From: Smithellaceae bacterium
GTDB taxonomy: Bacteria; Desulfobacterota; Syntrophia; Syntrophales; Smithellaceae
DNA: 64,000 nucleotides
Reading direction: 5' to 3'
NCBI GenBank assembly: GCA_030690945.1
Contig: JAUYFM010000007.1
Location: 59,134 to 123,133 of the forward strand
This document shows positions 1 through 64,000 of the stretch, one piece after another. The notes beneath the pieces are model-generated. The model was given only the letters and a program-made list of their open reading frames with translations. It was not told the origin of the DNA and made no database searches. The position numbers were made by a program, and so were the translations under genes. Numbering within the stretch: position 1 is the stretch's first letter; each line of letters opens with the position of its first letter.

Positions 1-100
1 GAAACTGAAGATCTATCGCCTGCTGGGCTTCAGAGAATAACTCATTTCGACTGCATCTGACGGCGGATGGATTATTATCGTGGTATTCAGGGGACAACAC

Positions 101-1462
101 TTAATTTTTCAAATCGTATTTCTTGAGCTTATAGCGCAGCATTCTCTCCGACATGCCCAGAATTTCCGCAGCCCGGGTCTGGTTGTCCGCCGCCTTGGCC
201 ATCGCCTTGCTGATCAGATGTTTTTCGAGATCTTCGAGGGATTCGCGAAGCGATCCGGATAATTTTTTATCGGAGAAATCGGTGAAGGAATCATTTTTAA
301 AGGGCAGGTCGGTTACGGTAATATAGTCGTCCCTGGCGATAACGACGGCCCGTTCCATGATGTTAACCAGTTCCCGCACATTGCCCGGATAGTCGTATTT
401 CAAGAGCAAATCCCGCGCTTCCGCGGTCATGCTCCGGATATTTTTTCCGTTTTCTCTGATAAATTTTTCCATGAAATGATCGATCAGCGCGGGAAGGTCT
501 TCTTTTCTTTCCCTCAGCGGCGGGAGCGACATTGTCACCACTTTCAGCCGGTAAAAAAGATCTTCCCGAAACGCCCCTTCTTTGACCTGGGTATCCAGGT
601 CACGATTGGTCGCGCTGATGATTCGCACGTCCACGGGAATATTGATGTTGCTGCCAAGGCGTGCAATTTCCCGTTCTTGCAGAAAGCGCAATAATTTAAC
701 CTGAATGCCGGGGCTGAGCTCGCCGATTTCATCAAGGAAAAGCGTGCCGCCGTCCGCCTCTTCAAAACGGCCGATGCGGCGCGAGCTTGCGCCAGTGTAT
801 GCGCCCTTTTCATGTCCGAATAATTCACTTTCCAGCAGATTTTCCTGCAGGGCGCCGCAATTCACGACGATGATGGGTTTGTGAACGCGCGGGCTCAATT
901 GATGAATCAGGCGCGCCAGAAGTTCCTTGCCGGTGCCGCTTTCGCCCTGGATTAACACGGAAGCCCGGCTGGCCGCGACCCGGCTGGCCATATTGATCAA
1001 TTCCGTCATTTGTGGGCTCTTGTAAATAATTTTATCGGTAGTGACGCCCTTTTTGCCCAGCTCTTCTTTTAACAGTTCATTTTCCCGGATCAGTTTTCTT
1101 CTACTGATCACCCGGTCAATAATCAACAATACTTCTTCCAACTCGACAGGTTTGGTGATGTAATCGATGGCTCCGGCCTTAATTGCTTCCACAGCCGTTT
1201 CAATCGTACCGAAAGCCGTAATGATAACGACATCGATTTCCGGATTGATGCGTTTTACTTCCTGCAGCACCTGCAGCCCGTCCATGCCGGGCATTTTATA
1301 ATCCAGCAGGAGCAGATCAAAATGGCCGTTCTGGACAAAAGAGACGGCGGTTTCACCGTTTGCCGCCTCAGCCAGTGTGTGCCCTTTAGAGCGCAAAAAA
1401 TCCCGCAACAGCTCTCTTTGGGACTTTTCATCGTCAACAATAAGAATGCTTAATTTTCGCAT
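101..1462 (-). CDS. sigma-54-dependent response regulator (NtrC family: receiver + AAA+ + Fis-type HTH)
   Basis: Receiver motifs ILIVDDE and [13 protein letters not shown]. Walker [15 protein letters not shown]-type loop EKGAYTGA. C-terminal [25 protein letters not shown]. Lies 15 nt downstream of the kinase gene. Confidence 0.9.
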
Positions 1463-1476
1463 GATTATTTTATCCC

Positions 1477-3267
1477 TTATGATGAAGATTTTTCGCTGAG
1501 TCTTTCCCGGGGCAGGACAACCTCAAATGTTGTTCCTTTCCCTTTATGGCTGATCACGCGGATTTCTCCGCCATGTCCACGGATGATCTCGTTGGCTAAG
1601 GGTATCCCCAGACCCACGCCTTTTTCTTTGGTTGTATATTCGGGGCTGAAAATCTTTTCGATTTCCTCCGCAGTCATGCCGCAGCCGGTATCGGAAATAC
1701 TCGCCATGATATAATTTGCCCCTTCTTTATCCACGGTAATGGTAATTTTTCCTTCCGCAGATATCGATTCCAAAGCGTTTTTAATCAAATTCAAAAAAGC
1801 CTGCTGGAGTTTGTTTACATCCATAGGAATTATAGCCGGCTGCAGCCGCCACTCTGTTTTAATAGTTATGCCGCGGGCGGATGCTTCCTCCTGAATCAAG
1901 TTGACAATCTTCTGCAAAACCTTGTCCACGGGAAAATCGCTGAGTTGCAGGCGGCGGCTTTTGGAAAAAGTAAGGAATTCTTCAATGATTCCGTTGAGCC
2001 GTTTTATTTCATCTCGAATAACGCCCGAAAGCTTCTGAAATTCACCGACTTTACTCTGGTCGGCCGGCACAAAATCCATCTTTAACCGTTGTGTTGCCAT
2101 GCTGATGGCGTTCAGAGGATTGCGGATTTCGTGCGCGACGCCAGCGGCGAGCTGTCCTAAAGAGGACAGACGTTCAGCTTTTTCCAGGCGGCGTTCCATG
2201 TCAATAATGCCGGCCAAATGACGGTTCTGATCGTGATAGAGCAGCCACATGGATAAGAGGGCGATGACGACAACCAGCAGCATGAAAATAAAAATATTCC
2301 TGCGGTTTTCAGCTATGATTTTATCCATCGAACCGCGTTCCAGACCGATGCGGACAAGGCCTGCAACTTTTTTATCCAGTGTAAAGGGAGCGGCCATATC
2401 AAGGATATTATTGCCTTGTACGTCCACTTTTCTGCTGACAATCCTTGTTGTTCCTTTCAGAATTTTCTGATGGTTAAAATCTTTATTGCCTAATCCTTCC
2501 GGTAATTTCCCTATATCGCCGAGCTGCTTTTCCTGATCATTAAAGATTTGCATGTAAACGATACCGTGGCCTTCGCCCATCTTATTGATGGCCCGCCCCA
2601 CGGCAACTTTCATGCTCCAGTATTTCAGCCCCTCCTTATCCAGGTTGATCACGACGGTTCCGCTTCCGTCTTTGCGCCTGAGTGCGACAAAGCCGATACC
2701 CTGTTTTATGCGGATTTTCTCCAGCAATTCGATAGTCGTTGCCTTGCGTCCGTTTGCGCTCAGATCGTTTTCATCCAGCATACTGGTTTTCAGCGGGCTG
2801 CTTTGATAAACTGCGTTACCCTCCCGATTGAGGACGGCCATGTACCAAAAGTTATGATCCGCCGCGAATTTATGGAGATAGACATTGTTAATTAATTTCT
2901 TTTTCCATTGTTCGTCAACTTTTTGTCCCAGTGCGGTAATGGCTTCGATGACCAGCTTCTTGGAATAATCCGCTTCTTCCTGACTGGCTGTTTTGGCCTG
3001 TGTCGGCATTTTTCCCGTCATGGCCACAATGCTCTTGAGATTATCTTCCGTCAGACGCTGTAAAACACTTATGGTGGCGAGCGCCTGATCTTCCATAAAT
3101 CCCACCAGGTTGGTTTCACTACGGCGGATGTCCAGAAAACCCATGATAAGAATCAAGGCGACCAGAATAGCCGAGACAATAGCCACGGCCAATGGTTGAA
3201 GAAAGCTGCCGTTATAGGGATGGGAGGCGCGCCTGATAATGGTTTCTTTTTTTCTGAAAAAAATCAT
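1477..3267 (-). CDS. sensor histidine kinase (two TM segments flanking a large sensor domain, HisKA + HATPase_c)
   Basis: H-box GVAHEIRNPLNAI. N box NLIKNALES. G boxes DTGCGM and GVGLGIPLA. N-terminal TM LAVAIVSAILVALILIMGF and a second TM IFIFMLLVVVIALLSMWLL. Confidence 0.85.
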   Translation of the reverse strand: MIFFRKKETIIRRASHPYNGSFLQPLAVAIVSAILVALILIMGFLDIRRSETNLVGFMEDQALATISVLQRLTEDNLKSIVAMTGKMPTQAKTASQEEADYSKKLVIEAITALGQKVDEQWKKKLINNVYLHKFAADHNFWYMAVLNREGNAVYQSSPLKTSMLDENDLSANGRKATTIELLEKIRIKQGIGFVALRRKDGSGTVVINLDKEGLKYWSMKVAVGRAINKMGEGHGIVYMQIFNDQEKQLGDIGKLPEGLGNKDFNHQKILKGTTRIVSRKVDVQGNNILDMAAPFTLDKKVAGLVRIGLERGSMDKIIAENRRNIFIFMLLVVVIALLSMWLLYHDQNRHLAGIIDMERRLEKAERLSSLGQLAAGVAHEIRNPLNAISMATQRLKMDFVPADQSKVGEFQKLSGVIRDEIKRLNGIIEEFLTFSKSRRLQLSDFPVDKVLQKIVNLIQEEASARGITIKTEWRLQPAIIPMDVNKLQQAFLNLIKNALESISAEGKITITVDKEGANYIMASISDTGCGMTAEEIEKIFSPEYTTKEKGVGLGIPLANEIIRGHGGEIRVISHKGKGTTFEVVLPRERLSEKSSS

Positions 3268-3330
3268 AATATCCCCATTTTACAAGAATCCAGCCGATGT
3301 TTTTACCAAGTATCCTTTATTTTGCCAGTC

Positions 3331-3358
3331 ATCTTAAGCTATTCATAAAAAATGTCAA
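3331..3358 (-). promoter_or_regulatory. candidate sigma-70-type promoter of the kinase/regulator operon
   Basis: On the minus strand: -35 TTGACA (3358-3353), 16-nt spacer, -10 TAAGAT (3336-3331). About 60 nt upstream of the ATG at 3267. Confidence 0.35.
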
Positions 3359-3386
3359 CGATAAATACCGGGTGGCTCGACGTTTT

Positions 3387-3412
3387 TGTCGAAAGATGGG
3401 CAAAGATCGACA
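3387..3412. promoter_or_regulatory. candidate enhancer (UAS) inverted repeat TGTCGA-N14-TCGACA
   Basis: Perfect 6-bp inverted repeat. Additional TCGAC/GTCGA half sites at 3378-3392. AT-rich DNA follows. Lies 155-180 bp upstream of the sigma-54 promoter at 3568. Confidence 0.25.
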
Positions 3413-3567
3413 TTTTTTATATAGCTGTTATTATTCGATTAATTTTATTAATTCAAAATAAGCCCGACATTTATTGCCGAAAGGACACCCCTATAAAACA
3501 AGGGGAGGGAAGGTATTTATCGATTAAAATTTTATTATATCAATGACTTACATTTTTATTGCGATTA

Positions 3568-3583
3568 TGGCACAATGTCTGCT
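3568..3583 (+). promoter_or_regulatory. sigma-54 (-24/-12) promoter
   Basis: TGGCACAATGTCTGCT matches TGGCAC-N5-TTGCW with exact GG-N10-GC spacing (GG 3569-3570, GC 3581-3582). No plus-strand protein gene lies downstream. Confidence 0.5.
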
Positions 3584-3593
3584 TAGTAATAGG

Positions 3594-3729
3594 CCAGAAG
3601 TGAAAGATAGTTAGTGTCGACTAAAAATATTACGGGCATGATTAGCCGACAGCAAAAATAACCCAGGAAGGTATTCAGACCTTCACTCTTCTCTCCTCGG
3701 GAGGCTCTAACCAAGCCTCCCATTTTTTT
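3594..3729 (+). ncRNA. candidate sigma-54-dependent small RNA (~135 nt)
   Basis: Bounded by the sigma-54 promoter and a plus-strand intrinsic terminator. The longest ATG ORF inside is 7 codons. Internal hairpin TTAGT-gtcg-ACTAA. Confidence 0.35.
3699..3729 (+). terminator. rho-independent terminator (plus-strand polarity)
   Basis: Stem GGGAGGC (3699-3705) / GCCTCCC (3715-3721), 9-nt loop, then A followed by T7 (3723-3729). The opposite strand has no U-run after the hairpin. Confidence 0.6.
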
Positions 3730-3730
3730 G

Positions 3731-5080
3731 TCATTTTGTCTCTTTATCATTTTTTCGCCGCCGCCAGGCATGGACTCTTTCCTTGATTGTCTTTTCAAAA
3801 CCGGCGTCTGTCGGGTGATACAATATTTTCCCCTGAAGTTTTTCTGGTAAATATTCCTGGGAAACAAAAGCATCCAAGTAATCGTGCGCATATTTGTAAT
3901 CTTTGCCGTAATCCAGTTCTTTCATTAACTTGGTCGGTGCGTTACGGATATGCAACGGGACAGGCAGATAGCCGGTTTTGTTGATCAGGTCCTTCGTCTG
4001 ACCATAACCGGTGTATAGAGCATTGCTTTTAGGCGCCGTCGCCAGATAGACGGCCGCCTGCGCGATGGCCAACTCGCCTTCCGGCAGGCCGATAAAGTGA
4101 AAGGCCTGTTGGGCGGCCATCGTCAGCAGGAGGGCATGGGGGTCGGCGTTGCCGATATCTTCGGAAGCAAAGCGCAGCATGCGGCGCAAAATATAGAGAG
4201 GGTCTTCTCCGGCAACGAGCATGCGTCCCAGCCAGTAAAGGGTTGCGTCCGGGTCGCTGCCGCGCATGCTTTTATGAAAAGCCGAGATCAGATTGTAATG
4301 CTCCTCGCCGTCCTTGTCGTACAAAAGCGCTTTTTTCAACAGGGCTTCCTGAGCGGATTGCGCCGTGATGACCCTTTCTTCCGCCGGCAGACTCTGGATC
4401 ATCGAGGTGACGGCTTCCAGGTTGTTCAGGGCCGTACGGGCGTCGCCATCGGAAAGACGGACCATAAAACGGATGGCCGCCTCGTCGGCTTTGATCGTGA
4501 ATTTTCCCAGGCCTCGTTGCTCATCGGTCAGGGCGCGCTGCAAAATGGCCATTAAATCTTCTTCCGCAAACTGTTCGAGCGTGAGCACGCGTGTGCGTGA
4601 CAGCAGAGGTGCGATGACCTCAAAAGACGGATTTTCCGTTGTCGCGCCGATCAGCGTGACCAGTCCGCTTTCCACGTGCGGCAGAAAGGCATCCTGCTGG
4701 GCTTTGTTAAAGCGGTGAATTTCGTCAACAAAAAGAATGGTTTTCTTCTTCTTGGATTCCCAGATATCTCTGGCGTCGTCAACCACCTGCCGGATTTCCT
4801 TCACGCCGGAGAGGACTGCGGAAAAACTGACAAAATTAGACTTTGTTTCATTGGCTAAGATGCGTGCCAGGGTTGTTTTGCCTGAGCCGGGCGGACCCCA
4901 GAAAATCATGGAGAAAAGTTTATCCTCCGCGATGGCGCGGCGCAGCAACGTTCCTTCGCCGATCAGATGCGGCTGCCCGATATAGTCGGCGAGCTTCAGC
5001 GGCCTCATTCTTTCGGCCAGCGGTGCCGTGTCCAAGGCGTCGCCCGGTGTGCCCAGACTGAACAAATCCAGATTCTTCAT
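3731..5080 (-). CDS. rarA: replication-associated recombination protein A (AAA+ ATPase RarA/MgsA)
   Basis: PLAERMRP N-terminal motif. Walker A GPPGSGKTT. Walker B LFVDEIHRF. MgsA C-terminal domain. The ATG at 5080 has GAGG 5 nt upstream. An alternative ATG at 5095 overlaps the trpB2 stop (TAATG). Confidence 0.9.
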   Translation of the reverse strand: MKNLDLFSLGTPGDALDTAPLAERMRPLKLADYIGQPHLIGEGTLLRRAIAEDKLFSMIFWGPPGSGKTTLARILANETKSNFVSFSAVLSGVKEIRQVVDDARDIWESKKKKTILFVDEIHRFNKAQQDAFLPHVESGLVTLIGATTENPSFEVIAPLLSRTRVLTLEQFAEEDLMAILQRALTDEQRGLGKFTIKADEAAIRFMVRLSDGDARTALNNLEAVTSMIQSLPAEERVITAQSAQEALLKKALLYDKDGEEHYNLISAFHKSMRGSDPDATLYWLGRMLVAGEDPLYILRRMLRFASEDIGNADPHALLLTMAAQQAFHFIGLPEGELAIAQAAVYLATAPKSNALYTGYGQTKDLINKTGYLPVPLHIRNAPTKLMKELDYGKDYKYAHDYLDAFVSQEYLPEKLQGKILYHPTDAGFEKTIKERVHAWRRRKNDKETK

Positions 5081-5094
5081 TTTTACCTCTAGCA

Positions 5095-6456
5095 TTAAGG
5101 CTTCGGGAAATCCTTGATGGCCAGCAACGCTCTTTGAATTTCTTCATCCGGTAATTCATAGGCTTGCAGCTGGCCGGACAGATAAGCGTCATAAGAGGCC
5201 ATATCCACCAGGCCGTGGCCGCTCCAGTTAAAGAGAATCACTTTTTCCTTGCCTTCTTCTTTGGCGCGCATCGCCTCGTCGACGACGGCCGCCAGGACAT
5301 GGTTGGTCTCCGGCGCGGGAATAAAGCCTTCCGAGCGCGCCCATTTGACACCCGCGTCGAAAGTTTTCATCTGATCGTAGGCTCTGGGTTCAATAAAGTT
5401 TTCCCGGACCAGATGGCTGACGATCGGGGCCATGCCGTGGTAGCGCAGGCCGCCCGCGTGGATTGGCGCGGGGATGTAATCGTGACCCAGTGTGTACATC
5501 GGGAGTAGCGGCGTTGTTTTGGCCAGATCGCCGAAGTCATAGGCGAATGGGCCTTTGGTCATGCTGGGGCAGGACGTCGGTTCCGCGCCGACAATCTTGA
5601 CCTGTTTGCCATGGATTTTATCGCAGACATACGGCGTGGCGATACCGGCAAAATTACTGCCGCCGCCACAGCAGCCCATGACGACATCGGGGTAGAGACC
5701 GAGTTTCTGCATTTGTTTTTGTGCCTCCAGTCCGATAATGGACTGGTAAAGCAATACATGATTCAACACACTGCCCAGAGAGTATTTTGTGTCTTTGCTG
5801 GTGACGGTATCTTCGATGGCTTCGCTGATCGCGATGCCCAGAGAGCCGGGGGAATCGGGATGCTCGGCCAGAACGTTGCGGCCGGCCTGGGTCAGGTTGC
5901 TGGGGCTGGGGATGCATTCCGCGCCCCACGTGTTCATCATCATGCGCCGGTAAGGTTTCTGCTCATAGCTGACCCTGACCATATATACACGACACGCCAG
6001 ACCGAACATCTGCGTGGCCATGGACAGAGCCGAGCCCCACTGGCCGGCGCCGGTTTCCGTGGTGATCCGCTTGGTTCCCGCCACCTTGTTGTAATAGGCC
6101 ATCGGGATGGCAGCGTTGGGTTTATGCGATCCGGCGGGGCTGACGCCTTCATTTTTATAATAAATCTGCACGGGACAGCCGAGCAGCTTTTCAAAATTGC
6201 GCGCGCGGTAAAGGGGTGAGGGACGCCACAGCAGGTATTTTTGCAGCACATCGTCGGGGATGTCGATCCAGCGCTGGGTGGATACTTCCTGCTCGATGAT
6301 GTTCATGGGGAAAATTGCCGTCAGATCATCAGCCGTAACCGGCTGGCCTGTGCCGGGATGCAGCGGCGGCTTCATCGGGGTGGGCAAATCCGCCATAATG
6401 TTGTACCATTGTCTGGGTATTTCGTTATCATCTAAAAATGTTTTGACCTGTTCCAT
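5095..6456 (-). CDS. trpB: TrpB2-type tryptophan synthase beta-like PLP enzyme
   Basis: N-terminus IPRQWYNIMADLP, typical of TrpB2. PLP-lysine motif AGSHKPN. GGGSNFAG glycine loop. 453 aa. Confidence 0.9.
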   Translation of the reverse strand: MEQVKTFLDDNEIPRQWYNIMADLPTPMKPPLHPGTGQPVTADDLTAIFPMNIIEQEVSTQRWIDIPDDVLQKYLLWRPSPLYRARNFEKLLGCPVQIYYKNEGVSPAGSHKPNAAIPMAYYNKVAGTKRITTETGAGQWGSALSMATQMFGLACRVYMVRVSYEQKPYRRMMMNTWGAECIPSPSNLTQAGRNVLAEHPDSPGSLGIAISEAIEDTVTSKDTKYSLGSVLNHVLLYQSIIGLEAQKQMQKLGLYPDVVMGCCGGGSNFAGIATPYVCDKIHGKQVKIVGAEPTSCPSMTKGPFAYDFGDLAKTTPLLPMYTLGHDYIPAPIHAGGLRYHGMAPIVSHLVRENFIEPRAYDQMKTFDAGVKWARSEGFIPAPETNHVLAAVVDEAMRAKEEGKEKVILFNWSGHGLVDMASYDAYLSGQLQAYELPDEEIQRALLAIKDFPKP

Positions 6457-6532
6457 ATGCTCTCTCCTTCAAAAAAGATTTTATACCTTACGCCATCCTT
6501 CCAACGGTTTTGTTCCTGGGAGCGCCGAGGCT

Positions 6533-6568
6533 AAAAAAAATGCCATGGAGTTTTTCTTCCCATGGCAT
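6533..6568 (-). terminator. intrinsic terminator inside the trpB2 leader (attenuator)
   Basis: Minus strand: ATGCCATGG - gaagaaaaact - CCATGGCAT followed by U7 (6539-6533). It ends 77 nt upstream of the trpB2 ATG. No upstream gene exists on this strand for it to terminate. Confidence 0.6.
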
Positions 6569-6631
6569 TTCTATACGCTTGCGAGTCATGGGAAGGAGCT
6601 TCCCTGCCCATACTCGATCATTAAAAAGATC

Positions 6632-6691
6632 TTATGGGCAGACACTTTTCGTCTGCCACCACCAGTTTTTATTGGAAATATTTGCCAGCAT
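6632..6691 (-). CDS. Trp-rich leader peptide (MLANISNKNWWWQTKSVCP)
   Basis: ATG at 6691. Three consecutive TGG codons at 6664-6656. TAA at 6634-6632. Sits immediately 5' of interlocking hairpins and the terminator. The SD is weak (GAAAG 13 nt upstream). Confidence 0.55.
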   Translation of the reverse strand: MLANISNKNWWWQTKSVCP

Positions 6692-6779
6692 TGACTACAA
6701 TCAACTTTCAAATAATTTAGATTTATGCCTAGCATAGCCGGGAAAGTCTTGTCAAGGCGAAAATGAAAAGTGAAAAACG

Positions 6780-7457
6780 ATGAAAGAATTTGATCCTTTC
6801 GGCTGGTTGGAAAGATATTTTTCAGCCAAGACGCTGCACGTAGTGATCCGCTGCGGGATTATGGTTATTTTGCTGGCGTTTTTGATTTCCCGGATAACAT
6901 CCTATAACCGTTACTGGTTCAAGCCGCTCTGGGCTGCCGAAACCCTCATTTTTGTGGTCTTTCTGATCAGCTACGCCATCCGCAGAGATCCGGTGAGCCG
7001 ATCACGGGGCGTCCGGGAAATCCTGATACCGCTCATCGGCGGCGTACTGCCCTTTACCCTGTTGTTTTCGCCGTCGCACCGTCTGATCACGGGTTCCATA
7101 ACGCATATCACTATCGTTTTTATCTGGATGACGGTTGCGACGTGTTTGACCATTTGGGGATTATGGACGCTCAAGCACTCCTTCAGCATCACCGTCGAGG
7201 CGCGCGAGCTGGTAACCGGCGGGCCTTACCGGTTTATAAGACATCCCGTGTATCTGGGAGAAATGCTCACAACCGCCGCCGTTGCCGTCTTGCGGTTTTC
7301 GCCGGTCAATGTCGCCCTTTTGTTGCTGTTTGTGGCGATTCAATTATACCGATCCAGGATGGAAGAAAATAAACTGGTGCAGGTTTTCCCCGCATACGGC
7401 ACCTTCGCAGCACGGAGTCTCTGGTTCTGGCCGCATCGGCCGGTTAGGGGCCGTTAA
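6780..7457 (+). CDS. isoprenylcysteine carboxyl methyltransferase (ICMT/PEMT) family membrane protein
   Basis: Multi-TM protein with the family motif GPYRFIRHPVYLGEML. Confidence 0.75.
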   Translation: MKEFDPFGWLERYFSAKTLHVVIRCGIMVILLAFLISRITSYNRYWFKPLWAAETLIFVVFLISYAIRRDPVSRSRGVREILIPLIGGVLPFTLLFSPSHRLITGSITHITIVFIWMTVATCLTIWGLWTLKHSFSITVEARELVTGGPYRFIRHPVYLGEMLTTAAVAVLRFSPVNVALLLLFVAIQLYRSRMEENKLVQVFPAYGTFAARSLWFWPHRPVRGR

Positions 7458-7519
7458 GAAATAACCACCCATGCGGGTGGCAAGACTGTTAAATTTCTAT
7501 CCATTTCGTTACGGCCCCT
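7446..7519. repeat. nested palindromic element overlapping the ICMT stop codon
   Basis: Outer 9-bp inverted repeat AGGGGCCGT (7446-7454) / ACGGCCCCT (7511-7519). Inner hairpin CCACCC-atgc-GGGTGG (7465-7480). It contains the 22-mer ccacccatgcgggtggcaagac, which recurs reverse-complemented at 60251-60272. Confidence 0.6.
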
Positions 7520-7710
7520 TATGCCGGTTATGATATTAAAATGCTACAGTTATTATTGAACAACGGCTTAGATAAAATAAATGCTTTCCCGACTGCTTGA
7601 CATTTCAATGGGTATCCGGTAGCCATCAGAAAGTTTTATTCACGCACGCAACAATAGCTTTCTGTTTTTGTTTCCAGCCTGTACCGGTTATAACCACCAA
7701 GGAGCATCCG

Positions 7711-8724
7711 ATGACAGATCCATCCAAGACGAATACTGAACTGATCCAAGAAAATGCCCTGTTAAAACAGAAAATCCGAGAACTGGAATGGGCTGAATCA
7801 GAGCGCATCCGGATGGAAGAAGCCTACAAAGACAGCGAATTGAAATATCGTTCGCTCATAGAACATTCGAGCGACGTCGTGTTTTGCGTCGATCGAAAAG
7901 GGGAATATAAATTCGTGAACCAGGTACTTGCCTCGACATTCGGCAAGACTCCCGACTATTTTCTGGGCAAAACATTTTGGGACATATACCCGAAGGAGCA
8001 TGCAGACCAACGTCAGGCGGCAAGCATCAAGGTTTTCGAGACCGGCGAGAGCCAGTCGGTGGAAGTTGTCGTGCCGTTGCCGGACAGAACCCTGTATTAT
8101 ATCGCAAAAGCGAATCCAGTGAAGGATGAAACAGGGAAAGTGGTAGTGAACGTCACTCACGCCATTGACATCACCGAGCGCAAGCAAATGGAGGAGGCAC
8201 TGCGGGAGAGTGAAAAAAAATACCGTGAACTCAGTATTATCGATGATCTCACGCAGCTTTACAATTCCAGATATTTTCATCAGCAGCTGAGAATGGAGAT
8301 TGATCGAGTAAACCGCTACGGGCAGCCCTTAACCCTTATGCTTTTGGATCTCGACAATTTCAAGGCATTCAACGATGCGTACGGCCATGTTGAGGGAGAC
8401 CAGGTTTTATTCCGAGTCGGTCAGGTGGTCAAGAGATGGCTGCGCCATACAGACTCCGCATACCGTTATGGCGGAGAAGAATTTACCATCATGCTGCCCA
8501 TGACAACAAGCGCGGACGGCGCCGCCACAGCGGAGAGAATCAGGACAGAATTCAAGAAAGAGATTTTTATCCCGGAGCCGGGTAAACAGGTTCATATGAC
8601 GTTGAGCATCGGCCTTGGGCAATACATGCCGCAGGAGGAGTTGAAAGCCTTCATTCACCGGGTTGACCAGCTCATGTACCAGGGGAAAAAGAGCGGGAAA
8701 GACAGGGTTTGTTCTGAGTCGTAA
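7711..8724 (+). CDS. PAS-domain diguanylate cyclase (GGDEF)
   Basis: ATG at 7711 is preceded by AAGGAG; the ORF-track start at 7597 is a TTGACA hexamer. Coiled-coil plus PAS. Active site RYGGEEF with an I-site RHTD five residues upstream. Confidence 0.85.
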   Translation: MTDPSKTNTELIQENALLKQKIRELEWAESERIRMEEAYKDSELKYRSLIEHSSDVVFCVDRKGEYKFVNQVLASTFGKTPDYFLGKTFWDIYPKEHADQRQAASIKVFETGESQSVEVVVPLPDRTLYYIAKANPVKDETGKVVVNVTHAIDITERKQMEEALRESEKKYRELSIIDDLTQLYNSRYFHQQLRMEIDRVNRYGQPLTLMLLDLDNFKAFNDAYGHVEGDQVLFRVGQVVKRWLRHTDSAYRYGGEEFTIMLPMTTSADGAATAERIRTEFKKEIFIPEPGKQVHMTLSIGLGQYMPQEELKAFIHRVDQLMYQGKKSGKDRVCSES

Positions 8725-8782
8725 CCGAAATTCAACGGGTAATCCTCACATCAACTTAGAACTGAAAGTTGCGGACTCATAG

Positions 8783-11446
8783 GTGGAAGAAAACAGCTAT
8801 CATGTTGATAATTCAGGAGCACTTATGATTTTACCCGGGAATGATATTTGCAGCAATCGTTTACAGAACAAGAAACAGCCCTTCTTTAATCCCGCTGTTG
8901 CGGGACGAGCGTCAATTCTCCGCAGCTTGCTGCGATATCATGATGTTCATTTCATACCTCGACAGCTTGCTGCGAGGTGGTTGATTATCATCGTGATGTT
9001 GGGTGCATTCCTTAATGCAGACAGTGCCCCCGCTCAGTACCAGCCACAAATCACCGGCATCGAAGTCAATCAGGTCCTGGGGGTGCAAAAAGATAATCAC
9101 AAGTATTTTGTGGCCGGCAAAAATACGGTGGTGCGGGTGTTTCTCAGTCCGGGTGTAACCGTTGATCCGGCAGCCACCTGGTTGAATGTGTCGCGTGGTG
9201 GAAATCAGGTTTTTAAAATATATCCAAAAAAAACTGCGGGTAATGTAACCGCAGTTGATTTTCTGTGCAAGAATCTAACGTCCTGCGAGAAATGGGCGGC
9301 GGGTTCCTATAGATTTCAGCCTTACATCAACGGGACGGCCGGAAGCGTTTCCGATCCCTATGTGTTTTCCACCGGCGCCAAAGTACGTGTCCTGGCCGTG
9401 GCCGTAAAGGCCAACTACGGTGGCGGCGTCATCAAATCGATTTCTGATACGAAATGGAAGACAATGGGAAGTTTCATGCAAAACGTTTATCCACTTGCGG
9501 AGGATAACCTGGTCTGGACCGTCCGTGAGGCCGTTCTGGACGCCTCGGCGGTTTCCTATAATCTGGCAAAAGTGGATAAAGATGGTTATTGGCCCGGCTG
9601 TCATAAACTATCAAATACGCTGGCCAACCTCATTCCCTCCAAATGTAAAACAAGCCCCCAGAGCGAGGGGTGTTATGACCTTGTGTTAGGATTCATCAAA
9701 GATTCGATTACGATGGAGAATAGCCAGGGACTGGTCGGTTACGCCTACCCCGGATCCAAATCCGTTGTGGCCGTGGCAGGTGACGACGACGCTCCCGGGA
9801 CGGTTGCCCATGAATTAGCCCATCAGTATGGCATCGGCGATACTTATAACGATGCAACATTGTCTTCCATCAGTTGCAGCGTCAATCCTGCTCCAAACGG
9901 ATTCGAGGGGCGGGATTTGGACAAGGGTCTTCCGGAAGGCGTTGTCATCAGTTGTAACGCCGGTCGTCTACCCTCCACTCTCAAGGGGATAAAGTATGAT
10001 ATTAACGGAGCGCAGGTGGCTAAATCCGATCATCCCTACGAGGTATATGGCCGCGGACTTCTCGAGGAAATGGCCGACTTTATGAGCGCCGGCGGCGCCT
10101 GGCAAAAACAATTGTGGATTACGAAGGACAGCTATGACTGGCTCTTCCGGAAACTGGTTTTGCAGGAACCCGCGCTGCAAAAGAAATCCATGGTCAGGGC
10201 AGCGGCGGCATCCGCTCAGCGGTTTGTCAGTTTCTCCGGCACTCTTTCCAAAACCGGTATTGTCGAATTAAAACCATGGAAAAGCTATACAGATACTGTC
10301 ATCCTCGACGATTCAATCGGTTCCCTCATGGTGCAGGCTGTCAACAGCACCGGGGACGTTCTGGCCTCGACGTCTTTTACCGTCCAGTTTTATATGGTTC
10401 ATCCCCCTCGGACTTTAACGACGGCGCCTTTTGGGGGAGTTGTCAATTTCCCGGCCGGTACGGTCAAGTTCCAGATCGTTAAAGATGGCGCGGTGCTCGC
10501 CTCCGTTCCAGTCAGTAATCATGCACCAACCGTTACCGGCGTCACACCCCAAACATCGACCATACTCGCTGGTTCCTATACCATTACCTGGACGGGAAAC
10601 GATCCGGACGGCGATTCGCTTTTGTACACGGTAGAATACAATCCCGATGTGACCAATGCATCCTCCACCTGGATGATACTGGCCAATGAATTGGAAACGT
10701 CTTCCTGGATGGAAGATTTCAGCCGGCTTCCGGGTGGCAACCATGCCAAAATTCGGGTAACCGCTTACGATAGCGTGCTTTACGCAATAGCCGAAAGCGC
10801 CGAGTTTGTCGTGCCGCTCAAGAAACCGGAAGTAACTATCGATGAATTGCCCTGGGGAACAGTTTATAATTTGGGTGACGACATTCTTCTTATGGCCGAA
10901 GCTTATGATCCGCAGGATGGAGCGCTGCCGGACGACAAGATTAGATGGACATCGGACATTTCCGGTGAACTGGGGTATGGTTCCGAACTGATTGTTGAAG
11001 ATCTGCAAGCGGGCCGCCATACGATAACCGTAACCGCCACAAACAGCGCCGGATTATCTTCCAGCGCTACGCTTTCCGTGCAGGTGGGTTCTGGCTCTGG
11101 CACCGGGAGCGGACATTGCTTCATTGCCACGGCGGCCTTCGGTTCTTACCTGCACCCGTATGTCGGCCTGTTGCGTGACTTCCGGGATGAGTTTCTCCTG
11201 ACCAACCGGGTCGGACAAGCCTTTGTGCGCTGGTATTACAGAGTTTCCCCGCCGCTGGCCGATTTGATTGCGCAAAAAGCCTATGCCCGGGCGGCGGTGC
11301 GAGTTGTGCTACTGCCCACCGTTGGTTTCAGTGCCCTTGCCCTGAATATCGGTTTGTTCGGGAGTGTGTTTTTACTCTTGGCCTTCCTGTTTCTGGCCGG
11401 TATGGGCGTGAGAAAACTGGTTCGGTTCGGCAGTCAAAGAGATTAA
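8783..11446 (+). CDS. large exported HEXXH zinc-metalloprotease-like protein with Ig-like repeats and a CFIATAA-type C-terminal membrane anchor
   Basis: VAHELAHQYGIGDTY (HEXXH). Repeated beta-sandwich-like modules (TITWTGNDPDGDSLLYTVEY; YDPQDGALPDDKIRWTSD...GRHTITVTATNSAGLSS). GSGSGTGSG linker, then CFIATAAFGSYLHPYV...FRDEFL and a terminal TM. The start is uncertain: codons ~35-68 are a translated family-A repeat, and possible real starts are at 8981-8996. Confidence 0.6.
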   Translation: MEENSYHVDNSGALMILPGNDICSNRLQNKKQPFFNPAVAGRASILRSLLRYHDVHFIPRQLAARWLIIIVMLGAFLNADSAPAQYQPQITGIEVNQVLGVQKDNHKYFVAGKNTVVRVFLSPGVTVDPAATWLNVSRGGNQVFKIYPKKTAGNVTAVDFLCKNLTSCEKWAAGSYRFQPYINGTAGSVSDPYVFSTGAKVRVLAVAVKANYGGGVIKSISDTKWKTMGSFMQNVYPLAEDNLVWTVREAVLDASAVSYNLAKVDKDGYWPGCHKLSNTLANLIPSKCKTSPQSEGCYDLVLGFIKDSITMENSQGLVGYAYPGSKSVVAVAGDDDAPGTVAHELAHQYGIGDTYNDATLSSISCSVNPAPNGFEGRDLDKGLPEGVVISCNAGRLPSTLKGIKYDINGAQVAKSDHPYEVYGRGLLEEMADFMSAGGAWQKQLWITKDSYDWLFRKLVLQEPALQKKSMVRAAAASAQRFVSFSGTLSKTGIVELKPWKSYTDTVILDDSIGSLMVQAVNSTGDVLASTSFTVQFYMVHPPRTLTTAPFGGVVNFPAGTVKFQIVKDGAVLASVPVSNHAPTVTGVTPQTSTILAGSYTITWTGNDPDGDSLLYTVEYNPDVTNASSTWMILANELETSSWMEDFSRLPGGNHAKIRVTAYDSVLYAIAESAEFVVPLKKPEVTIDELPWGTVYNLGDDILLMAEAYDPQDGALPDDKIRWTSDISGELGYGSELIVEDLQAGRHTITVTATNSAGLSSSATLSVQVGSGSGTGSGHCFIATAAFGSYLHPYVGLLRDFRDEFLLTNRVGQAFVRWYYRVSPPLADLIAQKAYARAAVRVVLLPTVGFSALALNIGLFGSVFLLLAFLFLAGMGVRKLVRFGSQRD
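8885..8987 (+). repeat. family-A intergenic repeat, long form (103 bp)
   Basis: tttaatCCCGCtgttGCGGGacgagcgtcaattct + two copies of CAGCTTGCTGCGA 37 bp apart + ggtggttgatta. Near-identical to 36451-36553 (reverse-complemented). A short form is at 22885-22950. Confidence 0.8.
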
Positions 11447-11464
11447 TCTTTAAGGAGATATTTC

Positions 11465-12520
11465 ATGAAAACAAACCGTATTCACCGCATTTTGTATAGC
11501 GCATTACTTTTGGGATTCTTCATGCTCGTATTGATGCAATCCGCACTCGCTTGTACCCGCGCCGTCTATTTCGGCAAGGAAGGCCAGACCGTCACGGGCC
11601 GCACCATGGACTGGCTCGAAGACATGCAGTCCAACCTCTGGATCTTCCCGCGCGGCATGGCCCGCGGAGGCGACATGGGTAAAGAGTCCCTAAAATGGAC
11701 GAGCAAGTATGGCAGCGTGATCGCGTCCGGCTACGAGAGCGGTACCGCCGACGGCATGAACGAAAAGGGCCTGGTCGCCAACATGCTCTATCTCACCGAA
11801 TCGGAATACCCCCCGGATGACAAGCGGCCCACCCTCATCACCGGCGCGTGGACACAGTACATCCTCGATAATTTCGCAACGGTCGAAGAGGCCGTGGCAG
11901 CAATGCGCCTGGAAAAGTTTCGCGTGGTCACTGTCGCAGCCCCCAATGGCAAACCGGGCTCCGTCCACTTCTCGATCTCGGATGCCTCGGGCGATTCGGC
12001 CATTTTCGAGTACATCAACGGCAAGCTGGTTATCCATCACGGCAGGCAGTACCAGGTCATGACCAATTCGCCGATCTACAGCGAGCAGATCCCCCTGAAC
12101 GAGTACTGGAAGCAAATCGGCGGCACCGTCATGCTGCCGGGCACCAACCGCGCCGCGGACCGGTTCGCCCGCGCGTCATTCTACATCAATGCCGCCACCC
12201 AGTCCGCCGATCTGCGCGAGGCGGTTGCCGCCGTTTTCAGCGTCATGCGCAACGTCAGCGTGCCCCGCGGCATCAGCACGCCGACCCAGCCCAATATATC
12301 GTCCACAATCTGGCGTACGGTTGCGGACCAGAAGAATAAGGTTTACTTCTTCGAGAATACCGCAAGTCCGGGCCTTGTGTGGGTGCAACTCAATCAGATC
12401 GATTTCAAGCCGGATTCGGGCGTCCGTAAGCTCACCCTCCATGGCAATCCGGACCTGGGCGGGGACCAGACAACCCAGTTCAAGAAAGCTGAGGCGTTCA
12501 AGTTTCCGGCGCCGCATTAA
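11465..12520 (+). CDS. choloylglycine hydrolase family (linear amide C-N hydrolase, Ntn) exported enzyme
   Basis: Signal peptide ending ...SALA followed by Cys (CTRAVYFGKEG...GRTMDW), the pattern of an N-terminal-nucleophile Cys. RBS AAGGAG. Starts 18 nt after the protease gene. Confidence 0.85.
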   Translation: MKTNRIHRILYSALLLGFFMLVLMQSALACTRAVYFGKEGQTVTGRTMDWLEDMQSNLWIFPRGMARGGDMGKESLKWTSKYGSVIASGYESGTADGMNEKGLVANMLYLTESEYPPDDKRPTLITGAWTQYILDNFATVEEAVAAMRLEKFRVVTVAAPNGKPGSVHFSISDASGDSAIFEYINGKLVIHHGRQYQVMTNSPIYSEQIPLNEYWKQIGGTVMLPGTNRAADRFARASFYINAATQSADLREAVAAVFSVMRNVSVPRGISTPTQPNISSTIWRTVADQKNKVYFFENTASPGLVWVQLNQIDFKPDSGVRKLTLHGNPDLGGDQTTQFKKAEAFKFPAPH

Positions 12521-12541
12521 GCGAGGGTAACGAGAAGGATT

Positions 12542-14011
12542 ATGAATATGAAAAAAAATTCTGTTGTATGGTCGCTATTCCTGATTCTTGTCCTGACGTT
12601 GTTTGTCGGATGCGCAGGCAGTTCCAGTTACAATTCAACCGCTCCGCTAAGTGCCGAGAATGTCAATCTGATCTTTGTGGTAAGCCCGGATTTAGCTTAT
12701 CAGACACCAGGTGATGTCAATCCAGACACGGCTAACCTTACCAATCAGGGTTTACAGCGCTCGCTTCTCCTGGCCACATACCTGAAAACACAGGTTCTGG
12801 GAAGAAAGAACGTAAACGGCATTTACGTGCTTGCACCGATGACGCATTTGCAAACTGCAAACAATTACCCTGATATGGCAGCAATCTGGTATATTCAACA
12901 ATTTGCCCTTCTCAACCAGATCACTCTACCCGTTGATAAAAATGGGACCAGATATACCGCCAACAGCTACCTGATAAACGCAGCGTATGCTCCAGGGTCC
13001 GTGCCCAGCGGAGTTGTTTTGCCGACTACATACTGCCCTGATTGCCAGGGGCTGGATTTCAACAACACTAACGGCAACAACGATACGTTAGTATCCGGTA
13101 TCACCAATAAAAAAATCCCGGGTTATTATGTATTTTCGGCGCCTTGGGAGACAATCAGCGCCTTGTTGGCCAATATCAGCAGCCTACAGGGTTATAACCT
13201 GACTCTTCCGGCGACCTATATGGGTACAAATTATGTCTATGCGATCTCCATCGCTCCGTCGGGAGACGCTCGCCTGGTTACCTACAACAGCAACCTGAAG
13301 CCGCCTGCAACTTATCCTGTACTGCCATCGCCTGTGACACGCGCTTCATGCACATACGCGCAGCAGCCCTATTTCAGCACCACACGGACCGGAGGGGTTC
13401 ATGGCGTCGTAATTCCGGCGAACATCAACAAAAACCAGATAATTTACATTGTACGGCATGCAGAGGCGCATCCGGGGAACGTGTTTGAAGACGGCAACTA
13501 TGTGGGTGCAGGACAATGGCGCGCGCTGGAACTTCCCAATGCTCTGCGCGGCAAAATAAGTCCCAACATGGTTTATTCTATCGACCCCGCACAGTGGTTC
13601 AATGTTTCATCCGTCAGCCCCCCATTCAATGTTTCATACGTCAGGCCCTCATTAACGGTACTGCCCTATGCCATCGCCAATAATTTGCCCTATTATCTGG
13701 TTTCGAGCTTCTATATCGTGGATAAGAACGTTGCACAACTCGCCAGTAACTTTTTCTTTACCGGAGGTAATTTATCTAATAAAAACATACTACTGGCGTG
13801 GGAGTCCACACGCATTAAACCGCTGATAAATGCGCTCCTGAAAAGCTATGGCGGCAGCAGCCTCCCGCTCCTCGATCCCAATTGGCCGATCGACGACTAC
13901 GACACCATCTGGACCGTGACGCTTGACGCCTCAGGTAACCTGACGGTGGACAACGCGTTGTGCGAAGGCATCGATTCTGCGGCGCTGCCGGCCACGGCCC
14001 CTCAATTCTGA
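12542..14011 (+). CDS. lipoprotein with a histidine-phosphatase-like C-terminal domain
   Basis: Lipobox LFVGC. The C-terminal half has IVRHAEAHPG (RHG/RHAE-type motif of the histidine phosphatase superfamily). The N-terminal half shows a similar LTNQG..RS..LA.YLK pattern but lacks the RH dyad. Assessed by eye only. Confidence 0.5.
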   Translation: MNMKKNSVVWSLFLILVLTLFVGCAGSSSYNSTAPLSAENVNLIFVVSPDLAYQTPGDVNPDTANLTNQGLQRSLLLATYLKTQVLGRKNVNGIYVLAPMTHLQTANNYPDMAAIWYIQQFALLNQITLPVDKNGTRYTANSYLINAAYAPGSVPSGVVLPTTYCPDCQGLDFNNTNGNNDTLVSGITNKKIPGYYVFSAPWETISALLANISSLQGYNLTLPATYMGTNYVYAISIAPSGDARLVTYNSNLKPPATYPVLPSPVTRASCTYAQQPYFSTTRTGGVHGVVIPANINKNQIIYIVRHAEAHPGNVFEDGNYVGAGQWRALELPNALRGKISPNMVYSIDPAQWFNVSSVSPPFNVSYVRPSLTVLPYAIANNLPYYLVSSFYIVDKNVAQLASNFFFTGGNLSNKNILLAWESTRIKPLINALLKSYGGSSLPLLDPNWPIDDYDTIWTVTLDASGNLTVDNALCEGIDSAALPATAPQF

Positions 14012-14164
14012 CCGTCAGAGTGTACCACAGCAAGGGTATTGTGAAGTTTATCGAACCCGAACAATACCGGAGCTATGAAGGCTCGGATATCTCCGGACAG
14101 GAAGCTATTATTAAGATGCTGAAGACAAAAAAACCCCAGATGGGAAATGTATTCGTTTCTTTAG

Positions 14165-15982
14165 TTATTCATCCTTGTGGGCTTTCATCTGGCGGCGTGT
14201 GGCGGAGAGTTCCATTTTGCGCAGACGCACGCTTTGCGGCGTGACTTCCACCAACTCATCTTCGGCGATAAACTCGATGGCCTGATCCAGCGAAAATAGA
14301 CGCGGCGGACGCAAAATAATTGTAGCATCCGAAGTGGACGCCCGCATGTTGGTCAGTTTCTTTTCCTTGACGATATTGACATTGATGTCCTGGGTGCGGT
14401 TGCGTTCGCCCACGACCATGCCTTCGTAAACATTCGTGCCGACTTCCACGACCATTTCCCCGCGATCATCCATGGCAAAGCTGGCGTAAGAGGTCACGCG
14501 TCCGCCGCGATCGGCCACCAGCACGCCTGTGCTGCGCTGGGGAATCGCGCCAAACCACGGGGCATAATCTTCCAGAAGCGAATTCATCACGCCGCCGCCT
14601 TTGGTATCGGTTAAAAACTGGCTGCGGAAGCCGATCAGGCCACGTGAGGGAATCAGAAACTCCATGCTGACCCGGCCGCTGCCTTTATTCACCAGGCTTT
14701 CCAGCCGGCCTTTGCGAATGGACAGCTTTTCGGTAATCTTTCCCACAAAATCTTCGGGGATATCCAGAAACAATCTTTCCACCGGCTCGACGGTTTTGCC
14801 GTCCTGCATTTTGGTGATGACCTGGGGTTTCGACACCATCAGCTCGTAGCCTTCGCGGCGCATGGTTTCAATGAGCACCGCCATCTGCAATTCACCGCGT
14901 CCGCAGACTTCAAAGGCATCGGTCCGATCCAGCTTTTTGATTTTGACAGCCACATTGCGCAGCGATTCTTTTTCCAGCCGTTCCAGCAAATGACGTGATG
15001 TCAGGTATTTACCTTCCGTTCCGGCAAAGGGACCGTTATTGACATAAAACACCATGGACACGGTCGGCTCGTCCACGATCAAACGCGGCAAGGGCTGCGG
15101 GTTGTCCAGGGATGAAATCGTATCGCCGATGGTGACATTTTCCACACCGGCCAAAGAGAGAATATCGCCCGACTCCGCGACGGTGATCGGTTTTTTAGCC
15201 AGGCCATGAAACTCATAAAGGGCGGACAGTTTCACGCCGCTCACAATTTTCTCCTTGGCGCAAAGGCTGTAGGGCTTATTCATTTCCAGCTTTCCGCTTT
15301 GCAGGCGGCCGACGGCAATCTGGCCGACATAAGAATCATAATCCAGGTTAGTGACCAGGAATTGCGTATTGCCATCATCATCGCCCACAGGCGCCGGGAT
15401 GGAATCAATAATGGCTTGCAGAAGCGGCTGAAGATCGGAGCTGTCGTCGCCCAGTTTCTTGTGGCTGACGCCGATTTTGGAATTGGTGTATAAAATCGGG
15501 AAATCGATTTGATGTTCTTCTGCACCCAGATCAATGAAGAGATCGTACGTTTCATTGATAACCTCCTCAATGCGGGCGTCGGGGCGGTCAATTTTATTGA
15601 TGACCAGAATGATCGGCAGATGCAGGGCAAGCGCCTTTTTTAACACAAAACGAGTTTGAGGCAGCGGGCCTTCGCTGGCATCGACCAGCAGCATTGCGCC
15701 GTCCACCATGTTGAGGCTGCGTTCGACCTCGCCGCCAAAATCGGCATGGCCGGGTGTATCGACAATATTTATTTTTACGCCGTTATAGTCTATCGCTGTG
15801 TTTTTTGCCGCAATCGTTATGCCGCGTTCCTTTTCCAGCGCCATCGAATCCATTATGCGGTCTTCCACCGCCTGATTGACGCGGAAAATGCCGGTCTGTT
15901 TGAGCATGGCGTTAAGCAGGGTGGTTTTTCCATGGTCAACATGGGCAATAATAGCAACATTTCTTAAATGATCTTTTTTCAT
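14165..15982 (-). CDS. typA: translational GTPase TypA/BipA
   Basis: G1 [11 protein letters not shown]3 [16 protein letters not shown]. 605 aa with EF-G-like domains. Confidence 0.95.
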
Positions 15983-16208
15983 TTTTCTCTTTCTTATGGG
16001 TCATCGAGATTAAGTAGTATCGGATAGAATAAAACTATTCTTTACTGAAGGGATGTCCATTACCTTAATTTTTGTAACTAAGTGGACTCTTCCATAGCAA
16101 AATATGATTCATTTAACCAGCTATTTTTTCTGGATAATTACACCTTCTCCCTTTATTTTGGGGAAATAGGACGATTTCTTCATAATGTTGGGATGTTGAA
16201 GGGCAGCC

Positions 16209-16237
16209 TTTACAAATCGTCATCGAATCACTATAAT
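16209..16237 (+). promoter_or_regulatory. sigma-70 consensus-like promoter of hsp20-lon
   Basis: TTTACA (16209-16214), 17-nt spacer, TATAAT (16232-16237). 40 nt upstream of the hsp20 ATG. Confidence 0.45.
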
Positions 16238-16276
16238 TTTATAAATATTAAAAAACTGATCCAAGAGGCGGCGGCA

Positions 16277-16717
16277 ATGACTTACATAAAAATTAATTTC
16301 GGCGGCAATTTTGAAGATGAGTTTCAAAAAGCGGTGGATGAAATTTTTCATCTGGTGCGTCCGGCCTTCAAAAATTATGAATGTATCTGGCGTCCCAACA
16401 TTGATGTGTACGAATCGGCCGAGGAGGTCATCGTGCTTGCGGACATGGCGGGACTGAACAAAGACGAATTACATATCGAGGTGGACCGGGAAAAAATTAA
16501 AATCGCCGGCATTCGCAAGGCGATTCGGCTTTTGCAAAACGCCCGCTACTGTCAGGCGGAAATTCCGCACGGCTATTTCGAAAGAAATGTTGCCCTGCCC
16601 GCGCAAGTGGACGGTGAATCCGCGGTTGCATCTTATGCCGATGGTATTTTGATGGTGAGGATGAACAAGCTGCCGGTCCATAAAGCGCATCGCGTGTCGG
16701 TCATTTCGACGAAATAG
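16277..16717 (+). CDS. Hsp20/alpha-crystallin family small heat-shock protein
   Basis: ATG at 16277 with AAGAGG upstream. Alpha-crystallin core (WRPNIDVYES...VVLADMAGL...GILMVRM). The longer track ORF from 16082 is an AT-rich extension. Confidence 0.85.
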   Translation: MTYIKINFGGNFEDEFQKAVDEIFHLVRPAFKNYECIWRPNIDVYESAEEVIVLADMAGLNKDELHIEVDREKIKIAGIRKAIRLLQNARYCQAEIPHGYFERNVALPAQVDGESAVASYADGILMVRMNKLPVHKAHRVSVISTK

Positions 16718-16752
16718 CTGATTTTTTCTCGACAACAACATTGGAGGTTATC

Positions 16753-19212
16753 ATGACTCAACAAAACGGGTCTGAAAATAAAAATAATTTCAATATTCCG
16801 GAAGTGATTCCAATTCTTCCGTTACAAAATGTATTGGTGTTTCCCAAAACCATGATTCCGCTGGAAGTCACGGGCAGCGCTTCGCTATTGGTGGACGAAG
16901 CCATGACCAAAGACCGCCTGGTGGGGCTCATCATGACAAAAAAAGATCCGGAGACACCCGACCAATATACACTTGACGAGATGCATCAAGTGGGCACCTG
17001 CGCCATGATCCTGAAGATGGCCAAAACGTCGGAAAACCGAACGCAGTTGCTTTTACAGGGCGTCAGCCGTTTTTCGATAGAGGAACTGATTGCAGGCAAA
17101 TCCTATCAACAGGCGCGTATTAAATTGATTGAGGAGAAGGAGGTCAAAGATCTGGAGACCGAAGCTCTGATGTCTAATTTACTGTCACTGTTCGACCGCA
17201 TATTAAAGCTTTCACCTTTTCTGCCGCCGGAGTTTGGTTCGATGGCCAAGTCCGTCACAGAGGCCGGGACACTCGCCGATCTGATCACGTCGGTTATCAA
17301 CGCGCCGGTGGAGGAGAAGCAGAAAGTGCTCGATACCGCCGACGTGAAAAAGCGCCTCAAGGAACTGACCCGTCTGGTCAATCACCAGATGGAAGTCCTC
17401 GAACTGGGCAATAAAATTCAGACCAAGGTGAAAGACGACATCGACAAAAATCAGCGCGAATATTACCTGCGCCAGCAGTTGAAGGCCATCAAACAAGAAC
17501 TGGGCGAAACCGACGAAAATGCAGTGGAGACGGATGAGTACCGCAAAAAGATTGAGGAGAAGAATATGCCCGAAGAGGCAAAAAAAGAGGCGCTGCGCGA
17601 GCTGGAGCGGCTCTCCCGCATGAATCCGTCTTCGGCGGAATACACGGTATCCTCGACCTATCTGGACTGGATAACGGCGCTGCCCTGGAACGAGAGCACG
17701 ACGGATAATCTGGATATCCCCAAGGCGCGCCAGGTTCTGGATGAAGACCACTATGGGCTGGCCAAAGCCAAGAAACGCATCATCGAGTATCTGGCCGTGC
17801 GCAAACTCAAACCGGATTCCAAGGGACCGATTCTTTGCTTTGTTGGCCCTCCGGGCACGGGCAAGACATCGCTGGGTCATTCCATCGCCCGGGCGCTTGC
17901 CCGCAAGTTTGTGCGCATATCGCTGGGCGGCGTACGGGATGAAGCGGAAATCCGCGGTCATCGCCGCACCTATGTCGGCGCTTTGCCCGGACGGATTATT
18001 CAGAGTCTGCGGCGGGCGGAGTCGAACAACCCTGTGTTCATGCTCGATGAAATCGATAAAGTCGGCAGCGATTTCCGGGGAGACCCCTCGTCGGCCCTGC
18101 TGGAAGTTTTAGATCCACAGCAGAACAACACGTTTTCCGATCACTATCTGGACGTGCCGTTTGATCTGTCACACGTCGTGTTTATCGCAACGGCCAACGT
18201 GCTGGACACCATTCCTCCGGCGTTGCTGGATCGCCTGGAAGTCATCGAGCTGACGGGCTACACACAGGAAGAAAAAGTGAAAATCGCCGAACGGTATTTA
18301 ATCCCGCGGCAATTGAAGGAAAACGGCCTGACCGCGCCGCAGTTCAAGATGACGGCCAAGGCGCTCACCACCGTGATTACCGGCTACACGCGGGAAGCGG
18401 GCGTGCGCAATCTGGAGCGCGAAATCGCCAGCGCCTGCCGGGGTGTGGCCGCGCAGATTGCCGAAGGCAGCATCAAAGCGAAAACGCTGACGGAAAAAGA
18501 TATTCACAATTATCTGGGGCCGGTTCGCGTTCCGACGGATATTGACGCGCGCATTACCAAGCCCGGCATCGCCATCGGCCTGGCCTGGACACCGGTGGGC
18601 GGCGACATGCTCTTTATCGAAGCCACGGCCATGAAAGGTAAAAAAGGTCTCACCCTGACCGGACAATTAGGCGACGTTATGAAGGAGTCGGTTTCGGCGG
18701 CGTTGAGCTTTATTCGTACCAACGCCAAAGAGCTGGGTGTGGATCCGGATTTCTTCGATGAACGGGATATTCACATTCATGTTCCGGCGGGCGCGATTCC
18801 CAAGGATGGACCGTCGGCGGGCGTGACGATGCTCACGGCTTTGACCTCCTTACTCACCAATCGGAAGGTTAAAAAGCACCTGGCCATGACCGGCGAAATC
18901 ACATTGCGCGGTGCGGTGCTGCCGGTGGGCGGCATCAAGGAAAAAGTGCTGGCGGCCTATCGGGCCGGCATCAAAACCCTAATTTTGCCTGCATGGAACC
19001 GCAAGGATATAGAAGATATTCCAGCCAACGTGCAAAAAAGCATCACCTTTCATTTCGTCAGCGACATGATGGACGTCGTGAAACTGGCGCTGGAAAATGG
19101 CGACTGGAAAAAACCGACCAAGGGGCCGCAGAGGAAGGCGAGGGCCACATCGACAAAGATCAGGAAGCCAACGACAAAAGAGAAAACGAAAGGATCAGCA
19201 AAACGTAAATAG
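16753..19212 (+). CDS. lon: ATP-dependent Lon protease
   Basis: LON N-domain. Walker [10 protein letters not shown]. Protease motif [12 protein letters not shown] at 16753 after GGAGG. Unusual Lys/Arg/Thr-rich C-terminal tail of about 45 aa. Confidence 0.95.
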
Positions 19213-19242
19213 CAAAGCAGGCTAACGAAAAGGGGATTTTAT

Positions 19243-20661
19243 TTGGAGAAAGCAAGGCCAAAAGTCATCATCATCGGCGCGGGGTTCGGCGGCCTGTGGG
19301 CCGCCCGGACACTCGCGCATCAACCGGTGGATGTGGTTGTCATCGACCGCAACAACTACCATACTTTTCTGGCGCTCTTGTACCAGGTGGCGGCAGCGGA
19401 ACTCGACGCGGAAGATATTGCCTACCCGGTGCGCAGCGTCTTCTGGAAAATCCCGAATATCAATTTTATTCTGGCGCACGCGCGACGGATCGATTTGCAG
19501 AATCGTCAAATCGAAACAGATGCTGAAACTCTATCCTATGATTATCTGATCCTGGCAAACGGCAGCGTCACCTCCACATTCGGCGTGCCGGGTGTCGAAG
19601 AGTACGCCTATTTCCTCAAAACGCTGGAAGAAGCCGTCGCCTTGAAAAATCATATCATCTGCTGCTTTGAAGCGGCCTCCCGTGAAACGGATGTGGCAAG
19701 AAGAAAAACTCTTCTGACTTTTGTCATCGTCGGCGGCGGCGCAACCGGCGTGGAATACTCGGGGGCGCTGACCGAACTTATTCATGGCCCGCTCGTCAAG
19801 GATTATCCGACGATCGATTTTTCCGAAGTACGAATTATTCTGCTGGAGGCCGCCGGATACCTGGTAGCCCCCATGCCCGCTGACATCCGGGGCTACACGG
19901 CCGATCAGCTGCACAAAATGGGTGTGGATGTACGAATGAACGCTGCCGTTGCCGAAGTTACGCCGGGGAAAGTTTTTCTGAAGGTTACGGAAACTGATCC
20001 CCATTTGCAGGCGCGCAGGGAACGGTTTCACTACCCTAACCAGACTGGAAAGGTGGATCGAGGACACCAGACCGTTCCCTATACAGGAAGTCGAGGCAAA
20101 GAGAATATTGAAACGAACACGGTTGTCTGGACCGCAGGCGTTAAGGGAGAGGCGCTTGCCGCCGCTTCGGGAATTCCCGTAACACGCGATGGCCGGGTGG
20201 CGGTGCTGGATACCTTGCAAATACCGGAGCATCCTGAAATCTATGTGATCGGCGATCTGGCGTCTATTCAAGATGCAGCGCGCGCGCTGCCGATGGTTGC
20301 GCAGGTGGCGATTCAGTCCGGTGTGAGAGCTGCGAAAAATGTTTTGTGTCAAATCGCGGGGAAATTACCGCAGTCCTTCCGATATGCTGACCGGGGTTCG
20401 ATGATTGCCATCGGCCGTAAAGCGGCCGGAGTTGCCATCGGCAAGTTCACATTCAAGGGATTTTTCGCCTGGGTGATGTGGCTGGTTATCCATCTTTTCA
20501 ATCTGATCGGCTTCCGCAATCGGGTCATGGTGCTGACCAACTGGGCCTGGGATTACCTGCTGTATGAGCGAGCTGTGCGCTATGTTTTTCCGGCCCGAAT
20601 GCCCGCCGGTTCAAAGAGCGGTTCCTGCGCCGGGCCGGACAGGGATCATCATCATCCATGA
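19243..20661 (+). CDS. ndh: type II NADH dehydrogenase (NDH-2) family flavoprotein
   Basis: TTG start. GxGxxG IIGAGFGG and VGGGATGVE. VVWTAGV and YVIGDLA motifs. Contains an in-frame insertion of about 40 aa (see the repeat at 20017-20080). Confidence 0.85.
   Translation: MEKARPKVIIIGAGFGGLWAARTLAHQPVDVVVIDRNNYHTFLALLYQVAAAELDAEDIAYPVRSVFWKIPNINFILAHARRIDLQNRQIETDAETLSYDYLILANGSVTSTFGVPGVEEYAYFLKTLEEAVALKNHIICCFEAASRETDVARRKTLLTFVIVGGGATGVEYSGALTELIHGPLVKDYPTIDFSEVRIILLEAAGYLVAPMPADIRGYTADQLHKMGVDVRMNAAVAEVTPGKVFLKVTETDPHLQARRERFHYPNQTGKVDRGHQTVPYTGSRGKENIETNTVVWTAGVKGEALAAASGIPVTRDGRVAVLDTLQIPEHPEIYVIGDLASIQDAARALPMVAQVAIQSGVRAAKNVLCQIAGKLPQSFRYADRGSMIAIGRKAAGVAIGKFTFKGFFAWVMWLVIHLFNLIGFRNRVMVLTNWAWDYLLYERAVRYVFPARMPAGSKSGSCAGPDRDHHHP
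20017..20080. repeat. REP-like inverted repeat inside the ndh coding sequence
   Basis: AGGGAACGGT (20017-20026) ... ACCGTTCCCT (20071-20080). These are the same arms as the 28-bp REP palindrome, with a 44-bp centre. The reading frame is preserved (…RRERFHYPNQTGKVDRGHQTVPYT…). Confidence 0.6.
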
Positions 20662-20780
20662 CACATCTGGCCTGCAGAGGCGACACAGACATACGAACTG
20701 ACGCTCACTTTTTTGCGCAAAGCGCGGCGATTCTCCCCATCGCTATTCAGCGGCATTGATGCCGTCATATGATTTACGTT

Positions 20781-22865
20781 TCACGAAATGCGCTTCACGA
20801 TCGTCGCATCTACCGCCATGGGTTTCCCGTTAAATACCACCAGAGGATTGACGTCGATCTGCTCGATATCCGGGCAGGAGGCGGCGAGGTTACCCAGGTT
20901 CACCAATATACTTGCCATCAATTTCATATCCAACGGCTTTCTGCCGCGGAAGCCCTGAAGAAGTTTCTTGCCCGAAATGCGCCGGATCAGTTCTTTTGCG
21001 GTTGACGCGGAAAGCGGCGCGGGCGCGAAGACAACGTCCTTTTGCAGTTCGGAAAAAATGCCGCCCAGGCCAAACATTACGCACGGACCGAACTGCGAAT
21101 CTTGCAGTATGCCGACAATCAGTTCATATTCGATGGGCATCTGCCGCTGCAATAAAATTCTTCCCTTGCCTTTCATCCGGCGGGTCAAATTGGCATAGGC
21201 GGTTTTGAGTGCGGCGGTTGAGGTGATGTCCAGACAAACCAATCCCGATTCTGTTTTGTGGATCTGTCCTTTAGCGAGTCCCTTGAGGACAACGGGGTAT
21301 CCCATCCGGCGGGCGGCGGATGCAGCCTCGGCGGCCGATTCCACGATTTTTTCTTCAACCACGGGTATGTCATATGTTTTGAGCAGCCTTTTGCTGTCGT
21401 ATTCATCCCAGATTCGTTCGGGGCAGTCTGAAAGAATGGACGCAGTCTTCATCTGCAGTTTGTGTTTCCCGGTATGAATCAGTTGAGGTATTTTTTTGCG
21501 CGGCGTGTAACGCGACGCATACGTCAGGCATTCGACTGCACGGAACAATTCTCCGTGAACAGGGATAGAGCACTCCTGAGCCTCCCGCTTGAAGGCTCGA
21601 AGCGCGTCCCGTCGGCCGATAACCCAGAGAATCAAAACTTTTCCCTCCCGATCCGCCGCTTCCTTGAAGAGCCTCAACTGGTCGTAGTTGGGATAGAGGC
21701 CGACGAAGAAATGCAGAAAGATGACGTCCACTTGCGGATCTTTCACGACGGCGTTAAATGCGCTGTCATAGACGGCAATAGGGCCTTTGGCGGCAAAGGC
21801 GGGAAACATGTCAACGGGATTTGAGGCGGGCAGCCAGTCGGGAAATACGGAAGCCAGGTCTTTTTTTGTTGTAGCGGAAAGTTCGGCCACACGCAGCCCC
21901 TGTTGCTCGATCAAATCGCACGACAAGATGCCCGCGCCGCCGCTGAAGGTCAGAATCGCCGTCCGGCAATTTGCAGGCGTCTGTTTGATCATGGCCAGCG
22001 CGCGGGTTACTTCCATCATCTGCTGAAAGTCGCGCGCAATCGTCACCCCGGCCAGCGATAAAAGGGAATCCTGCAGCCGGGCGTTGCCGGCCAGACTCGA
22101 TGTGTGCGAAAGCGCCGCCTTAGCCCCCGCAGTGCTCTTACCGCCCTTGAGCAGGACAATCGGTTTTTTCGCCCGGTCCGCCAGTTCCAGAAATTTGCGT
22201 CCCCGCACAATCGATTCCAGATACAGGGCGACGGCGTCTGTTTCGTCGTCTTCGAGCAGGTATTCCAGCACGTCGCATTCGTCGATGTCCATTTTATTAC
22301 CGATGGAGCAGGCCTTGGCTATCCCCACGGCGCGTTCGCTCATCAAATCAACTAAAAATCCGGCGGAAAGCATACCGCTTTGCACCACCATGGAAATGCG
22401 GCCGTTAATCAAGCCGTCTTTGTAGATATTGGGGTGCATGAAGGTGAAAAAGAATCTTTTCGGGATATCCACCATGCCCATGCAGTTGGGTCCCCAGATG
22501 CGGATATCGGCCGCGCGGGCGAGAGCCAGGCAGCGCTCCTGAAGCAGACGGCCTTCCCTGCCGGTCTCGGCAAAACCGGCGCTTTCGATGATGACACGCT
22601 TAATGCCTTTGCGCCCGCAGGCTGTGAGTGCCTCGGGCACGGCGCGGGCGGGAACGATAATGATCGCCAGGTCGACCGGATCGGGAATCTCTTCCACCGT
22701 CGGATAACAAGGCAGGGTCTGGATGTCTGAATAATTGGGGTTAACGGGATAAATCGGGCCGGTGTATCCATAGCGTAGATTGGTGATAATCTGACTGCCC
22801 AGGCTGCCTTCGCGGGGACTGGCGCCGATGACGGCAATGGATGACGGCGAGAAAAAAGTTTTCAT
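20781..22865 (-). CDS. ADP-forming acetyl-CoA synthetase / NDP-forming acyl-CoA synthetase (fused alpha-beta)
   Basis: N-terminal CoA-binding domain (SIAVIGASPREGSLG), a succinyl-CoA-synthetase-like ligase domain and a C-terminal ATP-grasp. 694 aa. Confidence 0.85.
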   Translation of the reverse strand: MKTFFSPSSIAVIGASPREGSLGSQIITNLRYGYTGPIYPVNPNYSDIQTLPCYPTVEEIPDPVDLAIIIVPARAVPEALTACGRKGIKRVIIESAGFAETGREGRLLQERCLALARAADIRIWGPNCMGMVDIPKRFFFTFMHPNIYKDGLINGRISMVVQSGMLSAGFLVDLMSERAVGIAKACSIGNKMDIDECDVLEYLLEDDETDAVALYLESIVRGRKFLELADRAKKPIVLLKGGKSTAGAKAALSHTSSLAGNARLQDSLLSLAGVTIARDFQQMMEVTRALAMIKQTPANCRTAILTFSGGAGILSCDLIEQQGLRVAELSATTKKDLASVFPDWLPASNPVDMFPAFAAKGPIAVYDSAFNAVVKDPQVDVIFLHFFVGLYPNYDQLRLFKEAADREGKVLILWVIGRRDALRAFKREAQECSIPVHGELFRAVECLTYASRYTPRKKIPQLIHTGKHKLQMKTASILSDCPERIWDEYDSKRLLKTYDIPVVEEKIVESAAEAASAARRMGYPVVLKGLAKGQIHKTESGLVCLDITSTAALKTAYANLTRRMKGKGRILLQRQMPIEYELIVGILQDSQFGPCVMFGLGGIFSELQKDVVFAPAPLSASTAKELIRRISGKKLLQGFRGRKPLDMKLMASILVNLGNLAASCPDIEQIDVNPLVVFNGKPMAVDATIVKRIS

Positions 22866-22884
22866 AAGGGCTTACTCCAAAATA

Positions 22885-22950
22885 TTTAATCCCGCTGTTG
22901 CGGGACGAGCGTCAATTCTCCGCAGCGAGCTCGCGAGGTGTTTGATTAAT
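22885..22950 (+). repeat. family-A intergenic repeat, short form (66 bp)
   Basis: Its first 41 nt are identical to 8885-8925. It has a single palindrome CGAGCTCG instead of the duplicated CAGCTTGCTGCGA module. It ends in gattaa. Confidence 0.75.
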
Positions 22951-23076
22951 CAATGCGATTATTTTGTTACCATATTGAAGAAATCTGTCAATGCGTTTGT
23001 CAGGCGTTTGTCGGACGGTTTCATTAAATAATTATTAAAATTGATATTTTAGGTATAATATTATAAACAAGTTGCC

Positions 23077-24495
23077 ATGAAAAAGAATGATTTTCCCATG
23101 AATGCCTACGCCGGGATGGCTTTAATTGCCGATCCGATTCACTCCTACGCTTTTTTTACTGTGCCGCATGATAACGGGCCCGCGGAAAAGACGGAAAAGG
23201 ACATTCTTGATTCTCCCTGGATGCAGAGGCTTAGGCGCATTTATCAACTCCAGAGCGCCCGCTGGGTATATCCTGCGGCGGAACATACCCGTTTTCAGCA
23301 CTCGCTGGGAACGATGCATGTCGCGGGAGAATTTGCCCGTCACCTGTATCCCAGCCTCAAGGATGTCTGCAAGGACACGCCGTCTTTTAATTATGTGGAA
23401 GAATTGCTTCGTCTTGCGGGATTGCTCCATGACGTGGGACACGGCCCGTTCGGCCATTTTTTTGATGAACATTATCTCTCTGCCTGGGGGTTGACCCATG
23501 AAGATATAGGCCGGCAGATCATTATCAAAAAATTGGGCGGGGTCATTTCGCGAATTTCGCGTGGCCCGTCGGGCGCTTTTGCCCGAGGAGAAATATTAGA
23601 CCCGCAGCAGGTCGCCTATCTCATCAAAATGCCCGATCTCCGCCGTGAAGAAAAACAGCCGCGCTGGCTTCACTGGCTCAGGCAGTTGTTCTCCGGCATT
23701 TACACGGTTGATAATCTCGACTACGTCCAGCGCGACGCCTATATGACGGGTTTTTCTCTGGACATGGTTGATATGCCGCGCCTGCGCTACTACACATTTT
23801 TTACAAAAGACGGCCTGGCCCTTCATCAGTCCGGCATCTCGGCGCTCAGGCGTTTTCTCAACGCCCGCTTGAATCTATACAGTAATGTGTATTTTCACCG
23901 CACCACGCGCGCGCTGGATTTGCACTTGCAGGAAATTTTCTCGGACACGCTAAAACTCATTTACCCGGTAAGTCCCATGAAGAATCTCGACGCCTATCTC
24001 GGTTGCGATGAGTGGTCGCTGTTCAGCCAGGTACAGAGCTGGCTATTTACGAAAGACAAGCAAAAGCATAAGCTGGCGCTGGAGTGGCAGAAGATACATG
24101 CCCGCAAGCTGAAATGGAAAATGTCTTTTGCAGCCGAAATATCCATCGATTCGATTCAACGCGGAACGGTATTTCCGGACGCACAAAATTATGAGGCAAA
24201 GATCAAAACCTTTCTCCCCGCAAAACTCAAAAAGCTTCCGTTTCGCGTGGATGTAGCAACGCAGGACCCGCGTCCTTTGAATCCGATGGCTGTGCCGTCC
24301 AAACTCATCAATATCTTCAATCCGGCGACGGGGCATATTTCTTCCGAACCGCTGGCTGAGATTTACCGCTTCATTCCTGCGCGTGTACATCATTTCCGAG
24401 TTTTTGCGCTTAACCATGACCACGATAAAGAGCTGTCGAAGGCGGCGGAGGCGGCGCTGGGCAATATCGAAAAATCCATTCTGACGAACGTGTAA
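23077..24495 (+). CDS. HD-domain phosphohydrolase, SAMHD1/EF1143-like (putative dNTP triphosphohydrolase)
   Basis: RFQHSLGTMHV, LLHDVGHGPFGHFFD and VDNLDYVQRDAYMTG, the pattern of the COG1078-type HD family. The stop TAA lies 1 nt before the nrdD-like ATG. Confidence 0.8.
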   Translation: MKKNDFPMNAYAGMALIADPIHSYAFFTVPHDNGPAEKTEKDILDSPWMQRLRRIYQLQSARWVYPAAEHTRFQHSLGTMHVAGEFARHLYPSLKDVCKDTPSFNYVEELLRLAGLLHDVGHGPFGHFFDEHYLSAWGLTHEDIGRQIIIKKLGGVISRISRGPSGAFARGEILDPQQVAYLIKMPDLRREEKQPRWLHWLRQLFSGIYTVDNLDYVQRDAYMTGFSLDMVDMPRLRYYTFFTKDGLALHQSGISALRRFLNARLNLYSNVYFHRTTRALDLHLQEIFSDTLKLIYPVSPMKNLDAYLGCDEWSLFSQVQSWLFTKDKQKHKLALEWQKIHARKLKWKMSFAAEISIDSIQRGTVFPDAQNYEAKIKTFLPAKLKKLPFRVDVATQDPRPLNPMAVPSKLINIFNPATGHISSEPLAEIYRFIPARVHHFRVFALNHDHDKELSKAAEAALGNIEKSILTNV

Positions 24496-24496
24496 T

Positions 24497-26563
24497 ATGA
24501 TTGATTTCTCCGAAACGACAGATTTAACATTATTCATCCGTACGTCCGGCGAAGAGATCGCGCCGTGGAACCGCCAGCGTATTGTGGACGCTCTGCTGCG
24601 CGAAGCGGGCATTGATTATCTGCTGGCGGCGGAAATTTCCAAGGACGTCGAAAAACAGATTATCGCCTCCGGCATCGGCCTTTTGACGACATCGCTGGTG
24701 CGCGAGCTGGTGAACGCCAAGCTCATTGAGCGGGGATTGGAAAAGGAGCGCCGTCTGCACGGCCGCCTGGGATTTCCCCTCTACGATGTCCGCCAGCTTA
24801 TTTTGCACCAGAACAAGGAAAACGCCAACACGCCTCATTCTCCCGAGGGCACCAATCTGCTTTTTGCCGAAGGCATTAAAAAAGAATTTTCGCTCTACGA
24901 CGTTTTTTCCATCGACGTTGGAGAAGCGCACACGGCGGGCGACCTGCACATTCACGGATTGGGGTATATTGACCGCCCCTACAGTTGCTGCCAGTCGCTG
25001 GAATATCTGAAACTTTTCGGATTGAAACTGCCGCACGCGATCAATTCCGCCAAACCCGCCAGGCACGCGGAAGTGTTGCTGGCACACATGGTGCGCTTCA
25101 GCGCCATTCTCCAGGGGCACTTTACCGGCACGATCAGCTGGGACGCGCTCAACATTTCTTTCGCGCCGTATTTGTGCGGCAAGAGCGACAAGGAAATCCG
25201 CCAGTTTGCGCAGATGCTCGTCTATGAATTTTCCCAGCTTTCCGCCGCGCGCGGCGGCCAGGCGCTCTACACGGACATTCATCTTTATTATGATCTGCCG
25301 GCGACTTGGGCGGATCTTCCCGCCATCGGGCCTGCAGGAATTCCCACCGGCAAAACCTATCGTGATTATACGCCGGAGGCGCAGCGCCTTGCCCGGGCGA
25401 TTTTCGAAGTCTTTCAAAAAGGCGACGCGACGGGCAGGCCCTTTATTCTGCCCCGGCCGCTTCTCCATATTACCGAAGCGTTCTTCCGCGAGCCCGCCGC
25501 TGATGATCTGCTGCGCCAGGCTTGCGATGTGGCGGGGTCTCAGGGCAACACCTGTTTTGTATTCGACCGCGGCCCCGACGCGCTGACGGCCGGTTGTTTC
25601 AACAGCGTTTTTCTAGAGGAGGCGTCCGTCAGGGGGGAATTGACCAAGCCCTGGCTTTTGCGCCAGGCCGCCGTGCAAAGCGTGACGTTGAATCTGCCGC
25701 GCCTGGGCTATAAGGCCGAAGGCGATGAGGAAAAGCTCTTTGGCTATTTAAAAGAATTAATGAAGACGGCCGCCCAGGCGCACATCCAGAAAAAAGACTT
25801 TCTGGAAAAACTTTTATCTTATGCCGAGCAGGGGCCGCTGGCGGTGCTGGCGATGAACGCCGATGGCTGTCCTTTTTTGAGGATGAACCGCGCCTACTAC
25901 ATCATCGGTCTTGTCGGTCTCAACGAACTGGCTATGATTTTTCAGGGCGGGCCGTTGCATGCATCGCCGGAAGCCATGGATTTCGGCTTGCGGATCGTCG
26001 CCTTTATGCGGCGTGAGGCCGAGCAATTAAGTTCGGAGCTGGGGATGACGTTTGTCCTGGAGCAGTCGCCGGCGGAAACCACGGCGTATCGCTTTGCGAG
26101 GCTTGATCTGAAATATTACTCGCCTGCCGCCGGACGTTTTGTTCAAGGCGATATCGCCGAAGGGTCCATCTACTATACGAACTCCACGCATCTCCATGCC
26201 GCGGCGGATATCGCGCCTCTGCAAAGAGTCATTGAAGAAGGGAAATTCCATCCATACCTGGCGGGAGAAGTCATTACGCATCTGCAATTGGGCGATGCCA
26301 ATCCCGGCCCGGATGCGCTTGTTCGTTTTTTGCGTAACATCTTTGACCAGTCCGTCAACCGTCAGATTGATTTTACACCGGAATTCACCTCGTGTCTTTC
26401 CTGCGGGAAAACCGCGCCGGGCCTGACTGAAAGATGCGGCTACTGCGGCTCGGCCGATGTTGAAGGCATCGCCCGGCTCACCAAATATTACAGCAAAATT
26501 TCCGGCTGGAACAAAGGAAAGATTGCGGAACTTCGCAGCAGAAAAATCAGCGGCGATTTTTAG
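24497..26563 (+). CDS. nrdD: class III (anaerobic) ribonucleotide reductase-like protein with a non-canonical glycyl-radical site
   Basis: N-terminal ATP-cone. AHTAGDLHIHGLGY...CC motif. TLNLPRLGY. C-terminal Zn ribbon CLSCG...CGYCG. The radical motif reads ARLTKYYSKISGWNKGK, where the family consensus is R-[IV]-[TS/C]-G-Y. Confidence 0.85.
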   Translation: MIDFSETTDLTLFIRTSGEEIAPWNRQRIVDALLREAGIDYLLAAEISKDVEKQIIASGIGLLTTSLVRELVNAKLIERGLEKERRLHGRLGFPLYDVRQLILHQNKENANTPHSPEGTNLLFAEGIKKEFSLYDVFSIDVGEAHTAGDLHIHGLGYIDRPYSCCQSLEYLKLFGLKLPHAINSAKPARHAEVLLAHMVRFSAILQGHFTGTISWDALNISFAPYLCGKSDKEIRQFAQMLVYEFSQLSAARGGQALYTDIHLYYDLPATWADLPAIGPAGIPTGKTYRDYTPEAQRLARAIFEVFQKGDATGRPFILPRPLLHITEAFFREPAADDLLRQACDVAGSQGNTCFVFDRGPDALTAGCFNSVFLEEASVRGELTKPWLLRQAAVQSVTLNLPRLGYKAEGDEEKLFGYLKELMKTAAQAHIQKKDFLEKLLSYAEQGPLAVLAMNADGCPFLRMNRAYYIIGLVGLNELAMIFQGGPLHASPEAMDFGLRIVAFMRREAEQLSSELGMTFVLEQSPAETTAYRFARLDLKYYSPAAGRFVQGDIAEGSIYYTNSTHLHAAADIAPLQRVIEEGKFHPYLAGEVITHLQLGDANPGPDALVRFLRNIFDQSVNRQIDFTPEFTSCLSCGKTAPGLTERCGYCGSADVEGIARLTKYYSKISGWNKGKIAELRSRKISGDF

Positions 26564-26688
26564 ATGATCAGCCATGCAATTCTTTGCCTTTGTTATGTTT
26601 ACACACGCCAGTCTTTTTTCTTGACAAACGAAAGATAGTTTTCAATCATTTGAATCATACGACAATTTGTTGTGGAAAGGAGGGTCAA

Positions 26689-27192
26689 ATGTTTCGTTAT
26701 ATATTTATGATCGTTTGCCTCATGCTGCTTGGCTCTTTATGGTTTGGCTCAACCGCCGTCGCGCAAAAAACCATGAATGTTCAGGTTAAAGAAAGCCAAT
26801 TGCGGGCCACGCCGTCGCATTTGGGTAAAGTCGTGGCCAGGACAACTTACGGCAGTCCGGTGACGGTATTGGAAGAGCGGGGTGCCTGGAAAAGAGTGTC
26901 ACTGGGCAGCGGGAAAAATCAGGGATGGATGCACAATACAGCCCTGACTAGTAAAAGAATAGCCCTGAAAGCAGGGCAGAGCAATGTGGGGACTTCCGTC
27001 ACCCGCGATGAAATCGCGCTCGCGGGCAAGGGCTTCAGCGAAGAGGTGGAGGCCCAATATCGCAAGAGCAACAAAAAGCTTGACTACACATGGATCAATA
27101 AGATGGAAGCCATGAAGGTGTCTCAGGATCAAATGGAAGATTTTATATCCGGTGGTCGCCTGACACCTGGCGGGGAAGGGGGCAGGCCATGA
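26689..27192 (+). CDS. exported SH3b-domain protein
   Basis: ATG at 26689 after GGAAAGGAGGG. Signal peptide MFRYIFMIVCLMLLGSLWFGSTAVAQ. SH3b-like segment VKESQLRATPSHLGKVV...GAWKRVSL...GWMHNTAL. Confidence 0.6.
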   Translation: MFRYIFMIVCLMLLGSLWFGSTAVAQKTMNVQVKESQLRATPSHLGKVVARTTYGSPVTVLEERGAWKRVSLGSGKNQGWMHNTALTSKRIALKAGQSNVGTSVTRDEIALAGKGFSEEVEAQYRKSNKKLDYTWINKMEAMKVSQDQMEDFISGGRLTPGGEGGRP

Positions 27193-28106
27193 ATAAGCAC
27201 TTTTGGCAAACAGGGTTTATCCTGCTGACTTTAATTACTCTGACGGGCTGCGCGGCTGTGGAAACGGCGACGACTGTGGCTACGACGGTTGGCGAGGCCA
27301 CCGGCACGATCAGCAAGTCTCAAGGTCAGTCCATACGCAAAAGCACTGCGGCCGTGTCGAAGAGCCTGGAAGATTTTACGCCGGAACAGGAATACTATAT
27401 CGGACGAACCGTCGGTGCGGTGGTTCTGGGAAAGTATTCGGCTTCAGCAGATGCAAAAGTCAATGCCTATCTCAATGTGCTCGGTCAGACGCTGGCCCAG
27501 GCGTCGGATATGCCTGAACTGTTTGGCGGGTATCATTTTCTCGTTTTGGATTCCGACGATATCAACGCCTTTGCCACATCGGGCGGCCACATCTTTATTA
27601 CCCGCGGGCTGATACGCTGCTGCCGGACGGAAGACGCGCTGGCCGCTGTTTTAGCGCATGAGATCGGTCATGTTCAGTTAAGGCACGGCATGAAGGCCAT
27701 CGAAAAAGCGCGGATGACGGAGGCGCTTTCGATTCTGGCACAGGAAGGGGCCAAGTCGTTCGGTTCCCAGGAAGTCGCACAATTAACTCAGGCTTTCGGG
27801 GGTGTGATTTCCGATATCACCAACACGATGATCAACAACGGCTATTCCCGTTCTTATGAATATCAGGCCGATGCGGCGGCGGTGTCCATCCTTCAGCGGA
27901 TGAGTTACAATTCCGGCGCGCTGACCGATATGCTGGGCGTCATGGCCAGGCAAATAAAACCGGGTGGATCTGATTTTGCCAAGACGCATCCTTCGCCGCA
28001 GAACCGGATTGCCGAGTTGAAGGAAAGCGGAAAGTCGCTTGCCGTCGCTGAGACGCCGGCCATCCGCAAAGAGAGATTTACCAAAGCAGTAGGCCATCTA
28101 CTGTAG
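27189..28106 (+). CDS. M48-family zinc metallopeptidase lipoprotein
   Basis: Lipobox LTGC. HEXXH LAHEIGHVQLRHG. ATGA overlap with the preceding gene. Confidence 0.85.
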   Translation: MNKHFWQTGFILLTLITLTGCAAVETATTVATTVGEATGTISKSQGQSIRKSTAAVSKSLEDFTPEQEYYIGRTVGAVVLGKYSASADAKVNAYLNVLGQTLAQASDMPELFGGYHFLVLDSDDINAFATSGGHIFITRGLIRCCRTEDALAAVLAHEIGHVQLRHGMKAIEKARMTEALSILAQEGAKSFGSQEVAQLTQAFGGVISDITNTMINNGYSRSYEYQADAAAVSILQRMSYNSGALTDMLGVMARQIKPGGSDFAKTHPSPQNRIAELKESGKSLAVAETPAIRKERFTKAVGHLL

Positions 28107-28183
28107 GGAATGTTCGCCCAGGCAGGAATTCCGGCGCATTAGGATAATGTCCCCCGCTACCCTAAAGGGCACGCGTGTCGGCA

Positions 28184-28307
28184 GGCTGTGTCGTAATTAT
28201 AAAAATTGTCATTCCGAACGTATGTGAGGAATCTTAAAGTGTTGAATTTATTAAAAACAAGATTTCTCGCTTTGCTTCGAAATGACACAAAAGTGAATTG
28301 CGACACA
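28184..28307 (+). mobile_element. family-B MITE-like element, copy 1 (degenerate ends)
   Basis: About 92% identical to copy 2. Termini ctgtgtcgtaatt / gaattgcgacaca. Confidence 0.7.
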
Positions 28308-28421
28308 TTCTCCGGGGGCAGGGGTAGATATTTTTGTTGATATTGCCGTAATGTTTTATCGTAGGGCGCGCGTCAGACCCAACAATTTCCACCTCCGTCA
28401 CTGCGTGACACCTCCGCCAGG

Positions 28422-28550
28422 AGACTGTGTCGTAATTATAACAATTGTCATTCCGAACGTATGTGAGGAATCTTAATACTTTGAATTTATTAAAAACAAG
28501 ATTTCTCGCTTTGCTTCGAAATGACATGAAAATGAATTGTGACACAGTCT
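28422..28550 (+). mobile_element. family-B MITE-like element, copy 2 (129 bp)
   Basis: Terminal inverted repeats AGACTGTGTCGTAATT / AATTGTGACACAGTCT (15 of 16). Internal hairpin modules gtcATTCCgaacgtatgtgaGGAATc and gATTTCtcgctttgcttcGAAATgac. A solo end attgcgacacagt is at 28583-28595. Confidence 0.75.
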
Positions 28551-28641
28551 GCAGCGGAGGACATAAAACTGCAATATAAACGATTGCGACACAGTATCGC
28601 ATGCCGGATAAAAACTGTTTGCACGAATTCAGGATAAGAGC

Positions 28642-30795
28642 ATGGATCTTAAAAAAATATTCCGTTTCGGCAAATCAAAGCTAGTGCAGGGCCTGCTGGC
28701 GGGAATGATCGGCGTTGTGTTTGCCCTGGTCTTTTTCTTGCCGGGCTGGCTTTCTCGCTGGGAGGCGAAGACCTGGGACTGGCGAGTCAACATTCTGGCA
28801 ACACCGTCGCCTGCCACACCAAAAATCCGTTTGATCCTGCTCGATCAAAACAGTCTGGACTGGGCCAAAGACGAAAACGGCCTGTCCTGGCCCTGGCCGC
28901 GCGAAGTTTACTCGACAGTCATCCAATTCTGCAAGCGCACGGGCGCAAAGTCTCTGGCCTTTGATGTGCTCTTTACGGAACCCTCCAAATACGGCGTGGC
29001 GGACGATCAGGCTTTTGCATCCGAAATGAAGGGGTTTAAATCTTTTGTGGGAGCTGTCTTTCTCAGCAAGACGGCGGGCAGTGAAAAACGCTGGCCTGCT
29101 TTTGCTCCCGCGCCGGCTTTGAATGTTCAGGGACTTGACCTGTGGCTTACCGACACCGGACATGACGCCTTTTTCCGAGCTTCGTTTCCTGTGGCGGAAA
29201 TATCCGCCGCCGCAGGTCTTCTGGCCAATGTTCACCTGAATCCGGATGCAGACAGCGTCTATCGACGGGCGGCGCTTTTTGAGGTATTTGACGGCAAAAT
29301 TTTACCGTCGCTTGCTCTGGCGAGTTATTGGACCACAAAACCGGATATGTCTTTGAAAATTTATCCGGGAAGCTTCATGTTGGGCGATAGGGCAATTCCT
29401 GTCGATGCCGCAGGCAGGGCCATTCTTAATTTCCGCGGCCCGTCGGGAACCCACAAAGCGTATAGTGCGGCATCGGTCATTCAAAGTGAACTGCGTCTCC
29501 AAAATGGAGAGACATCTGTTATCCAGAATCTGGAAGAGTTCAAGGACGCCTATGTCTTTTTCGGGTTTTCCGCTCCCGGCCTGTATGATCTTCGTCCCAC
29601 GCCTGTTTCCGGTGTCTATCCCGGCGTGGAAATTTCCGCCACGATGCTCGACAACCTGCTGGCCAATGATTTTATCCGGCCTGTCCCCCTGGTTCTTGTT
29701 GTTGTCATCACCCTGATCATTGTTCTTCTTGCCGGTATGGCAACGTCTTGGGTCTCCGGTATTTTTAAAAGCGTCCTGGTCTATACGTTCTTTATCTCGG
29801 CGCCGGTTGTCCTTTGTCTGATCGCTTACCGGTTGGGCTTCTGGCTGCCGCTGGTGGTTCAGGAGGCGGGTGTTGCCGTGACGCTTTTCAGCGCGGGGCT
29901 TATTTATTACACAACCGAGGGACGGCAGAAAACTTACATCAAAAGCGCTTTCAAGCAATACCTGAGCCCCGCTGTGATTGAACAGCTTATTCAAAATCCC
30001 GAACGGCTGAAACTGGGCGGTGAGCGGCGGATGCTCTCTATTTTTTTCTCCGACCTGGAAGGCTTTACGAGCATATCGGAAGGTCTTGATCCGGAAGCGC
30101 TCACCAATTTGCTGAATGTTTACCTAACGGCCATGACGGACATCATCCATGAAGAAGGCGGCACCGTGGACAAGTATGAAGGGGATGCGATCATCGCCTT
30201 CTGGAATGCGCCTATTTCCCAGCCGGATCACGCTGTCCGCTGTGTTCGTGCCGTACTAAACTGTCAGGCGAAGCTTGCCCTGATGCGTCCTGTTCTTCGG
30301 GAAAGTCTGGGAAGGGATTTGAAAATGCGCATCGGCGTCAATACCGGCTACGCCGTGGTCGGCAACATGGGTTCCCATTCCCGGTTTGATTATACGATGA
30401 TCGGCGATGCGGTGAATCTGGCGGCGCGACTGGAAGGCATCAACAAACAGTTCGGCACCTATACCCTGCTTTCACAAGCCACGATGGAACAGATGGCCGG
30501 CGCTTTTCCGGTGCGGGAAATTTCACGGGTAGCGGTGGTGGGCCGTAAAGAGCCGGTGGTTGTTTACGAACCGATGTTGACGGAAAGTATCAATACGCAG
30601 AAACAAAAGATCATGGCGCAATTTGCTGAAGCGCTGGCTTTGTTCTACCGGGGCGACTTTGCTCAAGCCCGGGAATTATTTTCCGTCATGACAGGCGAAG
30701 ATGCCGTGGCGAAAGCCTATGTCGCCAAATGCGACGAACTGATCGCCGATCCGCCGAAAAATTGGCAAGGGGTGTGGGTGATTACGACGAAATAG
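28642..30795 (+). CDS. CHASE2-domain class III adenylate/guanylate cyclase
   Basis: N-terminal TM, a periplasmic CHASE2-like region and three TMs, then the cyclase domain (FFSDLEGFTSISE, KYEGDAIIAFWNAP, IGDAVNLAARLEG). Confidence 0.9.
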   Translation: MDLKKIFRFGKSKLVQGLLAGMIGVVFALVFFLPGWLSRWEAKTWDWRVNILATPSPATPKIRLILLDQNSLDWAKDENGLSWPWPREVYSTVIQFCKRTGAKSLAFDVLFTEPSKYGVADDQAFASEMKGFKSFVGAVFLSKTAGSEKRWPAFAPAPALNVQGLDLWLTDTGHDAFFRASFPVAEISAAAGLLANVHLNPDADSVYRRAALFEVFDGKILPSLALASYWTTKPDMSLKIYPGSFMLGDRAIPVDAAGRAILNFRGPSGTHKAYSAASVIQSELRLQNGETSVIQNLEEFKDAYVFFGFSAPGLYDLRPTPVSGVYPGVEISATMLDNLLANDFIRPVPLVLVVVITLIIVLLAGMATSWVSGIFKSVLVYTFFISAPVVLCLIAYRLGFWLPLVVQEAGVAVTLFSAGLIYYTTEGRQKTYIKSAFKQYLSPAVIEQLIQNPERLKLGGERRMLSIFFSDLEGFTSISEGLDPEALTNLLNVYLTAMTDIIHEEGGTVDKYEGDAIIAFWNAPISQPDHAVRCVRAVLNCQAKLALMRPVLRESLGRDLKMRIGVNTGYAVVGNMGSHSRFDYTMIGDAVNLAARLEGINKQFGTYTLLSQATMEQMAGAFPVREISRVAVVGRKEPVVVYEPMLTESINTQKQKIMAQFAEALALFYRGDFAQARELFSVMTGEDAVAKAYVAKCDELIADPPKNWQGVWVITTK

Positions 30796-31244
30796 GTTCA
30801 GAGTTCAGCGGTTCACGGTTCAGTGGTTGAAAGGCTGGTTCGATGAAGATTGAACATTTTGAAGATATTGAGGCATGGCAATTAGCTCGCGAATTGACCA
30901 GAACGGTGTATCGTCTGACAAAGATGTCCGGTTTTGCGCATGACTATGGGCTCAAAAGACAGATACAGGAAGCGGCCGGATCAGCCATGCATAACATTGC
31001 CGAAGGTTTCGACGCCGAGACCAATGCGGAGTTCATTCGGTTTTTGCGCTACGCCAAGCGGTCTTGCACTGAAGTTCAGAGCGAACTCTATGTTGCTTTA
31101 GATGAGGCATATATATCCATGACTGAATTTCAAGACGCATACGAACAGGCCAGGCGCACACGTGCAGCAATTCGCGGATTCATCAATTATCTCAATAAGT
31201 ATGAAAAAAGTAAAATGAACCGTGAACCGTTGAACCCCTGAACC
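30795..31244 (+). mobile_element. four-helix-bundle gene cassette bounded by simple-sequence inverted repeats
   Basis: Left arm ggttcagagttcagcggttcacggttcagtggttga (30795-30830). Right arm tgaaccgtgaaccgttgaacccctgaacc (31216-31244), the reverse-complement type of the left arm. The right arm encodes the last 8 codons of the CDS. Confidence 0.55.
30843..31241 (+). CDS. four-helix-bundle protein (23S rRNA intervening-sequence protein family)
   Basis: IEHFEDIEAWQLARELTRTVYRLT..., NIAEGF and FLRYAKRSCTEVQSEL are typical of this family. 132 aa. Confidence 0.85.
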   Translation: MKIEHFEDIEAWQLARELTRTVYRLTKMSGFAHDYGLKRQIQEAAGSAMHNIAEGFDAETNAEFIRFLRYAKRSCTEVQSELYVALDEAYISMTEFQDAYEQARRTRAAIRGFINYLNKYEKSKMNREPLNP

Positions 31245-31245
31245 T

Positions 31246-32010
31246 TTAGTTTTTAACCTTCTTTCCAATGTGCAACCAGGTGATTCCGAAGGTCAGTGGA
31301 TATTTTTCCACGTTAACCATGCCTGCTTTCTGCATAATCTTTGCGAGTTCATCGGGGGAGGGGAAGTTCATGATCGAGTCGGCAAGATAATAGTATGCGG
31401 CGGGATTCTTTGAAAATATTTTTGCAAATGCCGGCAACAGATAATTCAAATAGACATAGTAAATCAATTTAAAGAACCGGTTCTGCACAAACGTCATCTC
31501 CAAAACCATTACCTGTCCGCCGGGAGCGGTCACCCGCATCATTTCGGAAAGTGCGCGGAGTCGATCGGGAATATTGCGGATGCCGAAGGCAATGCCGGTG
31601 ACATCGAAACTGCTGTCCTCAAAAGGCAGATGCAGCGCGTCGCCTTGCCTGATTTGAATACGGTCGGCAAGGTTTTTCTTGAGAACTTTATTTTTTGCCG
31701 CCTCGACCATTTCCGGCACAAAATCGAGGCCGGTCACGGAAATTTGCGGATGTTTAACGGCTGCCGCAACCGACAGATCGCCCGTGCCGCAGGCGACATC
31801 GAGATAGCGGTTGGTCTGAAAAAAGCGCATTTTTTTTGCGGCAAAGTTGCGCCAGGCCACATCGCGCCGCAGACTCAAGAAGCGATTTAAGAAATCATAT
31901 TTGCCGGTGATGGTGGAGAAAATTTCCTTCACCATGTTGATGCGTTCGGCATCCGTGATCGTTTTTACCTGCGGATACTTTTCGGGAGCTGAATGAAGCA
32001 TAACAAACAT
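31246..32010 (-). CDS. ubiE: demethylmenaquinone/ubiquinone C-methyltransferase (UbiE/MenG)
   Basis: YDFLNRFLSLRRDVAWR and the SAM motif LDVACGTGDL. 254 aa. Confidence 0.9.
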   Translation of the reverse strand: MFVMLHSAPEKYPQVKTITDAERINMVKEIFSTITGKYDFLNRFLSLRRDVAWRNFAAKKMRFFQTNRYLDVACGTGDLSVAAAVKHPQISVTGLDFVPEMVEAAKNKVLKKNLADRIQIRQGDALHLPFEDSSFDVTGIAFGIRNIPDRLRALSEMMRVTAPGGQVMVLEMTFVQNRFFKLIYYVYLNYLLPAFAKIFSKNPAAYYYLADSIMNFPSPDELAKIMQKAGMVNVEKYPLTFGITWLHIGKKVKN

Positions 32011-32121
32011 AAGATAGATATCCAGTTTCCTTCCCGATCAACCCGAGCGGCTCATCAACCCCGCGGCTGGGTTCACGCGACACTTAATACTTAAATCTTA
32101 ATTACTTAATACTTCCCATCC

Positions 32122-35100
32122 CTACAACCTAATAACGACGCCGGCCACGACGGCGATGTTCATCAGGATCTGCGTGATATCCTTGATCTCCCTCAGCCAG
32201 GCGATACGCTCTGCTTTCTCCGGCACGACGATGGAATCCCCCGGTTCGATTTGTCGAACTTCCCCGCCACGCGCCGTCATTTCCCACCTGTTGCGCGAAG
32301 AACTCCAACCTAAAAAGTTCTTGGAAACTTTTCGCGCGCTGCCGTCAACCTTCATAACATATACGTTGTTTGCATCGGCATAGTAAGAGTAGCCGCCGGT
32401 GGCGTCGATATAATCCTGGTAGCCCAGTCTGTCGGAATACAGATGGCTGCCCTGTGACATGACGGAGCCGATCACATTGACCACGTTGTTCTTTTCCGGA
32501 ATGTCCAGCGAGTCGCCATCCTCCAGTTCAAAGTCATATTCAGAGCCTTTCATCGTTTTTACATCCGTCAGGTAAATGGTCATTCGGCCAGTGGCCTTAA
32601 CTTTTTTCAAATTCTCTATGAATAATTTCCTTTGTTCCATTTCACCTTTCTTTGCTGCTAGTTCTTCCGGTGATGAGGCACTGGATAGCTTGGCCGTTCC
32701 CGCGGAAAGCAAGTCTCTTTCCATCCTGTCCGTCATTTCTTCCAGACCTTTTTGTTGAAGCTCTCTCACGCGCTCTCGAGTAAAATACGCTCCCCGGAGA
32801 TAGGCGTGCTGTGTATAACCGCCGGCTCTCTCAATCAGATTAGATAACTTTTCGCCTTTCCTGATGGGATATCTACCGGCAAACGTAATCTGCCCTGTGA
32901 GATTGACGAATCTCACATTCTGGTAATCGGCAATGCGTTTCACCAGCAATCGGTCGTTGGGCGCTAGAGTCAGATTGTGGGCTGAATCGCCTTCCAGTGC
33001 TTTGCGCAGATTGATGCTTTTATGCGCCATTTTCCCCGTTTTCCCTTCGGCGATTTCAGTGGAAGTGATTTCGGCTTCTTCAAGATAGGCGGAATCCAAA
33101 ACGTTACCCGATTTGAAAATCAGGTCGCGCACGGTCATATTTTCCGTAAATTTATAGGTTCCGGGATTGGGCACATCGCCTGCGACGAAAACGCTTCTTT
33201 TTGGATTCTTTTCCCATATGGAGTGTATAATGATCTGGTCCCTGTCTTGTAACAACAAATTGTCCCTCGGATCATCTGCCATCGCCCGGGCCACATTAAA
33301 ATAAGTTGTTCTATATTCATTGTTTGCATACTGACGGATAATTTCACCGTTTTCCAGAGACGCGTTAATGGTTAAACCGCCGGCATTTAATATTGCGTCT
33401 TTGACCTTCATGTTGCCCGTCAGATTGATGCGGCGTTTCATCTGCATATTTTTTTCCAGGATTTTAAGTCTTGCCGCCAGATCCATTTTGCCCACCTTTT
33501 CCAGCTCGATTAGCAGGGAACTCATGGCACCTGGATTTGGCCTTTTCTCCGCTATAATTGTGTCCTCAATTTCCTCAATTTTTGAGCTTAATAGATAAAG
33601 CCGGACGTCCTTATTCAGTTCCGCTTTAATGTTTTGAAGTTCCGACAGAGAGTCTTTGCTTCGGTCACTATCCAGCTTATCCGCTTTAGCGCCGTCTGAA
33701 TCAATAGCCGTGGAGTTGCCTCTAATCTCGCCTTCTACCATCACAAAAGATTGATCCTTGAATAAGTTGAGGTTAAATATAAATACTTGATCCTTAGGCG
33801 TTAACTCATAGTTGTATGAGGCGTCGTTTTGCAAAATGAGTTTTCCTAAATTAAAAGGGATTAAAACGATGGATCTGCCGGGAGGTGTTTGTCTCTTAAT
33901 GAGTGCATATTCAAAGTAGGTTGCATCCTGCAGATCATCGGGATCCTTGACCAAGTCTTTAATCCGCATGCCCGGTTTAAAAGCATACTTGCCCGGACGT
34001 TTGACGTTGCCGTTCAAATACACGGAGTTTTCGTCCATATCCACAATGGAAAATACTTTGACCATATCCGCGTCCTGGATGACAAAATCTTTTACCAGAC
34101 TGAGCGTTTTATCATTGATGTCGATAACGATTTGTTTTTCGTTTTTGATAATTCTTTCCACCTGCATCTGCTGCGTGTAAGCGCTGGGAATGATGCCGCC
34201 TGCCAGTTCAATCAGATTATGTAAATCAAATTTATCTTTGAGTTCGTAGATGGCCGGACGCTTCACATTACCGGCTATGCCGACCTGAGGGCCCGTGACC
34301 GGCACAAAGACCACGTCGCCTGCCTGCAGAGTAACATCCCGCGATTTATCTCCTTTTAGAAAAAGGTCGTAAAGGTCGAAATAGGTGACGATTTTATTCT
34401 TACGGCGCAGCTCAACCCGCCGCATCGAACCGATTGCCGAGGGGCCGCGCGCCATCATCAGGGCATCCGTGACGGTGGCCAGTGCGCCGGTTGTGTATGC
34501 ACCCGGCCTTTTGACATCGCCGAGAACAAAAATTGGAATGGATCTGGTGGAGCCAATGGTAATATCGATATTGGTTCCCACAATCTGTTCGGCTTTTGAA
34601 ATCAAATGTTTCGACATTTGCTCGTAGGTCATACCGGCCACATAGACAGGGCCGATCTGTGGAATGGTGATTTTTCCGTCCCGGTCCACCGTGAGCGAAT
34701 GCTGGGCATTCAGACGACCCCACAAAAGAATATTGACCTGATCACCTGATCCGACGACGTAACTGAGGGGGACGGGGATATCCTTACGTTCCGATGAGAC
34801 AGCGGCTGTATCCTGAAAAAACTGGTAGCCGAAAGGTTTTAGATTAAGCGAAATGTCCTGATATTTTCGTATTTTCCGTGTCCGGGAGAAAAGCGAATCC
34901 TCGTCTTCCGGTGTCTCGGCTACTGTTTTATCTGCTGTCTTGACTTCAGTGTCTTTCGGAACGTCTTCTTTCTTTTCCGTTTTATCCGTCTGGGCTTTTT
35001 TCCGTTTTTCAAGTTCCGCTTTGCCCTTTTGGATATCTTCCGCTGTCGGAGAACCTTCCCGCTTTTCGAGCAACTCCTTGCCCTTTTGGATTTCCGCCGG

Positions 35101-35271
35101 CGTCAAAGTGATACCCGCTTTTTGTAATTCTGAAATGGCCTGCTGCGCATTCGGTGCGCCTGACAGCGCAGAAGAGGGCTGCGCTTGGCAGTTCCCGATG
35201 TTTGCATAAAAATGGCCTGTCACACAAAAGACGAGCAGGATCAGTAAAGTTAAAAAACGTTTATTGCGCAT
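32122..35271 (-). CDS. giant polysaccharide export protein (Wza-like with multiple SLBB beta-grasp repeats)
   Basis: Signal peptide. Tandem TPAEIQKGKELLEKR / TAEDIQKGKAELEKR repeats. At least four G[ND]V(K/P)xPGxY motifs (GDVKRPGAYT, GNVKRPAIYEL, GNVKRPGKYAF, GDVPNPGTYKF). C-terminal TM. Confidence 0.8.
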   Translation of the reverse strand: MRNKRFLTLLILLVFCVTGHFYANIGNCQAQPSSALSGAPNAQQAISELQKAGITLTPAEIQKGKELLEKREGSPTAEDIQKGKAELEKRKKAQTDKTEKKEDVPKDTEVKTADKTVAETPEDEDSLFSRTRKIRKYQDISLNLKPFGYQFFQDTAAVSSERKDIPVPLSYVVGSGDQVNILLWGRLNAQHSLTVDRDGKITIPQIGPVYVAGMTYEQMSKHLISKAEQIVGTNIDITIGSTRSIPIFVLGDVKRPGAYTTGALATVTDALMMARGPSAIGSMRRVELRRKNKIVTYFDLYDLFLKGDKSRDVTLQAGDVVFVPVTGPQVGIAGNVKRPAIYELKDKFDLHNLIELAGGIIPSAYTQQMQVERIIKNEKQIVIDINDKTLSLVKDFVIQDADMVKVFSIVDMDENSVYLNGNVKRPGKYAFKPGMRIKDLVKDPDDLQDATYFEYALIKRQTPPGRSIVLIPFNLGKLILQNDASYNYELTPKDQVFIFNLNLFKDQSFVMVEGEIRGNSTAIDSDGAKADKLDSDRSKDSLSELQNIKAELNKDVRLYLLSSKIEEIEDTIIAEKRPNPGAMSSLLIELEKVGKMDLAARLKILEKNMQMKRRINLTGNMKVKDAILNAGGLTINASLENGEIIRQYANNEYRTTYFNVARAMADDPRDNLLLQDRDQIIIHSIWEKNPKRSVFVAGDVPNPGTYKFTENMTVRDLIFKSGNVLDSAYLEEAEITSTEIAEGKTGKMAHKSINLRKALEGDSAHNLTLAPNDRLLVKRIADYQNVRFVNLTGQITFAGRYPIRKGEKLSNLIERAGGYTQHAYLRGAYFTRERVRELQQKGLEEMTDRMERDLLSAGTAKLSSASSPEELAAKKGEMEQRKLFIENLKKVKATGRMTIYLTDVKTMKGSEYDFELEDGDSLDIPEKNNVVNVIGSVMSQGSHLYSDRLGYQDYIDATGGYSYYADANNVYVMKVDGSARKVSKNFLGWSSSRNRWEMTARGGEVRQIEPGDSIVVPEKAERIAWLREIKDITQILMNIAVVAGVVIRL

Positions 35272-36259
35272 TTTGCCCTCCGGCAGATTTGGCTTTAATT
35301 TTTTTTACGTATTCTCTAAAGAATACCACAAAGACAGCGAAAAAAAGCGACACAATAAAAGCGATAAAAACCATTTGTGCTCTTTTGGGTTTGCTTTTTT
35401 GATCAGGCGCCATCGGCGGATCCAGGACTTTAAAGGCAAAGCCTTCCTTGACTTCCGCCATCATAATGGTTTCAATTTTTTCAGCGATAAGATTATAAAT
35501 TTTTTGCTGGACAATAAGGTCATTTGTTTCGCGAAGCTGTTTTTCCAGATATTCTCTGTTGGTAATGGCCGCGCGCTTGGCTTCCGAACTCATGTGATCG
35601 TTCAAAGAGGCGATAAAATAGTTGGCAATCCGGGCAGCCATATCCGGGTCATGGTAGTTCACGGTGATGGTGATAACGTCTTCTTTTAGATTATAATTGG
35701 TGGAAACATATGCATCCAGTGCTCGAATGCCGTCCCACATGTCCGGAGCGCCGGGTTCCTTTTTGGGTGTGTTCGGCTGTGCCGGTTTTATTTTACTGAT
35801 CAGCGCCAATGGATTAAGGCTGAAGCCGCCGCTTGTTTTCTTCCAGGCCTTCTTTTCCTCATCCCACTGCTTGGGGAACAGGATTGGCAGGAGATTATAT
35901 TTTTCGATCATATTTTTCTTTAAGACATTGGACTTCAGGAGGCTGACCAGTTCTGCGGATGACGCAGCGCCGGGCATGGCAATTCCGGCCAGGCTGGCTA
36001 TGCCGCCGTATTGGGATGCCAGAGAGGATAGCCCTCCTCCTCCGCTTTTAGAAGATACCGGTTTGAGAACCGCTTGTGCCGTGTAAATATTGGTTATAGT
36101 GAGAGAATAAGCGGCTGTGGCCAACGTGACAATGACGGCTATCCAGATGATGAGCTTTTTGCCCTTCCAGATTGTTCTCGCCAGTTCCATAAGATCAATT
36201 TCATCTTCGTTTTCAGCGACGACGTTAACGGGTTCTGATGGTTTTTTTTCTTCAGTCAT
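35261..36259 (-). CDS. Wzz/PCP-type chain-length determinant protein (no kinase domain)
   Basis: N-terminal EIDLMELARTIWKGKKLIIWIAVIVTLATAAY TM. Periplasmic coiled region. Pro-rich LDPPMAPDQKSKPKR followed by a second TM. 11-nt overlap with the export gene. Confidence 0.75.
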   Translation of the reverse strand: MTEEKKPSEPVNVVAENEDEIDLMELARTIWKGKKLIIWIAVIVTLATAAYSLTITNIYTAQAVLKPVSSKSGGGGLSSLASQYGGIASLAGIAMPGAASSAELVSLLKSNVLKKNMIEKYNLLPILFPKQWDEEKKAWKKTSGGFSLNPLALISKIKPAQPNTPKKEPGAPDMWDGIRALDAYVSTNYNLKEDVITITVNYHDPDMAARIANYFIASLNDHMSSEAKRAAITNREYLEKQLRETNDLIVQQKIYNLIAEKIETIMMAEVKEGFAFKVLDPPMAPDQKSKPKRAQMVFIAFIVSLFFAVFVVFFREYVKKIKAKSAGGQNAQ

Positions 36260-36295
36260 GCCGGCCTTTCTTAAATATGCCTGTTTTTATAAAGT

Positions 36296-36435
36296 GAGAG
36301 CTTTGAATAATTGCCAATTCTGTCATTTCGACCGCAGGGAGAAATCTTTAACAGTTCATAATCTCTGAGATTTCTCGTCGCTATCGCTCCTCGAAACGCG
36401 TGACCTGAAAGGTTATGACAATTTTCAAAGGTCTC
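36296..36435 (+). repeat. family-C repeat module, copy 1 (~140 bp)
   Basis: About 95% identical to the reverse complement of 48589-48728. Contains gtcATTTCgaccgcagggaGAAATc and gagatttctcgtcgct..cgaaacgcgtgacctgaaaggttatgac. Confidence 0.8.
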
Positions 36436-36450
36436 AAAGTATCGAAGTAT

Positions 36451-36553
36451 TAATCAACCACCTCTCAGCAAGCTGTCGAGGTATGAAATGAACGTCATTA
36501 TATCGCAGCAAGCTGCGGAGAATTAACGCTCGTCCCGCAACAGCGGGATTAAA
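36451..36553 (-). repeat. family-A intergenic repeat, long form (reverse orientation)
   Basis: The reverse complement matches 8885-8987 with a few substitutions. It lies upstream of the minus-strand wzz-like gene. Confidence 0.8.
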
Positions 36554-36779
36554 AATAACAATTTTAGCCCGATCTGCATAGCATGAAGCGACGCAGGAAT
36601 CAACTTAAAATCTGCTTATTGAGAACGGTGCTGACCATAAACCGCACGCCCTAAACAGATGAATCACGGCGCTGAATAAATTGAATTGTCAAACAGGGTG
36701 GTTTCAGTTATAGCTTCGTCATAAGGAGCGGTTCACGGTATTTCTTTTTCAGCGGGCAATTGAAGGAACGGACAATGTC

Positions 36780-37337
36780 ATGAAAAATGTAGAAGGCGGC
36801 ACGAAACAAAGCAGGTTCTGGGGGGAAACGACCGCTTTTCTTGCCTTGTTTCTGGACAACGCCGGGGTGCTGATATTTTTAAATGCCATCCTTGTTTTCA
36901 CTTTCAACTTTCCCGTGGATATTATCCTGACGCGTATGATTCCGGGCACGGCCATCGGCGTCTTGATAGGCGATCTGATTTATACCTGGCTTGCCATCCG
37001 GTTGAAACGAAAGACCGGACGCGCGGATGTTACGGCGATGCCGCTGGGTCTCGATACGCCGTCCACCATCGGAATCGCCTACGCCGTTCTGGGTCCTGCC
37101 TATGTTATCACACGCGATGCACAACTTACCTGGCAGATCGGCATGGCCACGCTCTTCATATCTGCGCTGGGTTTGACGCTTTTCGGCGTCATTCATTCGA
37201 TCATGCCCACAGGAGAACTTTATCTGCCCTGGCGAGTGGCGTCGGATGCGCACTACATGCTTGCCCTGGCCTATCTGGCTCTCTCGGGCATTCTGCTGAT
37301 ATTAACTGGAACAATGGATAAAGAAAAGGGGCGCTGA
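36780..37337 (+). CDS. small multi-TM membrane protein, possibly a truncated permease
   Basis: Five predicted hydrophobic segments. N-terminal ETTAFLALFLDNAGV...MPLGLDTPS loosely resembles NCS2/AzgA-type permease N-termini, but the protein is only 185 aa. No firm family assignment. Confidence 0.35.
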   Translation: MKNVEGGTKQSRFWGETTAFLALFLDNAGVLIFLNAILVFTFNFPVDIILTRMIPGTAIGVLIGDLIYTWLAIRLKRKTGRADVTAMPLGLDTPSTIGIAYAVLGPAYVITRDAQLTWQIGMATLFISALGLTLFGVIHSIMPTGELYLPWRVASDAHYMLALAYLALSGILLILTGTMDKEKGR

Positions 37338-37359
37338 TACCTTTTTCGGGAGGTAGAGT

Positions 37360-39213
37360 GTGAAAAAGGAATACAAGGACAAGGTTGTTTCCGCACAGAC
37401 GGCGATCAGTTTCATCTCACGTGGTAAAAGGGTCTTTATCGGTTCTTACTGCGGCGAGCCGCAGTATCTCGTGAACGCGCTCATTGACCACACAGACCAT
37501 TTTTCCGATGTGGAAGTTGTTCGCTTCCTCAATCTGGAAGGATCGCTCATGGGGCTGATCGCGGAAGAGACGAAAGGGCGCTGTTATCATGTGCGCTCCA
37601 TCTATCAGGGATCGGGCATGATCAAGGGACTCACGGCATCCCGGCGTTTTCTCACGCCCATGAATCTTTATACGGTGCCCGCTTTATTTCAGAAACGTCA
37701 CATCCCCATTCACTATGCCCTGATTCAGACTGCGCCCCCCGATGCGTTCGGTTGGCTCAATCTTGGTATTTCCGTGGACATCACGCTGGCTGCCGCCCGG
37801 GCGGCGGATATCGTTATCGTCCAGGTCAATCCGAACATGCCGGTGATCCCGGGTTACGGCATGATTCATGTGGATGAGGCGGATTATATTGTTGAGCATC
37901 AGGAAGATCTCCTGACGGTTTATCCCACGCCTGAAATCAAAGGCGCCGAGCAGGTGGCCAAGCTTCTGTCGAGCCTTATTGAAGACGGTTCGACCCTCCA
38001 CATCAGTCCCGGTTTTACACCGGAACTCATTTTTGCGGCTCTGGGCAACAAGAGCGATCTTGGCATCCACTCCCTGATGATTCTGGATGTCATGCAGGAT
38101 CTGGCCCAGCGGGGCATCGTCACAAACCGGAAAAAGGGATTTAACGAAGGCAAGATGGTGGCATCCGGCGCCATCGGCTCCGATGATCTTTACCATTATC
38201 TGAACGGGAATCCCGCCATTGAATTCCGGCCATGTGATTATGTAAGCAATCCCGTCATGATTGCCCGCCACAACAAGATGACCGCCATCAATCGTGTGAC
38301 ATCGATTGATCTCAAAGGCCAGGTGGCGGCCGACGGCATTGCGCAAAATCATTTTGCCGATGTGGCGGGGCTGGTGGACTTCAGCCGGGGGGCGGCGATG
38401 GCGCCGGGCGGCAAGTCCATTGTCGTTGCCCAGTCGGTGAGCGACGACGGGCAGTCGAGCAACATCGTTCTGGAACAGGCAGCGGGGACCGTGGCCATTC
38501 CGGCAGCTGATGTGACTTACGTGGTCACCGAATACGGCGCCGTCAACCTGTTTGGCAAGAATATCCAGGAACGCGCCATGGCCATGATCAGCGTTGCCCA
38601 TCCTGATTTTCGCGAGCAACTGTTTGAACAGGCGCGGTGCGAAGGTTTAATCGGTGAGGAGCGCAAGTTATCCGAATCCCAGTTTGGTATTTATCCGGCC
38701 TGGCTGGAAGAAGTCGTGACGATCGCGGGCCAGAAGGTTATGTTCCGTCCCGTAAAAATTGCTGACGACCGGCTCATTCAGGATCATTTTTACGAAATGA
38801 ATGAGCAGGACATCGCCAGGCGTTTTTTTGGAAGGCGGCATCACTTTTACTGGGATGAAGTCAAAGACATGTTCATTGTCGATTACACCCGGAATTGTTC
38901 CATCGTCGCCTATCTGGGTGAAGAGGGGTACGGCCGGATTATCGGCATCGGCGGTTATTTTCTGGAAGGAAGCGGCGCCGGCGAGGTTGCCTATTCCGTA
39001 GCCAAGGATTGGCAGGGGAAAGGTATCTCCGTTACGCTTCAGCAAAAAATTGTGGATGCCGCGCTGGCGAACGGCCTTAAGGGTCTGGACGCTATGGTTC
39101 TTGAAGAAAATTTATCCATGCTCGGTTTGTTTAAAAACCTGCCGTATCAGATCCGCACCTCGTATGAGAATGGTATTTTAACCCTGAAATGCCGGTTTGA
39201 TGAACCGGCGTGA
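37360..39213 (+). CDS. acetyl-CoA hydrolase/transferase-family domain fused to a C-terminal GNAT acetyltransferase domain
   Basis: GTG start after GGGAGG. About 430 aa of CoA-transferase/hydrolase-like sequence, then a GNAT-like segment (IVAYLGEEGYGRIIGIGGY...VAKDWQGKGISVTLQQKIVDAA). Confidence 0.75.
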   Translation: MKKEYKDKVVSAQTAISFISRGKRVFIGSYCGEPQYLVNALIDHTDHFSDVEVVRFLNLEGSLMGLIAEETKGRCYHVRSIYQGSGMIKGLTASRRFLTPMNLYTVPALFQKRHIPIHYALIQTAPPDAFGWLNLGISVDITLAAARAADIVIVQVNPNMPVIPGYGMIHVDEADYIVEHQEDLLTVYPTPEIKGAEQVAKLLSSLIEDGSTLHISPGFTPELIFAALGNKSDLGIHSLMILDVMQDLAQRGIVTNRKKGFNEGKMVASGAIGSDDLYHYLNGNPAIEFRPCDYVSNPVMIARHNKMTAINRVTSIDLKGQVAADGIAQNHFADVAGLVDFSRGAAMAPGGKSIVVAQSVSDDGQSSNIVLEQAAGTVAIPAADVTYVVTEYGAVNLFGKNIQERAMAMISVAHPDFREQLFEQARCEGLIGEERKLSESQFGIYPAWLEEVVTIAGQKVMFRPVKIADDRLIQDHFYEMNEQDIARRFFGRRHHFYWDEVKDMFIVDYTRNCSIVAYLGEEGYGRIIGIGGYFLEGSGAGEVAYSVAKDWQGKGISVTLQQKIVDAALANGLKGLDAMVLEENLSMLGLFKNLPYQIRTSYENGILTLKCRFDEPA

Positions 39214-39244
39214 CAACACTTTGGAGAGAGTCCGAAAACGGCGT

Positions 39245-39312
39245 GCTCGGGGAGCCCGCCCTACGAAACAGATGAAATGACCATCGTGAATTGTAGGGAC
39301 TGCTCCCCGAGC
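39245..39312. repeat. palindromic element downstream of the GNAT-fusion gene
   Basis: 11-bp perfect inverted repeat GCTCGGGGAGC / GCTCCCCGAGC. Nested CCCTAC...GTAGGG. Flanked by direct repeats agtccgaaaac (39229-39239 and 39313-39323). Confidence 0.6.
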
Positions 39313-39393
39313 AGTCCGAAAACAACAAAATGGTAAACAGCGCAATCGGGAATAACCTGAAGGTCACACGTTGCGCCTGCAAATAATACCTTG

Positions 39394-39426
39394 TGTTAAA
39401 CAAAAGGGCGGGGGAAAACCCCGCCC
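39394..39426 (-). terminator. rho-independent terminator of the minus-strand acyl-CoA operon
   Basis: Minus strand: GGGCGGGG-uuuuc-CCCCGCCC followed by UUUUGUUU. 35 nt downstream of the stop at 39461. Confidence 0.55.
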
Positions 39427-39460
39427 TTACCTCTAAATACTTCAGCCTTCAGTCTTTCGC

Positions 39461-41224
39461 CTACGCCGGTCTTTCCAGCCCTTTCACAATCTGCGAGCGG
39501 ATGATGCGCGGGAGAATCAGTTGATGCTGCGGGCAGATGGCGCGGGGATTCTGATAGGCGCAGTTGGCGAAGCCTACCAAATAATTTCTTAATTCGTGGT
39601 AGCGGACGATCTCATCGACAAAGCCTTTCTTCGCGCAAAACATCGGCCCCGACGTATCGTCGTAGTGCTGGACCATCTCGTTCATCTTGTCGATGATGGG
39701 CCCGAGCGGCTTTCCGGCATCCTTCTCTTTAACGAGCCTGCGGGCGTAACTGGCCGCCGCTGCGGTTTCGCCATGCATGACGTTGATTTCCGTGGTCGCA
39801 GTGCCCAGTGAAAAGGCGTTGTTATTGTTGGCCGTGGGACCGCCCAAAACATAATGCGCCGCCGCCGTGCCTTTGCGCAGCACCACCAGCATCATCGGCA
39901 GCTTGGAATTTTCAATGGAGTAAATCAGCGACTGACCCAAGCCGAGGAGTTCCGCCTTTTCCGCCGTATCGCCCACGTCAATGCCTGATGTATCCTGAAA
40001 CCAGATCATCGGCACTTTGTCGCGCGAACACAACGTGACGAACTCACTCATCTTGATCAGGCCCTGGCGGTAAAGCTTTCCGCCCACACCCATATACTCT
40101 TTGGTGTATTCAGGATAGTTGGGCAAGATGCCCTGACGGTTGCCGATCACGCCCATCAGATAACCATCCACTTTTACCAAACCGCAATACATTTCCGGGC
40201 CAAATCCGGGACGGAATTCCAGATGCTCAGAACGATCCACCAGACGCGCCAGTACCTGCTCAAAATCATAGACACGTTTTTTATTCACGGGGACAATCGA
40301 GGCGATTTCAGAAGGAGGATATGCGGGCTCGGCAGGCTGGGCCACGCGGAAAAAGCGCGGGTTGTAGGCGGGCAGATCATCCATGTAATCTTTAATGGCA
40401 TCGAGCACCTGTTTCTCTTCGTCAAAGACGGCGCGGAAAAAACCCGTGACGTCATAATGAACTTTCACACTGCCGGGCGGAACGGATTTGAAATGTCTGG
40501 TGGCGTTAATGATTTCTTCAGCGCCCGCTTCGTCAAATGACCCTTTGGGTGACATGCCGCTCACAATGCCGCTGCCGCCCACGGCCATGTTGGCTTTTTT
40601 ATGCGCCAGCAATATGGTCGGGCTGATCGACTGATAGCCGCCGCCTGCGGGATTAGTGCCGTAAATACCGGCAATGACCGGGATGCCCATCTGCTCGAGT
40701 TCCGCGTGACGAAAAAAGCAGGTTCCCTGACCGCGGCGGTTGGCATACATTTTTTCCTGCTCAGGCAACTTCACACCGGAGCAGTTCACCAGCCACACCA
40801 AGGGAATATTGAGAATCTTGGCAATGTCCGTGACACGCAGATTATTTTCCGGCTGTCCGGCAATCCACGCGCCGGCCATCCATTTATTATTGAACCCGAT
40901 AAGCGCACACCACTTGCCATGGATGCGGGCCAGGCCATCGACTACGCCGGTGCTGCCGGACTCTTCATTTTCCGGATCAAAAATGCTGTGCAGCGGGCAG
41001 AAGGTTCCGGGATCAGCCAGATAGTCGATGCGTTCCCAGACACTCATCTCGCCCCGTTCATGCATTGTTGGCAGTGGCACGCCGACGTTTTTAATGCGTT
41101 CGACTTCCGCGTCGATCTGCTTCATGATGTCTTCGAGTTTCATGCAGTTTTCCTGCATGCTTTCGATCTGTTTGGCCGAGAGCGGTTTGCCCAGCGGATC
41201 CATTTTTTCAAAGTATTGTCTCAT
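39461..41224 (-). CDS. acyl-CoA carboxyltransferase, glutaconyl-CoA decarboxylase alpha (GcdA)-like
   Basis: Two-lobed carboxyl-transferase domain of about 590 aa. ATG at 41224 with GGGGAG upstream. The GTG at 41254 in the track lies inside a MITE terminal repeat. Confidence 0.8.
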   Translation of the reverse strand: MRQYFEKMDPLGKPLSAKQIESMQENCMKLEDIMKQIDAEVERIKNVGVPLPTMHERGEMSVWERIDYLADPGTFCPLHSIFDPENEESGSTGVVDGLARIHGKWCALIGFNNKWMAGAWIAGQPENNLRVTDIAKILNIPLVWLVNCSGVKLPEQEKMYANRRGQGTCFFRHAELEQMGIPVIAGIYGTNPAGGGYQSISPTILLAHKKANMAVGGSGIVSGMSPKGSFDEAGAEEIINATRHFKSVPPGSVKVHYDVTGFFRAVFDEEKQVLDAIKDYMDDLPAYNPRFFRVAQPAEPAYPPSEIASIVPVNKKRVYDFEQVLARLVDRSEHLEFRPGFGPEMYCGLVKVDGYLMGVIGNRQGILPNYPEYTKEYMGVGGKLYRQGLIKMSEFVTLCSRDKVPMIWFQDTSGIDVGDTAEKAELLGLGQSLIYSIENSKLPMMLVVLRKGTAAAHYVLGGPTANNNNAFSLGTATTEINVMHGETAAAASYARRLVKEKDAGKPLGPIIDKMNEMVQHYDDTSGPMFCAKKGFVDEIVRYHELRNYLVGFANCAYQNPRAICPQHQLILPRIIRSQIVKGLERPA

Positions 41225-41242
41225 ACATTCTCCCCTAGAGAG

Positions 41243-41390
41243 AGACTGTGTCACAAATCATTTTCATGTCATAACCTTTCAGGTCACGCGTTTCGAAGCA
41301 AAGCGAGAAATCTTGTTTTTAATAAATTCAAGGTATTAAGATTCCTCACATACGTTCGGAATGACAATTGTTATAATTGTGACACAGTCT
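41243..41390 (-). mobile_element. family-B MITE-like element, copy 3 (148 bp)
   Basis: Reverse complement of copy 2 with a 19-bp extra segment aacctttcaggtcacgcgt shared with family C. TIRs agactgtgtcacaaat / ataattgtgacacagtct. Lies 19 nt upstream of the GcdA-like start codon. Confidence 0.75.
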
Positions 41391-41391
41391 C

Positions 41392-41441
41392 AGAACAAGG
41401 GGTCTTGCCACCCTTCAGTGGTGGATGCATCCCCTTGTTCT
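41392..41441. repeat. palindromic element downstream of the acyl-CoA dehydrogenase gene
   Basis: 11-bp perfect inverted repeat AGAACAAGGGG / CCCCTTGTTCT enclosing gtcttgccaccc-ttcagt-ggtgg. Confidence 0.6.
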
Positions 41442-41462
41442 ATTAGTGATCGGATAGTCCGA

Positions 41463-42620
41463 TTATGCCCGGTTCGGGGCAAATCCCATCGCCGCGTTGG
41501 CGACGATCATCGTGTGCATGTTGGAGGTGCCTTCCAGCGTCTCGAACTGCTTGGAGTCTCGCAGGAAGCGGCCGCAGGGATATTCATCGGAATAGCCGAA
41601 GGAGCCGTAAAGCTTCATGCATTCATTGGCGTCATGCACGACGACTTTCGCGCCGTAGAGTTTGGACATCGATGTTTCCATGACATTGGGCAGGCCCTTG
41701 TCTTTGAGCCACGCCGCCTTATAAACCAGCGCCGCCAGCGTCTCATGCCCGCACTTCATGTCTGCGACCTGCTGCTGGATGAGCTGATATTTGCCGATTT
41801 GCTTTCCAAACTGACAGCGTTCCGTCGCGTATTTTGCCGAAGCGTCGAGGATTGCGCTGGAAAGACCCAGGGCGCCGGCCGAACAGCCCAGACGCGTGGA
41901 GTTGAGTTGCGTCATGCACATCTGGAATCCTTTGTTGAGTTTGCCCAGCAAGAGGCTCTTGGGCACTTTCACGTCTTCAAACGTCAGCTCCGCGGTATCG
42001 GACGCCCACAGGCCGACTTTGTCATGAATCTTTTTGCGCTCAATGCCCGGCAGGCTGTAATCCATGATGAAGCAACTCACGCCGTTGGCGCCGGCGTCCT
42101 TGTCCGTCTTGACATAAAGCAGACCGTGATTACAGACGGTGCCGTTGGTGATCCACATTTTGTTGCCGTTGATCAGATAGTAATCGCCCTTATCGACGGC
42201 GTTGCATTTCATCGAGGCGACGTCCGAGCCGATGTCCGTCTCAGTCATGGCGAAGCTGCCGATATATTCACCGCTGACAAACTTGGGAATGTAGTGTTGC
42301 TTTTGTTCTTCCGTGCCGAATTTCTGAATGGTGAGCGCGGGTCCCCAGCATTGCATGTTGAAGGCCATGCGCCAGGACGTGTGCACCTTAGCAATCTGTT
42401 CGATGGCCAAAGCGCCTTCCAGAAAGCCCATGCCGTTTCCGCCGTATTTTTCATCGATGGAGAAACCAAAAAATCCAAGGTCGGCCATCTTCTGAAAAAT
42501 TTCCTTGCGCCAGAAATGATTTTTTTCGTCTTCCTCTACATGCGGCGCGATTTCTTTTTCGGCAAAACTTCTTGCCGTATCCTGTATCATTGTTTGTTCT
42601 TCCGTTAATGCAAAATCCAT
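41463..42620 (-). CDS. acyl-CoA dehydrogenase (glutaryl-/butyryl-CoA dehydrogenase-like)
   Basis: MDFALTEEQ N-terminus. The ACAD middle and C-terminal domains with the catalytic-base region FETLEGTSNMH. 385 aa. Confidence 0.9.
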   Translation of the reverse strand: MDFALTEEQTMIQDTARSFAEKEIAPHVEEDEKNHFWRKEIFQKMADLGFFGFSIDEKYGGNGMGFLEGALAIEQIAKVHTSWRMAFNMQCWGPALTIQKFGTEEQKQHYIPKFVSGEYIGSFAMTETDIGSDVASMKCNAVDKGDYYLINGNKMWITNGTVCNHGLLYVKTDKDAGANGVSCFIMDYSLPGIERKKIHDKVGLWASDTAELTFEDVKVPKSLLLGKLNKGFQMCMTQLNSTRLGCSAGALGLSSAILDASAKYATERCQFGKQIGKYQLIQQQVADMKCGHETLAALVYKAAWLKDKGLPNVMETSMSKLYGAKVVVHDANECMKLYGSFGYSDEYPCGRFLRDSKQFETLEGTSNMHTMIVANAAMGFAPNRA

Positions 42621-42656
42621 GATTCTTTATCCTCCGAGGCTATTGATTAAATAAAC

Positions 42657-42684
42657 GTAGGGAACAGTCGCGACTGTTCCCTAC
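42657..42684. repeat. REP palindrome (variant GTAGGGAACAGTCGCGACTGTTCCCTAC)
   Basis: Perfect 28-bp palindrome between the thiolase and dehydrogenase genes. Confidence 0.85.
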
Positions 42685-42692
42685 AAATAACT

Positions 42693-43958
42693 TCATTTTC
42701 TTTCGATGACCATACATATCCCCTGGCCGCCGCCGCCGCAGATCGTCTCCAGGCCGAAACGCTTGTCGGCCCGCACCATTTCGTTAATCAGCGTGGTAAG
42801 CCGCATCGCACCGGTTGCGCCGATGGGATGCCCGAGCGAAATACCCGAACCGTTCACATTGACTTTGGCGTCCATCTGCTCGTCGGAAAGGCCGGAAAGT
42901 CGAGAGTCTGCCAGACACTGGACGGCAAACGCCTCCTGCACTTCGATCAGATCGATCTGATCAATGGTCGCGTTAATCTTTTTCAGTGCTTTTTCCACCG
43001 ATGCCGGAACTGCGGGGTAGGTGAGCGTCGGGTCGGTAGCCGCCACCGCGCAGGAGCGGAAATAGGCCAGCGGCTTGACGCCCAGCTCCTTGGCTTTCTT
43101 TTCAGACGCCATCACAACCACCGCCGCGCCGTCATTTTCCGACGACGAATTGCCCGCCGTGCAGACGCCGTCTTTATAAACAGCTTTAAGTTTGGCCAGG
43201 CGTTCCAACGTGGTTTCGCGGCGCGGTCCTTCATCGGTTTTCAAATAAACGGTTTCACCATTCTTATCTTTGCCGGTCGCAATCGGGACAATTTCATCGA
43301 CAAACTTGCCCGCGTCCTGCGCCGCAATCGCCCGCTGATGAGAGCGCAGGGCCCAGCGGTCGGCTTCTTCCCGGGTGATCTTCTCTTTTTGGGCGGCGGT
43401 TTCCGCCCAGGTCATCATCGAACTTAGCTCGCCGTATCGCGCAATGGGCTGAGACATGACTCGTCCGCGCTGAAGTCTGTCATAAAAAGGAATTCCCCAC
43501 ATGGCCAGCGCGCCGTGTCCGCGGGGCATGAAGCCGTATTTTTCATGGCTTTTGCCGCCCAGTCCCCACTTGATGTCGCCGGGGATATAAAGTTCGCCCT
43601 GGCTCATCGATTCCATACCGCCGGCGATGATCAGGTCGGCGTTGCCGGTTTGGATTTTCATGGCCCCGTAAAAGATGGTATCCAGCCCCGAACAGCAGCG
43701 CCGATCCAACATGATTCCCGGAACAGTGTCCGGCCACCCTGCGTCGAGCACGGCCATGCGTGCGCCGTTGGCGCACTCGCCGTTCTGGTAGGCTGATCCC
43801 ATGACGACATCATCAATCATCGCGGGATCAATTTTGGCCTTTTTGACCACTTCCTGCAAGACCAGACTGGCCAGGCGGTAAACCGGAACATCTCTGAGCG
43901 CTCCTCCGTAAGCGCCGATCGGCGTTCTCGCACAACTGATAAAAACGACATTTTCCAT
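42693..43958 (-). CDS. thiolase (acetyl-CoA C-acyltransferase family)
   Basis: Active-site Cys context DRRCCSGLD. C-terminal NVNGSGISLGHPIGATG and CGGGGQG signatures. Confidence 0.9.
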   Translation of the reverse strand: MENVVFISCARTPIGAYGGALRDVPVYRLASLVLQEVVKKAKIDPAMIDDVVMGSAYQNGECANGARMAVLDAGWPDTVPGIMLDRRCCSGLDTIFYGAMKIQTGNADLIIAGGMESMSQGELYIPGDIKWGLGGKSHEKYGFMPRGHGALAMWGIPFYDRLQRGRVMSQPIARYGELSSMMTWAETAAQKEKITREEADRWALRSHQRAIAAQDAGKFVDEIVPIATGKDKNGETVYLKTDEGPRRETTLERLAKLKAVYKDGVCTAGNSSSENDGAAVVVMASEKKAKELGVKPLAYFRSCAVAATDPTLTYPAVPASVEKALKKINATIDQIDLIEVQEAFAVQCLADSRLSGLSDEQMDAKVNVNGSGISLGHPIGATGAMRLTTLINEMVRADKRFGLETICGGGGQGICMVIERK

Positions 43959-43971
43959 AAAGCAGCACCTC

Positions 43972-45633
43972 TTATAAATTATTTGTTAAACCATTATACG
44001 GCTGATAGGCCGGGTCGTACATCTTCGACTTGATGTAACCGGGTAAATTGGCCGGTTCCCTCATTGCGGTAAGTTTTCTGGCGAACACAACTTTTGCAAC
44101 GGCCAGTGCGATATTGGCCGAGACATCGCGGATGCGCGTCAGTGACGGAAAAATCCGTCCCTTTTCAAAATCCTCTCTCGATACCTGTTCATCCAGACAT
44201 TTGGCTGCCGCGGAGAACATCTCATCCGTCACGCGGTTTGCTTCCGAGGCCATCACGCCCAACCCGACGCCGGGGAAGATGTAAACATTGTTGGCCTGCC
44301 CCGGTACAAAGGTTTGCCCGTCCATCTCTACCTTGGGAAACGGACTGCCGCTGGCGAAGACGGCGCGCCCTTTTGTGTGGCGATAAGCATCTTCAGCCGT
44401 GCATTCCGCCTGAGAGGTTGGATTGGAAAGCGCAAAAACAATTGGACGCTCGTTCAGACGCGCCATCGCCGTTAAAATTTCCGGCGTAAAGGTTGCGGGT
44501 TGCCCCGACGCTCCGATGATGGCTGTCGGTTTGATGGCTTCAACCACCTCCAGAAGATTCCGATGGAAGGGAAAATCATGGGCAAAGCGCTGTTTGTGTT
44601 GGGCCAGGTCCGTTCGGCTCTTCACGACAAGGCCTTTGGAATCGATAAACCAGCAGCGGCCGATGGCCTCTTCTTCAGGAAGGCCCTGCTGGACCATCGC
44701 GGAGGCCACCAGGTTCCCGATACCAAGAGCTGCCTCGCCTGCGCCTAAAAACAAAAGTCGCTGTTCGGTTATCTTGCCTTTGATCATACGCAGGGCGGAA
44801 TACAGTCCGGCCAGTGCGACACCGGCGGTGCCCTGGATGTCGTCATCGAACATACAGTATTGATCGCGATACCTGGCGAGCAGGCGGAAGGCATTCGAGT
44901 TCCCGAAATCTTCCAGTTGAATCATGACGTTGGGGAATATCTCACTTGCCGCCGCCATAAACTCATCGATGAGCGAGTCATAGTCTTCACCTTCCAGGCG
45001 CGGTTCCGGCAAACCGATGTATTGCGGATCACTCCACAGTTCGTTATTGTTTGTTCCGACATCGATCATAATGGGCAGGCATGCTGCAGGGTCAATGCCC
45101 GCGCAGGCGGTATAAAGCGACAATTTCCCGACAGGGATTCCCATGCCATTGGAGCCGAGATCGCCCAGGCCCAGGATGCGTTCGCCGTCTGTCACAACGA
45201 TCACACGGACATTCTTGTGGGGCCAGTTTTGCAAAACCTCTTTAATGCGGCCGCGATCGTACCGGGTAATGGACAACCCGCGGGGACGGCGGTAAACATG
45301 GCTGTATTCCTGGCAGGCCAGGCCCACGGTCGGTGTGTAGACGATGGGACTGAGTTCCTCCAGGTTCTCGACGAGCGCTTTATAGAACAGCCGCTCATTG
45401 CGATCCTGTAAACCGATCAGATAAAGGTATCTTTCCAGGTTGTCGGGCTTGCGGCGAACGTTATTGATGACGTGTTGAACCTGTTGCTGCTGAGTCGAGA
45501 TACGCGGCGGAAGCAGCCCGTGCAGGCCCAACGCTTCGCGTTCGGCGGCGGTAAAGGCCGTTCCCTTATTCAGACTCGGGTCGTGCAGCAACTCAACACC
45601 ACGCGGAAGTTTTCCAGTACAGCCGTTATTCAT
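43972..45633 (-). CDS. NAD(P)-dependent malic enzyme (large, SfcA-type)
   Basis: LLHDPSLNKGTAFTAAER N-terminus. FNDDIQGTAGVALAG. Rossmann FLGAGEAALGI. 553 aa. Confidence 0.9.
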   Translation of the reverse strand: MNNGCTGKLPRGVELLHDPSLNKGTAFTAAEREALGLHGLLPPRISTQQQQVQHVINNVRRKPDNLERYLYLIGLQDRNERLFYKALVENLEELSPIVYTPTVGLACQEYSHVYRRPRGLSITRYDRGRIKEVLQNWPHKNVRVIVVTDGERILGLGDLGSNGMGIPVGKLSLYTACAGIDPAACLPIMIDVGTNNNELWSDPQYIGLPEPRLEGEDYDSLIDEFMAAASEIFPNVMIQLEDFGNSNAFRLLARYRDQYCMFDDDIQGTAGVALAGLYSALRMIKGKITEQRLLFLGAGEAALGIGNLVASAMVQQGLPEEEAIGRCWFIDSKGLVVKSRTDLAQHKQRFAHDFPFHRNLLEVVEAIKPTAIIGASGQPATFTPEILTAMARLNERPIVFALSNPTSQAECTAEDAYRHTKGRAVFASGSPFPKVEMDGQTFVPGQANNVYIFPGVGLGVMASEANRVTDEMFSAAAKCLDEQVSREDFEKGRIFPSLTRIRDVSANIALAVAKVVFARKLTAMREPANLPGYIKSKMYDPAYQPYNGLTNNL

Positions 45634-45672
45634 TAACGCATAACCTCCTTTAATCTTTCATCACCTCTTTGC

Positions 45673-47082
45673 CTACGCGCTGGGCGGCACATCGTTTCCA
45701 TATTTTGTCTGCAGATATTTTTCCATTGTTTGAGGGAATAATACCCATCCCAGCAGGTCTTCGTCCGTTCGCGCCAGGTGGCCGATCGTTTTTTTCGCTT
45801 CCTCCATTTCCGGCGGCAGTTCATCGGCCGGTCGGCCGGTGATCGGCGTCTGTCCGCGTTTATAATTTTTGAGTATTTTTGCGGTCAGATCCTTATCAAT
45901 CGGTGCGGGGGTTTTACCATACAACCCCAAAACGAGGTCCTTAAGCTGATTGGATATTCTGACATATCGTCCGAAAAGTACATTCAACACGGCCTGCGAT
46001 CCGATGATTTGAGAGGCCGGCGTTACCAGAGGCGGATAGCCCATGTCTTTTCGCGTCTGTACCACTTCCGTGTAAATCTCGCTTAATCTATCCAATGCGT
46101 TCATTTCTTTGAGTTGGCTGGTTAAATTGGAAATCATCCCACCCGGAATCTGATGCGCAAGAACACCGTTATCAATGATGGAAAGCCTGTGATCCGCTAA
46201 AAGATGTTTATACTTGGGGGCAATGTTTTCTAAGTGTTCACTCAATTCCAGAAGCTTGTATAAATCAATGCCTGAATCCTTGGGGGTTCCCTGGAGGGCC
46301 GCAACGATTGGCTCGCAGGCGGGCATCGATGTCCGGAGCGCATAGGGCGCAAGACAGGTATCGATAATATCCACGCCGGCCTCGATTGCTTTTAAGTAGG
46401 ACATGCTGCCCATCCCGCTGGTATAGTGGGTGTGCAAATGCAGAGGGACCTTAATTACCTTTTTTAATGCGGTGAACAGATCGAATGCATCGTAGGGAGA
46501 AAGCAGTCCGGCCATGTCTTTGATACAGATGCTATCCGCACCCATGCTTTCCAGTTCTTTGGCTTTTGCCACGAAGAAGTCGAGTGTGTATATTTCCCCG
46601 CCCAGACGGCTTTCCGTCAGCGAATAACAAACCGTTCCTTCCAAGTGTTTGCCGTTGGCCTTAATTCTTTCCACGCAGGTTTCGATATTGCGGAAATCAT
46701 TGAGCGCATCAAAACAGCGGAAAATATCAATCCCGATTTCGCAGGACTTGTCCACAAAAGCGCGCACCACGTCGTCCGCGTAATGACGGTAACCGACCAG
46801 ATTTTGTCCGCGCAAAAGCATACTGAAGGGCGTTTTCTTGGCATATTTCTTTAGAATCTTGGGCCGCATCCAGGGATCTTCGTCAAGAAAGCGATGCATC
46901 GTATCAAACGTCGCTCCTCCCCATACTTCCATAGCCCAGAAACCGCAGTTATCCATCTCCTCGGCAATGGGGATCATGTCCTCCGTTTTCATTCTGGTTG
47001 CATAAATGGACTGATGACCGTCGCGAAACGTATTATCCTGAATTTTGATGGGTTGGGGCGGACTTTCTTTTCTGTCTTTCAT
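45673..47082 (-). CDS. pyruvate/oxaloacetate carboxyltransferase (5S-subunit type; no biotinyl domain)
   Basis: HMGL-like TIM barrel (DNTFRDGHQS) plus a PYC/OADA-like domain. It ends at 469 aa with no AMKM biotin-attachment motif. Confidence 0.85.
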   Translation of the reverse strand: MKDRKESPPQPIKIQDNTFRDGHQSIYATRMKTEDMIPIAEEMDNCGFWAMEVWGGATFDTMHRFLDEDPWMRPKILKKYAKKTPFSMLLRGQNLVGYRHYADDVVRAFVDKSCEIGIDIFRCFDALNDFRNIETCVERIKANGKHLEGTVCYSLTESRLGGEIYTLDFFVAKAKELESMGADSICIKDMAGLLSPYDAFDLFTALKKVIKVPLHLHTHYTSGMGSMSYLKAIEAGVDIIDTCLAPYALRTSMPACEPIVAALQGTPKDSGIDLYKLLELSEHLENIAPKYKHLLADHRLSIIDNGVLAHQIPGGMISNLTSQLKEMNALDRLSEIYTEVVQTRKDMGYPPLVTPASQIIGSQAVLNVLFGRYVRISNQLKDLVLGLYGKTPAPIDKDLTAKILKNYKRGQTPITGRPADELPPEMEEAKKTIGHLARTDEDLLGWVLFPQTMEKYLQTKYGNDVPPSA

Positions 47083-47129
47083 ATATCCCTCCTTAATTCA
47101 AATTTATGTATTTCAGTCTATATCACTAT

Positions 47130-47146
47130 AGCAAATACCATACCAG
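47130..47146 (-). promoter_or_regulatory. sigma-54 promoter of the carboxyltransferase-malic enzyme-thiolase-ACAD-GcdA operon
   Basis: Minus strand: CTGGTATGGTATTTGCT, that is TGGTAT-N5-TTGCT with exact GG-N10-GC spacing. About 50 nt upstream of the ATG at 47082. Divergent from a sigma-54 activator gene. Confidence 0.5.
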
Positions 47147-47302
47147 CAAGTTATTTATGATTATAAAATTCATAATTGCACCCAGGAAGGCATTGGTTTG
47201 CAGTTCTTGATGATATCAATGTCGTTGCGTTGGAAATACGATGATGCTCCGGGAATGCGCCTTCCAATATTGTGTTTGACAGAAGTGTATTATTTATATA
47301 CA

Positions 47303-47321
47303 ATACGTTTCAAAAACGTAT
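47303..47321. promoter_or_regulatory. candidate activator-binding inverted repeat
   Basis: ATACGTTT-caa-AAACGTAT (8-bp arms). About 160-175 bp upstream of the minus-strand sigma-54 promoter and 35 bp upstream of the activator ATG. Confidence 0.25.
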
Positions 47322-47355
47322 ATTTTATAAACAATATACAATGGAATAAGCAACC

Positions 47356-48417
47356 ATGACCGGAAATGACAATCAGAAAACAGATGGGGTAAAGCCCAAA
47401 GCCGGGAATCCGCAAAGCGTTGAAGAGGCCTTTCGAACGGAAAAGCTCGGAGCGGCTTTCGATGAGTTGATCGGCGCCAATATCGCTTTTCGCAAGGCTT
47501 TGGTCACGGCCCAGCGGGCGGCGAAATCGGATATTTCCGTTCTCATTATCGGAGAAAGCGGCACGGGTAAGGAAATTCTGGCGCGCGCTATCCAGCAAAC
47601 GAGTGGCCGCAAGAATAAGCCGCTGGTGGACGTCAATTGCGCCGCCATTCCCGATTCGCTGATTGAAAGCGAGCTTTTCGGCTATGAAAAAGGCGCCTTT
47701 ACCGGCGCGCGCACCGAGGGCCGCAAAGGCTATTTTGACGAAGCACATGAAGGGACGATCCTGCTCGATGAGATCGGCGATTCCTCTTTATCCGTGCAGT
47801 CCAAATTATTGCGTGTGCTGGAATCCGGTGTTTTTAAAAGAGTCGGTGGAACAAAAAACGTCAAGGTCGATGTGCGGATCATTTCTTCGACAAATCAGGA
47901 CTTGGCCGGGCTTATCGAACTCAAAAAATTCCGGGAAGATCTTTTTTTTCGTTTGAATACCTTTACGATCCCTCTGCCGCCGCTTCGCGAGCGCAGTGAG
48001 GATATTCCCCTGCTGATCGATTATTTTTTACAACAAAACGGTCCCGCAAAGAAGCAGAACTACAAATTCTCATCTGCGGCCCTCAAAATCCTTTATGCGT
48101 ATCACTGGCCGGGCAACATTCGGGAACTCAAGGGTGTGGTTAGCTATGCGGTGAACATGACGCAATCACCGGTCATCGATCCGGGTTCTTTACCGAATTT
48201 TCTTTTTTCCGGGTTGGACGCGACGCAATATCGTGAAAGCGCCGTTGCCCCCGGAACGTCGGCAGCATACAATCTCGCGGAATCCGTTCGCGATCTGGAA
48301 CGGAAACTAATCGGTGAAGTTTTAACCATAGCGTCCAATAAATCGGAAGCCATTAAGATGTTAGGCATCAGCAGGAGAACCTTCTATCTGAAATTGAAAG
48401 AATACGGTTTGGGCTGA
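47356..48417 (+). CDS. sigma-54-dependent transcriptional activator lacking a sensory/receiver domain (AAA+ + HTH only)
   Basis: Walker A GESGTGKE about 70 aa from the N-terminus. Exact GAFTGA. C-terminal HTH KSEAIKMLGISRRTFYLKLKEYGL. Confidence 0.85.
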   Translation: MTGNDNQKTDGVKPKAGNPQSVEEAFRTEKLGAAFDELIGANIAFRKALVTAQRAAKSDISVLIIGESGTGKEILARAIQQTSGRKNKPLVDVNCAAIPDSLIESELFGYEKGAFTGARTEGRKGYFDEAHEGTILLDEIGDSSLSVQSKLLRVLESGVFKRVGGTKNVKVDVRIISSTNQDLAGLIELKKFREDLFFRLNTFTIPLPPLRERSEDIPLLIDYFLQQNGPAKKQNYKFSSAALKILYAYHWPGNIRELKGVVSYAVNMTQSPVIDPGSLPNFLFSGLDATQYRESAVAPGTSAAYNLAESVRDLERKLIGEVLTIASNKSEAIKMLGISRRTFYLKLKEYGLG

Positions 48418-48420
48418 ACG

Positions 48421-48751
48421 GGGTCTGCGACAAATTTATGGGCGAGAGCAGTTTTTCACCCCTCTTTAGCAAAGAGGGGTTGGGGGAGATTTGCGGGAGT
48501 AGAAATATTCTCATGCTTTTATTACAAATCCCCCCTACCCCCCTTTTCCAAAGGGGGGAATACGTCTCTGCAGGGAATATGGCGCCCAGAGACCTTTGAA
48601 AATTGTCATAACCTTTCAGGTCACGCGTTTCGAGGAGCGAGAGCGACGAGAAATCTCAGATATTATGAACTGTTAAAGATTTCTCCCTACGGTCGAAATG
48701 ACAGAATTGGCGATTATTCAAAGCTCTCGCCCATAAATTTGTCGTAGACCC
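48421..48751. mobile_element. 331-bp non-autonomous (MITE-like) element with 29-bp TIRs and a 9-bp target-site duplication; nested internal palindromes
   Basis: TIRs gggtctgcgacaaatttatgggcgagagc (48421-48449) and its reverse complement at 48723-48751 (28 of 29). Identical GGCTGAACG at 48412-48420 and 48752-48760. No ORF inside. Confidence 0.8.
48589..48728 (-). repeat. family-C repeat module, copy 2 (inside the 331-bp element)
   Basis: Its reverse complement aligns with 36296-36435 at about 95% identity. Confidence 0.8.
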
Positions 48752-48773
48752 GGCTGAACGTATCCGTTTGGGC

Positions 48774-48789
48774 TGGAACAACTTATGCA
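48774..48789 (+). promoter_or_regulatory. sigma-54 promoter upstream of the HMG-CoA-lyase-like gene
   Basis: TGGAACAACTTATGCA has exact GG-N10-GC spacing (GG 48775-48776, GC 48787-48788) and -12 ATGCA. 39 nt before the ATG at 48828. Confidence 0.45.
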
Positions 48790-48827
48790 TTAACTAAAAA
48801 GAAATTTTATTTCGAGAAAGTAGAATT

Positions 48828-49829
48828 ATGTCAAGCAGCGCGACGTCGGCTGTCAAAGCCATGAGGAAAAAAGACACGCAGGTCACCATTGTGGAAGTAT
48901 CACCGAGAGACGGCCTGCCGGAAGTTTGCGACGGTTTGTCCACGGCCGATAAAATTATCTATATCAATAAATTGTCGGAAACAGGCCTTCGAAAAATTGA
49001 ATGTGCATCTTTTTCGCATCCCCGTCTTTTGCCTCAGGGCTATGACGCGGAGAAACTCATAGAAGGCATTTCCAAAAAATCGAGTGTGACCTATGTAGGA
49101 CTTGTCCCGAACGAAATCGGCTGTCGCCGGGCGGTGATTACACAAATAGACGAAGTTCTGATCCTGCTTGCTGCGAGCGACACCTTCAACAAGCTGAACC
49201 TGGGTAGAACCCTCAAAGAAAGCCTCAATAAAATACTTCCTGCCATCCTGGATACAGCGGTGAGAAATTCCCGCAGCGCCCGGGTTTATCTCATGACCGC
49301 CTTCGGCTGCCCTTACACGGGCAAAATCAGAGCCGAAGATGTTGCGCAGTTGTTGTTGAAGCTCAGTTATATGGGAGCATCCGAAATTGTGCTGGTCGAT
49401 TCCACCGGCATGGCCAATCCCAAGGCGGTTAAATCGACGGTCCGCACTTTGATGGATTTGCAACTCGATATCAATCTGGCTGTTCATTTTCATAATACAC
49501 GTGGCGCGGCGATTGCCAACTGTGTGGCCGCCTATGAGGCGGGCATCCGCATTTTCGACACGTCGCTGGGCGGTATGAGTGCGACGCCTTACGGCGTGAG
49601 CGAACTGGACATTGGCTACTGGAATGTGCCGACGGAAGACCTGGTGCATTTATTTGAAGAAATGGGCATTAAAACGGGCATTGATCTGGAAAAGCTTCTG
49701 GATTGTGTCCTTCTGGCGGAAAAGATGGCCGGGATTCCCCTGCCCGGCCATCTTTTGAGAGCGCGGCCGGCGTCGCAGATTGCTGAAATCCCGCAGCATC
49801 TGAAGCGGCAACACATCATTGATCAATAA
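48828..49829 (+). CDS. HMG-CoA lyase-like (HMGL family) aldolase/lyase
   Basis: VEVSPRDGL (family motif; Pro-Glu where canonical lyases have Gln-Asn) and VHFHNTRG. TIM-barrel length of 333 aa. Confidence 0.75.
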   Translation: MSSSATSAVKAMRKKDTQVTIVEVSPRDGLPEVCDGLSTADKIIYINKLSETGLRKIECASFSHPRLLPQGYDAEKLIEGISKKSSVTYVGLVPNEIGCRRAVITQIDEVLILLAASDTFNKLNLGRTLKESLNKILPAILDTAVRNSRSARVYLMTAFGCPYTGKIRAEDVAQLLLKLSYMGASEIVLVDSTGMANPKAVKSTVRTLMDLQLDINLAVHFHNTRGAAIANCVAAYEAGIRIFDTSLGGMSATPYGVSELDIGYWNVPTEDLVHLFEEMGIKTGIDLEKLLDCVLLAEKMAGIPLPGHLLRARPASQIAEIPQHLKRQHIIDQ

Positions 49830-50040
49830 AAAAGCGGTTTAAAAACAGCTTTTTTTACGTGAGCTTCAAACTCTAAAAAAATAAGTGGATGGAACCCAGA
49901 GGTGTTTATTTTATATACACGCTACAGGTTCAGCCCTTTCTTGATCTTTTCGAGCATGATTTTTTCATCATAGCAAATTCATTAAAGTTCTGTTATTAAA
50001 CACAGACATATTTATCAAAAATCATAAAGCGAGATAAAAC

Positions 50041-51258
50041 ATGCCGCAAGAAGACTTGAGTAAACTGAAAATCGATAAATCGGTCAAAAAAAGCGTTACG
50101 GCCGGCCGCAGAAAAAAACCATTCATTATTGCTGCGCTGGTTATTTTGCTGATTGTTTGCGCCGTCCTGTATCGGTTCGGTGTGATCGCCCCGACTGCCA
50201 CGGTGGATGTGACAACCGTTTCGCTGATTTATCCCGCGCAGTCTTTATCCGTGTTGAACGCCAGCGGTTACATTGTCGCCCAGCGCAAGGCGGCGGTGGC
50301 CTCTAAGATGACTGGCCGTTTGACGGCGTTAATGGTCGAAGAAGGCAGCCTGGTGCAAAAAGGACAAATTCTCGCACGAATGGAAAACGCCGACGTCACC
50401 GCTGTGAAAGGTCAGGGCACGGCCAATCTGGCCAACGCCAGGTCGATGCTCAAGCAGACCGCGGTGGAGCGGGATAATCTTGCCCAAGAGCATGACCGTT
50501 ATAAAAGACTGATTGCCGGCGGTAATGTTTCTCAATCGGAATACGACCTGATCAATACCCGCTACCTGCGCTCGCAGGAAGCTGTGAAAGGGGCGCAGGC
50601 TGCGGTGGAATCAGCCGCCGCCGTTCTTTCGGGCGCCGAGGCGAACCTCGATTATACCTTAATCCGGGCGCCGTTTGACGGCGTAGTGCTGACTAAGAAT
50701 GCCGATGTGGGCGATATCGTCACCCCGCTGGGAGCGTCATCCACGTCCAAAGCCGCTGTTGTCACACTAGCCGACATGGGTTCGCTGCAAGTCGAAGTCG
50801 ATGTGTCTGAAACCAGCATCACGTTGATCAAAGTCGGACAGCCCTGCGATATTCAACTTGATGCTTTGTCCGACAAACGATTCCGCGGCGTGGTGCACAC
50901 CGTTGTGCCGACCGTTGATCGCGCCAAAGCGACGGTTCTGGTGAAAGTGCGGTTCATCGACAAAGACACGCGGATGCTGCCGGACATGAGTGCCAAGGTG
51001 TCTTTTCTTTCCCGCGAACTCACGGGTGAAGAACTCAAACCCAGGCTTGCCGTTAGTCAATCGGCGCTGGTCAGTGTCAAAGGAAAAAACATCGTTTATC
51101 TGATTTCAGATAACAAAGTGCGTGAGACGACCGTATCGATCGGCGGCAAATTGGGAGATATGCAGGAGGTCACGGCAGGCCTGAAGACGGGCGACCGCGT
51201 GGCGCTCAAACCCAAAGGGTTAAAAGATGGGGCGAAGATCAAGGTGGCGGAGAGGTAA
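50041..51258 (+). CDS. efflux periplasmic adaptor (HlyD/MFP, MacA-like)
   Basis: N-terminal TM. Lipoyl-like and coiled-coil hairpin segments. Beta-barrel C-terminus. Confidence 0.85.
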   Translation: MPQEDLSKLKIDKSVKKSVTAGRRKKPFIIAALVILLIVCAVLYRFGVIAPTATVDVTTVSLIYPAQSLSVLNASGYIVAQRKAAVASKMTGRLTALMVEEGSLVQKGQILARMENADVTAVKGQGTANLANARSMLKQTAVERDNLAQEHDRYKRLIAGGNVSQSEYDLINTRYLRSQEAVKGAQAAVESAAAVLSGAEANLDYTLIRAPFDGVVLTKNADVGDIVTPLGASSTSKAAVVTLADMGSLQVEVDVSETSITLIKVGQPCDIQLDALSDKRFRGVVHTVVPTVDRAKATVLVKVRFIDKDTRMLPDMSAKVSFLSRELTGEELKPRLAVSQSALVSVKGKNIVYLISDNKVRETTVSIGGKLGDMQEVTAGLKTGDRVALKPKGLKDGAKIKVAER

Positions 51259-51261
51259 GGA

Positions 51262-51374
51262 CTCGTATCTCGTGAAGCGTCATTCGTGAAGCGTGAAGCG
51301 TGAAGCGAAAAAAACGAGACACGAACGACGAGATACGCTTCACGAATAACGCTTCACGCTTCACGAGATACGAG
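51262..51374. repeat. long imperfect hairpin built from GTGAAGCG / CGCTTCAC units
   Basis: 18-bp perfect outer stem ctcgtatctcgtgaagcg (51262-51279) / cgcttcacgagatacgag (51357-51374), with inner repeated units. Lies between the adaptor and ATPase genes. Confidence 0.7.
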
Positions 51375-51380
51375 ATACGA

Positions 51381-52091
51381 ATGATGACGGAACAAAAAAA
51401 ACCAATTGTTGAAATTAAAAATCTTTACAAGAGCTATCACCGGGCAAGCCTGGTGGTGCCGGTGTTGTATGATATCACCTTTGATATCGCCGAAGGGGAA
51501 TTTCTGGCGCTGATGGGACCATCCGGCTCCGGTAAGACCACACTTTTGAATCTGATTGCGGGAATCGACAAAGTGGATGAAGGCACAATCCATGTCGGCG
51601 ATGTCGATATCACCACGCTTTCGGAGACGGAACTGGCGGCCTGGCGCGCCAATTCCGTGGGATTCATTTTCCAATTCTATAATCTGATTCCCGTGCTTAA
51701 AGCTGTGGAAAATGTCGAGCTGCCGCTGCATCTGACCACGCTGTCTAAAAGCAAGAGACGTGAACATGCCGAAATAGCGCTTGCGATGGTCGGCCTTGAC
51801 CACCGGATGGATCACTATCCCGGTGAAATGTCCGGCGGCGAACAGCAGCGCGTGGCCATCGCCCGGGCTATTGTCACCGACCCGACCATTCTGGTGGCCG
51901 ATGAGCCGACGGGCGATCTGGATCGCGTCTCCGCCGAGGAAATCCTCTCCATGATGGAACGACTCAACCGCGATATGGGCAAGACAATCATCATGGTCAC
52001 GCATGATCCGCGCGCGGCTTCCCGTGCCTCCGTGATGCGCCATCTGGATAAGGGGTATCTCAACCATGATGCTGCTCAAAATCCTCTTTAG
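51381..52091 (+). CDS. ABC transporter ATP-binding protein (MacB/LolD type)
   Basis: ATG at 51381; the track start at 51300 lies inside the hairpin repeat. Walker [10 protein letters not shown]. Signature [14 protein letters not shown]. Walker B ILVADEPT. Confidence 0.9.
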
Positions 52092-53223
52092 AAATGCCTT
52101 TCATAACAAGCTCAGGAGCTCGCTCACTATTCTGGGTATTGCCGTGGCCATCCTGGCCTTCGGCCTTTTGCGCACGGTGATCAGTTCCTTTTACGCTGGT
52201 GTGGAAGCGGCTTCCGCCTCGCGTCTGGTCACGCGCAACGCCATTTCCATTATTTTCCCGCTGCCCATTTCCTATACGGAAAAAATCCGGCAGGTGGAAG
52301 GCGTCAAGATGGTTTCCTACGGCAACTGGTTTGGCGGCATTTATATTAATGAAAAAAACTTTTTCCCGAATTTCTGTGTAGAGCCTCGCACCTATTTTGC
52401 TCTGTATCCTGAATTTATTCTGGAAGAAAGACAGAAAAAAGCATTTCTGGCCGACCGCAAGGGCGCTGTGGCAGGCCAAAAGCTTGCGGCCAAATTCGGC
52501 TGGAAAATCGGTGATACGATCACGCTCAAAGGAACCATCTATCCGGGTAACTGGGATTTTATTTTGCGGGCGATTTATACAGGCCGCGATAATACAGTTG
52601 ATCAAACACAATTTTTCTTCCACTGGACCTATCTCAACGAAGCAGTCAAGAAAAGAGCGCCTGTTTTCGCCGAGCAGGTTGGTTTTTATATGATCGGCGT
52701 GACCCGTCCCGATGTCGCCGCGGACACGGCTGTCATGATTGATAAGACTTTTAAAAATTCGCTTGCCGAAACACTGACCGAAACGGAAAAGGCTTTCAAT
52801 CTGGGCTTCATTGCCATGAGCGAGGCTATCGTTACGGCTATTCAGATGGTGTCGTTCATCGTCATCTTCATTATCATGGCGGTGGTCGCCAATACCATGG
52901 CCATGACGACCCGGGAACGCACCGGCGATTACGCGATCATGAAAACGCTGGGTTTTGGCGCGAAAGACATCACGATTCTGATTTTCGGCGAAGCACTGGT
53001 CATCACGCTTACCGGAGGGCTCATCGGCATCATTCTGACCTTTCCCGCCGCCCGGATCTTCGGCCAGGAGCTCGCGACGTATTTTCCGGTTTTTCTGGTT
53101 TCCGCACAAACGATTTATATGGATGTCGCTGCCGCGCTGATCATCGCGTTTCTCGCGGCGATCATTCCCACTCGTCACGCGATTCGCATCCGCATTGCCG
53201 ACGGCTTAAGGAGGATCGGCTGA
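52066..53223 (+). CDS. ABC transporter permease (FtsX/MacB-type), first of two
   Basis: N-terminal TM, a periplasmic MacB_PCD-like domain and a C-terminal FtsX 3-TM bundle. 26-nt overlap with the ATPase gene. Confidence 0.85.
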
Positions 53224-54398
53224 TGGCCGTGCCTTTCTCCTATAGTTTCCGTAATCTCTGGAAGCGCCGTATGACAACGATCCTGACTGTTTCCGGTATG
53301 GCGCTGGTGGTCTTTGTTTTTGCCGCTGTGTTGATGATGGCCGCCGGCCTGCAAAAAACATTGGTGGAGACCGGCTCGCCCAATAACGTGGTGGTGGTGC
53401 GCAAAGCCTCCACCTCCGAAGTGATGAGTTCGATCGAGCGTAGATCCGCCTCCATTGTGGAAATGCTGCCGCAGGTGGCCGCAGGCCCTCAGGGGCAGCC
53501 GATGATGGCCAAGGAATCGGTCGTGCTGATTGCGCTCAAGAAAAAGGGAGAAGAACAGTCCTCCAGTCATTCCAACGTGGTCGTGCGCGGCATCGGGGCC
53601 GAATCCCTGCCGCTTCGGCCCCAAGTGAAACTGGTAGCGGGCCGCATGTTGCGGATGGGCTCATCGGAAGTCATTGTCGGCAACAGCATTGCTAAAGGTT
53701 TTCAGGGCGTGGGATTGCAGCAGACGTTGAGCTGGGGAATGCGCACCTGGACGGTGGTCGGCATTTTTGACGCCGGTAATACGGGGTTCAGCTCGGAGGT
53801 CTGGGGCGATGTGGATCAGGTTATGCAGGCTTTCCGGCGTCCGATCTATTCCTCCCTGATTTTCAGATTGCAGAATCCGGACGCCTTTGACGCCGCGAAA
53901 ACCGCGATTGAAAATGATCCGCGCCTCACGCTGGAGGCCAGACGCGAAACCAAATATTATCGGGATCAATCGGAAATGATGGCCAAGTTTTTAAGAATTT
54001 TAGGCACGTCGCTGACGATCATTTTTTCCATCGGCGCAATCATCGGCGCGATGATCACCATGTATTCCGCCGTCGCCAACCGCACGGCGGAAATCGGCAC
54101 GCTGCGCGCCCTGGGTTTCCGCAGGCGCAATATCCTGCTGGCCTTTCTGACCGAATCACTGCTGCTGGGCTTCATCGGCGGCAGTCTGGGGTTGTTTTTC
54201 GCCTCGTTCATGCAGTTTATCACAATCTCGACGGTGAACTTTCAGACGTTTTCGGAGCTCGCTTTTAAATTTACGCTGACGTCAGGTATTGTCATGCAGT
54301 CGATGATGTTTGCGCTGACGATGGGATTGATCGGCGGCGTGCTGCCGGCGCTGCGCGCCTCACGGTTGAAAATCGTAGACGCTCTGCGAGCTACATAA
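53223..54398 (+). CDS. ABC transporter permease (FtsX/MacB-type), second of two
   Basis: Same architecture as the first. TGATG overlap with the preceding permease gene. Confidence 0.85.
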   Translation: MAVPFSYSFRNLWKRRMTTILTVSGMALVVFVFAAVLMMAAGLQKTLVETGSPNNVVVVRKASTSEVMSSIERRSASIVEMLPQVAAGPQGQPMMAKESVVLIALKKKGEEQSSSHSNVVVRGIGAESLPLRPQVKLVAGRMLRMGSSEVIVGNSIAKGFQGVGLQQTLSWGMRTWTVVGIFDAGNTGFSSEVWGDVDQVMQAFRRPIYSSLIFRLQNPDAFDAAKTAIENDPRLTLEARRETKYYRDQSEMMAKFLRILGTSLTIIFSIGAIIGAMITMYSAVANRTAEIGTLRALGFRRRNILLAFLTESLLLGFIGGSLGLFFASFMQFITISTVNFQTFSELAFKFTLTSGIVMQSMMFALTMGLIGGVLPALRASRLKIVDALRAT

Positions 54399-54419
54399 CA
54401 AGCCGTTCCCTACGCGAAA

Positions 54420-55745
54420 TTACGTGCACAGGGTTCGTATAATATCTTTCGTCATCTTGATGCCCAGAAGCAGATTATCCATGGAAATCCGCTCGTCGAT
54501 GCCATGGACGCGGCCGAGATCCATGCGTTCCAGAATCATTGGCGTAAAGCCGTAAGCCGGATAGCCGCGCTCGCGCCAGTAACGGCCGTCGGTCGCTCCG
54601 GCCATTAAAAGAGGAAATACACCGGCGCCGGGAGAATGCTTTTTGACAGTCTCAGTGACAGTCTGAAAAAAGAGATTGTCTGTCGGCGCGATTCCCGAAG
54701 GAGGCGACGTCTGGATCATCTCAATCTGAATGCGTTCGTCGGCGATTTGTCCGAGAAGCCATCGGTGAAATTCTTTCGCATCCGTTTCTGGAAGCAGACG
54801 GCAGTCCAACTGAGCTTCGGCACGCTCCGGAATGACATTGATCTGATAGCCGGCCTGGATGATATTGACGCTGATGGTGTCGCGAAGCACGGCGTTGGTA
54901 AATTTTTCGGCAGCGAGTTTTTCTCCTGCCAGTTTCAACACCAGAGGGTTGGCGAGATGTTGCAGCATGAATGAAGCAGGAAATTTTTGCGTGGAAGCCA
55001 GGCCTGCAAACATGGCAGCCGCGGCTGGTCCAACTTTCAGGGGCCGGGGCTTATCGATGATTCTTTGCAGAGCGGCAATAAGCAATGTGTTGGCGCTCCC
55101 GGGGTGCGGCATGGAACCGTGTCCCGGTTCGCCTTTCGCGATGAGTTTGAACCGGTAAATCTGCTTTTCGGCAACGGCGACGGCAAACATGATGCCTTTT
55201 CCAAAAACATCTTTCAGGCCGCCGCTGCCTTCATCCCACACCCATTCGGGATCAATATCTTTTTCGTGATTTTTCATAAGCCAGCGCATGCCGTTGTCGC
55301 CGCCCGGCTCTTCATCCGGCACAGCTGTAAAAACAATGGAACGGCGGAAGCGTGTGCCTTCTTTGATCAACGCCTCCAGGGCAAATAAGAACATGATGCC
55401 CAGGCCCTTGGTGTCGAGCGTGCCGCGTCCCCAGACGAAACCGTCGGCCACCGCGCCGGCAAATGGTGGATAGCGCCATTGGGAAGAATCGGCGGCGACC
55501 ACATCAATGTGATGATTGATCAGCAGCGGCTTTAACCCTTCCGTTCCGGCGATGCGCGCGACGACGAGGCCGCGTCCGGGAATGGGTTCATGGATTTTGA
55601 TATCGGAGGTAATATTGCGGCTGACCAGCTGATCGCGAAGCCACAGCGCCGCCGGCATTTCATTGCCTGGCGGATTGGTCGTGTCGAACTGCACATAACG
55701 ACTCATCGTCGCCACCGCATCTTCCATTAATTTTTTCTCATCCAT
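54420..55745 (-). CDS. M20-family metallopeptidase/amidohydrolase (ArgE/DapE/ACY1/CPG2 type)
   Basis: YVQFDTTNPPGNE, NHHIDVV, DTKG and PDEEPGG motifs. 441 aa. Confidence 0.85.
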   Translation of the reverse strand: MDEKKLMEDAVATMSRYVQFDTTNPPGNEMPAALWLRDQLVSRNITSDIKIHEPIPGRGLVVARIAGTEGLKPLLINHHIDVVAADSSQWRYPPFAGAVADGFVWGRGTLDTKGLGIMFLFALEALIKEGTRFRRSIVFTAVPDEEPGGDNGMRWLMKNHEKDIDPEWVWDEGSGGLKDVFGKGIMFAVAVAEKQIYRFKLIAKGEPGHGSMPHPGSANTLLIAALQRIIDKPRPLKVGPAAAAMFAGLASTQKFPASFMLQHLANPLVLKLAGEKLAAEKFTNAVLRDTISVNIIQAGYQINVIPERAEAQLDCRLLPETDAKEFHRWLLGQIADERIQIEMIQTSPPSGIAPTDNLFFQTVTETVKKHSPGAGVFPLLMAGATDGRYWRERGYPAYGFTPMILERMDLGRVHGIDERISMDNLLLGIKMTKDIIRTLCT

Positions 55746-55776
55746 CTTTTTTGCCTTCAGCCTTCGGTCTTCAGCC

Positions 55777-55804
55777 GTAGGGAACGGTCGCGACCGTTCC
55801 CTAC
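55777..55804. repeat. REP palindrome GTAGGGAACGGTCGCGACCGTTCCCTAC
   Basis: Perfect 28-bp palindrome between the MFS and M20 genes, preceded by the cttcagccttcggtcttcagcc simple repeat. Confidence 0.85.
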
Positions 55805-55808
55805 ATTA

Positions 55809-57101
55809 TTATTCCGCCAGAATCGCCTCATCTTTCACTTTCTGCAAGTCTTCGGGATACGTGCGCGATGCGACAAAAAAGAGAACACCCGCCACAATAC
55901 CAAAGAGTCCGCAAAACATAACCGCCATACTCAAACCGTCGGCGCCTCCGCCCAGCCAGTCCGAAACCGCGCCGACGATATAAGGCCCCCATGCGCCGCC
56001 CAGCATATACTGCGCAAAAATCGCCAGCCCCATGGAAAGCCCTTTATGGGCCACCGGCACAACATCCTGCGAGATGGCGGCAATCGCCGGCATCGCCATG
56101 GCCGCGCAGATACCGTATACACAGGCCAGCGCGATCCCCAGATAACTGAATCCTGTCAGCACAACCACAATCAAAAGCGAGCCGCCGATAATATAAGCCA
56201 CAACCGGAATATACATCCGTCCCCGGGGATTTTTCTTTTGCCAGAAATCCGCCAGAAATCCGCCCAGTGGCGCGCCAAGAATCGCCATCAGGCCGATGCC
56301 GCCGGTGATGATTCCCGCCTTGGCTTCGGAAATATTTAAAACGCGCATCATCAAACTGGGCAGCCAGACTAAAACCGATGAGGTCATGAAAACCGCAATG
56401 CCCAGCCCCAGGTAATACCAGCGCATCGTGGGCAGCTTCAAAACATCAATCAGTGCGGTAAAAAAGCCTTTGATGCCACCCGCGGTATCCGGCTGTTCAG
56501 CGGTTTTATAATCTTTCATGAAGAAAGCCAGGATGCCCAGGATGACGCCGGGTATCGCAAAAAACAGAAACGGTGCGCGCCAGCCGTATTTTGCGGAAAT
56601 GATACCGCCTAGAATCACGCCGACCGCCGCGCCCAGTGGTATGGCGATATGAAAAATGCCCATCGCCCAGCCACGCTTTTCTTTGGGATAGGAAGCGCTG
56701 ATCATAGCGGTGCCGCCCGGGACAAAGCCCGCCTCCCCCAGGCCGACAAAGAAGCGGGGAATCAAAACCCCCGTAAAATTTTTAGCCAGTCCCGTGGTGA
56801 ATGTCGCAATGCTCCAGAAAATGGCCATCAGACCGATCGCCTTCCGCCGGCTCCAGCGGTCAATCAGATAGGCGATGGGAAAGGAAAAAAACGCCATGCC
56901 GAAGATCAATATGGTTGAGGCCAGACCGCACTGCGCGTCCGTCAATCCCAGATCAATCTTCATCGGCTGAAGAATGACTGAAAAAACCTGCCGGTCCATG
57001 TAATTGATGATGTACAAAAGTGTGCAGACAACCAGGACAAAGTGTGCCCGCCCGCCGCCTGTCTTGTATTGCCCGCCATGATCCGACGATTTATGCTTCA
57101 T
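55809..57101 (-). CDS. MFS transporter
   Basis: 12 predicted TMs. MDRQVFSV and LIDRWSRRK loop motifs. Confidence 0.85.
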   Translation of the reverse strand: MKHKSSDHGGQYKTGGGRAHFVLVVCTLLYIINYMDRQVFSVILQPMKIDLGLTDAQCGLASTILIFGMAFFSFPIAYLIDRWSRRKAIGLMAIFWSIATFTTGLAKNFTGVLIPRFFVGLGEAGFVPGGTAMISASYPKEKRGWAMGIFHIAIPLGAAVGVILGGIISAKYGWRAPFLFFAIPGVILGILAFFMKDYKTAEQPDTAGGIKGFFTALIDVLKLPTMRWYYLGLGIAVFMTSSVLVWLPSLMMRVLNISEAKAGIITGGIGLMAILGAPLGGFLADFWQKKNPRGRMYIPVVAYIIGGSLLIVVVLTGFSYLGIALACVYGICAAMAMPAIAAISQDVVPVAHKGLSMGLAIFAQYMLGGAWGPYIVGAVSDWLGGGADGLSMAVMFCGLFGIVAGVLFFVASRTYPEDLQKVKDEAILAE

Positions 57102-57119
57102 AAAACCTCCCTCGTGATT

Positions 57120-57908
57120 TTATGCCTTTGTTTCTTCTGCGAGGCACGCTGCGCCGTAAGCCGCGGAAAGTCTCGGCTTTTCCGGAACCAGAATTTTTAC
57201 TTTCAGCGCGCAGCCTACGGCCTGCACCAGTCCTGCGTCCTCGCCACCACCGCCGGTGAGCACGACGTCCGGCTCCAGTTTCAGTCTTTTAACCAGCATG
57301 CTCACTTTGGCGGCCATGGCCCGGTGGACGCCTGCCAGAATATCTTCGGCTTTTGCGCCTTCGGCAATGCGGGAAATGGTTTCCGATTCGGCAAAGACGG
57401 CGCAATTGGTGGAAAACTCGACGGGCTTTTGCGACTGCAAAGAAAGAGGCCCGATGTCGTCGAGGCTGATATGCAGAATCCGCGCAATCACCTGTAGAAA
57501 TCTGCCGGAGCCGGTAGCGCATTTTTCACTCATGAGAAAGTCGGCGATCCTTCCCTCCGGCGTAATTTTTGCAGCTTTCGTGAATTGCCCGCCGATGTCG
57601 ATAATCATCCGCGCCGAGGGGAAAAGACAGTGGCATCCTTTCGCCTGGCAGGAAATGTCGGAAATTTGCCGTGCTGTAAAAGGCGTACTTTCCGCGCCAA
57701 GTCCCGTGACAACAAGGCCGGAGAGTTGCTCCATGGGGATACCGGCCTGGGATAACACGTCATCCATTACCTTTCTCGCGCCATCTTTATAATTGCCGCC
57801 GGAAGCGATAAGGCTCGAAGCGATCAGCCGCTTTTCGCTCGTCAAAGCGGCTTTGATGGAGACGGATCCAACATCGAGGCCGGCGTAATATTTTTTTGTG
57901 TCGTTCAT
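57120..57908 (-). CDS. BadF/BadG/BcrA/BcrD-type ATPase subunit (BcrD-like)
   Basis: ATG at 57908 (MNDTKKYYAGLDVGSVS). Cluster-ligand contexts DISCQAKG and SEKCATGSGRF. The longer track ORF would overlap the upstream gene by 38 nt. Confidence 0.8.
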   Translation of the reverse strand: MNDTKKYYAGLDVGSVSIKAALTSEKRLIASSLIASGGNYKDGARKVMDDVLSQAGIPMEQLSGLVVTGLGAESTPFTARQISDISCQAKGCHCLFPSARMIIDIGGQFTKAAKITPEGRIADFLMSEKCATGSGRFLQVIARILHISLDDIGPLSLQSQKPVEFSTNCAVFAESETISRIAEGAKAEDILAGVHRAMAAKVSMLVKRLKLEPDVVLTGGGGEDAGLVQAVGCALKVKILVPEKPRLSAAYGAACLAEETKA

Positions 57909-57921
57909 AAAAGACCGTTCC

Positions 57922-58752
57922 CTACGAGAAGAATTTGACTTCTTCCCGCTTTCGTTCATGTGCCGGTCTCACGCCGCGGTCATAAAAATCTTTTCCAACG
58001 AGCGCTGCACCCAGCGCCCCGGTGATAAAGGGCTCGGGCGGCGTCAGCACGGGGAAGCCGACCTTGCCCGCGATGGCTTTGATGAGCCCGACATTTTTTG
58101 CGCCGCCGCCGGTGACAACCACATCCTTTTCAATGCCCAGATGGCGCGTCATGTTGACGACGCGACCCGCGATGGCTTCGTGCAGACCGGCGACAATTTC
58201 CGCCACACCCGCGCCTTCGGACAGACGCGAGGTTACTTCATGCTCGGCAAAGACCGTGCACATGTTGGAAATCTGGACAAAGCCGTTGGCCTTGAGAGCG
58301 ATCTCGCCCATATCCACCAGATTGATGCCCAGTGTTTCGGCGATCACTTCCAGAAAACGGCCGGTTCCGGCTGCGCATTTGTCATTCATAACAAAGTTGG
58401 CTACCTTGCCTTCGGCATCGAGCTTGATGCCTTTGGAGTCCTGACCGCCGATATCGATGATGATGCGCACGGAGGGAAACAGAGAACGGATGCCGCGTGC
58501 GTGACAGGTAATCTCCGTGATTTGTTTGTCGGCAAACGGAACATTAATGCGGCCATAGCCTGTGGCGACGATAAAATTGAGATTCTCGAACTGGAGCCCC
58601 GACTTTTGGATGGTATCTTCCATGACTTTGAGCGCCAGATGACGATGTTCCACACCTGTTGGTCCGATGTGCGAGGCAAGCATTTTTTCTTTGTCATCCA
58701 CCACAACAACCTTCGTCATTGTGGACCCGATATCAATTCCGGCGAACGGCAT
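57922..58752 (-). CDS. BadF/BadG/BcrA/BcrD-type ATPase subunit (BcrA-like)
   Basis: MPFAGIDIGSTMTK, EITCHARG and NDKCAAGTGRF. 276 aa. Confidence 0.8.
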   Translation of the reverse strand: MPFAGIDIGSTMTKVVVVDDKEKMLASHIGPTGVEHRHLALKVMEDTIQKSGLQFENLNFIVATGYGRINVPFADKQITEITCHARGIRSLFPSVRIIIDIGGQDSKGIKLDAEGKVANFVMNDKCAAGTGRFLEVIAETLGINLVDMGEIALKANGFVQISNMCTVFAEHEVTSRLSEGAGVAEIVAGLHEAIAGRVVNMTRHLGIEKDVVVTGGGAKNVGLIKAIAGKVGFPVLTPPEPFITGALGAALVGKDFYDRGVRPAHERKREEVKFFS

Positions 58753-58795
58753 AAATTTATACTTTCTTCATCGAACGAGAAAACTCAGGGGCGGC

Positions 58796-58851
58796 AAGGC
58801 CACCACCAAAGGGTGGTAAGGCCACCACCAAAGGGCGGGAAGACCCCGCCC
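58796..58851. repeat. intra-operon repeat cluster
   Basis: Direct repeat aaggccaccaccaaaggg x2 (58796-58813 and 58818-58835), then hairpin GGGCGGG-aagac-CCCGCCC (58833-58851). Further small palindromes extend to 58905. Confidence 0.7.
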
Positions 58852-58909
58852 CTACGGCCTTCAGTCTTCAGTCCGGCATACGCCGGATTCCGCGCTTCGC
58901 GCTCCACCT

Positions 58910-60217
58910 TCAGCCTTTTTCCCTGCCTTCCAGTGCTTCAATAAACGCACTGATCTGTGCCTTCCACTGTGCTTCCGAGTAATCCCGCAAATCCACCATG
59001 TCGGAGACCAGCTGCATCATGGGGATGCTGGTGTATTTTCCCAGTTCGCTTTTGATATGGGTCTGGCCGATGGTGGTCGCGCGGCAGGAGCGGCAGGCAT
59101 GGAAGACAACGCCGTCGATTTTGTAATCGTCGATCAGCCCCAGTAATTTTTCTACAATGGGGTTGCCGCTGTGAGCACGCGCTTTTTCATGATAGCGCGT
59201 GAAGCGCAAAAACGCCCGCCAGGCCAGGTAATCGACCGGGTCTTTCACGTGCGAAGGCACTTCCACCGGATCAAAACCGCGATAGACGTTTTCAATGACA
59301 AACACTGCGCCGAAACTTTCAAAGTAGTTGAAGATCCAGAGTGTGTGCCAGGGCGGCAGGCCGCCGCCATAGAGTATCCGGTATTTTTCATCAGCGATGA
59401 CGCCGATTTTGTTGTCCACCTTGTATTTCACTTCATCGTAGAGCTTCTGGTAAAAATCAACGGCGATCTGCGTGCCCGAGTAGTAATGGCCGGCCACCAT
59501 GATGCTGAAGTGGTCCTGTGAAGGCATGGGAGACGGAACGGCCACACGCAGACGGTCGATGTCATACCAGATCTGCCAGGCCTTGTCGCCCAGGCGAATA
59601 GCTTCCCACAGACGCTCCTTATCCATTTTCTTTCCGGTCTGTTTTTCCAAAAATTCGATCAGGCCCAGCAGCTGATCGCGCTGGTATTTAATGTAATAAT
59701 CGCGCACTTCGTTTAAATCCGCCTGCGGAGGCGGCGCGACAACATCCATGCCAAAGGTGGGCGCCGCAAGAAAACGGCTGGTCGCCTGAAACCATTTAAA
59801 ACGGGGGTCGCACACGGCGGAACTCCCCAGCATCATGTCGGGAACAGGCATGCCGCCGTCGGGGCTGCCCTCCGGGATATGACCCAGTTCCTTGCGCAGA
59901 GAGTCAAAGCCCAGACCGATGCGCGCGTAGCTGCACAAGACCTGAGAATATCCGTCCGCTTCCGCCTTCAGAAGAAAGCGGTCCATGTCGCGTTTGGCGG
60001 CGCAAAGGCCGGCGTAATTTTCCGTGGGCAGCGGCACAATATCCATCGCGCGCAGGATTTCGTCATACTGGGACGCAACCATCATGTAGGCCACTTTTTG
60101 CCCGTTGGCCTTGGCTTCGTGCGCGCTCTGATAAATGTTTTTGACCATCGCCCGCACCAGGCGAGCCGTGTCCGTGCCTTTGACGGCTGTCGTTTTGATC
60201 TGCTGATTCGCTTCCAT
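58910..60217 (-). CDS. benzoyl-CoA reductase / 2-hydroxyacyl-CoA dehydratase family subunit (BcrB/BzdO-like)
   Basis: HGD-D family pattern (KVAYMMVASQYDEILRAMDIVPL..., LCSYARIGLG, HACRSC). 435 aa. Confidence 0.8.
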   Translation of the reverse strand: MEANQQIKTTAVKGTDTARLVRAMVKNIYQSAHEAKANGQKVAYMMVASQYDEILRAMDIVPLPTENYAGLCAAKRDMDRFLLKAEADGYSQVLCSYARIGLGFDSLRKELGHIPEGSPDGGMPVPDMMLGSSAVCDPRFKWFQATSRFLAAPTFGMDVVAPPPQADLNEVRDYYIKYQRDQLLGLIEFLEKQTGKKMDKERLWEAIRLGDKAWQIWYDIDRLRVAVPSPMPSQDHFSIMVAGHYYSGTQIAVDFYQKLYDEVKYKVDNKIGVIADEKYRILYGGGLPPWHTLWIFNYFESFGAVFVIENVYRGFDPVEVPSHVKDPVDYLAWRAFLRFTRYHEKARAHSGNPIVEKLLGLIDDYKIDGVVFHACRSCRATTIGQTHIKSELGKYTSIPMMQLVSDMVDLRDYSEAQWKAQISAFIEALEGREKG

Positions 60218-60228
60218 GGTAGTACTCC

Positions 60229-60801
60229 TTAATTTAATCCGTAGGGAACGGTCTTGCCACCCGCATGGGTGGTCGCCTGTTCCCTACAAAAAAGTTCATT
60301 CCCGTTTATATCAGAATTGTTTTTATCCAATTCCCAACTCAAAGGGTTATTGGTAATGTATTCCCTTATGAGATGTAATTCTTTTTCATCTCGGACAACC
60401 CGGTCGTAAAAGGATTTCTGCCAGCGAAAATCGGAATGCCCCACCAAGTGAATCATTTTTGACGATGTTGTCTTGAAAGCGCCTACCAATTCCGGAAGGG
60501 GTTTTACCTTGCAATCCTGTAGGGAACGGTCGCGACCGTTCCCTACGACGTGGATGATTCCATGTAGGTGATTCGGCATCACGATAAATTCATCGATCTG
60601 AAGATAATGATATTGATCGAATAACCAGTTCCATTGCTTTTTCACAATTTCCCCCGCTTCATTTAGTACCATGCTACCATCGATAATTTTTCCAAACCGG
60701 TATTGCATATCCTGTACACAAATCGTCACGAAATACGCGCCATGCGTTGCATAATCAAATTCTGCCAGTCGCTGTTTTTTTCTCTCTTTCATAACATGCA
60801 C
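60229..60801 (-). CDS. REP-associated tyrosine transposase (RAYT; IS200/IS605 Y1 HUH family)
   Basis: YFVTICV. HUH motif MPNHLHGII. WQKSFYDRVVRDEKELHLIREYITNNP (catalytic Tyr region). Flanked by REP palindromes on both sides. Confidence 0.75.
   Translation of the reverse strand: MHVMKERKKQRLAEFDYATHGAYFVTICVQDMQYRFGKIIDGSMVLNEAGEIVKKQWNWLFDQYHYLQIDEFIVMPNHLHGIIHVVGNGRDRSLQDCKVKPLPELVGAFKTTSSKMIHLVGHSDFRWQKSFYDRVVRDEKELHLIREYITNNPLSWELDKNNSDINGNELFCREQATTHAGGKTVPYGLN
60241..60287. repeat. composite REP (REP arms enclosing the 22-mer gtcttgccacccgcatgggtgg)
   Basis: gtagggaacggt ... gttccctac arms. Overlaps the 3' end of the RAYT ORF. Confidence 0.8.
60519..60546. repeat. REP palindrome inside the RAYT coding sequence
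   Basis: Perfect GTAGGGAACGGTCGCGACCGTTCCCTAC. Translated in frame as VGNGRDRSL between the HUH and Tyr motifs. Confidence 0.85.
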
Positions 60802-60805
60802 AAAT

Positions 60806-60833
60806 GTAGGGAACGGTCGTGACCGTTCCCTAC
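60806..60833. repeat. REP palindrome (variant with cgtg centre)
   Basis: GTAGGGAACGGTCGTGACCGTTCCCTAC. Lies between the BcrC-like stop and the RAYT start. Confidence 0.85.
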
Positions 60834-61969
60834 GAAATCATTTCTAAGAACGCTTGTATGCGTGTTCGCAACTGCCCGATTGTCGATGTTGAATAATCGT
60901 CCTCGATCATCAGCACGGGCAGTTTCAGGCTGTTTAAATATTCCCGTAGATCCGGGCCTTCCAGTTCGCACGTGTCGCAGTAGCGGACGATGTAAAAGAT
61001 CACGCCGTTTGCCTGCCACTGACTGATAAATTCTTTCATGTAACCGAAACGGCTTTCCAGATCCTCTTGGCGATTGCCGTCCTGCGGTTTGAGGCTGCGC
61101 GGACAGTGCGTGCAGATATAACGTTTAGCGATGCCGTCAAGCGGATCATTTGTCTCGGAAACATCCTCCCAGAAAAAGCGCGTTCCCGTACACAGGTCAT
61201 CCATCACAGCATGCGCGCCGCACTCCTCCACTAATCGGATAAACGCGATATCGTCAATTTCGTTGCCCCAAAGGAAAATACGGGGCAGGCCGTCCGCTTT
61301 CGGAGCGGGACGGCCTTTGATTTCATCGATATAGTCTTGCACCAGTTCAATGTGCTCCAAAGCGGGGATGCCCATACCCGCCACCAGCACTTTGGTGATT
61401 TCCGTCCCGGATACGCGCGGTGGATTTTCCTTTCGCAGATCATAGAGTTCGCGAAGCAGGGCGCGTCGCCGGTTGTAAAGCTTCACGGCGTCCCGAAGTT
61501 TGTTTTGATCCAGTTTTGTGCCGGAAAATTCTTCCAGACGTTTGATAAAATAATCCAGCTCCTTGCGGTAGAAGACATCGGAAGACGGTCCCATCATATG
61601 CGGAACATTGATCATGTGATTGAAAGGAGACGGCTTGTTGCTGCGCCAGATATGATACATCCGTTCGATGGTGTCGCAACTATGTGGCGCGACAAACCCG
61701 TCGAGAAAATCGTATTCGCCCTTGAGCGCCATGTTAAAACAACTGCGGGCGAAAGGGCAAGCCATCGGTTCCAAGAGTGCGTCCGCTTCGTCGATGGGAT
61801 CGTTCTGACTGCCCTGAATGCGGTAGGGCACCATATCAAAGGCGGTGATAATTTCGTCCGGAACAAAACAGCAAAAATAACCGATGACCTTTTTACCCGC
61901 ATCATGCAATTCTTTCGCACGTTTGCCTCTCTCATTATATAGTTCTTCAATTTTTTGCACAACGCTCAT
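60830..61969 (-). CDS. benzoyl-CoA reductase / 2-hydroxyacyl-CoA dehydratase family subunit (BcrC/BzdN-like)
   Basis: HGD-D family pattern (KVIGYFCCFVPDEIITAFDMVPYRI, ACPFARSC, HSCDT, VRYCDTC). 379 aa. Confidence 0.8.
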   Translation of the reverse strand: MSVVQKIEELYNERGKRAKELHDAGKKVIGYFCCFVPDEIITAFDMVPYRIQGSQNDPIDEADALLEPMACPFARSCFNMALKGEYDFLDGFVAPHSCDTIERMYHIWRSNKPSPFNHMINVPHMMGPSSDVFYRKELDYFIKRLEEFSGTKLDQNKLRDAVKLYNRRRALLRELYDLRKENPPRVSGTEITKVLVAGMGIPALEHIELVQDYIDEIKGRPAPKADGLPRIFLWGNEIDDIAFIRLVEECGAHAVMDDLCTGTRFFWEDVSETNDPLDGIAKRYICTHCPRSLKPQDGNRQEDLESRFGYMKEFISQWQANGVIFYIVRYCDTCELEGPDLREYLNSLKLPVLMIEDDYSTSTIGQLRTRIQAFLEMIS

Positions 61970-62101
61970 GGCGGCAACCCCTTTCCCCTTGTAAATTAAA
62001 ATGACGGCGGATTATTGAGTTTATTGCTGATAAAATCAAGCGGATTTTTCAGATATTTCTGGGTTCTTGATCAGAGCCGTCCGACATGATATGTTTTACC
62101 C

Positions 62102-62920
62102 ATGAGAAGAACCATCATCCAAATTTATGAAGTACAAAAACCAAAAGAGGCCGAAGCTTTAGCCGATTTGGGCGTGGACCATATCGGGAGCGTGCTCACT
62201 GATTCCGATCAATGGAAAAATGCGACCATTCGTAAAACGAGCCAGGTCATACGGCAGGCGGGGGCCAAAAGCGGCCTGATTCCACTTTTTAAAGACCCGG
62301 TAAAAATTTTTCAGGCTATTAATTATTATCAGCCGGATTTTGTTCATTTTTGCGAAGCGCTGTCTCCTTTTCCGGGAGATCGGGCGACCGTTGTGCGCGA
62401 ATATGACGCGCTGCTTTCTTTGCAGTTGGATGTGAAAGACCGCTTCCCCGAGATCGAGATCATGCGCTCACTCAGTATCCCGCAGTCGGGAATGGTTCAG
62501 ACGGACGATATTCTAAAAAATATTCTGCATTTTGCCGAACTCTTTGCACCGTTTTCGGATTATTTTTTGATCGATACAATGCTTGGTGGTGGTGAACAGC
62601 CCGTCGCGGGTTATGTCGGGATCACCGGCCGGGTTTGCGATTGGAAGATTGCCGGGGCCGTTATCGACTGGAGTCCGATTCCGGTTATTCTGGCGGGCGG
62701 TATTTCCGACATCAATGCATTTGAAGCGGTGACAACCTTGAAACCTGCCGGAATCGACAGTTGTACCCAAACCAACGCGGTTGATAAAAACGGACAGTCT
62801 GTGCGCTTTAAAAAAGATATGAAAAAAGTCAAGCGGCTTGTTGAGGAAACCCGCCGGGCCGACCAGTTTATCGAGGGAGAAGATTTTGCCGCAGACCGGA
62901 TCCATACAAAGCGAAGATAA
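62102..62920 (+). CDS. phosphoribosylanthranilate isomerase (TrpF)-like TIM-barrel protein
   Basis: QIYEVQKPKEAEALADLGVDHIG N-terminus. LIDT...GITGRVCDW and PVILAGGIS...AGIDSCTQTN resemble the PRAI pattern. Assessed by eye only. Confidence 0.5.
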   Translation: MRRTIIQIYEVQKPKEAEALADLGVDHIGSVLTDSDQWKNATIRKTSQVIRQAGAKSGLIPLFKDPVKIFQAINYYQPDFVHFCEALSPFPGDRATVVREYDALLSLQLDVKDRFPEIEIMRSLSIPQSGMVQTDDILKNILHFAELFAPFSDYFLIDTMLGGGEQPVAGYVGITGRVCDWKIAGAVIDWSPIPVILAGGISDINAFEAVTTLKPAGIDSCTQTNAVDKNGQSVRFKKDMKKVKRLVEETRRADQFIEGEDFAADRIHTKRR

Positions 62921-63215
62921 GACGATTACCGCAATGATCCATCTATACTGCCGTGAGCGTCATCAGACCAACCCTTCTGAGTTGTGTTTTTCGTGCAGGG
63001 AACTTTTGACCTATGCCAAATCGCGGCTGGACAAATGCCCCTATGCGAAAGACAAGCCAACGTGCGCGCAATGTCCGGTGCATTGCTATCAGCCTGAACG
63101 GCGCAGACAAATTCAGCAAGTGATGCGTTATGCCGGGCCCCGCATGATGCGCTCCCATCCTTTTTTGGCGATTCGCCATTTGTTGAGAAAACTCAAAAAA
63201 CCGAAAGTGCGTTAA
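62886..63215 (+). CDS. nitrous-oxide-stimulated-promoter (YgbA-like) family Cys-rich protein
   Basis: TITAMIHLYCRERH...CFSC...LDKCPYAKDKPTCAQCPVHCY...MRYAGPRMM. The start is uncertain: TTG at 62886 after GGGAG, and the track start is 62838. Confidence 0.6.
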   Translation: MPQTGSIQSEDKTITAMIHLYCRERHQTNPSELCFSCRELLTYAKSRLDKCPYAKDKPTCAQCPVHCYQPERRRQIQQVMRYAGPRMMRSHPFLAIRHLLRKLKKPKVR

Positions 63216-63216
63216 T

Positions 63217-64000
63217 ATGAAACTGGCCATTATCGGAGCGGGCCCTGGCGGCCTCTACGCAGCGCTCGCGGCGGCAAAAAAAAATATTCAGGTTGACCTC
63301 TTTGAAAAAAGAAAAGTCGGGGAGGGCATTGTTTGCGGCGAATGTATTTTTGATTCACTGGGGATTATGGCCAGACCGGGCAGGGGATTGTTGCGCCCCG
63401 TTGATGAGATTGTTCTGAGGGGCCGCGGGGATTTCACGTTTCCTTTGAGCAGGCACCGGAAATTATGGATGCTGGACCGCCGGATCTGGCAGCAGGAACT
63501 GGCCCACATTGCGGCAAGTCGGGGTGTTGTCATCCATGAAAACAAAAAGATTACGAAGGCTTGCCTGCGGCAGATGCAAAAGGAATATGACTGGATTCTG
63601 GACGCCGGCGGCGCTCCGTCGATAACATCCAGACTCTATCAATTTTCGGGTGATTATTTTCGAGAGTATCTTCTGGCGCATCAACTGGTGCTGGCGGGCG
63701 ATTTCAGCGCTCTGATGCCGCGCATCAAGGTTGCTTTTTTTTCGGATTTACCTTCTGTGTTTCAACCCGCCTATTATTGGATTTTTCCCAAGGATGCCGG
63801 GCGGGCCAATGTCGGCATGATCTGCACCGTGCGCGGCGCCTTGAGCAAGGAAAGACCGGACTTGAAAAAACTGATGGCGGATGTCTTGCGTGCGGAAGGC
63901 CTGGCCGATGCCACCGTGATGGAAAAGGGCAGCGGTGTTGCGACCAGCCGGATGTTGCCTCGTCTTGTCCATGACAATATTATCCTGGTGGGTGACGCGG
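63217..64000 (+). CDS. FAD-dependent oxidoreductase, geranylgeranyl-reductase family (5' partial, runs off the window)
   Basis: Read directly from the sequence: MKLAIIGAGPGGLYAALAAAKKNIQVDLFEKRKVGEGIVCGECI... The frame stays open to position 64000. It is not in the ORF track because no stop codon lies within the window. Confidence 0.7.
   Translation, partial: MKLAIIGAGPGGLYAALAAAKKNIQVDLFEKRKVGEGIVCGECIFDSLGIMARPGRGLLRPVDEIVLRGRGDFTFPLSRHRKLWMLDRRIWQQELAHIAASRGVVIHENKKITKACLRQMQKEYDWILDAGGAPSITSRLYQFSGDYFREYLLAHQLVLAGDFSALMPRIKVAFFSDLPSVFQPAYYWIFPKDAGRANVGMICTVRGALSKERPDLKKLMADVLRAEGLADATVMEKGSGVATSRMLPRLVHDNIILVGDA

Follow-up and report, generated by a model that had tools for sequence, protein, structure and literature searches.

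Smithellaceae are mostly uncultured key syntrophs of methanogenic hydrocarbon and fatty-acid degradation, and include alkane and propionate degraders that live in consortia. To our knowledge, almost nothing is known about their regulation. A 64,000-nt stretch of Smithellaceae DNA, analysed here in full and referred to as the window, contains an intergenic region between a two-component operon and the convergent gene rarA. This locus raises the question of whether the region encodes a small RNA (sRNA) that is controlled by the neighbouring NtrC-type regulator. A sequence-only reading of the window had proposed such a gene, namely a sigma-54-dependent non-coding RNA of about 135 nt that is divergent from the kinase/regulator operon and activated by its regulator.

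Our follow-up analysis agrees with this prediction, based on the promoter, the covariation of the RNA, the absence of an open reading frame and the co-variation of the regulator's recognition helix with its presumed sites. We assign a probability of roughly 75% to the reading that positions 3594-3729 of the plus strand specify a sigma-54- and regulator-dependent non-coding RNA acting in trans. Comparison with about 190 related loci brings out the promoter, the enhancer sites, the RNA body with its hairpins and terminator, its non-coding status and the link between helix and sites. From these features we infer the transcription start, expression of the RNA, its dependence on sigma-54 and the regulator in vivo, and its pairing in trans.

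Layout of the locus and its regulatory elements

All elements named in the sequence-only reading were recovered at the positions it gave, and the features of the locus are compiled in Table 1. The regulator gene lies next to the predicted sRNA together with the kinase gene, and its product is presumed to be the activator of the sRNA promoter. Pfam confirmed the sigma-54 AAA+ module that had been read from the sequence. In comparisons with the named NCBIfam equivalogs, the regulator stayed under all cut-offs, its best scores being those for AtoC (496 versus 714 bits) and ZraR (449 versus 760 bits), and the kinase reached none of the cut-offs either. For the sensor domain of the kinase we obtained a weak, sub-threshold match to sCache_3_2, and a PF17203 domain is precomputed on several kinase homologues. 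Both hexamers of the sigma-70-type promoter assigned to the kinase/regulator operon are conserved footprints across the 139 distinct regions that we aligned. On the other side of the intergenic region, the rarA stop codon (3731-3733, minus strand) is located 1 nt from the predicted terminator. No tRNA or tmRNA was found near the sRNA locus.

The sigma-54 promoter (TGGCAC-aatgt-CTGCT, with exact GG-N10-GC spacing) can be read directly from the sequence. Taken by itself, the pattern is not significant: the window contains one match where 0.75 are expected in 64 kb, and no second sigma-54 promoter match was found in it. The sequence-only reading had further pointed to a TGTCGA-N14-TCGACA repeat as the likely enhancer. 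This repeat is indeed present and would be rare by chance (0.09 expected), but only its left half falls within a conserved palindrome, UAS1. Even closely related loci differ in the right half (3407-3412), which coincides with the -35 element of a sigma-70-like match. Because this half is not conserved, we rejected the repeat as an enhancer. With a promoter pattern that is not significant on its own and a repeat that lacks conservation, the case draws its weight from conservation in related loci.

Across these loci the -24/-12 promoter is kept in all 139 distinct regions, and its variants TGGCAY, TGGTAC and CGGCAC retain GG-N10-GC throughout. Two upstream sites accompany it. UAS1, at about -217 to -202 relative to the predicted sRNA start, was identified in 135 of the 139 regions, 186-197 nt upstream of the -24 element. 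UAS2, at about -130 to -115, was identified in 128 regions, 101-106 nt upstream of the same element. Elsewhere in the 64 kb, further CGACA-N4-TGTCG sites did not exceed the number expected by chance. A candidate IHF-like site is a weaker call: of the 139 regions, only 65 have the strict IHF consensus at this place, ~30 nt upstream of the -24 element, and the mean identity is 0.71. Seen from the kinase operon, UAS1 sits ~60 bp upstream of the presumed start, so that the regulator could possibly autoregulate its own operon via this site.

Table 1 Features of the locus in window coordinates, with mean column identity in a MAFFT alignment of 139 distinct regions (interval in brackets where it differs from the feature)
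Feature	Position	Strand	Mean column identity	Remarks
NtrC-family response regulator	101..1462	-		453 aa; Pfam REC, Sigma54_activat and HTH_8 (Fis-type)
Membrane sensor histidine kinase	1477..3267	-		596 aa; HisKA and HATPase_c; N-terminal extracytoplasmic domain
Sigma-70-type promoter of the kinase/regulator operon	-35 TTGACA 3358-3353; -10 TAAGAT 3336-3331	-	0.87 (-35 region, 3350-3362)	Consensus scan, 10/12 positions
UAS1 palindrome	3377..3392	.	0.96	TCGACG-TTTT-TGTCGA; family consensus YCGACA-TTTT-TGTCGA
TGTCGA-N14-TCGACA repeat	3387..3412	.	0.3-0.6 (right half)	Left half shared with UAS1 (right arm)
UAS2	3464..3479	.	0.90 (3464-3480)	CCGACA-TTTAT-TGCCG; family consensus YCGACA-N5-TGCCG, half-palindrome
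IHF-like site	3538..3550	+		TATCAATGACTTA, fits WATCAANNNNTTR; weak call
Sigma-54 promoter	3568..3583	+	0.84	TGGCAC-N5-CTGCT; GG 3569-70 (-24/-25), GC 3581-82 (-12/-13)
Predicted sRNA, ~135 nt	3594..3729	+	0.40 (first ~20 nt, 3594-3614)	5' end placed by promoter geometry
Hairpin 1	3616..3650	+	0.89 (with loop, 3615-3650)	GUCGACUA / UAGCCGAC; 19-nt loop
A-rich single-stranded linker	3651..3666	+	0.78	AGCAAAAAUAACCCAG
Hairpin 2	3667..3684	+	0.77	GAAGGU-loop-ACCUUC; 6/6 single-sequence folds
Single-stranded CU-rich stretch	3685..3698	+	0.86 (CUCUUC stretch, 3685-3692)	Candidate seed
Hairpin 3 and U-tract, intrinsic terminator	3699..3729	+	0.88 (3699-3721)	Terminator scan; conserved loop CUAACCAAG
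rarA/mgsA, AAA+ recombination factor	3731..5095	-		Convergent; Pfam; outside the module, bounds the sRNA locus
Spacers between conserved islands			0.53-0.60	

Conservation and covariation of the predicted RNA

A kinase search with one genome per species yielded 80 loci with 63-98% kinase identity, all of them from Smithella, Smithellaceae or metagenome-assembled genomes labelled 'Syntrophaceae' or 'Deltaproteobacteria'. Every locus of this set with enough flanking sequence has a -24/-12 element that faces away from the kinase and lies 262-324 nt upstream of its start; ~115 strongly conserved nt and then a terminator come after this element. Scanning metagenomes with a pattern that contained only the RNA core revealed 111 further contigs, in which the kinase is again divergent and 300-400 nt upstream of the core wherever at least ~400 nt of flank are present. 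The exception is one lineage (L087, L095, L134, L166 and L173) that keeps UAS1, UAS2, promoter and RNA without an adjacent kinase and with other genes around them. Enhancer sites, promoter and RNA thus behave as one travelling unit, whose linkage to the kinase can be lost. One additional locus (L102) has other ORFs in its upstream flank, possibly as part of an inserted mobile element. In 40 of 43 full-length loci, rarA is the syntenic neighbour.

The genus Smithella belongs to the Smithellaceae (Syntrophales, Thermodesulfobacteriota), and as sampled the sRNA family appears so far to occur only in Smithellaceae; a protein search returned only relatives of at least 73% identity. A covariance model (R1) detected exactly one copy per locus and hit the window only at 3600-3731 (129 bits, E = 1e-35). 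No second sRNA copy was present in the 64-kb window or in any locus examined.

The leader of the predicted transcript, its first ~20 nt, is variable in both sequence and length, and the conserved body begins at about 3612. In an alignment of 71 distinct genome-derived sequences (A1), 36 columns are invariant. The three-hairpin structure pairs 91.8% of the cells in A1, compared with 24-56% when the partners are slid against each other, and seven pairs are changed on both sides. None of 500 shuffles matched the observed scores, and one of 500 matched the number of double-change pairs. A model-based alignment of 86 distinct sequences gave 92.5% paired cells and 13 double-change pairs, values to be read with the leaning of such an alignment towards its model.

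The covariation is distributed unevenly. Its bulk stems from hairpin 3, where six to seven of the eight pairs show compensatory changes, with stem variants such as GGGAGGC/GCCUCCC, GGGGUGC/GCACCCC and GGGGCGC/GCGCCCC; this hairpin appears in the minimum-energy fold of all six representatives. In hairpin 2, covariation is seen at the closing pair (CG, UA, UG, AU), and the loop is variable. Hairpin 1 is the weakest helix, because none of its pairs shows a compensatory change on both sides and an A.C mismatch persists in 71/71 sequences of A1. The only changes in this hairpin turn U-A into U-G; they affect two pairs (in 23 and 21 of the 71 sequences, and in 27 and 13 of the 86), and the hairpin is part of the minimum-energy fold in three of six representatives and absent from that of the window sequence. 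The U-A to U-G changes would be tolerated only in a plus-strand RNA.

Between the helices, the unpaired segments are highly conserved. The loop of hairpin 1 contains a near-invariant ACGGG(C/U)AUGAUU, and CUCUUC (3686-3691) is invariant in the 71 sequences of A1. Linker and hairpin 1 loop share the motif AAAAUAAC(C/G), and UAACC recurs in the loop of the terminator. The GC hairpin and T7 run described in the sequence-only reading were recovered by a terminator scan as well, with GGGAGGC(T)...(A)GCCTCCC at 3699-3721, an A, and the seven T residues at 3723-3729. As that reading had also noted, the U-run exists on the plus strand only; when the minus strand is read, GAGGAGAG comes after the hairpin.

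Searches of Rfam at the gathering score returned no match in the whole window and four other loci, and a search with E values up to 10 over 3250-3800 returned only noise. No family of Rfam 15 was matched, which covers Pxr, CrcZ and NrsZ if these are part of that release; this outcome fits an unlisted family. Full-text literature searches for sRNAs of Smithella or Syntrophus retrieved no paper. In public RNA data, metatranscriptome contigs at the locus were of low depth, crossed the promoter or belonged to rarA, and one RNA-labelled run provided a 10-kb contig across the locus. The RNA-labelled contigs that are of low depth or span the promoter look like DNA. A run of unspecified type covered the conserved core at 650-900x, and it also resembles DNA, of an abundant relative, because the untranscribed UAS1 region was covered at 70-300x.

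Co-variation of the regulator's recognition helix with UAS1 and UAS2

In five loci, UAS1 takes the form GGACA-TTTT-TGTCC. Four of them (L004, L045, L164 and L191) have a readable regulator C-terminus; here the left half of UAS2 is GGACA as well, and the recognition helix reads TRRMLRYK in 4/4. In the fifth GGACA-type locus, the regulator gene is truncated. Every CGACA-type locus with a readable regulator C-terminus has the helix SERMLRYK. By kinase identity, the four GGACA loci are not mutual closest relatives but are scattered among CGACA-type relatives, with the L004 kinase being 90% identical to that of the CGACA-type L005 and the L045 kinase 87% identical to that of the CGACA-type L036. 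Their regulators are somewhat closer to one another. The co-variation thus defined comprises four loci, which may go back to two or three events.

This is the pattern expected for a regulator and its binding sites, and it would tie the neighbouring regulator to UAS1 and UAS2 as its predicted sites. Hairpin 1, which contains a similar half-site, remains GUCGAC in the loci where the UAS and the helix have switched to GGACA and TR. Because it is unchanged there, we rejected hairpin 1 as a DNA site of the regulator.

More speculatively, and less likely than not, there may be two orthogonal specificity versions of the module, one with CGACA sites and an SE helix and the other with GGACA sites and a TR helix, which have maybe arisen or spread by recombination. 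If true, they could keep parallel pathways or strains free of cross-talk. As a natural specificity switch that matches two helix residues to one base per half-site, the module offers a natural experiment on the co-evolution of protein-DNA recognition in the Fis-type HTH domains of NtrC-family activators. The switch is the most unusual element of the module.

Mode of action, alternatives and relation to known systems

Combining these observations, we propose the following sequence of events. The kinase and the regulator would be made from their own sigma-70 promoter, and upon an extracytoplasmic signal the kinase would phosphorylate the NtrC-type regulator. The latter would then bind UAS1 and UAS2 and open the sigma-54 promoter, possibly aided by DNA bending at the IHF-like site. 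The transcript would start near 3594 and end at the intrinsic terminator. It is predicted to consist of a variable 5' leader and three hairpins, and to expose as conserved unpaired segments the ACGGGYAUGAUU loop, the A-rich linker, CUCUUC and CUAACCAAG, which would most likely pair with mRNAs in trans. A U-rich 3' tail and an A-rich linker, both expected among other features of an Hfq-dependent base-pairing sRNA, are present in the predicted sRNA. For hfq, csrA, ihfA and an RpoN box, no match was obtained in ~1.5 Mb of scanned sequence, a sample that is uninformative on this point.

Base pairing is the least certain part of this proposal, and its main rival is protein titration, in which the sigma-54- and regulator-driven RNA would sequester an Hfq/Crc-like or other RNA-binding protein instead of pairing with mRNAs. 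The near-total conservation of the RNA may be compatible with protein binding, as the unpaired segments are almost invariant although kinase identity falls to 63%, and the recurring motifs, AAAAUAAC(C/G) in linker and hairpin 1 loop and UAACC in the terminator loop, would suit a protein ligand. The target search likewise yielded no pairing partner: sequences complementary to the hairpin 1 loop or to CCUUCACUCUUC occurred in the window at chance level, and duplex energies with the translation-initiation regions of four neighbours (kinase, regulator, rarA and trpB-like; 45-75 loci) gave median z values of -0.5 to -0.2, no better than shuffled sequences. This search, however, covered only the 64 kb and the four neighbouring genes. 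Moreover, two or three motif copies are far fewer than in sponges of the CsrB, RsmY or CrcZ type, GGA-in-loop repeats are absent, and the size of the RNA and its layout of hairpins, single-stranded stretch and terminator are typical of base-pairing sRNAs. We regard titration as improbable.

Considerably less probable still is that there is no independent sRNA and that the block acts in cis on rarA, be it as its terminator or 3' end, by antisense transcription or interference, or through DNA sites for the regulator downstream of the promoter (TGTCGAC ... GCCGACA). The terminator abuts the rarA stop codon, the gene is convergent in nearly all full-length loci, hairpin 1 resembles UAS half-sites, and contigs from RNA runs begin in the terminator and continue into rarA. 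However, the U-tract and the G-U-compatible changes suit the plus strand only. Repeat insertions of 70-300 nt separate terminator and rarA in many loci, the lineage without the kinase has a different convergent gene, and the half-site in hairpin 1 does not follow the switch of UAS and helix. That the transcript encodes a very small protein is the most remote of these alternatives, to which we give almost no weight. The only candidate is the 7-codon ORF from ATG 3638 to TAA 3661 inside the conserved core, which is the longest plus-strand ORF starting in the transcript and agrees with the limit given in the sequence-only reading. Yet 1-nt indels in the A-run shift its frame, the ATG is changed to ATA in several lineages and no Shine-Dalgarno sequence precedes it; on the minus strand, a 102-aa ORF (3583-3891) that overlaps rarA crosses the same indels. 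Indel lengths that are not divisible by three, and lineages that have lost the internal ATG, lead us to consider the region non-coding.

A trans-acting, base-pairing sRNA thus remains our preferred reading. A bolder version, in which the sRNA is the sole direct output of the kinase/regulator pair and a master post-transcriptional switch of Smithellaceae syntrophy, within a module that exists in two orthogonal versions, seems doubtful to us. Independent of this, the locus provides a testable unit of a sensor kinase, a regulator with a predicted motif, a sigma-54 promoter and a new sRNA family with seed candidates, and the covariance model can be used for annotating Smithellaceae genomes.

The sequence-only reading had drawn a parallel to qrr1/luxO and glmY/glrKR. 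The layout parallels both, and the RNA belongs to neither family. In Vibrio quorum sensing, the gene of the sRNA Qrr1 is divergent from that of LuxO, an NtrC-type sigma-54 activator. The Smithellaceae locus shares with it the divergent layout, activator sites in the shared intergenic region that could serve autoregulation, the intrinsic terminator and a short RNA with several hairpins. Unlike in Qrr1/LuxO, the sites here are CGACA-N4-TGTCG, the kinase is co-transcribed with the regulator, the RNA is present in one copy per locus (one in the 64-kb window), and the phylum differs. Rfam gave no Qrr match, and with 359 bits against a cut-off of 800 in the NCBIfam LuxO comparison the regulator is not a LuxO orthologue.

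GlmY with GlrK/GlrR (QseE/QseF) of Enterobacteriaceae is similar in that a sigma-54 sRNA lies beside a kinase/NtrC-type pair that activates it (here presumably) from upstream sites, with IHF taking part, which is a weak call here. A sigma-70-like element may also lie upstream here, which would echo the dual promoters of GlmY. On the other hand, there is no Rfam match to GlmY/GlmZ, gene orientation differs, and the regulator is not a GlrR orthologue (372 bits in NCBIfam, cut-off 763). GlmY acts by titrating the protein RapZ in favour of GlmZ, and nothing here points to the same. CrcZ/CbrAB and NrsZ/NtrBC of Pseudomonas are further sigma-54 sRNAs under NtrC-type two-component systems. CrcZ is encoded next to cbrB and is a sponge of ~400 nt with six A-rich motifs; the repeated AAAAUAAC in our RNA is reminiscent of these, whereas CrcZ is longer and carries more copies, and neither CrcZ nor NrsZ was matched in Rfam.

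Closer in phylogeny, comparative genomics of the sigma-54 regulome of Desulfovibrio vulgaris predicted four non-coding RNAs under enhancer-binding proteins (PMC4641369). These come from the same phylum but from different genera, and no shared family was detected. Pxr of Myxococcus, ~100 nt long and folded into three stem-loops, is an sRNA that has a sigma-54 promoter and adjoins a kinase/NtrC-type pair. The predicted Smithellaceae RNA resembles it as a 'deltaproteobacterial' sRNA with three hairpins, a sigma-54 promoter and an adjacent kinase and NtrC-type regulator, and differs from it in order and lifestyle, with neither an Rfam match nor detectable sequence similarity. Judged by this comparison, the predicted sRNA appears to be a real, previously undescribed family of a familiar kind, a sigma-54 sRNA beside its activator, and it leaves the general picture of such sRNAs unaltered.

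Promoter elements around the candidate enhancer sites

Between UAS1 and UAS2, the two conserved candidate enhancer sites upstream of the sRNA promoter, the window holds a sigma-70-like promoter match on the sRNA strand. Its -10-like element, TGTTATTAT, and the TA at 3418-3419 are kept in relatives, and the -35 element of close relatives reads TTGACA or TTGGCA. This match could give rise to a longer, sigma-54-independent transcript that spans UAS2 as well as the sRNA; alternatively, it could mark a place between the two enhancer sites where a protein binds or the DNA bends. The divergent kinase/regulator operon has a conserved sigma-70 promoter of its own, and the centre of UAS1 lies ~60 bp upstream of the operon start, a geometry that would allow autoregulation of the operon via this site.

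Promoter elements and convergent genes in the window
Feature	Position	Strand	Details
Sigma-70-like promoter match	3407-3434	+	TCGACA, 16 nt, TATTAT, with TG
Conserved sigma-70 promoter, kinase/regulator operon	3331-3358	-	TTGACA, 16 nt, TAAGAT
rarA	3731-5095	-	
TrpB-like PLP enzyme	5095-6456	-	NF009057, 724 bits, above its cut-off

Gene neighbourhood and composition of the module

The TrpB-like gene lies directly upstream of rarA, the gene convergent with the sRNA, with overlapping stop and start codons, and the synteny of this pair is kept in most Smithellaceae loci. On the other flank, across loci L001-L080, the commonest neighbour downstream of the regulator gene is a rubrerythrin/ferritin-like ORF (~159 aa) on the opposite strand, found in 24 of 43 loci; a DisA_N/YbbR-like ORF (~485 aa) occupies this side in 16 loci of the same set. 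The stretch beyond the regulator gene in L001-L080 showed no target operon that is both conserved and co-directional.

One lineage (L087, L095, L134, L166 and L173) retains intact enhancer sites, promoter and sRNA with no adjoining kinase/regulator pair; here an endonuclease/exonuclease/phosphatase-like ORF takes the place of rarA as the convergent gene. The MAG CAIVDK01 (bin-13126) carries the whole module twice (L003 and L004), each copy adjoining rarA. One copy combines CGACA sites with the SERMLRYK version of the regulator's recognition helix, the other GGACA sites with TRRMLRYK. The two modules probably represent two strains binned as one, but could also be coexisting specificity alleles.

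Read depth on the sRNA and repeats behind its terminator

In X37, a sequencing run of unknown library type, short contigs over the conserved sRNA core (L075:3640-3695) reached 650-900x, compared with ~3x on the flanks. Since depth was likewise raised on untranscribed conserved DNA, these values are not usable as expression evidence.

In 11 loci (L044, L046, L050, L062, L063, L065, L067, L068, L074, L075 and L102), the sRNA terminator is separated from the convergent gene by an insertion of 1-4 tandem, hairpin-rich units of ~70 nt each, which span 70-300 nt directly 3' of the terminator. The window is devoid of such units, with 1 nt separating the T-run from the rarA stop codon. The units, which follow the pattern AATGAGACCCAAGCTTCAGAAACGCAGTGCGCTGAAGCTTGCTG...GAACTATCCCCGAAGCGTAGCGGAGCGGGATT, gave no tRNA or Rfam match and look REP- or MITE-like.

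Follow-up and report, generated by a model that had tools for sequence, protein, structure and literature searches.

Judged by its sequence, the NrdD-like protein encoded in the window (the whole 64-kb stretch of DNA analysed) is a well-conserved copy of an anaerobic ribonucleotide reductase (RNR) from which the residues for radical chemistry are lost. Its catalytic residues are gone, while the rest of the protein remains under purifying selection, its gene is syntenic with an HD gene throughout the order Syntrophales, and it co-occurs with a canonical RNR in the same genomes. We consider it about an even call that this catalytically dead NrdD has been kept as the nucleotide-binding partner of a dNTP triphosphohydrolase, where we infer both the binding of nucleotides and the HD-NrdD complex from conservation and gene order.

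Family assignment of the NrdD-like protein

The gene and its N-terminal domain are located as follows:
24497..26563, plus strand: NrdD-like gene, 688 aa, class III RNR fold with the radical machinery missing
24536..24739, plus strand: ATP-cone-like N-terminal domain (residues 14-81), degenerate, with IRTSGE where canonical cones have KRDG

Sequence and structure both place the protein in the NrdD family with its ten-stranded barrel fold. Pfam NRDD (PF13597) matches residues 108-683 with an E-value of 4e-118, and the match to TIGR02487 (346 bits) lies above the cutoff of 326 bits. When the AF2 model (pLDDT 76.8, pTM 0.77) was compared with the PDB by Foldseek, the best 36 matches were all class III RNRs (TM 0.53-0.71). 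The confidence of this model is low at the 660-671 loop, which holds K663, and at the 88-130 flap, and the direction of the Lys side chain is not readable from it.

Each of the elements listed by the original prediction (GDLHIHG, CC, TLNLPR, CxxC...CxxC and WNKGK) was found in the protein. Its claim of an ATP cone was right in so far as a cone-like domain is present, but this domain is degenerate and its match to PF03477 is sub-threshold (18.8 bits, cutoff 25.8 bits). The cone of a canonical NrdD from the same order reads IRKRDGRLVKF, and the nearest Gly-bearing NrdD clade has VRTS in the cone region too.

Loss of the radical machinery

The radical Gly is the defining residue of glycyl radical enzymes, and in the window protein its position is occupied by Lys:
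26468..26521, plus strand: ex-glycyl-radical loop IARLTKYYSKISGWNKGK, with Lys663 (AAA, 26483-26485) where the radical Gly is expected

Codon 663 of ORF 24497..26563 is AAA (26483-26485), preceded by gcc cgg ctc acc (A-R-L-T), and the radical Gly of the C-terminal fingerprint R-[IV]-x-G-[YFW] is lacking. In phmmer alignments with PDB sequences (8P23, 4COI and, for position 580, 1H78), K663 stands opposite the radical Gly of P. copri NrdD (RITGY) and of T. maritima NrdD (RIVGY) and opposite position 580 of the T4 G580A mutant. The register that had originally been set by hand is thus the same as that given by three solved NrdDs. The 120 closest database homologues (70-98% identity) carry K (about 90%) or R (10%) at site 663 with no exception, which excludes a sequencing or assembly error, as had been presumed before, and K or R is likewise present in all 121 members of the K clade. 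Error and misalignment are in addition ruled out by three independent profile alignments and more than 200 conserved sequences.

The conservation of Lys among orthologues, which the original prediction had proposed to check, is strict in these closest homologues and looser across the order: among 80 species-level genomes of Syntrophales, K, Q, R or L occupies site 663, and G does so rarely. The family linked to the HD gene (n=82) has K in 41, Q in 28, G in 7, R in 5 and L in 1 of its members, and the codons counted at the site are AAA (39), AAG (1), CAA (9), CAG (19), CGN/AGG (5) and GGN (9). Since eight HD-linked members (L081-L088) still carry Gly, its loss is not required for the function of the family. 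These members suggest an order of events in which Cys and SCCR were lost first and Gly later. Around the site, WNxGK is invariant in the 82 members, and Y664, N672 and K675 show little or no variation.

Further elements of the catalytic machinery are altered as well:
24947..24958, plus strand: HIHG, the HxHD triphosphate-binding motif with Asp replaced by Gly (HIHD in P. copri, YLHD in T. maritima)
24983..24991, plus strand: Ser163-Cys164-Cys165, with Ser163 where the universal RNR Cys is expected
25577..25645, plus strand: remnant of the SCCR motif and finger loop, residues 361-383, DALTAGCFNSVFLEEASVRGEL, degenerate

To our knowledge, one active-site Cys on the first barrel strand is common to all known RNRs, and we take it to correspond to C125 of T. 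maritima, C79 of T4 and C171 of P. copri (Pc). By phmmer, RPYSC of the query pairs with MPYCF of T. maritima, which puts Ser163 at this universal position. The sister clade that retains Gly reads DRPYCSGQSL here, with C in 100% of its members, whereas the K clade has S in 98%, and across the 82 family members the position is occupied by S (74), N (6) or A (2). The universal active-site Cys is thus replaced by Ser163 by comparison both with T. maritima NrdD (tmNrdD) and with this 53%-identical sister clade. In the phmmer alignments with T4 and P. copri, where a one-residue indel occurs at this place, it is C164 that has a Cys opposite; positions 164 and 165 are not conserved across the 82 members.

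The two Cys of SCCR are essential in the NrdD of T. maritima and N. bacilliformis (PMC4493059). While this region is invariant in the sister clade (KISECCRLS.KL..DL.DA), the top-residue frequencies in the K clade are 0.2-0.6, with indels, and residues 369-383 form the most variable 15-aa segment of the whole protein (3.09 bits against a mean of 1.13 bits, 82 members). In L037, L038, L046, L062 and L070 the region is deleted. The window protein has AGCFN at this point: the first Cys is kept, the second is replaced by Phe and Arg by Asn, and the finger-loop region holds neither of the thiyl-radical/redox Cys motifs MGCR and SCCR. Among the family members, the first Cys (Cys367) is kept in 73 of 82, and the second, radical position is mostly G (24), F (23), C (17) or L (8).

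A role of the HxHD motif in triphosphate binding has been described for NrdD (PMC11226230). Position 154 of this motif, which reads HIHG in the window protein, is G in 90% of the K clade, whereas the canonical sister clade has D throughout (100%). Because the Asp is lost, the ligand of the dead NrdD may not be a nucleoside triphosphate.

Another supposed sign of inactivation, the absence of an Asn before TLNLPR (T4 Asn311), had been over-read. This Asn is a feature of formate-type NrdD only, and the nearest canonical Gly-bearing clade, which has RYSALQNVTLNLPR here, is without it too. Mapping of the tmNrdD specificity site was uninformative, as even in the canonical sister clade the residues there are not those of T. 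maritima: Tm Q161 is K in that clade and R in the window protein.

The activase is missing from the locus as well. A Pfam scan of the window (44 of the 47 candidate ORFs with 80 aa or more, among them all of at least 150 aa) and an NrdG tblastn of its whole length detected neither a radical-SAM activase nor another RNR gene, which bears out the earlier statement that the window is devoid of an NrdG-type activase gene. A cognate nrdG, which is usually adjacent to nrdD, was not found linked to the NrdD-like family in 80 loci, three loci with a second nrdD aside. In these three (L051, L063 and L069) nrdG belongs to the second, canonical nrdD, 2.5-4 kb off, whose product is about 26% identical to the NrdD-like protein and has a KRDG cone, SMCCR and RVVGY. 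Both sets also occur in a single Smithella assembly, GCA_002068015.1, where the contig with canonical nrdD-nrdG is a different one from that with the HD gene and NrdD(K). The nrdG and second nrdD that the original prediction suggested searching for elsewhere in the genome are therefore present, as a canonical pair in the same genomes. P0121, which at 53% identity is the closest NrdD with Gly, is encoded beside a gene for a radical-SAM activase, and the HD gene is absent there.

Conservation of the remaining protein

The following elements of the nucleotide pocket, the barrel and the zinc ribbon are retained:
24812..24829, plus strand: NxN flap, aligned to RENANM of P. copri
25685..25702, plus strand: TLNLPR barrel motif
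26063..26077, plus strand: QSPAE phosphate loop and helix N-terminus (ATPAE, 577-581, in P. copri; QVPAE in T. maritima)
26393..26446, plus strand: zinc ribbon CxxC-x10-CxxC (C633, C636, C647, C650)

The flap, the role of which in NrdD is known (PMC11226230), keeps N106, A110 and N111 invariant or nearly so in the 82 family members. Invariant throughout are H151 and H153 of the HxHD motif together with YYTNS, N399-L400-P401-R402 of the barrel motif, and Q523, A526 and E527 of QSPAE, a loop that together with the helix N-terminus holds the substrate phosphates in NrdD (PMC11226230). All four Cys of the zinc ribbon, which precedes the radical loop, are invariant as well. This invariance of pocket and zinc motifs within an NrdD fold points to strong purifying selection on a non-catalytic function.

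An HD phosphohydrolase gene as conserved neighbor

The gene immediately upstream, which we regard as the decisive piece of context, had escaped the original prediction:
23077..24495, plus strand: HD phosphohydrolase gene, 472 aa, product of the SAMHD1/EF1143 dNTP triphosphohydrolase type, conserved upstream partner
24493..24499, plus strand: gene junction TAA-T-ATG, i.e., HD stop, 1 nt, NrdD-like start, read directly

Its product matches Pfam HD (E-value 2e-11) and HD_assoc_2, and its best PDB sequence matches by phmmer are 2HEK (1e-26), 2Q14, EF1143 (2O6I/3IRH/4LRL; 4e-24) and SAMHD1 (1e-14). The metal motif H...HD...D of these characterized dNTPases is intact: HTRFQHSLG, LLHDVGHGP and DNLDYVQRD are all present and are invariant in 65 orthologues. 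Against the NCBIfam dGTPase equivalog models the protein reaches 21-31 bits, with cutoffs of 152-439 bits, and its substrate is thus not assignable by sequence.

Wherever the DNA of a Syntrophales locus extends far enough, the NrdD-like gene is immediately preceded by the HD gene, with 52-97% identity between the HD proteins, while the remaining neighbors of the pair vary from genome to genome. Of 65 orthologous loci, 33 have the same 1-nt spacer, and in about 52 the two genes overlap or are at most 9 nt apart. All 80 sampled Syntrophales species have the pair, and its types track taxonomy, with K in Smithella and Q in Syntrophus.

Outside the order the context is a different one. Related dead NrdDs of other phyla have no HD neighbor, which speaks against the reading of an HD partner; the linkage is absent from the other Gly-less NrdD lineages P0138, P0140, P0143, P0151, P0175 and P0135, whose contexts differ. 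In Synergistaceae, the gene of a related dead NrdD overlaps nrdR, and a truncated family of ~760 aa makes up another dead lineage besides that of Syntrophales.

Possible functions of the dead NrdD

The original prediction offered a non-radical pseudoenzyme or nucleotide sensor as one reading, and this reading is strongly supported by the loss of Gly, of the universal Cys and of SCCR, by the lack of a linked activase and by the presence of canonical nrdD-nrdG. The protein would accordingly represent a dead paralogue of the class III RNR large subunit that keeps the barrel, the zinc ribbon and most of the nucleotide pocket, namely the NxN flap, the two His of HxHD, the QxPAE loop and the Tyr that follows the lost Gly. 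Its radical relay is lost in full, from Gly (now Lys) and the universal Cys (now Ser) to the second Cys and the Arg of SCCR and the linked activase. An HD dNTPase with intact catalytic motifs and the dead NrdD would be co-transcribed and probably translationally coupled, while the dNTPs of the organism would be made by a separate, canonical NrdD-NrdG. In the retained pocket or pockets the dead NrdD may bind NTPs or dNTPs, and it may serve as a sensing or regulatory subunit in a putative complex with the HD dNTPase. In this way slow-growing strict anaerobes could adjust the degradation of dNTPs, in one direction or the other, to the condition of their nucleotide pool. Somewhat more tentatively, we suggest that a whole class III RNR subunit has been turned into a nucleotide-pool sensor, which forms a complex with a SAMHD1-like dNTPase and controls it allosterically, and that dead NrdDs of other phyla go with nrdR or a PRK-type kinase.

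Of the alternatives, the one that survives best, although we think it unlikely, is a new, non-radical enzyme: the barrel would bind a nucleotide, and the long polar side chain of K, R or Q at the tip of the loop, perhaps with Cys367, would take part in a two-electron reaction on it, whose product would pass to the HD phosphohydrolase or whose substrate would come from it. The loop that once held Gly, its flanks around K/Q663 and Cys367 are all highly conserved, which could indeed indicate new chemistry rather than pure sensing. The invariant pocket motifs agree with this, and the tight coupling to a nucleotide-hydrolysing HD enzyme would fit a two-step pathway. However, residue 663 is chemically mixed (K, R, Q, L, G), the adjoining loop that an active site would need is hypervariable and sometimes deleted, and we know of no precedent for a non-radical reaction on the NrdD fold.

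It is improbable that the protein acts on the canonical RNR instead of the HD enzyme, be it as a decoy or buffer for NrdG or as an inhibitory partner of the true NrdD. The zinc ribbon, conjectured to contact NrdG (PMC4493059), is invariant in the NrdD-like family, and in three genomes the pair lies 2.5-4 kb from canonical nrdD-nrdG. Yet it is the HD gene with which linkage is conserved and not nrdDG, which is not within 10 kb in the window and at most loci, and at about 26% identity to the co-resident canonical NrdD heterodimers are unlikely.

We likewise see only a small chance that the pair forms an anti-phage module for dNTP depletion, in which the dead NrdD would sense infection (for instance a phage RNR or a surge of nucleotides) and turn on the HD dNTPase. 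The HD protein does match the dGTPase of PADLOC (30 bits) and the anti-phage dGTPase of NCBIfam (21 bits), and the flanking genes vary among genomes, as noted above. These scores are, however, far under the family cutoffs of 383-400 bits, and the Pfam scan found no other defence genes near the pair in the window. Moreover, occurrence in all 80 sampled Syntrophales species, congruent with taxonomy, is what one would expect of housekeeping genes passed on vertically and is not typical of a patchy island. We do not favor assignment to a defence system, as PADLOC gave no match for the NrdD-like protein besides the weak one for the HD protein.

That the protein is still a radical RNR, with a C-alpha radical on Lys663 or elsewhere that is installed in trans by the NrdG of the genome, is very improbable, although NrdG is encoded elsewhere in such genomes and a precedent exists in the aminoacyl radical enzymes, where residues other than Gly can hold stable C-alpha radicals (PMC11528403). 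Those enzymes keep their catalytic Cys and a dedicated adjacent activase (PMC11528403), whereas the NrdD-like family has lost both the universal Cys and the SCCR Cys, no activase is linked to it and the site varies between K, R, Q, L and G. The different radical site that the original prediction had considered is disfavored, since the Cys residues that would relay any radical to the substrate are also gone. Finally, an artefact or decaying pseudogene, for which nothing speaks beyond the loss of catalytic residues, has virtually no probability and is refuted by the degree of conservation. An intact ORF of full length is present in more than 80 species and more than 120 metagenomic clusters (55-98% identity), many alignment columns are invariant and, in the K clade, the codon at the site is consistently AAA.

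Implications

A search for replacements of the radical Gly, when applied to class III RNRs (IPR012833), gave canonical Gly sequences only (PMC11528403). Given the NrdD-like family, this statement fails for metagenome-derived genomes, and the family points to an alternative fate after loss of Gly, in which the fold is kept while the radical chemistry is gone. Throughout the order, the gene nearly overlaps that of a SAMHD1-type dNTPase. Such coupling suggests that the dNTP pool has a control point not described so far, which would pair a repurposed enzyme of synthesis with one of degradation. If true, this would be the first pseudoenzyme derived from a class III RNR and a mode of regulating dNTP catabolism that was not known before; we found no relevant description of NrdD pseudoenzymes, of NrdD-like proteins of this kind or of NrdD-dNTPase pairs in the literature. 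There is a practical side to this as well. Both NCBI PGAP (via TIGR02487) and JGI name such proteins 'anaerobic ribonucleoside-triphosphate reductase', and RNR inventories and metabolic reconstructions consequently credit Syntrophales, and other lineages that have similar dead copies, with too many functional RNRs.

Comparison with known systems

The closest known system is NrdDh of the T. maritima and N. bacilliformis type, a subclass with an SCCR motif that depends on thioredoxin. Fold, length and domain order are the same (cone-like N-terminus, NxN flap, barrel, zinc ribbon, C-terminal loop), as are the QxPAE loop, WNxGK and a Tyr that follows the position of Gly, and the window protein is 53% identical to the nearest Gly-bearing clade, which has an ECCR motif and an adjacent activase gene. 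In contrast to NrdDh, the window protein has Lys for Gly, Ser for the universal Cys, a degenerate SCCR and HxHG for HxHD, while the cognate activase is absent, an HD dNTPase gene is linked and a separate canonical NrdD-NrdG is present.

A second point of comparison are the aminoacyl radical enzymes, in which Ala, Ser or Thr takes the place of the radical Gly of PFL-type glycyl radical enzymes (Fu et al., 2024, PMC11528403). They are likewise homologues of glycyl radical enzymes with a conserved residue other than Gly at the radical position, occur mainly in metagenome-assembled genomes and are no product of sequencing error. However, they retain the catalytic Cys and the adjacent activase and form radicals, whereas the NrdD-like family has lost the Cys residues and the activase and carries large polar residues (K, R or Q) at the site. 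By the features that define them (Ala/Ser/Thr, catalytic Cys, adjacent activase; PMC11528403), the window protein does not belong among the aminoacyl radical enzymes.

The HD partner, for its part, belongs to the same sequence family as the dNTPases SAMHD1 and EF1143, and its metal-binding motifs are intact. SAMHD1 and EF1143 are both regulated by nucleotide binding. Their regulatory nucleotide sites lie inside the HD protein, while here we propose a separate sensing partner derived from an RNR, an arrangement of which we know no earlier description. The nearest parallel to such a sensor is NrdR, in which a module from the world of RNRs, the ATP cone, has been reused as a pure nucleotide sensor for the control of dNTP supply. 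NrdR, however, reuses the small cone domain only and binds DNA, whereas the dead NrdD keeps the whole catalytic subunit and has no DNA-binding domain.

Radical-site residue and its distribution

Pfam NRDD covers residues 108-683 of the NrdD-like protein (E 4e-118), which also passes the NCBIfam NrdD equivalog with 346 bits vs a cutoff of 326, while its N-terminus is cone-like with a Pfam score under threshold. The radical-site register was taken from phmmer against all PDB sequences, which pairs ARLTKYY with LQRITGY of the Prevotella copri NrdD, MRIVGY of the Thermotoga maritima NrdD and RRTCAY of the T4 G580A mutant. Thus Lys663 sits exactly at the position of the radical glycine, and the register that had been set by hand is right. 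The features concerned are:

23077-24495, + strand: HD-domain protein, 472 aa, directly upstream of the NrdD-like gene
24497-26563, + strand: NrdD-like protein, 688 aa, as read from the ORF
26483-26485, + strand: codon 663, AAA (Lys), as read from the sequence

The motif (A/T)(R/Q/K)LT[K/R]Y occupies the radical site in all 120 closest clusters (70-98% identity) of a 5.8-billion-protein collection, mostly from Smithella, Smithellaceae and Syntrophaceae MAGs. The lysine is thus not confined to a single genome, and a sequencing error is excluded. Conservation of Lys among orthologues holds in part: a 121-sequence alignment has K in 90% and R in 10%, but other Syntrophales carry Q, R, L or Gly. 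A survey of one genome per GTDB species yielded 80 loci, none outside Syntrophales and unclassified 'Deltaproteobacteria', that form three sequence types by radical-site residue:

Smithella-like type: K or R
Syntrophus-like type: Q, with a few R and one L
Gly-retaining type: eight genomes

Codon counts at the site were AAA 39, AAG 1, CAA 9, CAG 19, CGN/AGG 5 and GGN 9. Arg codons lie one step from Gly, Lys and Gln alike, which suggests a route from Gly through Arg to Lys or Gln, and Arg is still found in both the K-type and Q-type sub-clades. The two substitutions counted between Gly and Lys in the original prediction would then be most simply explained by passage via Arg.

We found no description of Gly-less NrdDs or of NrdD-dNTPase pairs in the literature. 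A 2024 study of aminoacyl radical enzymes reports that all sequences recovered in its class III RNR search were canonical Gly ones (PMC11528403), and databases label these proteins 'anaerobic ribonucleoside-triphosphate reductase'.

Loss of the radical relay and retention of the fold

To describe the losses, 121 K-type sequences (K or R at the radical site) were compared with 120 members of the sister clade, the nearest Gly-bearing NrdDs, which are 53% identical to the window protein and whose one examined locus has a radical-SAM activase gene adjoining nrdD. The segment KISECCRLS.KL..DL.DA, which holds the SCCR redox/thiyl cysteines, is invariant in the sister clade (n=120), whereas it is hypervariable with indels in the K clade. 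Among 82 members of the HD-linked family, i.e., relatives with the HD gene beside them, no 15-residue stretch of the whole protein varies more than residues 369-383 (3.09 bits vs a mean of 1.13). The second SCCR cysteine position reads G, F, C or L in this family, and the segment around the remnant is deleted outright in five genomes. The NrdDs of T. maritima and N. bacilliformis need both SCCR cysteines for activity (PMC4493059). Ser, Asn or Ala replaces the universal active-site Cys family-wide, whereas the sister clade has Cys without exception (100%). In the K clade Gly stands in 90% at the Asp position of the HxHD triphosphate motif. Since the eight Gly-keeping HD-linked genomes likewise lack the universal Cys and the SCCR motif, the cysteines seem to have been lost before the glycine. 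In the Gly-keeping Syntrophales loci L081-L088 the radical site reads TRISGYFTH or SRVGGYITH, and LNRGK stands where others have WNKGK. Their universal Cys is Ser, their SCCR loop is degenerate, and the spacer between HD and nrdD is longer, at about 160-200 nt, which gives them the look of an intermediate decay stage.

Retention was scored over the same 82 members. Invariant or nearly so are the NxN flap (NKENAN), both His of HxH, Tyr162 (T. maritima Tyr124, poised at the ribose), NLPR and YYTNS, the phosphate-binding QxPAE loop, the four Zn-ribbon cysteines, and Tyr664 with WNxGK. An AlphaFold2 model (49 sequences; pLDDT 76.8, pTM 0.77) has only class III RNRs among its best 36 Foldseek matches in the PDB; its flap, SCCR remnant and 660-671 loop are modelled with low confidence. 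Alignment and model together give the picture of strong purifying selection, for a role other than radical catalysis. The gene is not in decay.

Activase and canonical reductase

In line with the original reading, a Pfam scan of 44 of the 47 candidate ORFs of at least 80 aa and a tblastn with an NrdG found no NrdG-type activase gene in the 64-kb window, and no other RNR gene there. The second, canonical nrdD and nrdG to be looked for elsewhere were found in Smithella sp. PtaU1.Bin162 (GCA_002068015.1), with nrdD-nrdG on MVRV01000060.1 and HD plus NrdD(K) on MVRV01000094.1. The K-type protein is thus an extra paralogue and not the organism's reductase. Three Q-type genomes have a second nrdD, only 26% identical, 2.5-4 kb away on the opposite strand; it has a KRDG ATP cone, SMCCR and RVVGYL, and is followed by an nrdG with CNFRCPYC. 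Orthologues of this canonical NrdD occur widely in Smithella genomes. In PtaU1.Bin162 (L089/L090:5001-10982), the genes that come after nrdD-nrdG on its strand encode a GAF + HD_5 (HD-GYP-like) protein and SAM synthetase (metK), whose product is the cosubstrate of the activase.

The upstream HD gene

The best solved relatives of the HD protein are 2HEK, 2Q14, the Enterococcus dNTPase EF1143 and SAMHD1. Its metal-binding motifs are invariant in 65 full-length orthologues, and it is apparently an active dNTPase-type enzyme. A single nucleotide parts its stop codon from the NrdD-like start (TAA-T-ATG). By tblastn the HD gene lies immediately upstream in every Syntrophales locus with enough upstream sequence (52-97% identity), while the other neighbours vary from genome to genome. 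The spacer is 1 nt in 33/65; in about 52/65 the two genes overlap or lie no more than 9 nt apart. This order-wide linkage probably goes with translational coupling.

Gly-less lineages beyond Syntrophales

The nearest 150 of the 50%-identity representatives include further Gly-less lineages, with R, E, I, T, N or D in place of the radical Gly. The universal Cys is missing in 9/10 Gly-less full-length representatives; P0168 keeps it. The nine (P0138, P0140, P0141, P0143, P0147, P0151, P0155, P0173, P0231) combine one of these residues with intact Zn cysteines and with Ser or Asn in place of the universal Cys. In the four contexts examined, those of P0138, P0140, P0143 and P0151, the neighbours include no HD gene. 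Another large group (about 750-770 aa) is without the whole C-terminal Zn-ribbon/Gly domain. This group, P0175 and about 40 similar representatives (P0190, P0194, P0202 and others), has an ATP cone and is extended by about 150 aa at the N-terminus, and the P0175 gene (L008:2922-5878) is directly followed by a PRK-family (uridine-kinase-like) gene. P0135 (L091:4532-7073, Synergistaceae contig) keeps Gly (KIAGHY) with Ser at the universal Cys; its gene overlaps an upstream nrdR (Zn_ribbon_NrdR + ATP-cone) by 8 nt, with no activase nearby. Neighbours of these relatives include nrdR and a PRK-type kinase, the HD gene not being among them. The phenomenon thus extends beyond the window, and the HD pairing is its Syntrophales version.

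Many canonical NrdD representatives near the family, 1100-1700 aa long and matched in 2-4 separate stretches (P0123-P0134, P0161-P0164, P0183, P0187, P0199, P0203, P0209, P0227, P0251), show the pattern expected of intein insertions.

Other genes in the window

Directly downstream of the NrdD-like gene (26584-28106, +) follow genes for an SH3_3-domain protein (202 aa) and an M48 peptidase (305 aa, lipoprotein-like N-terminus), the stop of the former overlapping the start of the latter; the pair is not kept beside HD-NrdD in the loci L001 or L002. The 717-aa product of 28642-30795 (+), 2 kb downstream of HD-NrdD, joins a CHASE2 sensor to an adenylate/guanylate cyclase domain; a 122-aa minus-strand ORF in a low-coding stretch precedes its gene. 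At E<=1e-3 to 1e-5, Pfam matches none of the long ORFs 8783-11446 (+, 887 aa), 12542-14011 (+, 489 aa), 41361-42608 (+, 415 aa) and 57898-58944 (+, 348 aa). An opposite-strand ORF of nearly the same length (41463-42620) overlaps the 415-aa one, and either strand may be coding. Two adjacent HGD-D family genes (2-hydroxyglutaryl-CoA dehydratase D-component / benzoyl-CoA-reductase-like; 58910-61969, -) enclose a 190-aa ORF without Pfam match. Together with carboxyltransferase, thiolase, malic enzyme and oxaloacetate-decarboxylase-like genes at 39461-47082, they represent typical syntroph carbon metabolism.

Interpretation

The radical relay is lost, while the nucleotide pocket and fold are kept and the gene is linked order-wide to the HD gene. 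The earlier reading as a pseudoenzyme fits this combination, and the protein is very probably not a radical RNR. Because of these three features we infer a two-protein unit that would act on the dNTP pool, and it is fairly likely that the NrdD-like protein works together with the HD protein. As the partner of the HD hydrolase, the dead NrdD may bind nucleotides in a sensing or regulatory role, although this specific mechanism is tentative. Rival explanations would make it a new non-radical enzyme, an NrdD/NrdG modulator or part of a defence module. An unusual lysyl radical is the least likely, since the aminoacyl radical enzymes it would resemble retain both the cysteine and the activase, whereas the NrdD-like family has lost the universal Cys and the SCCR motif.
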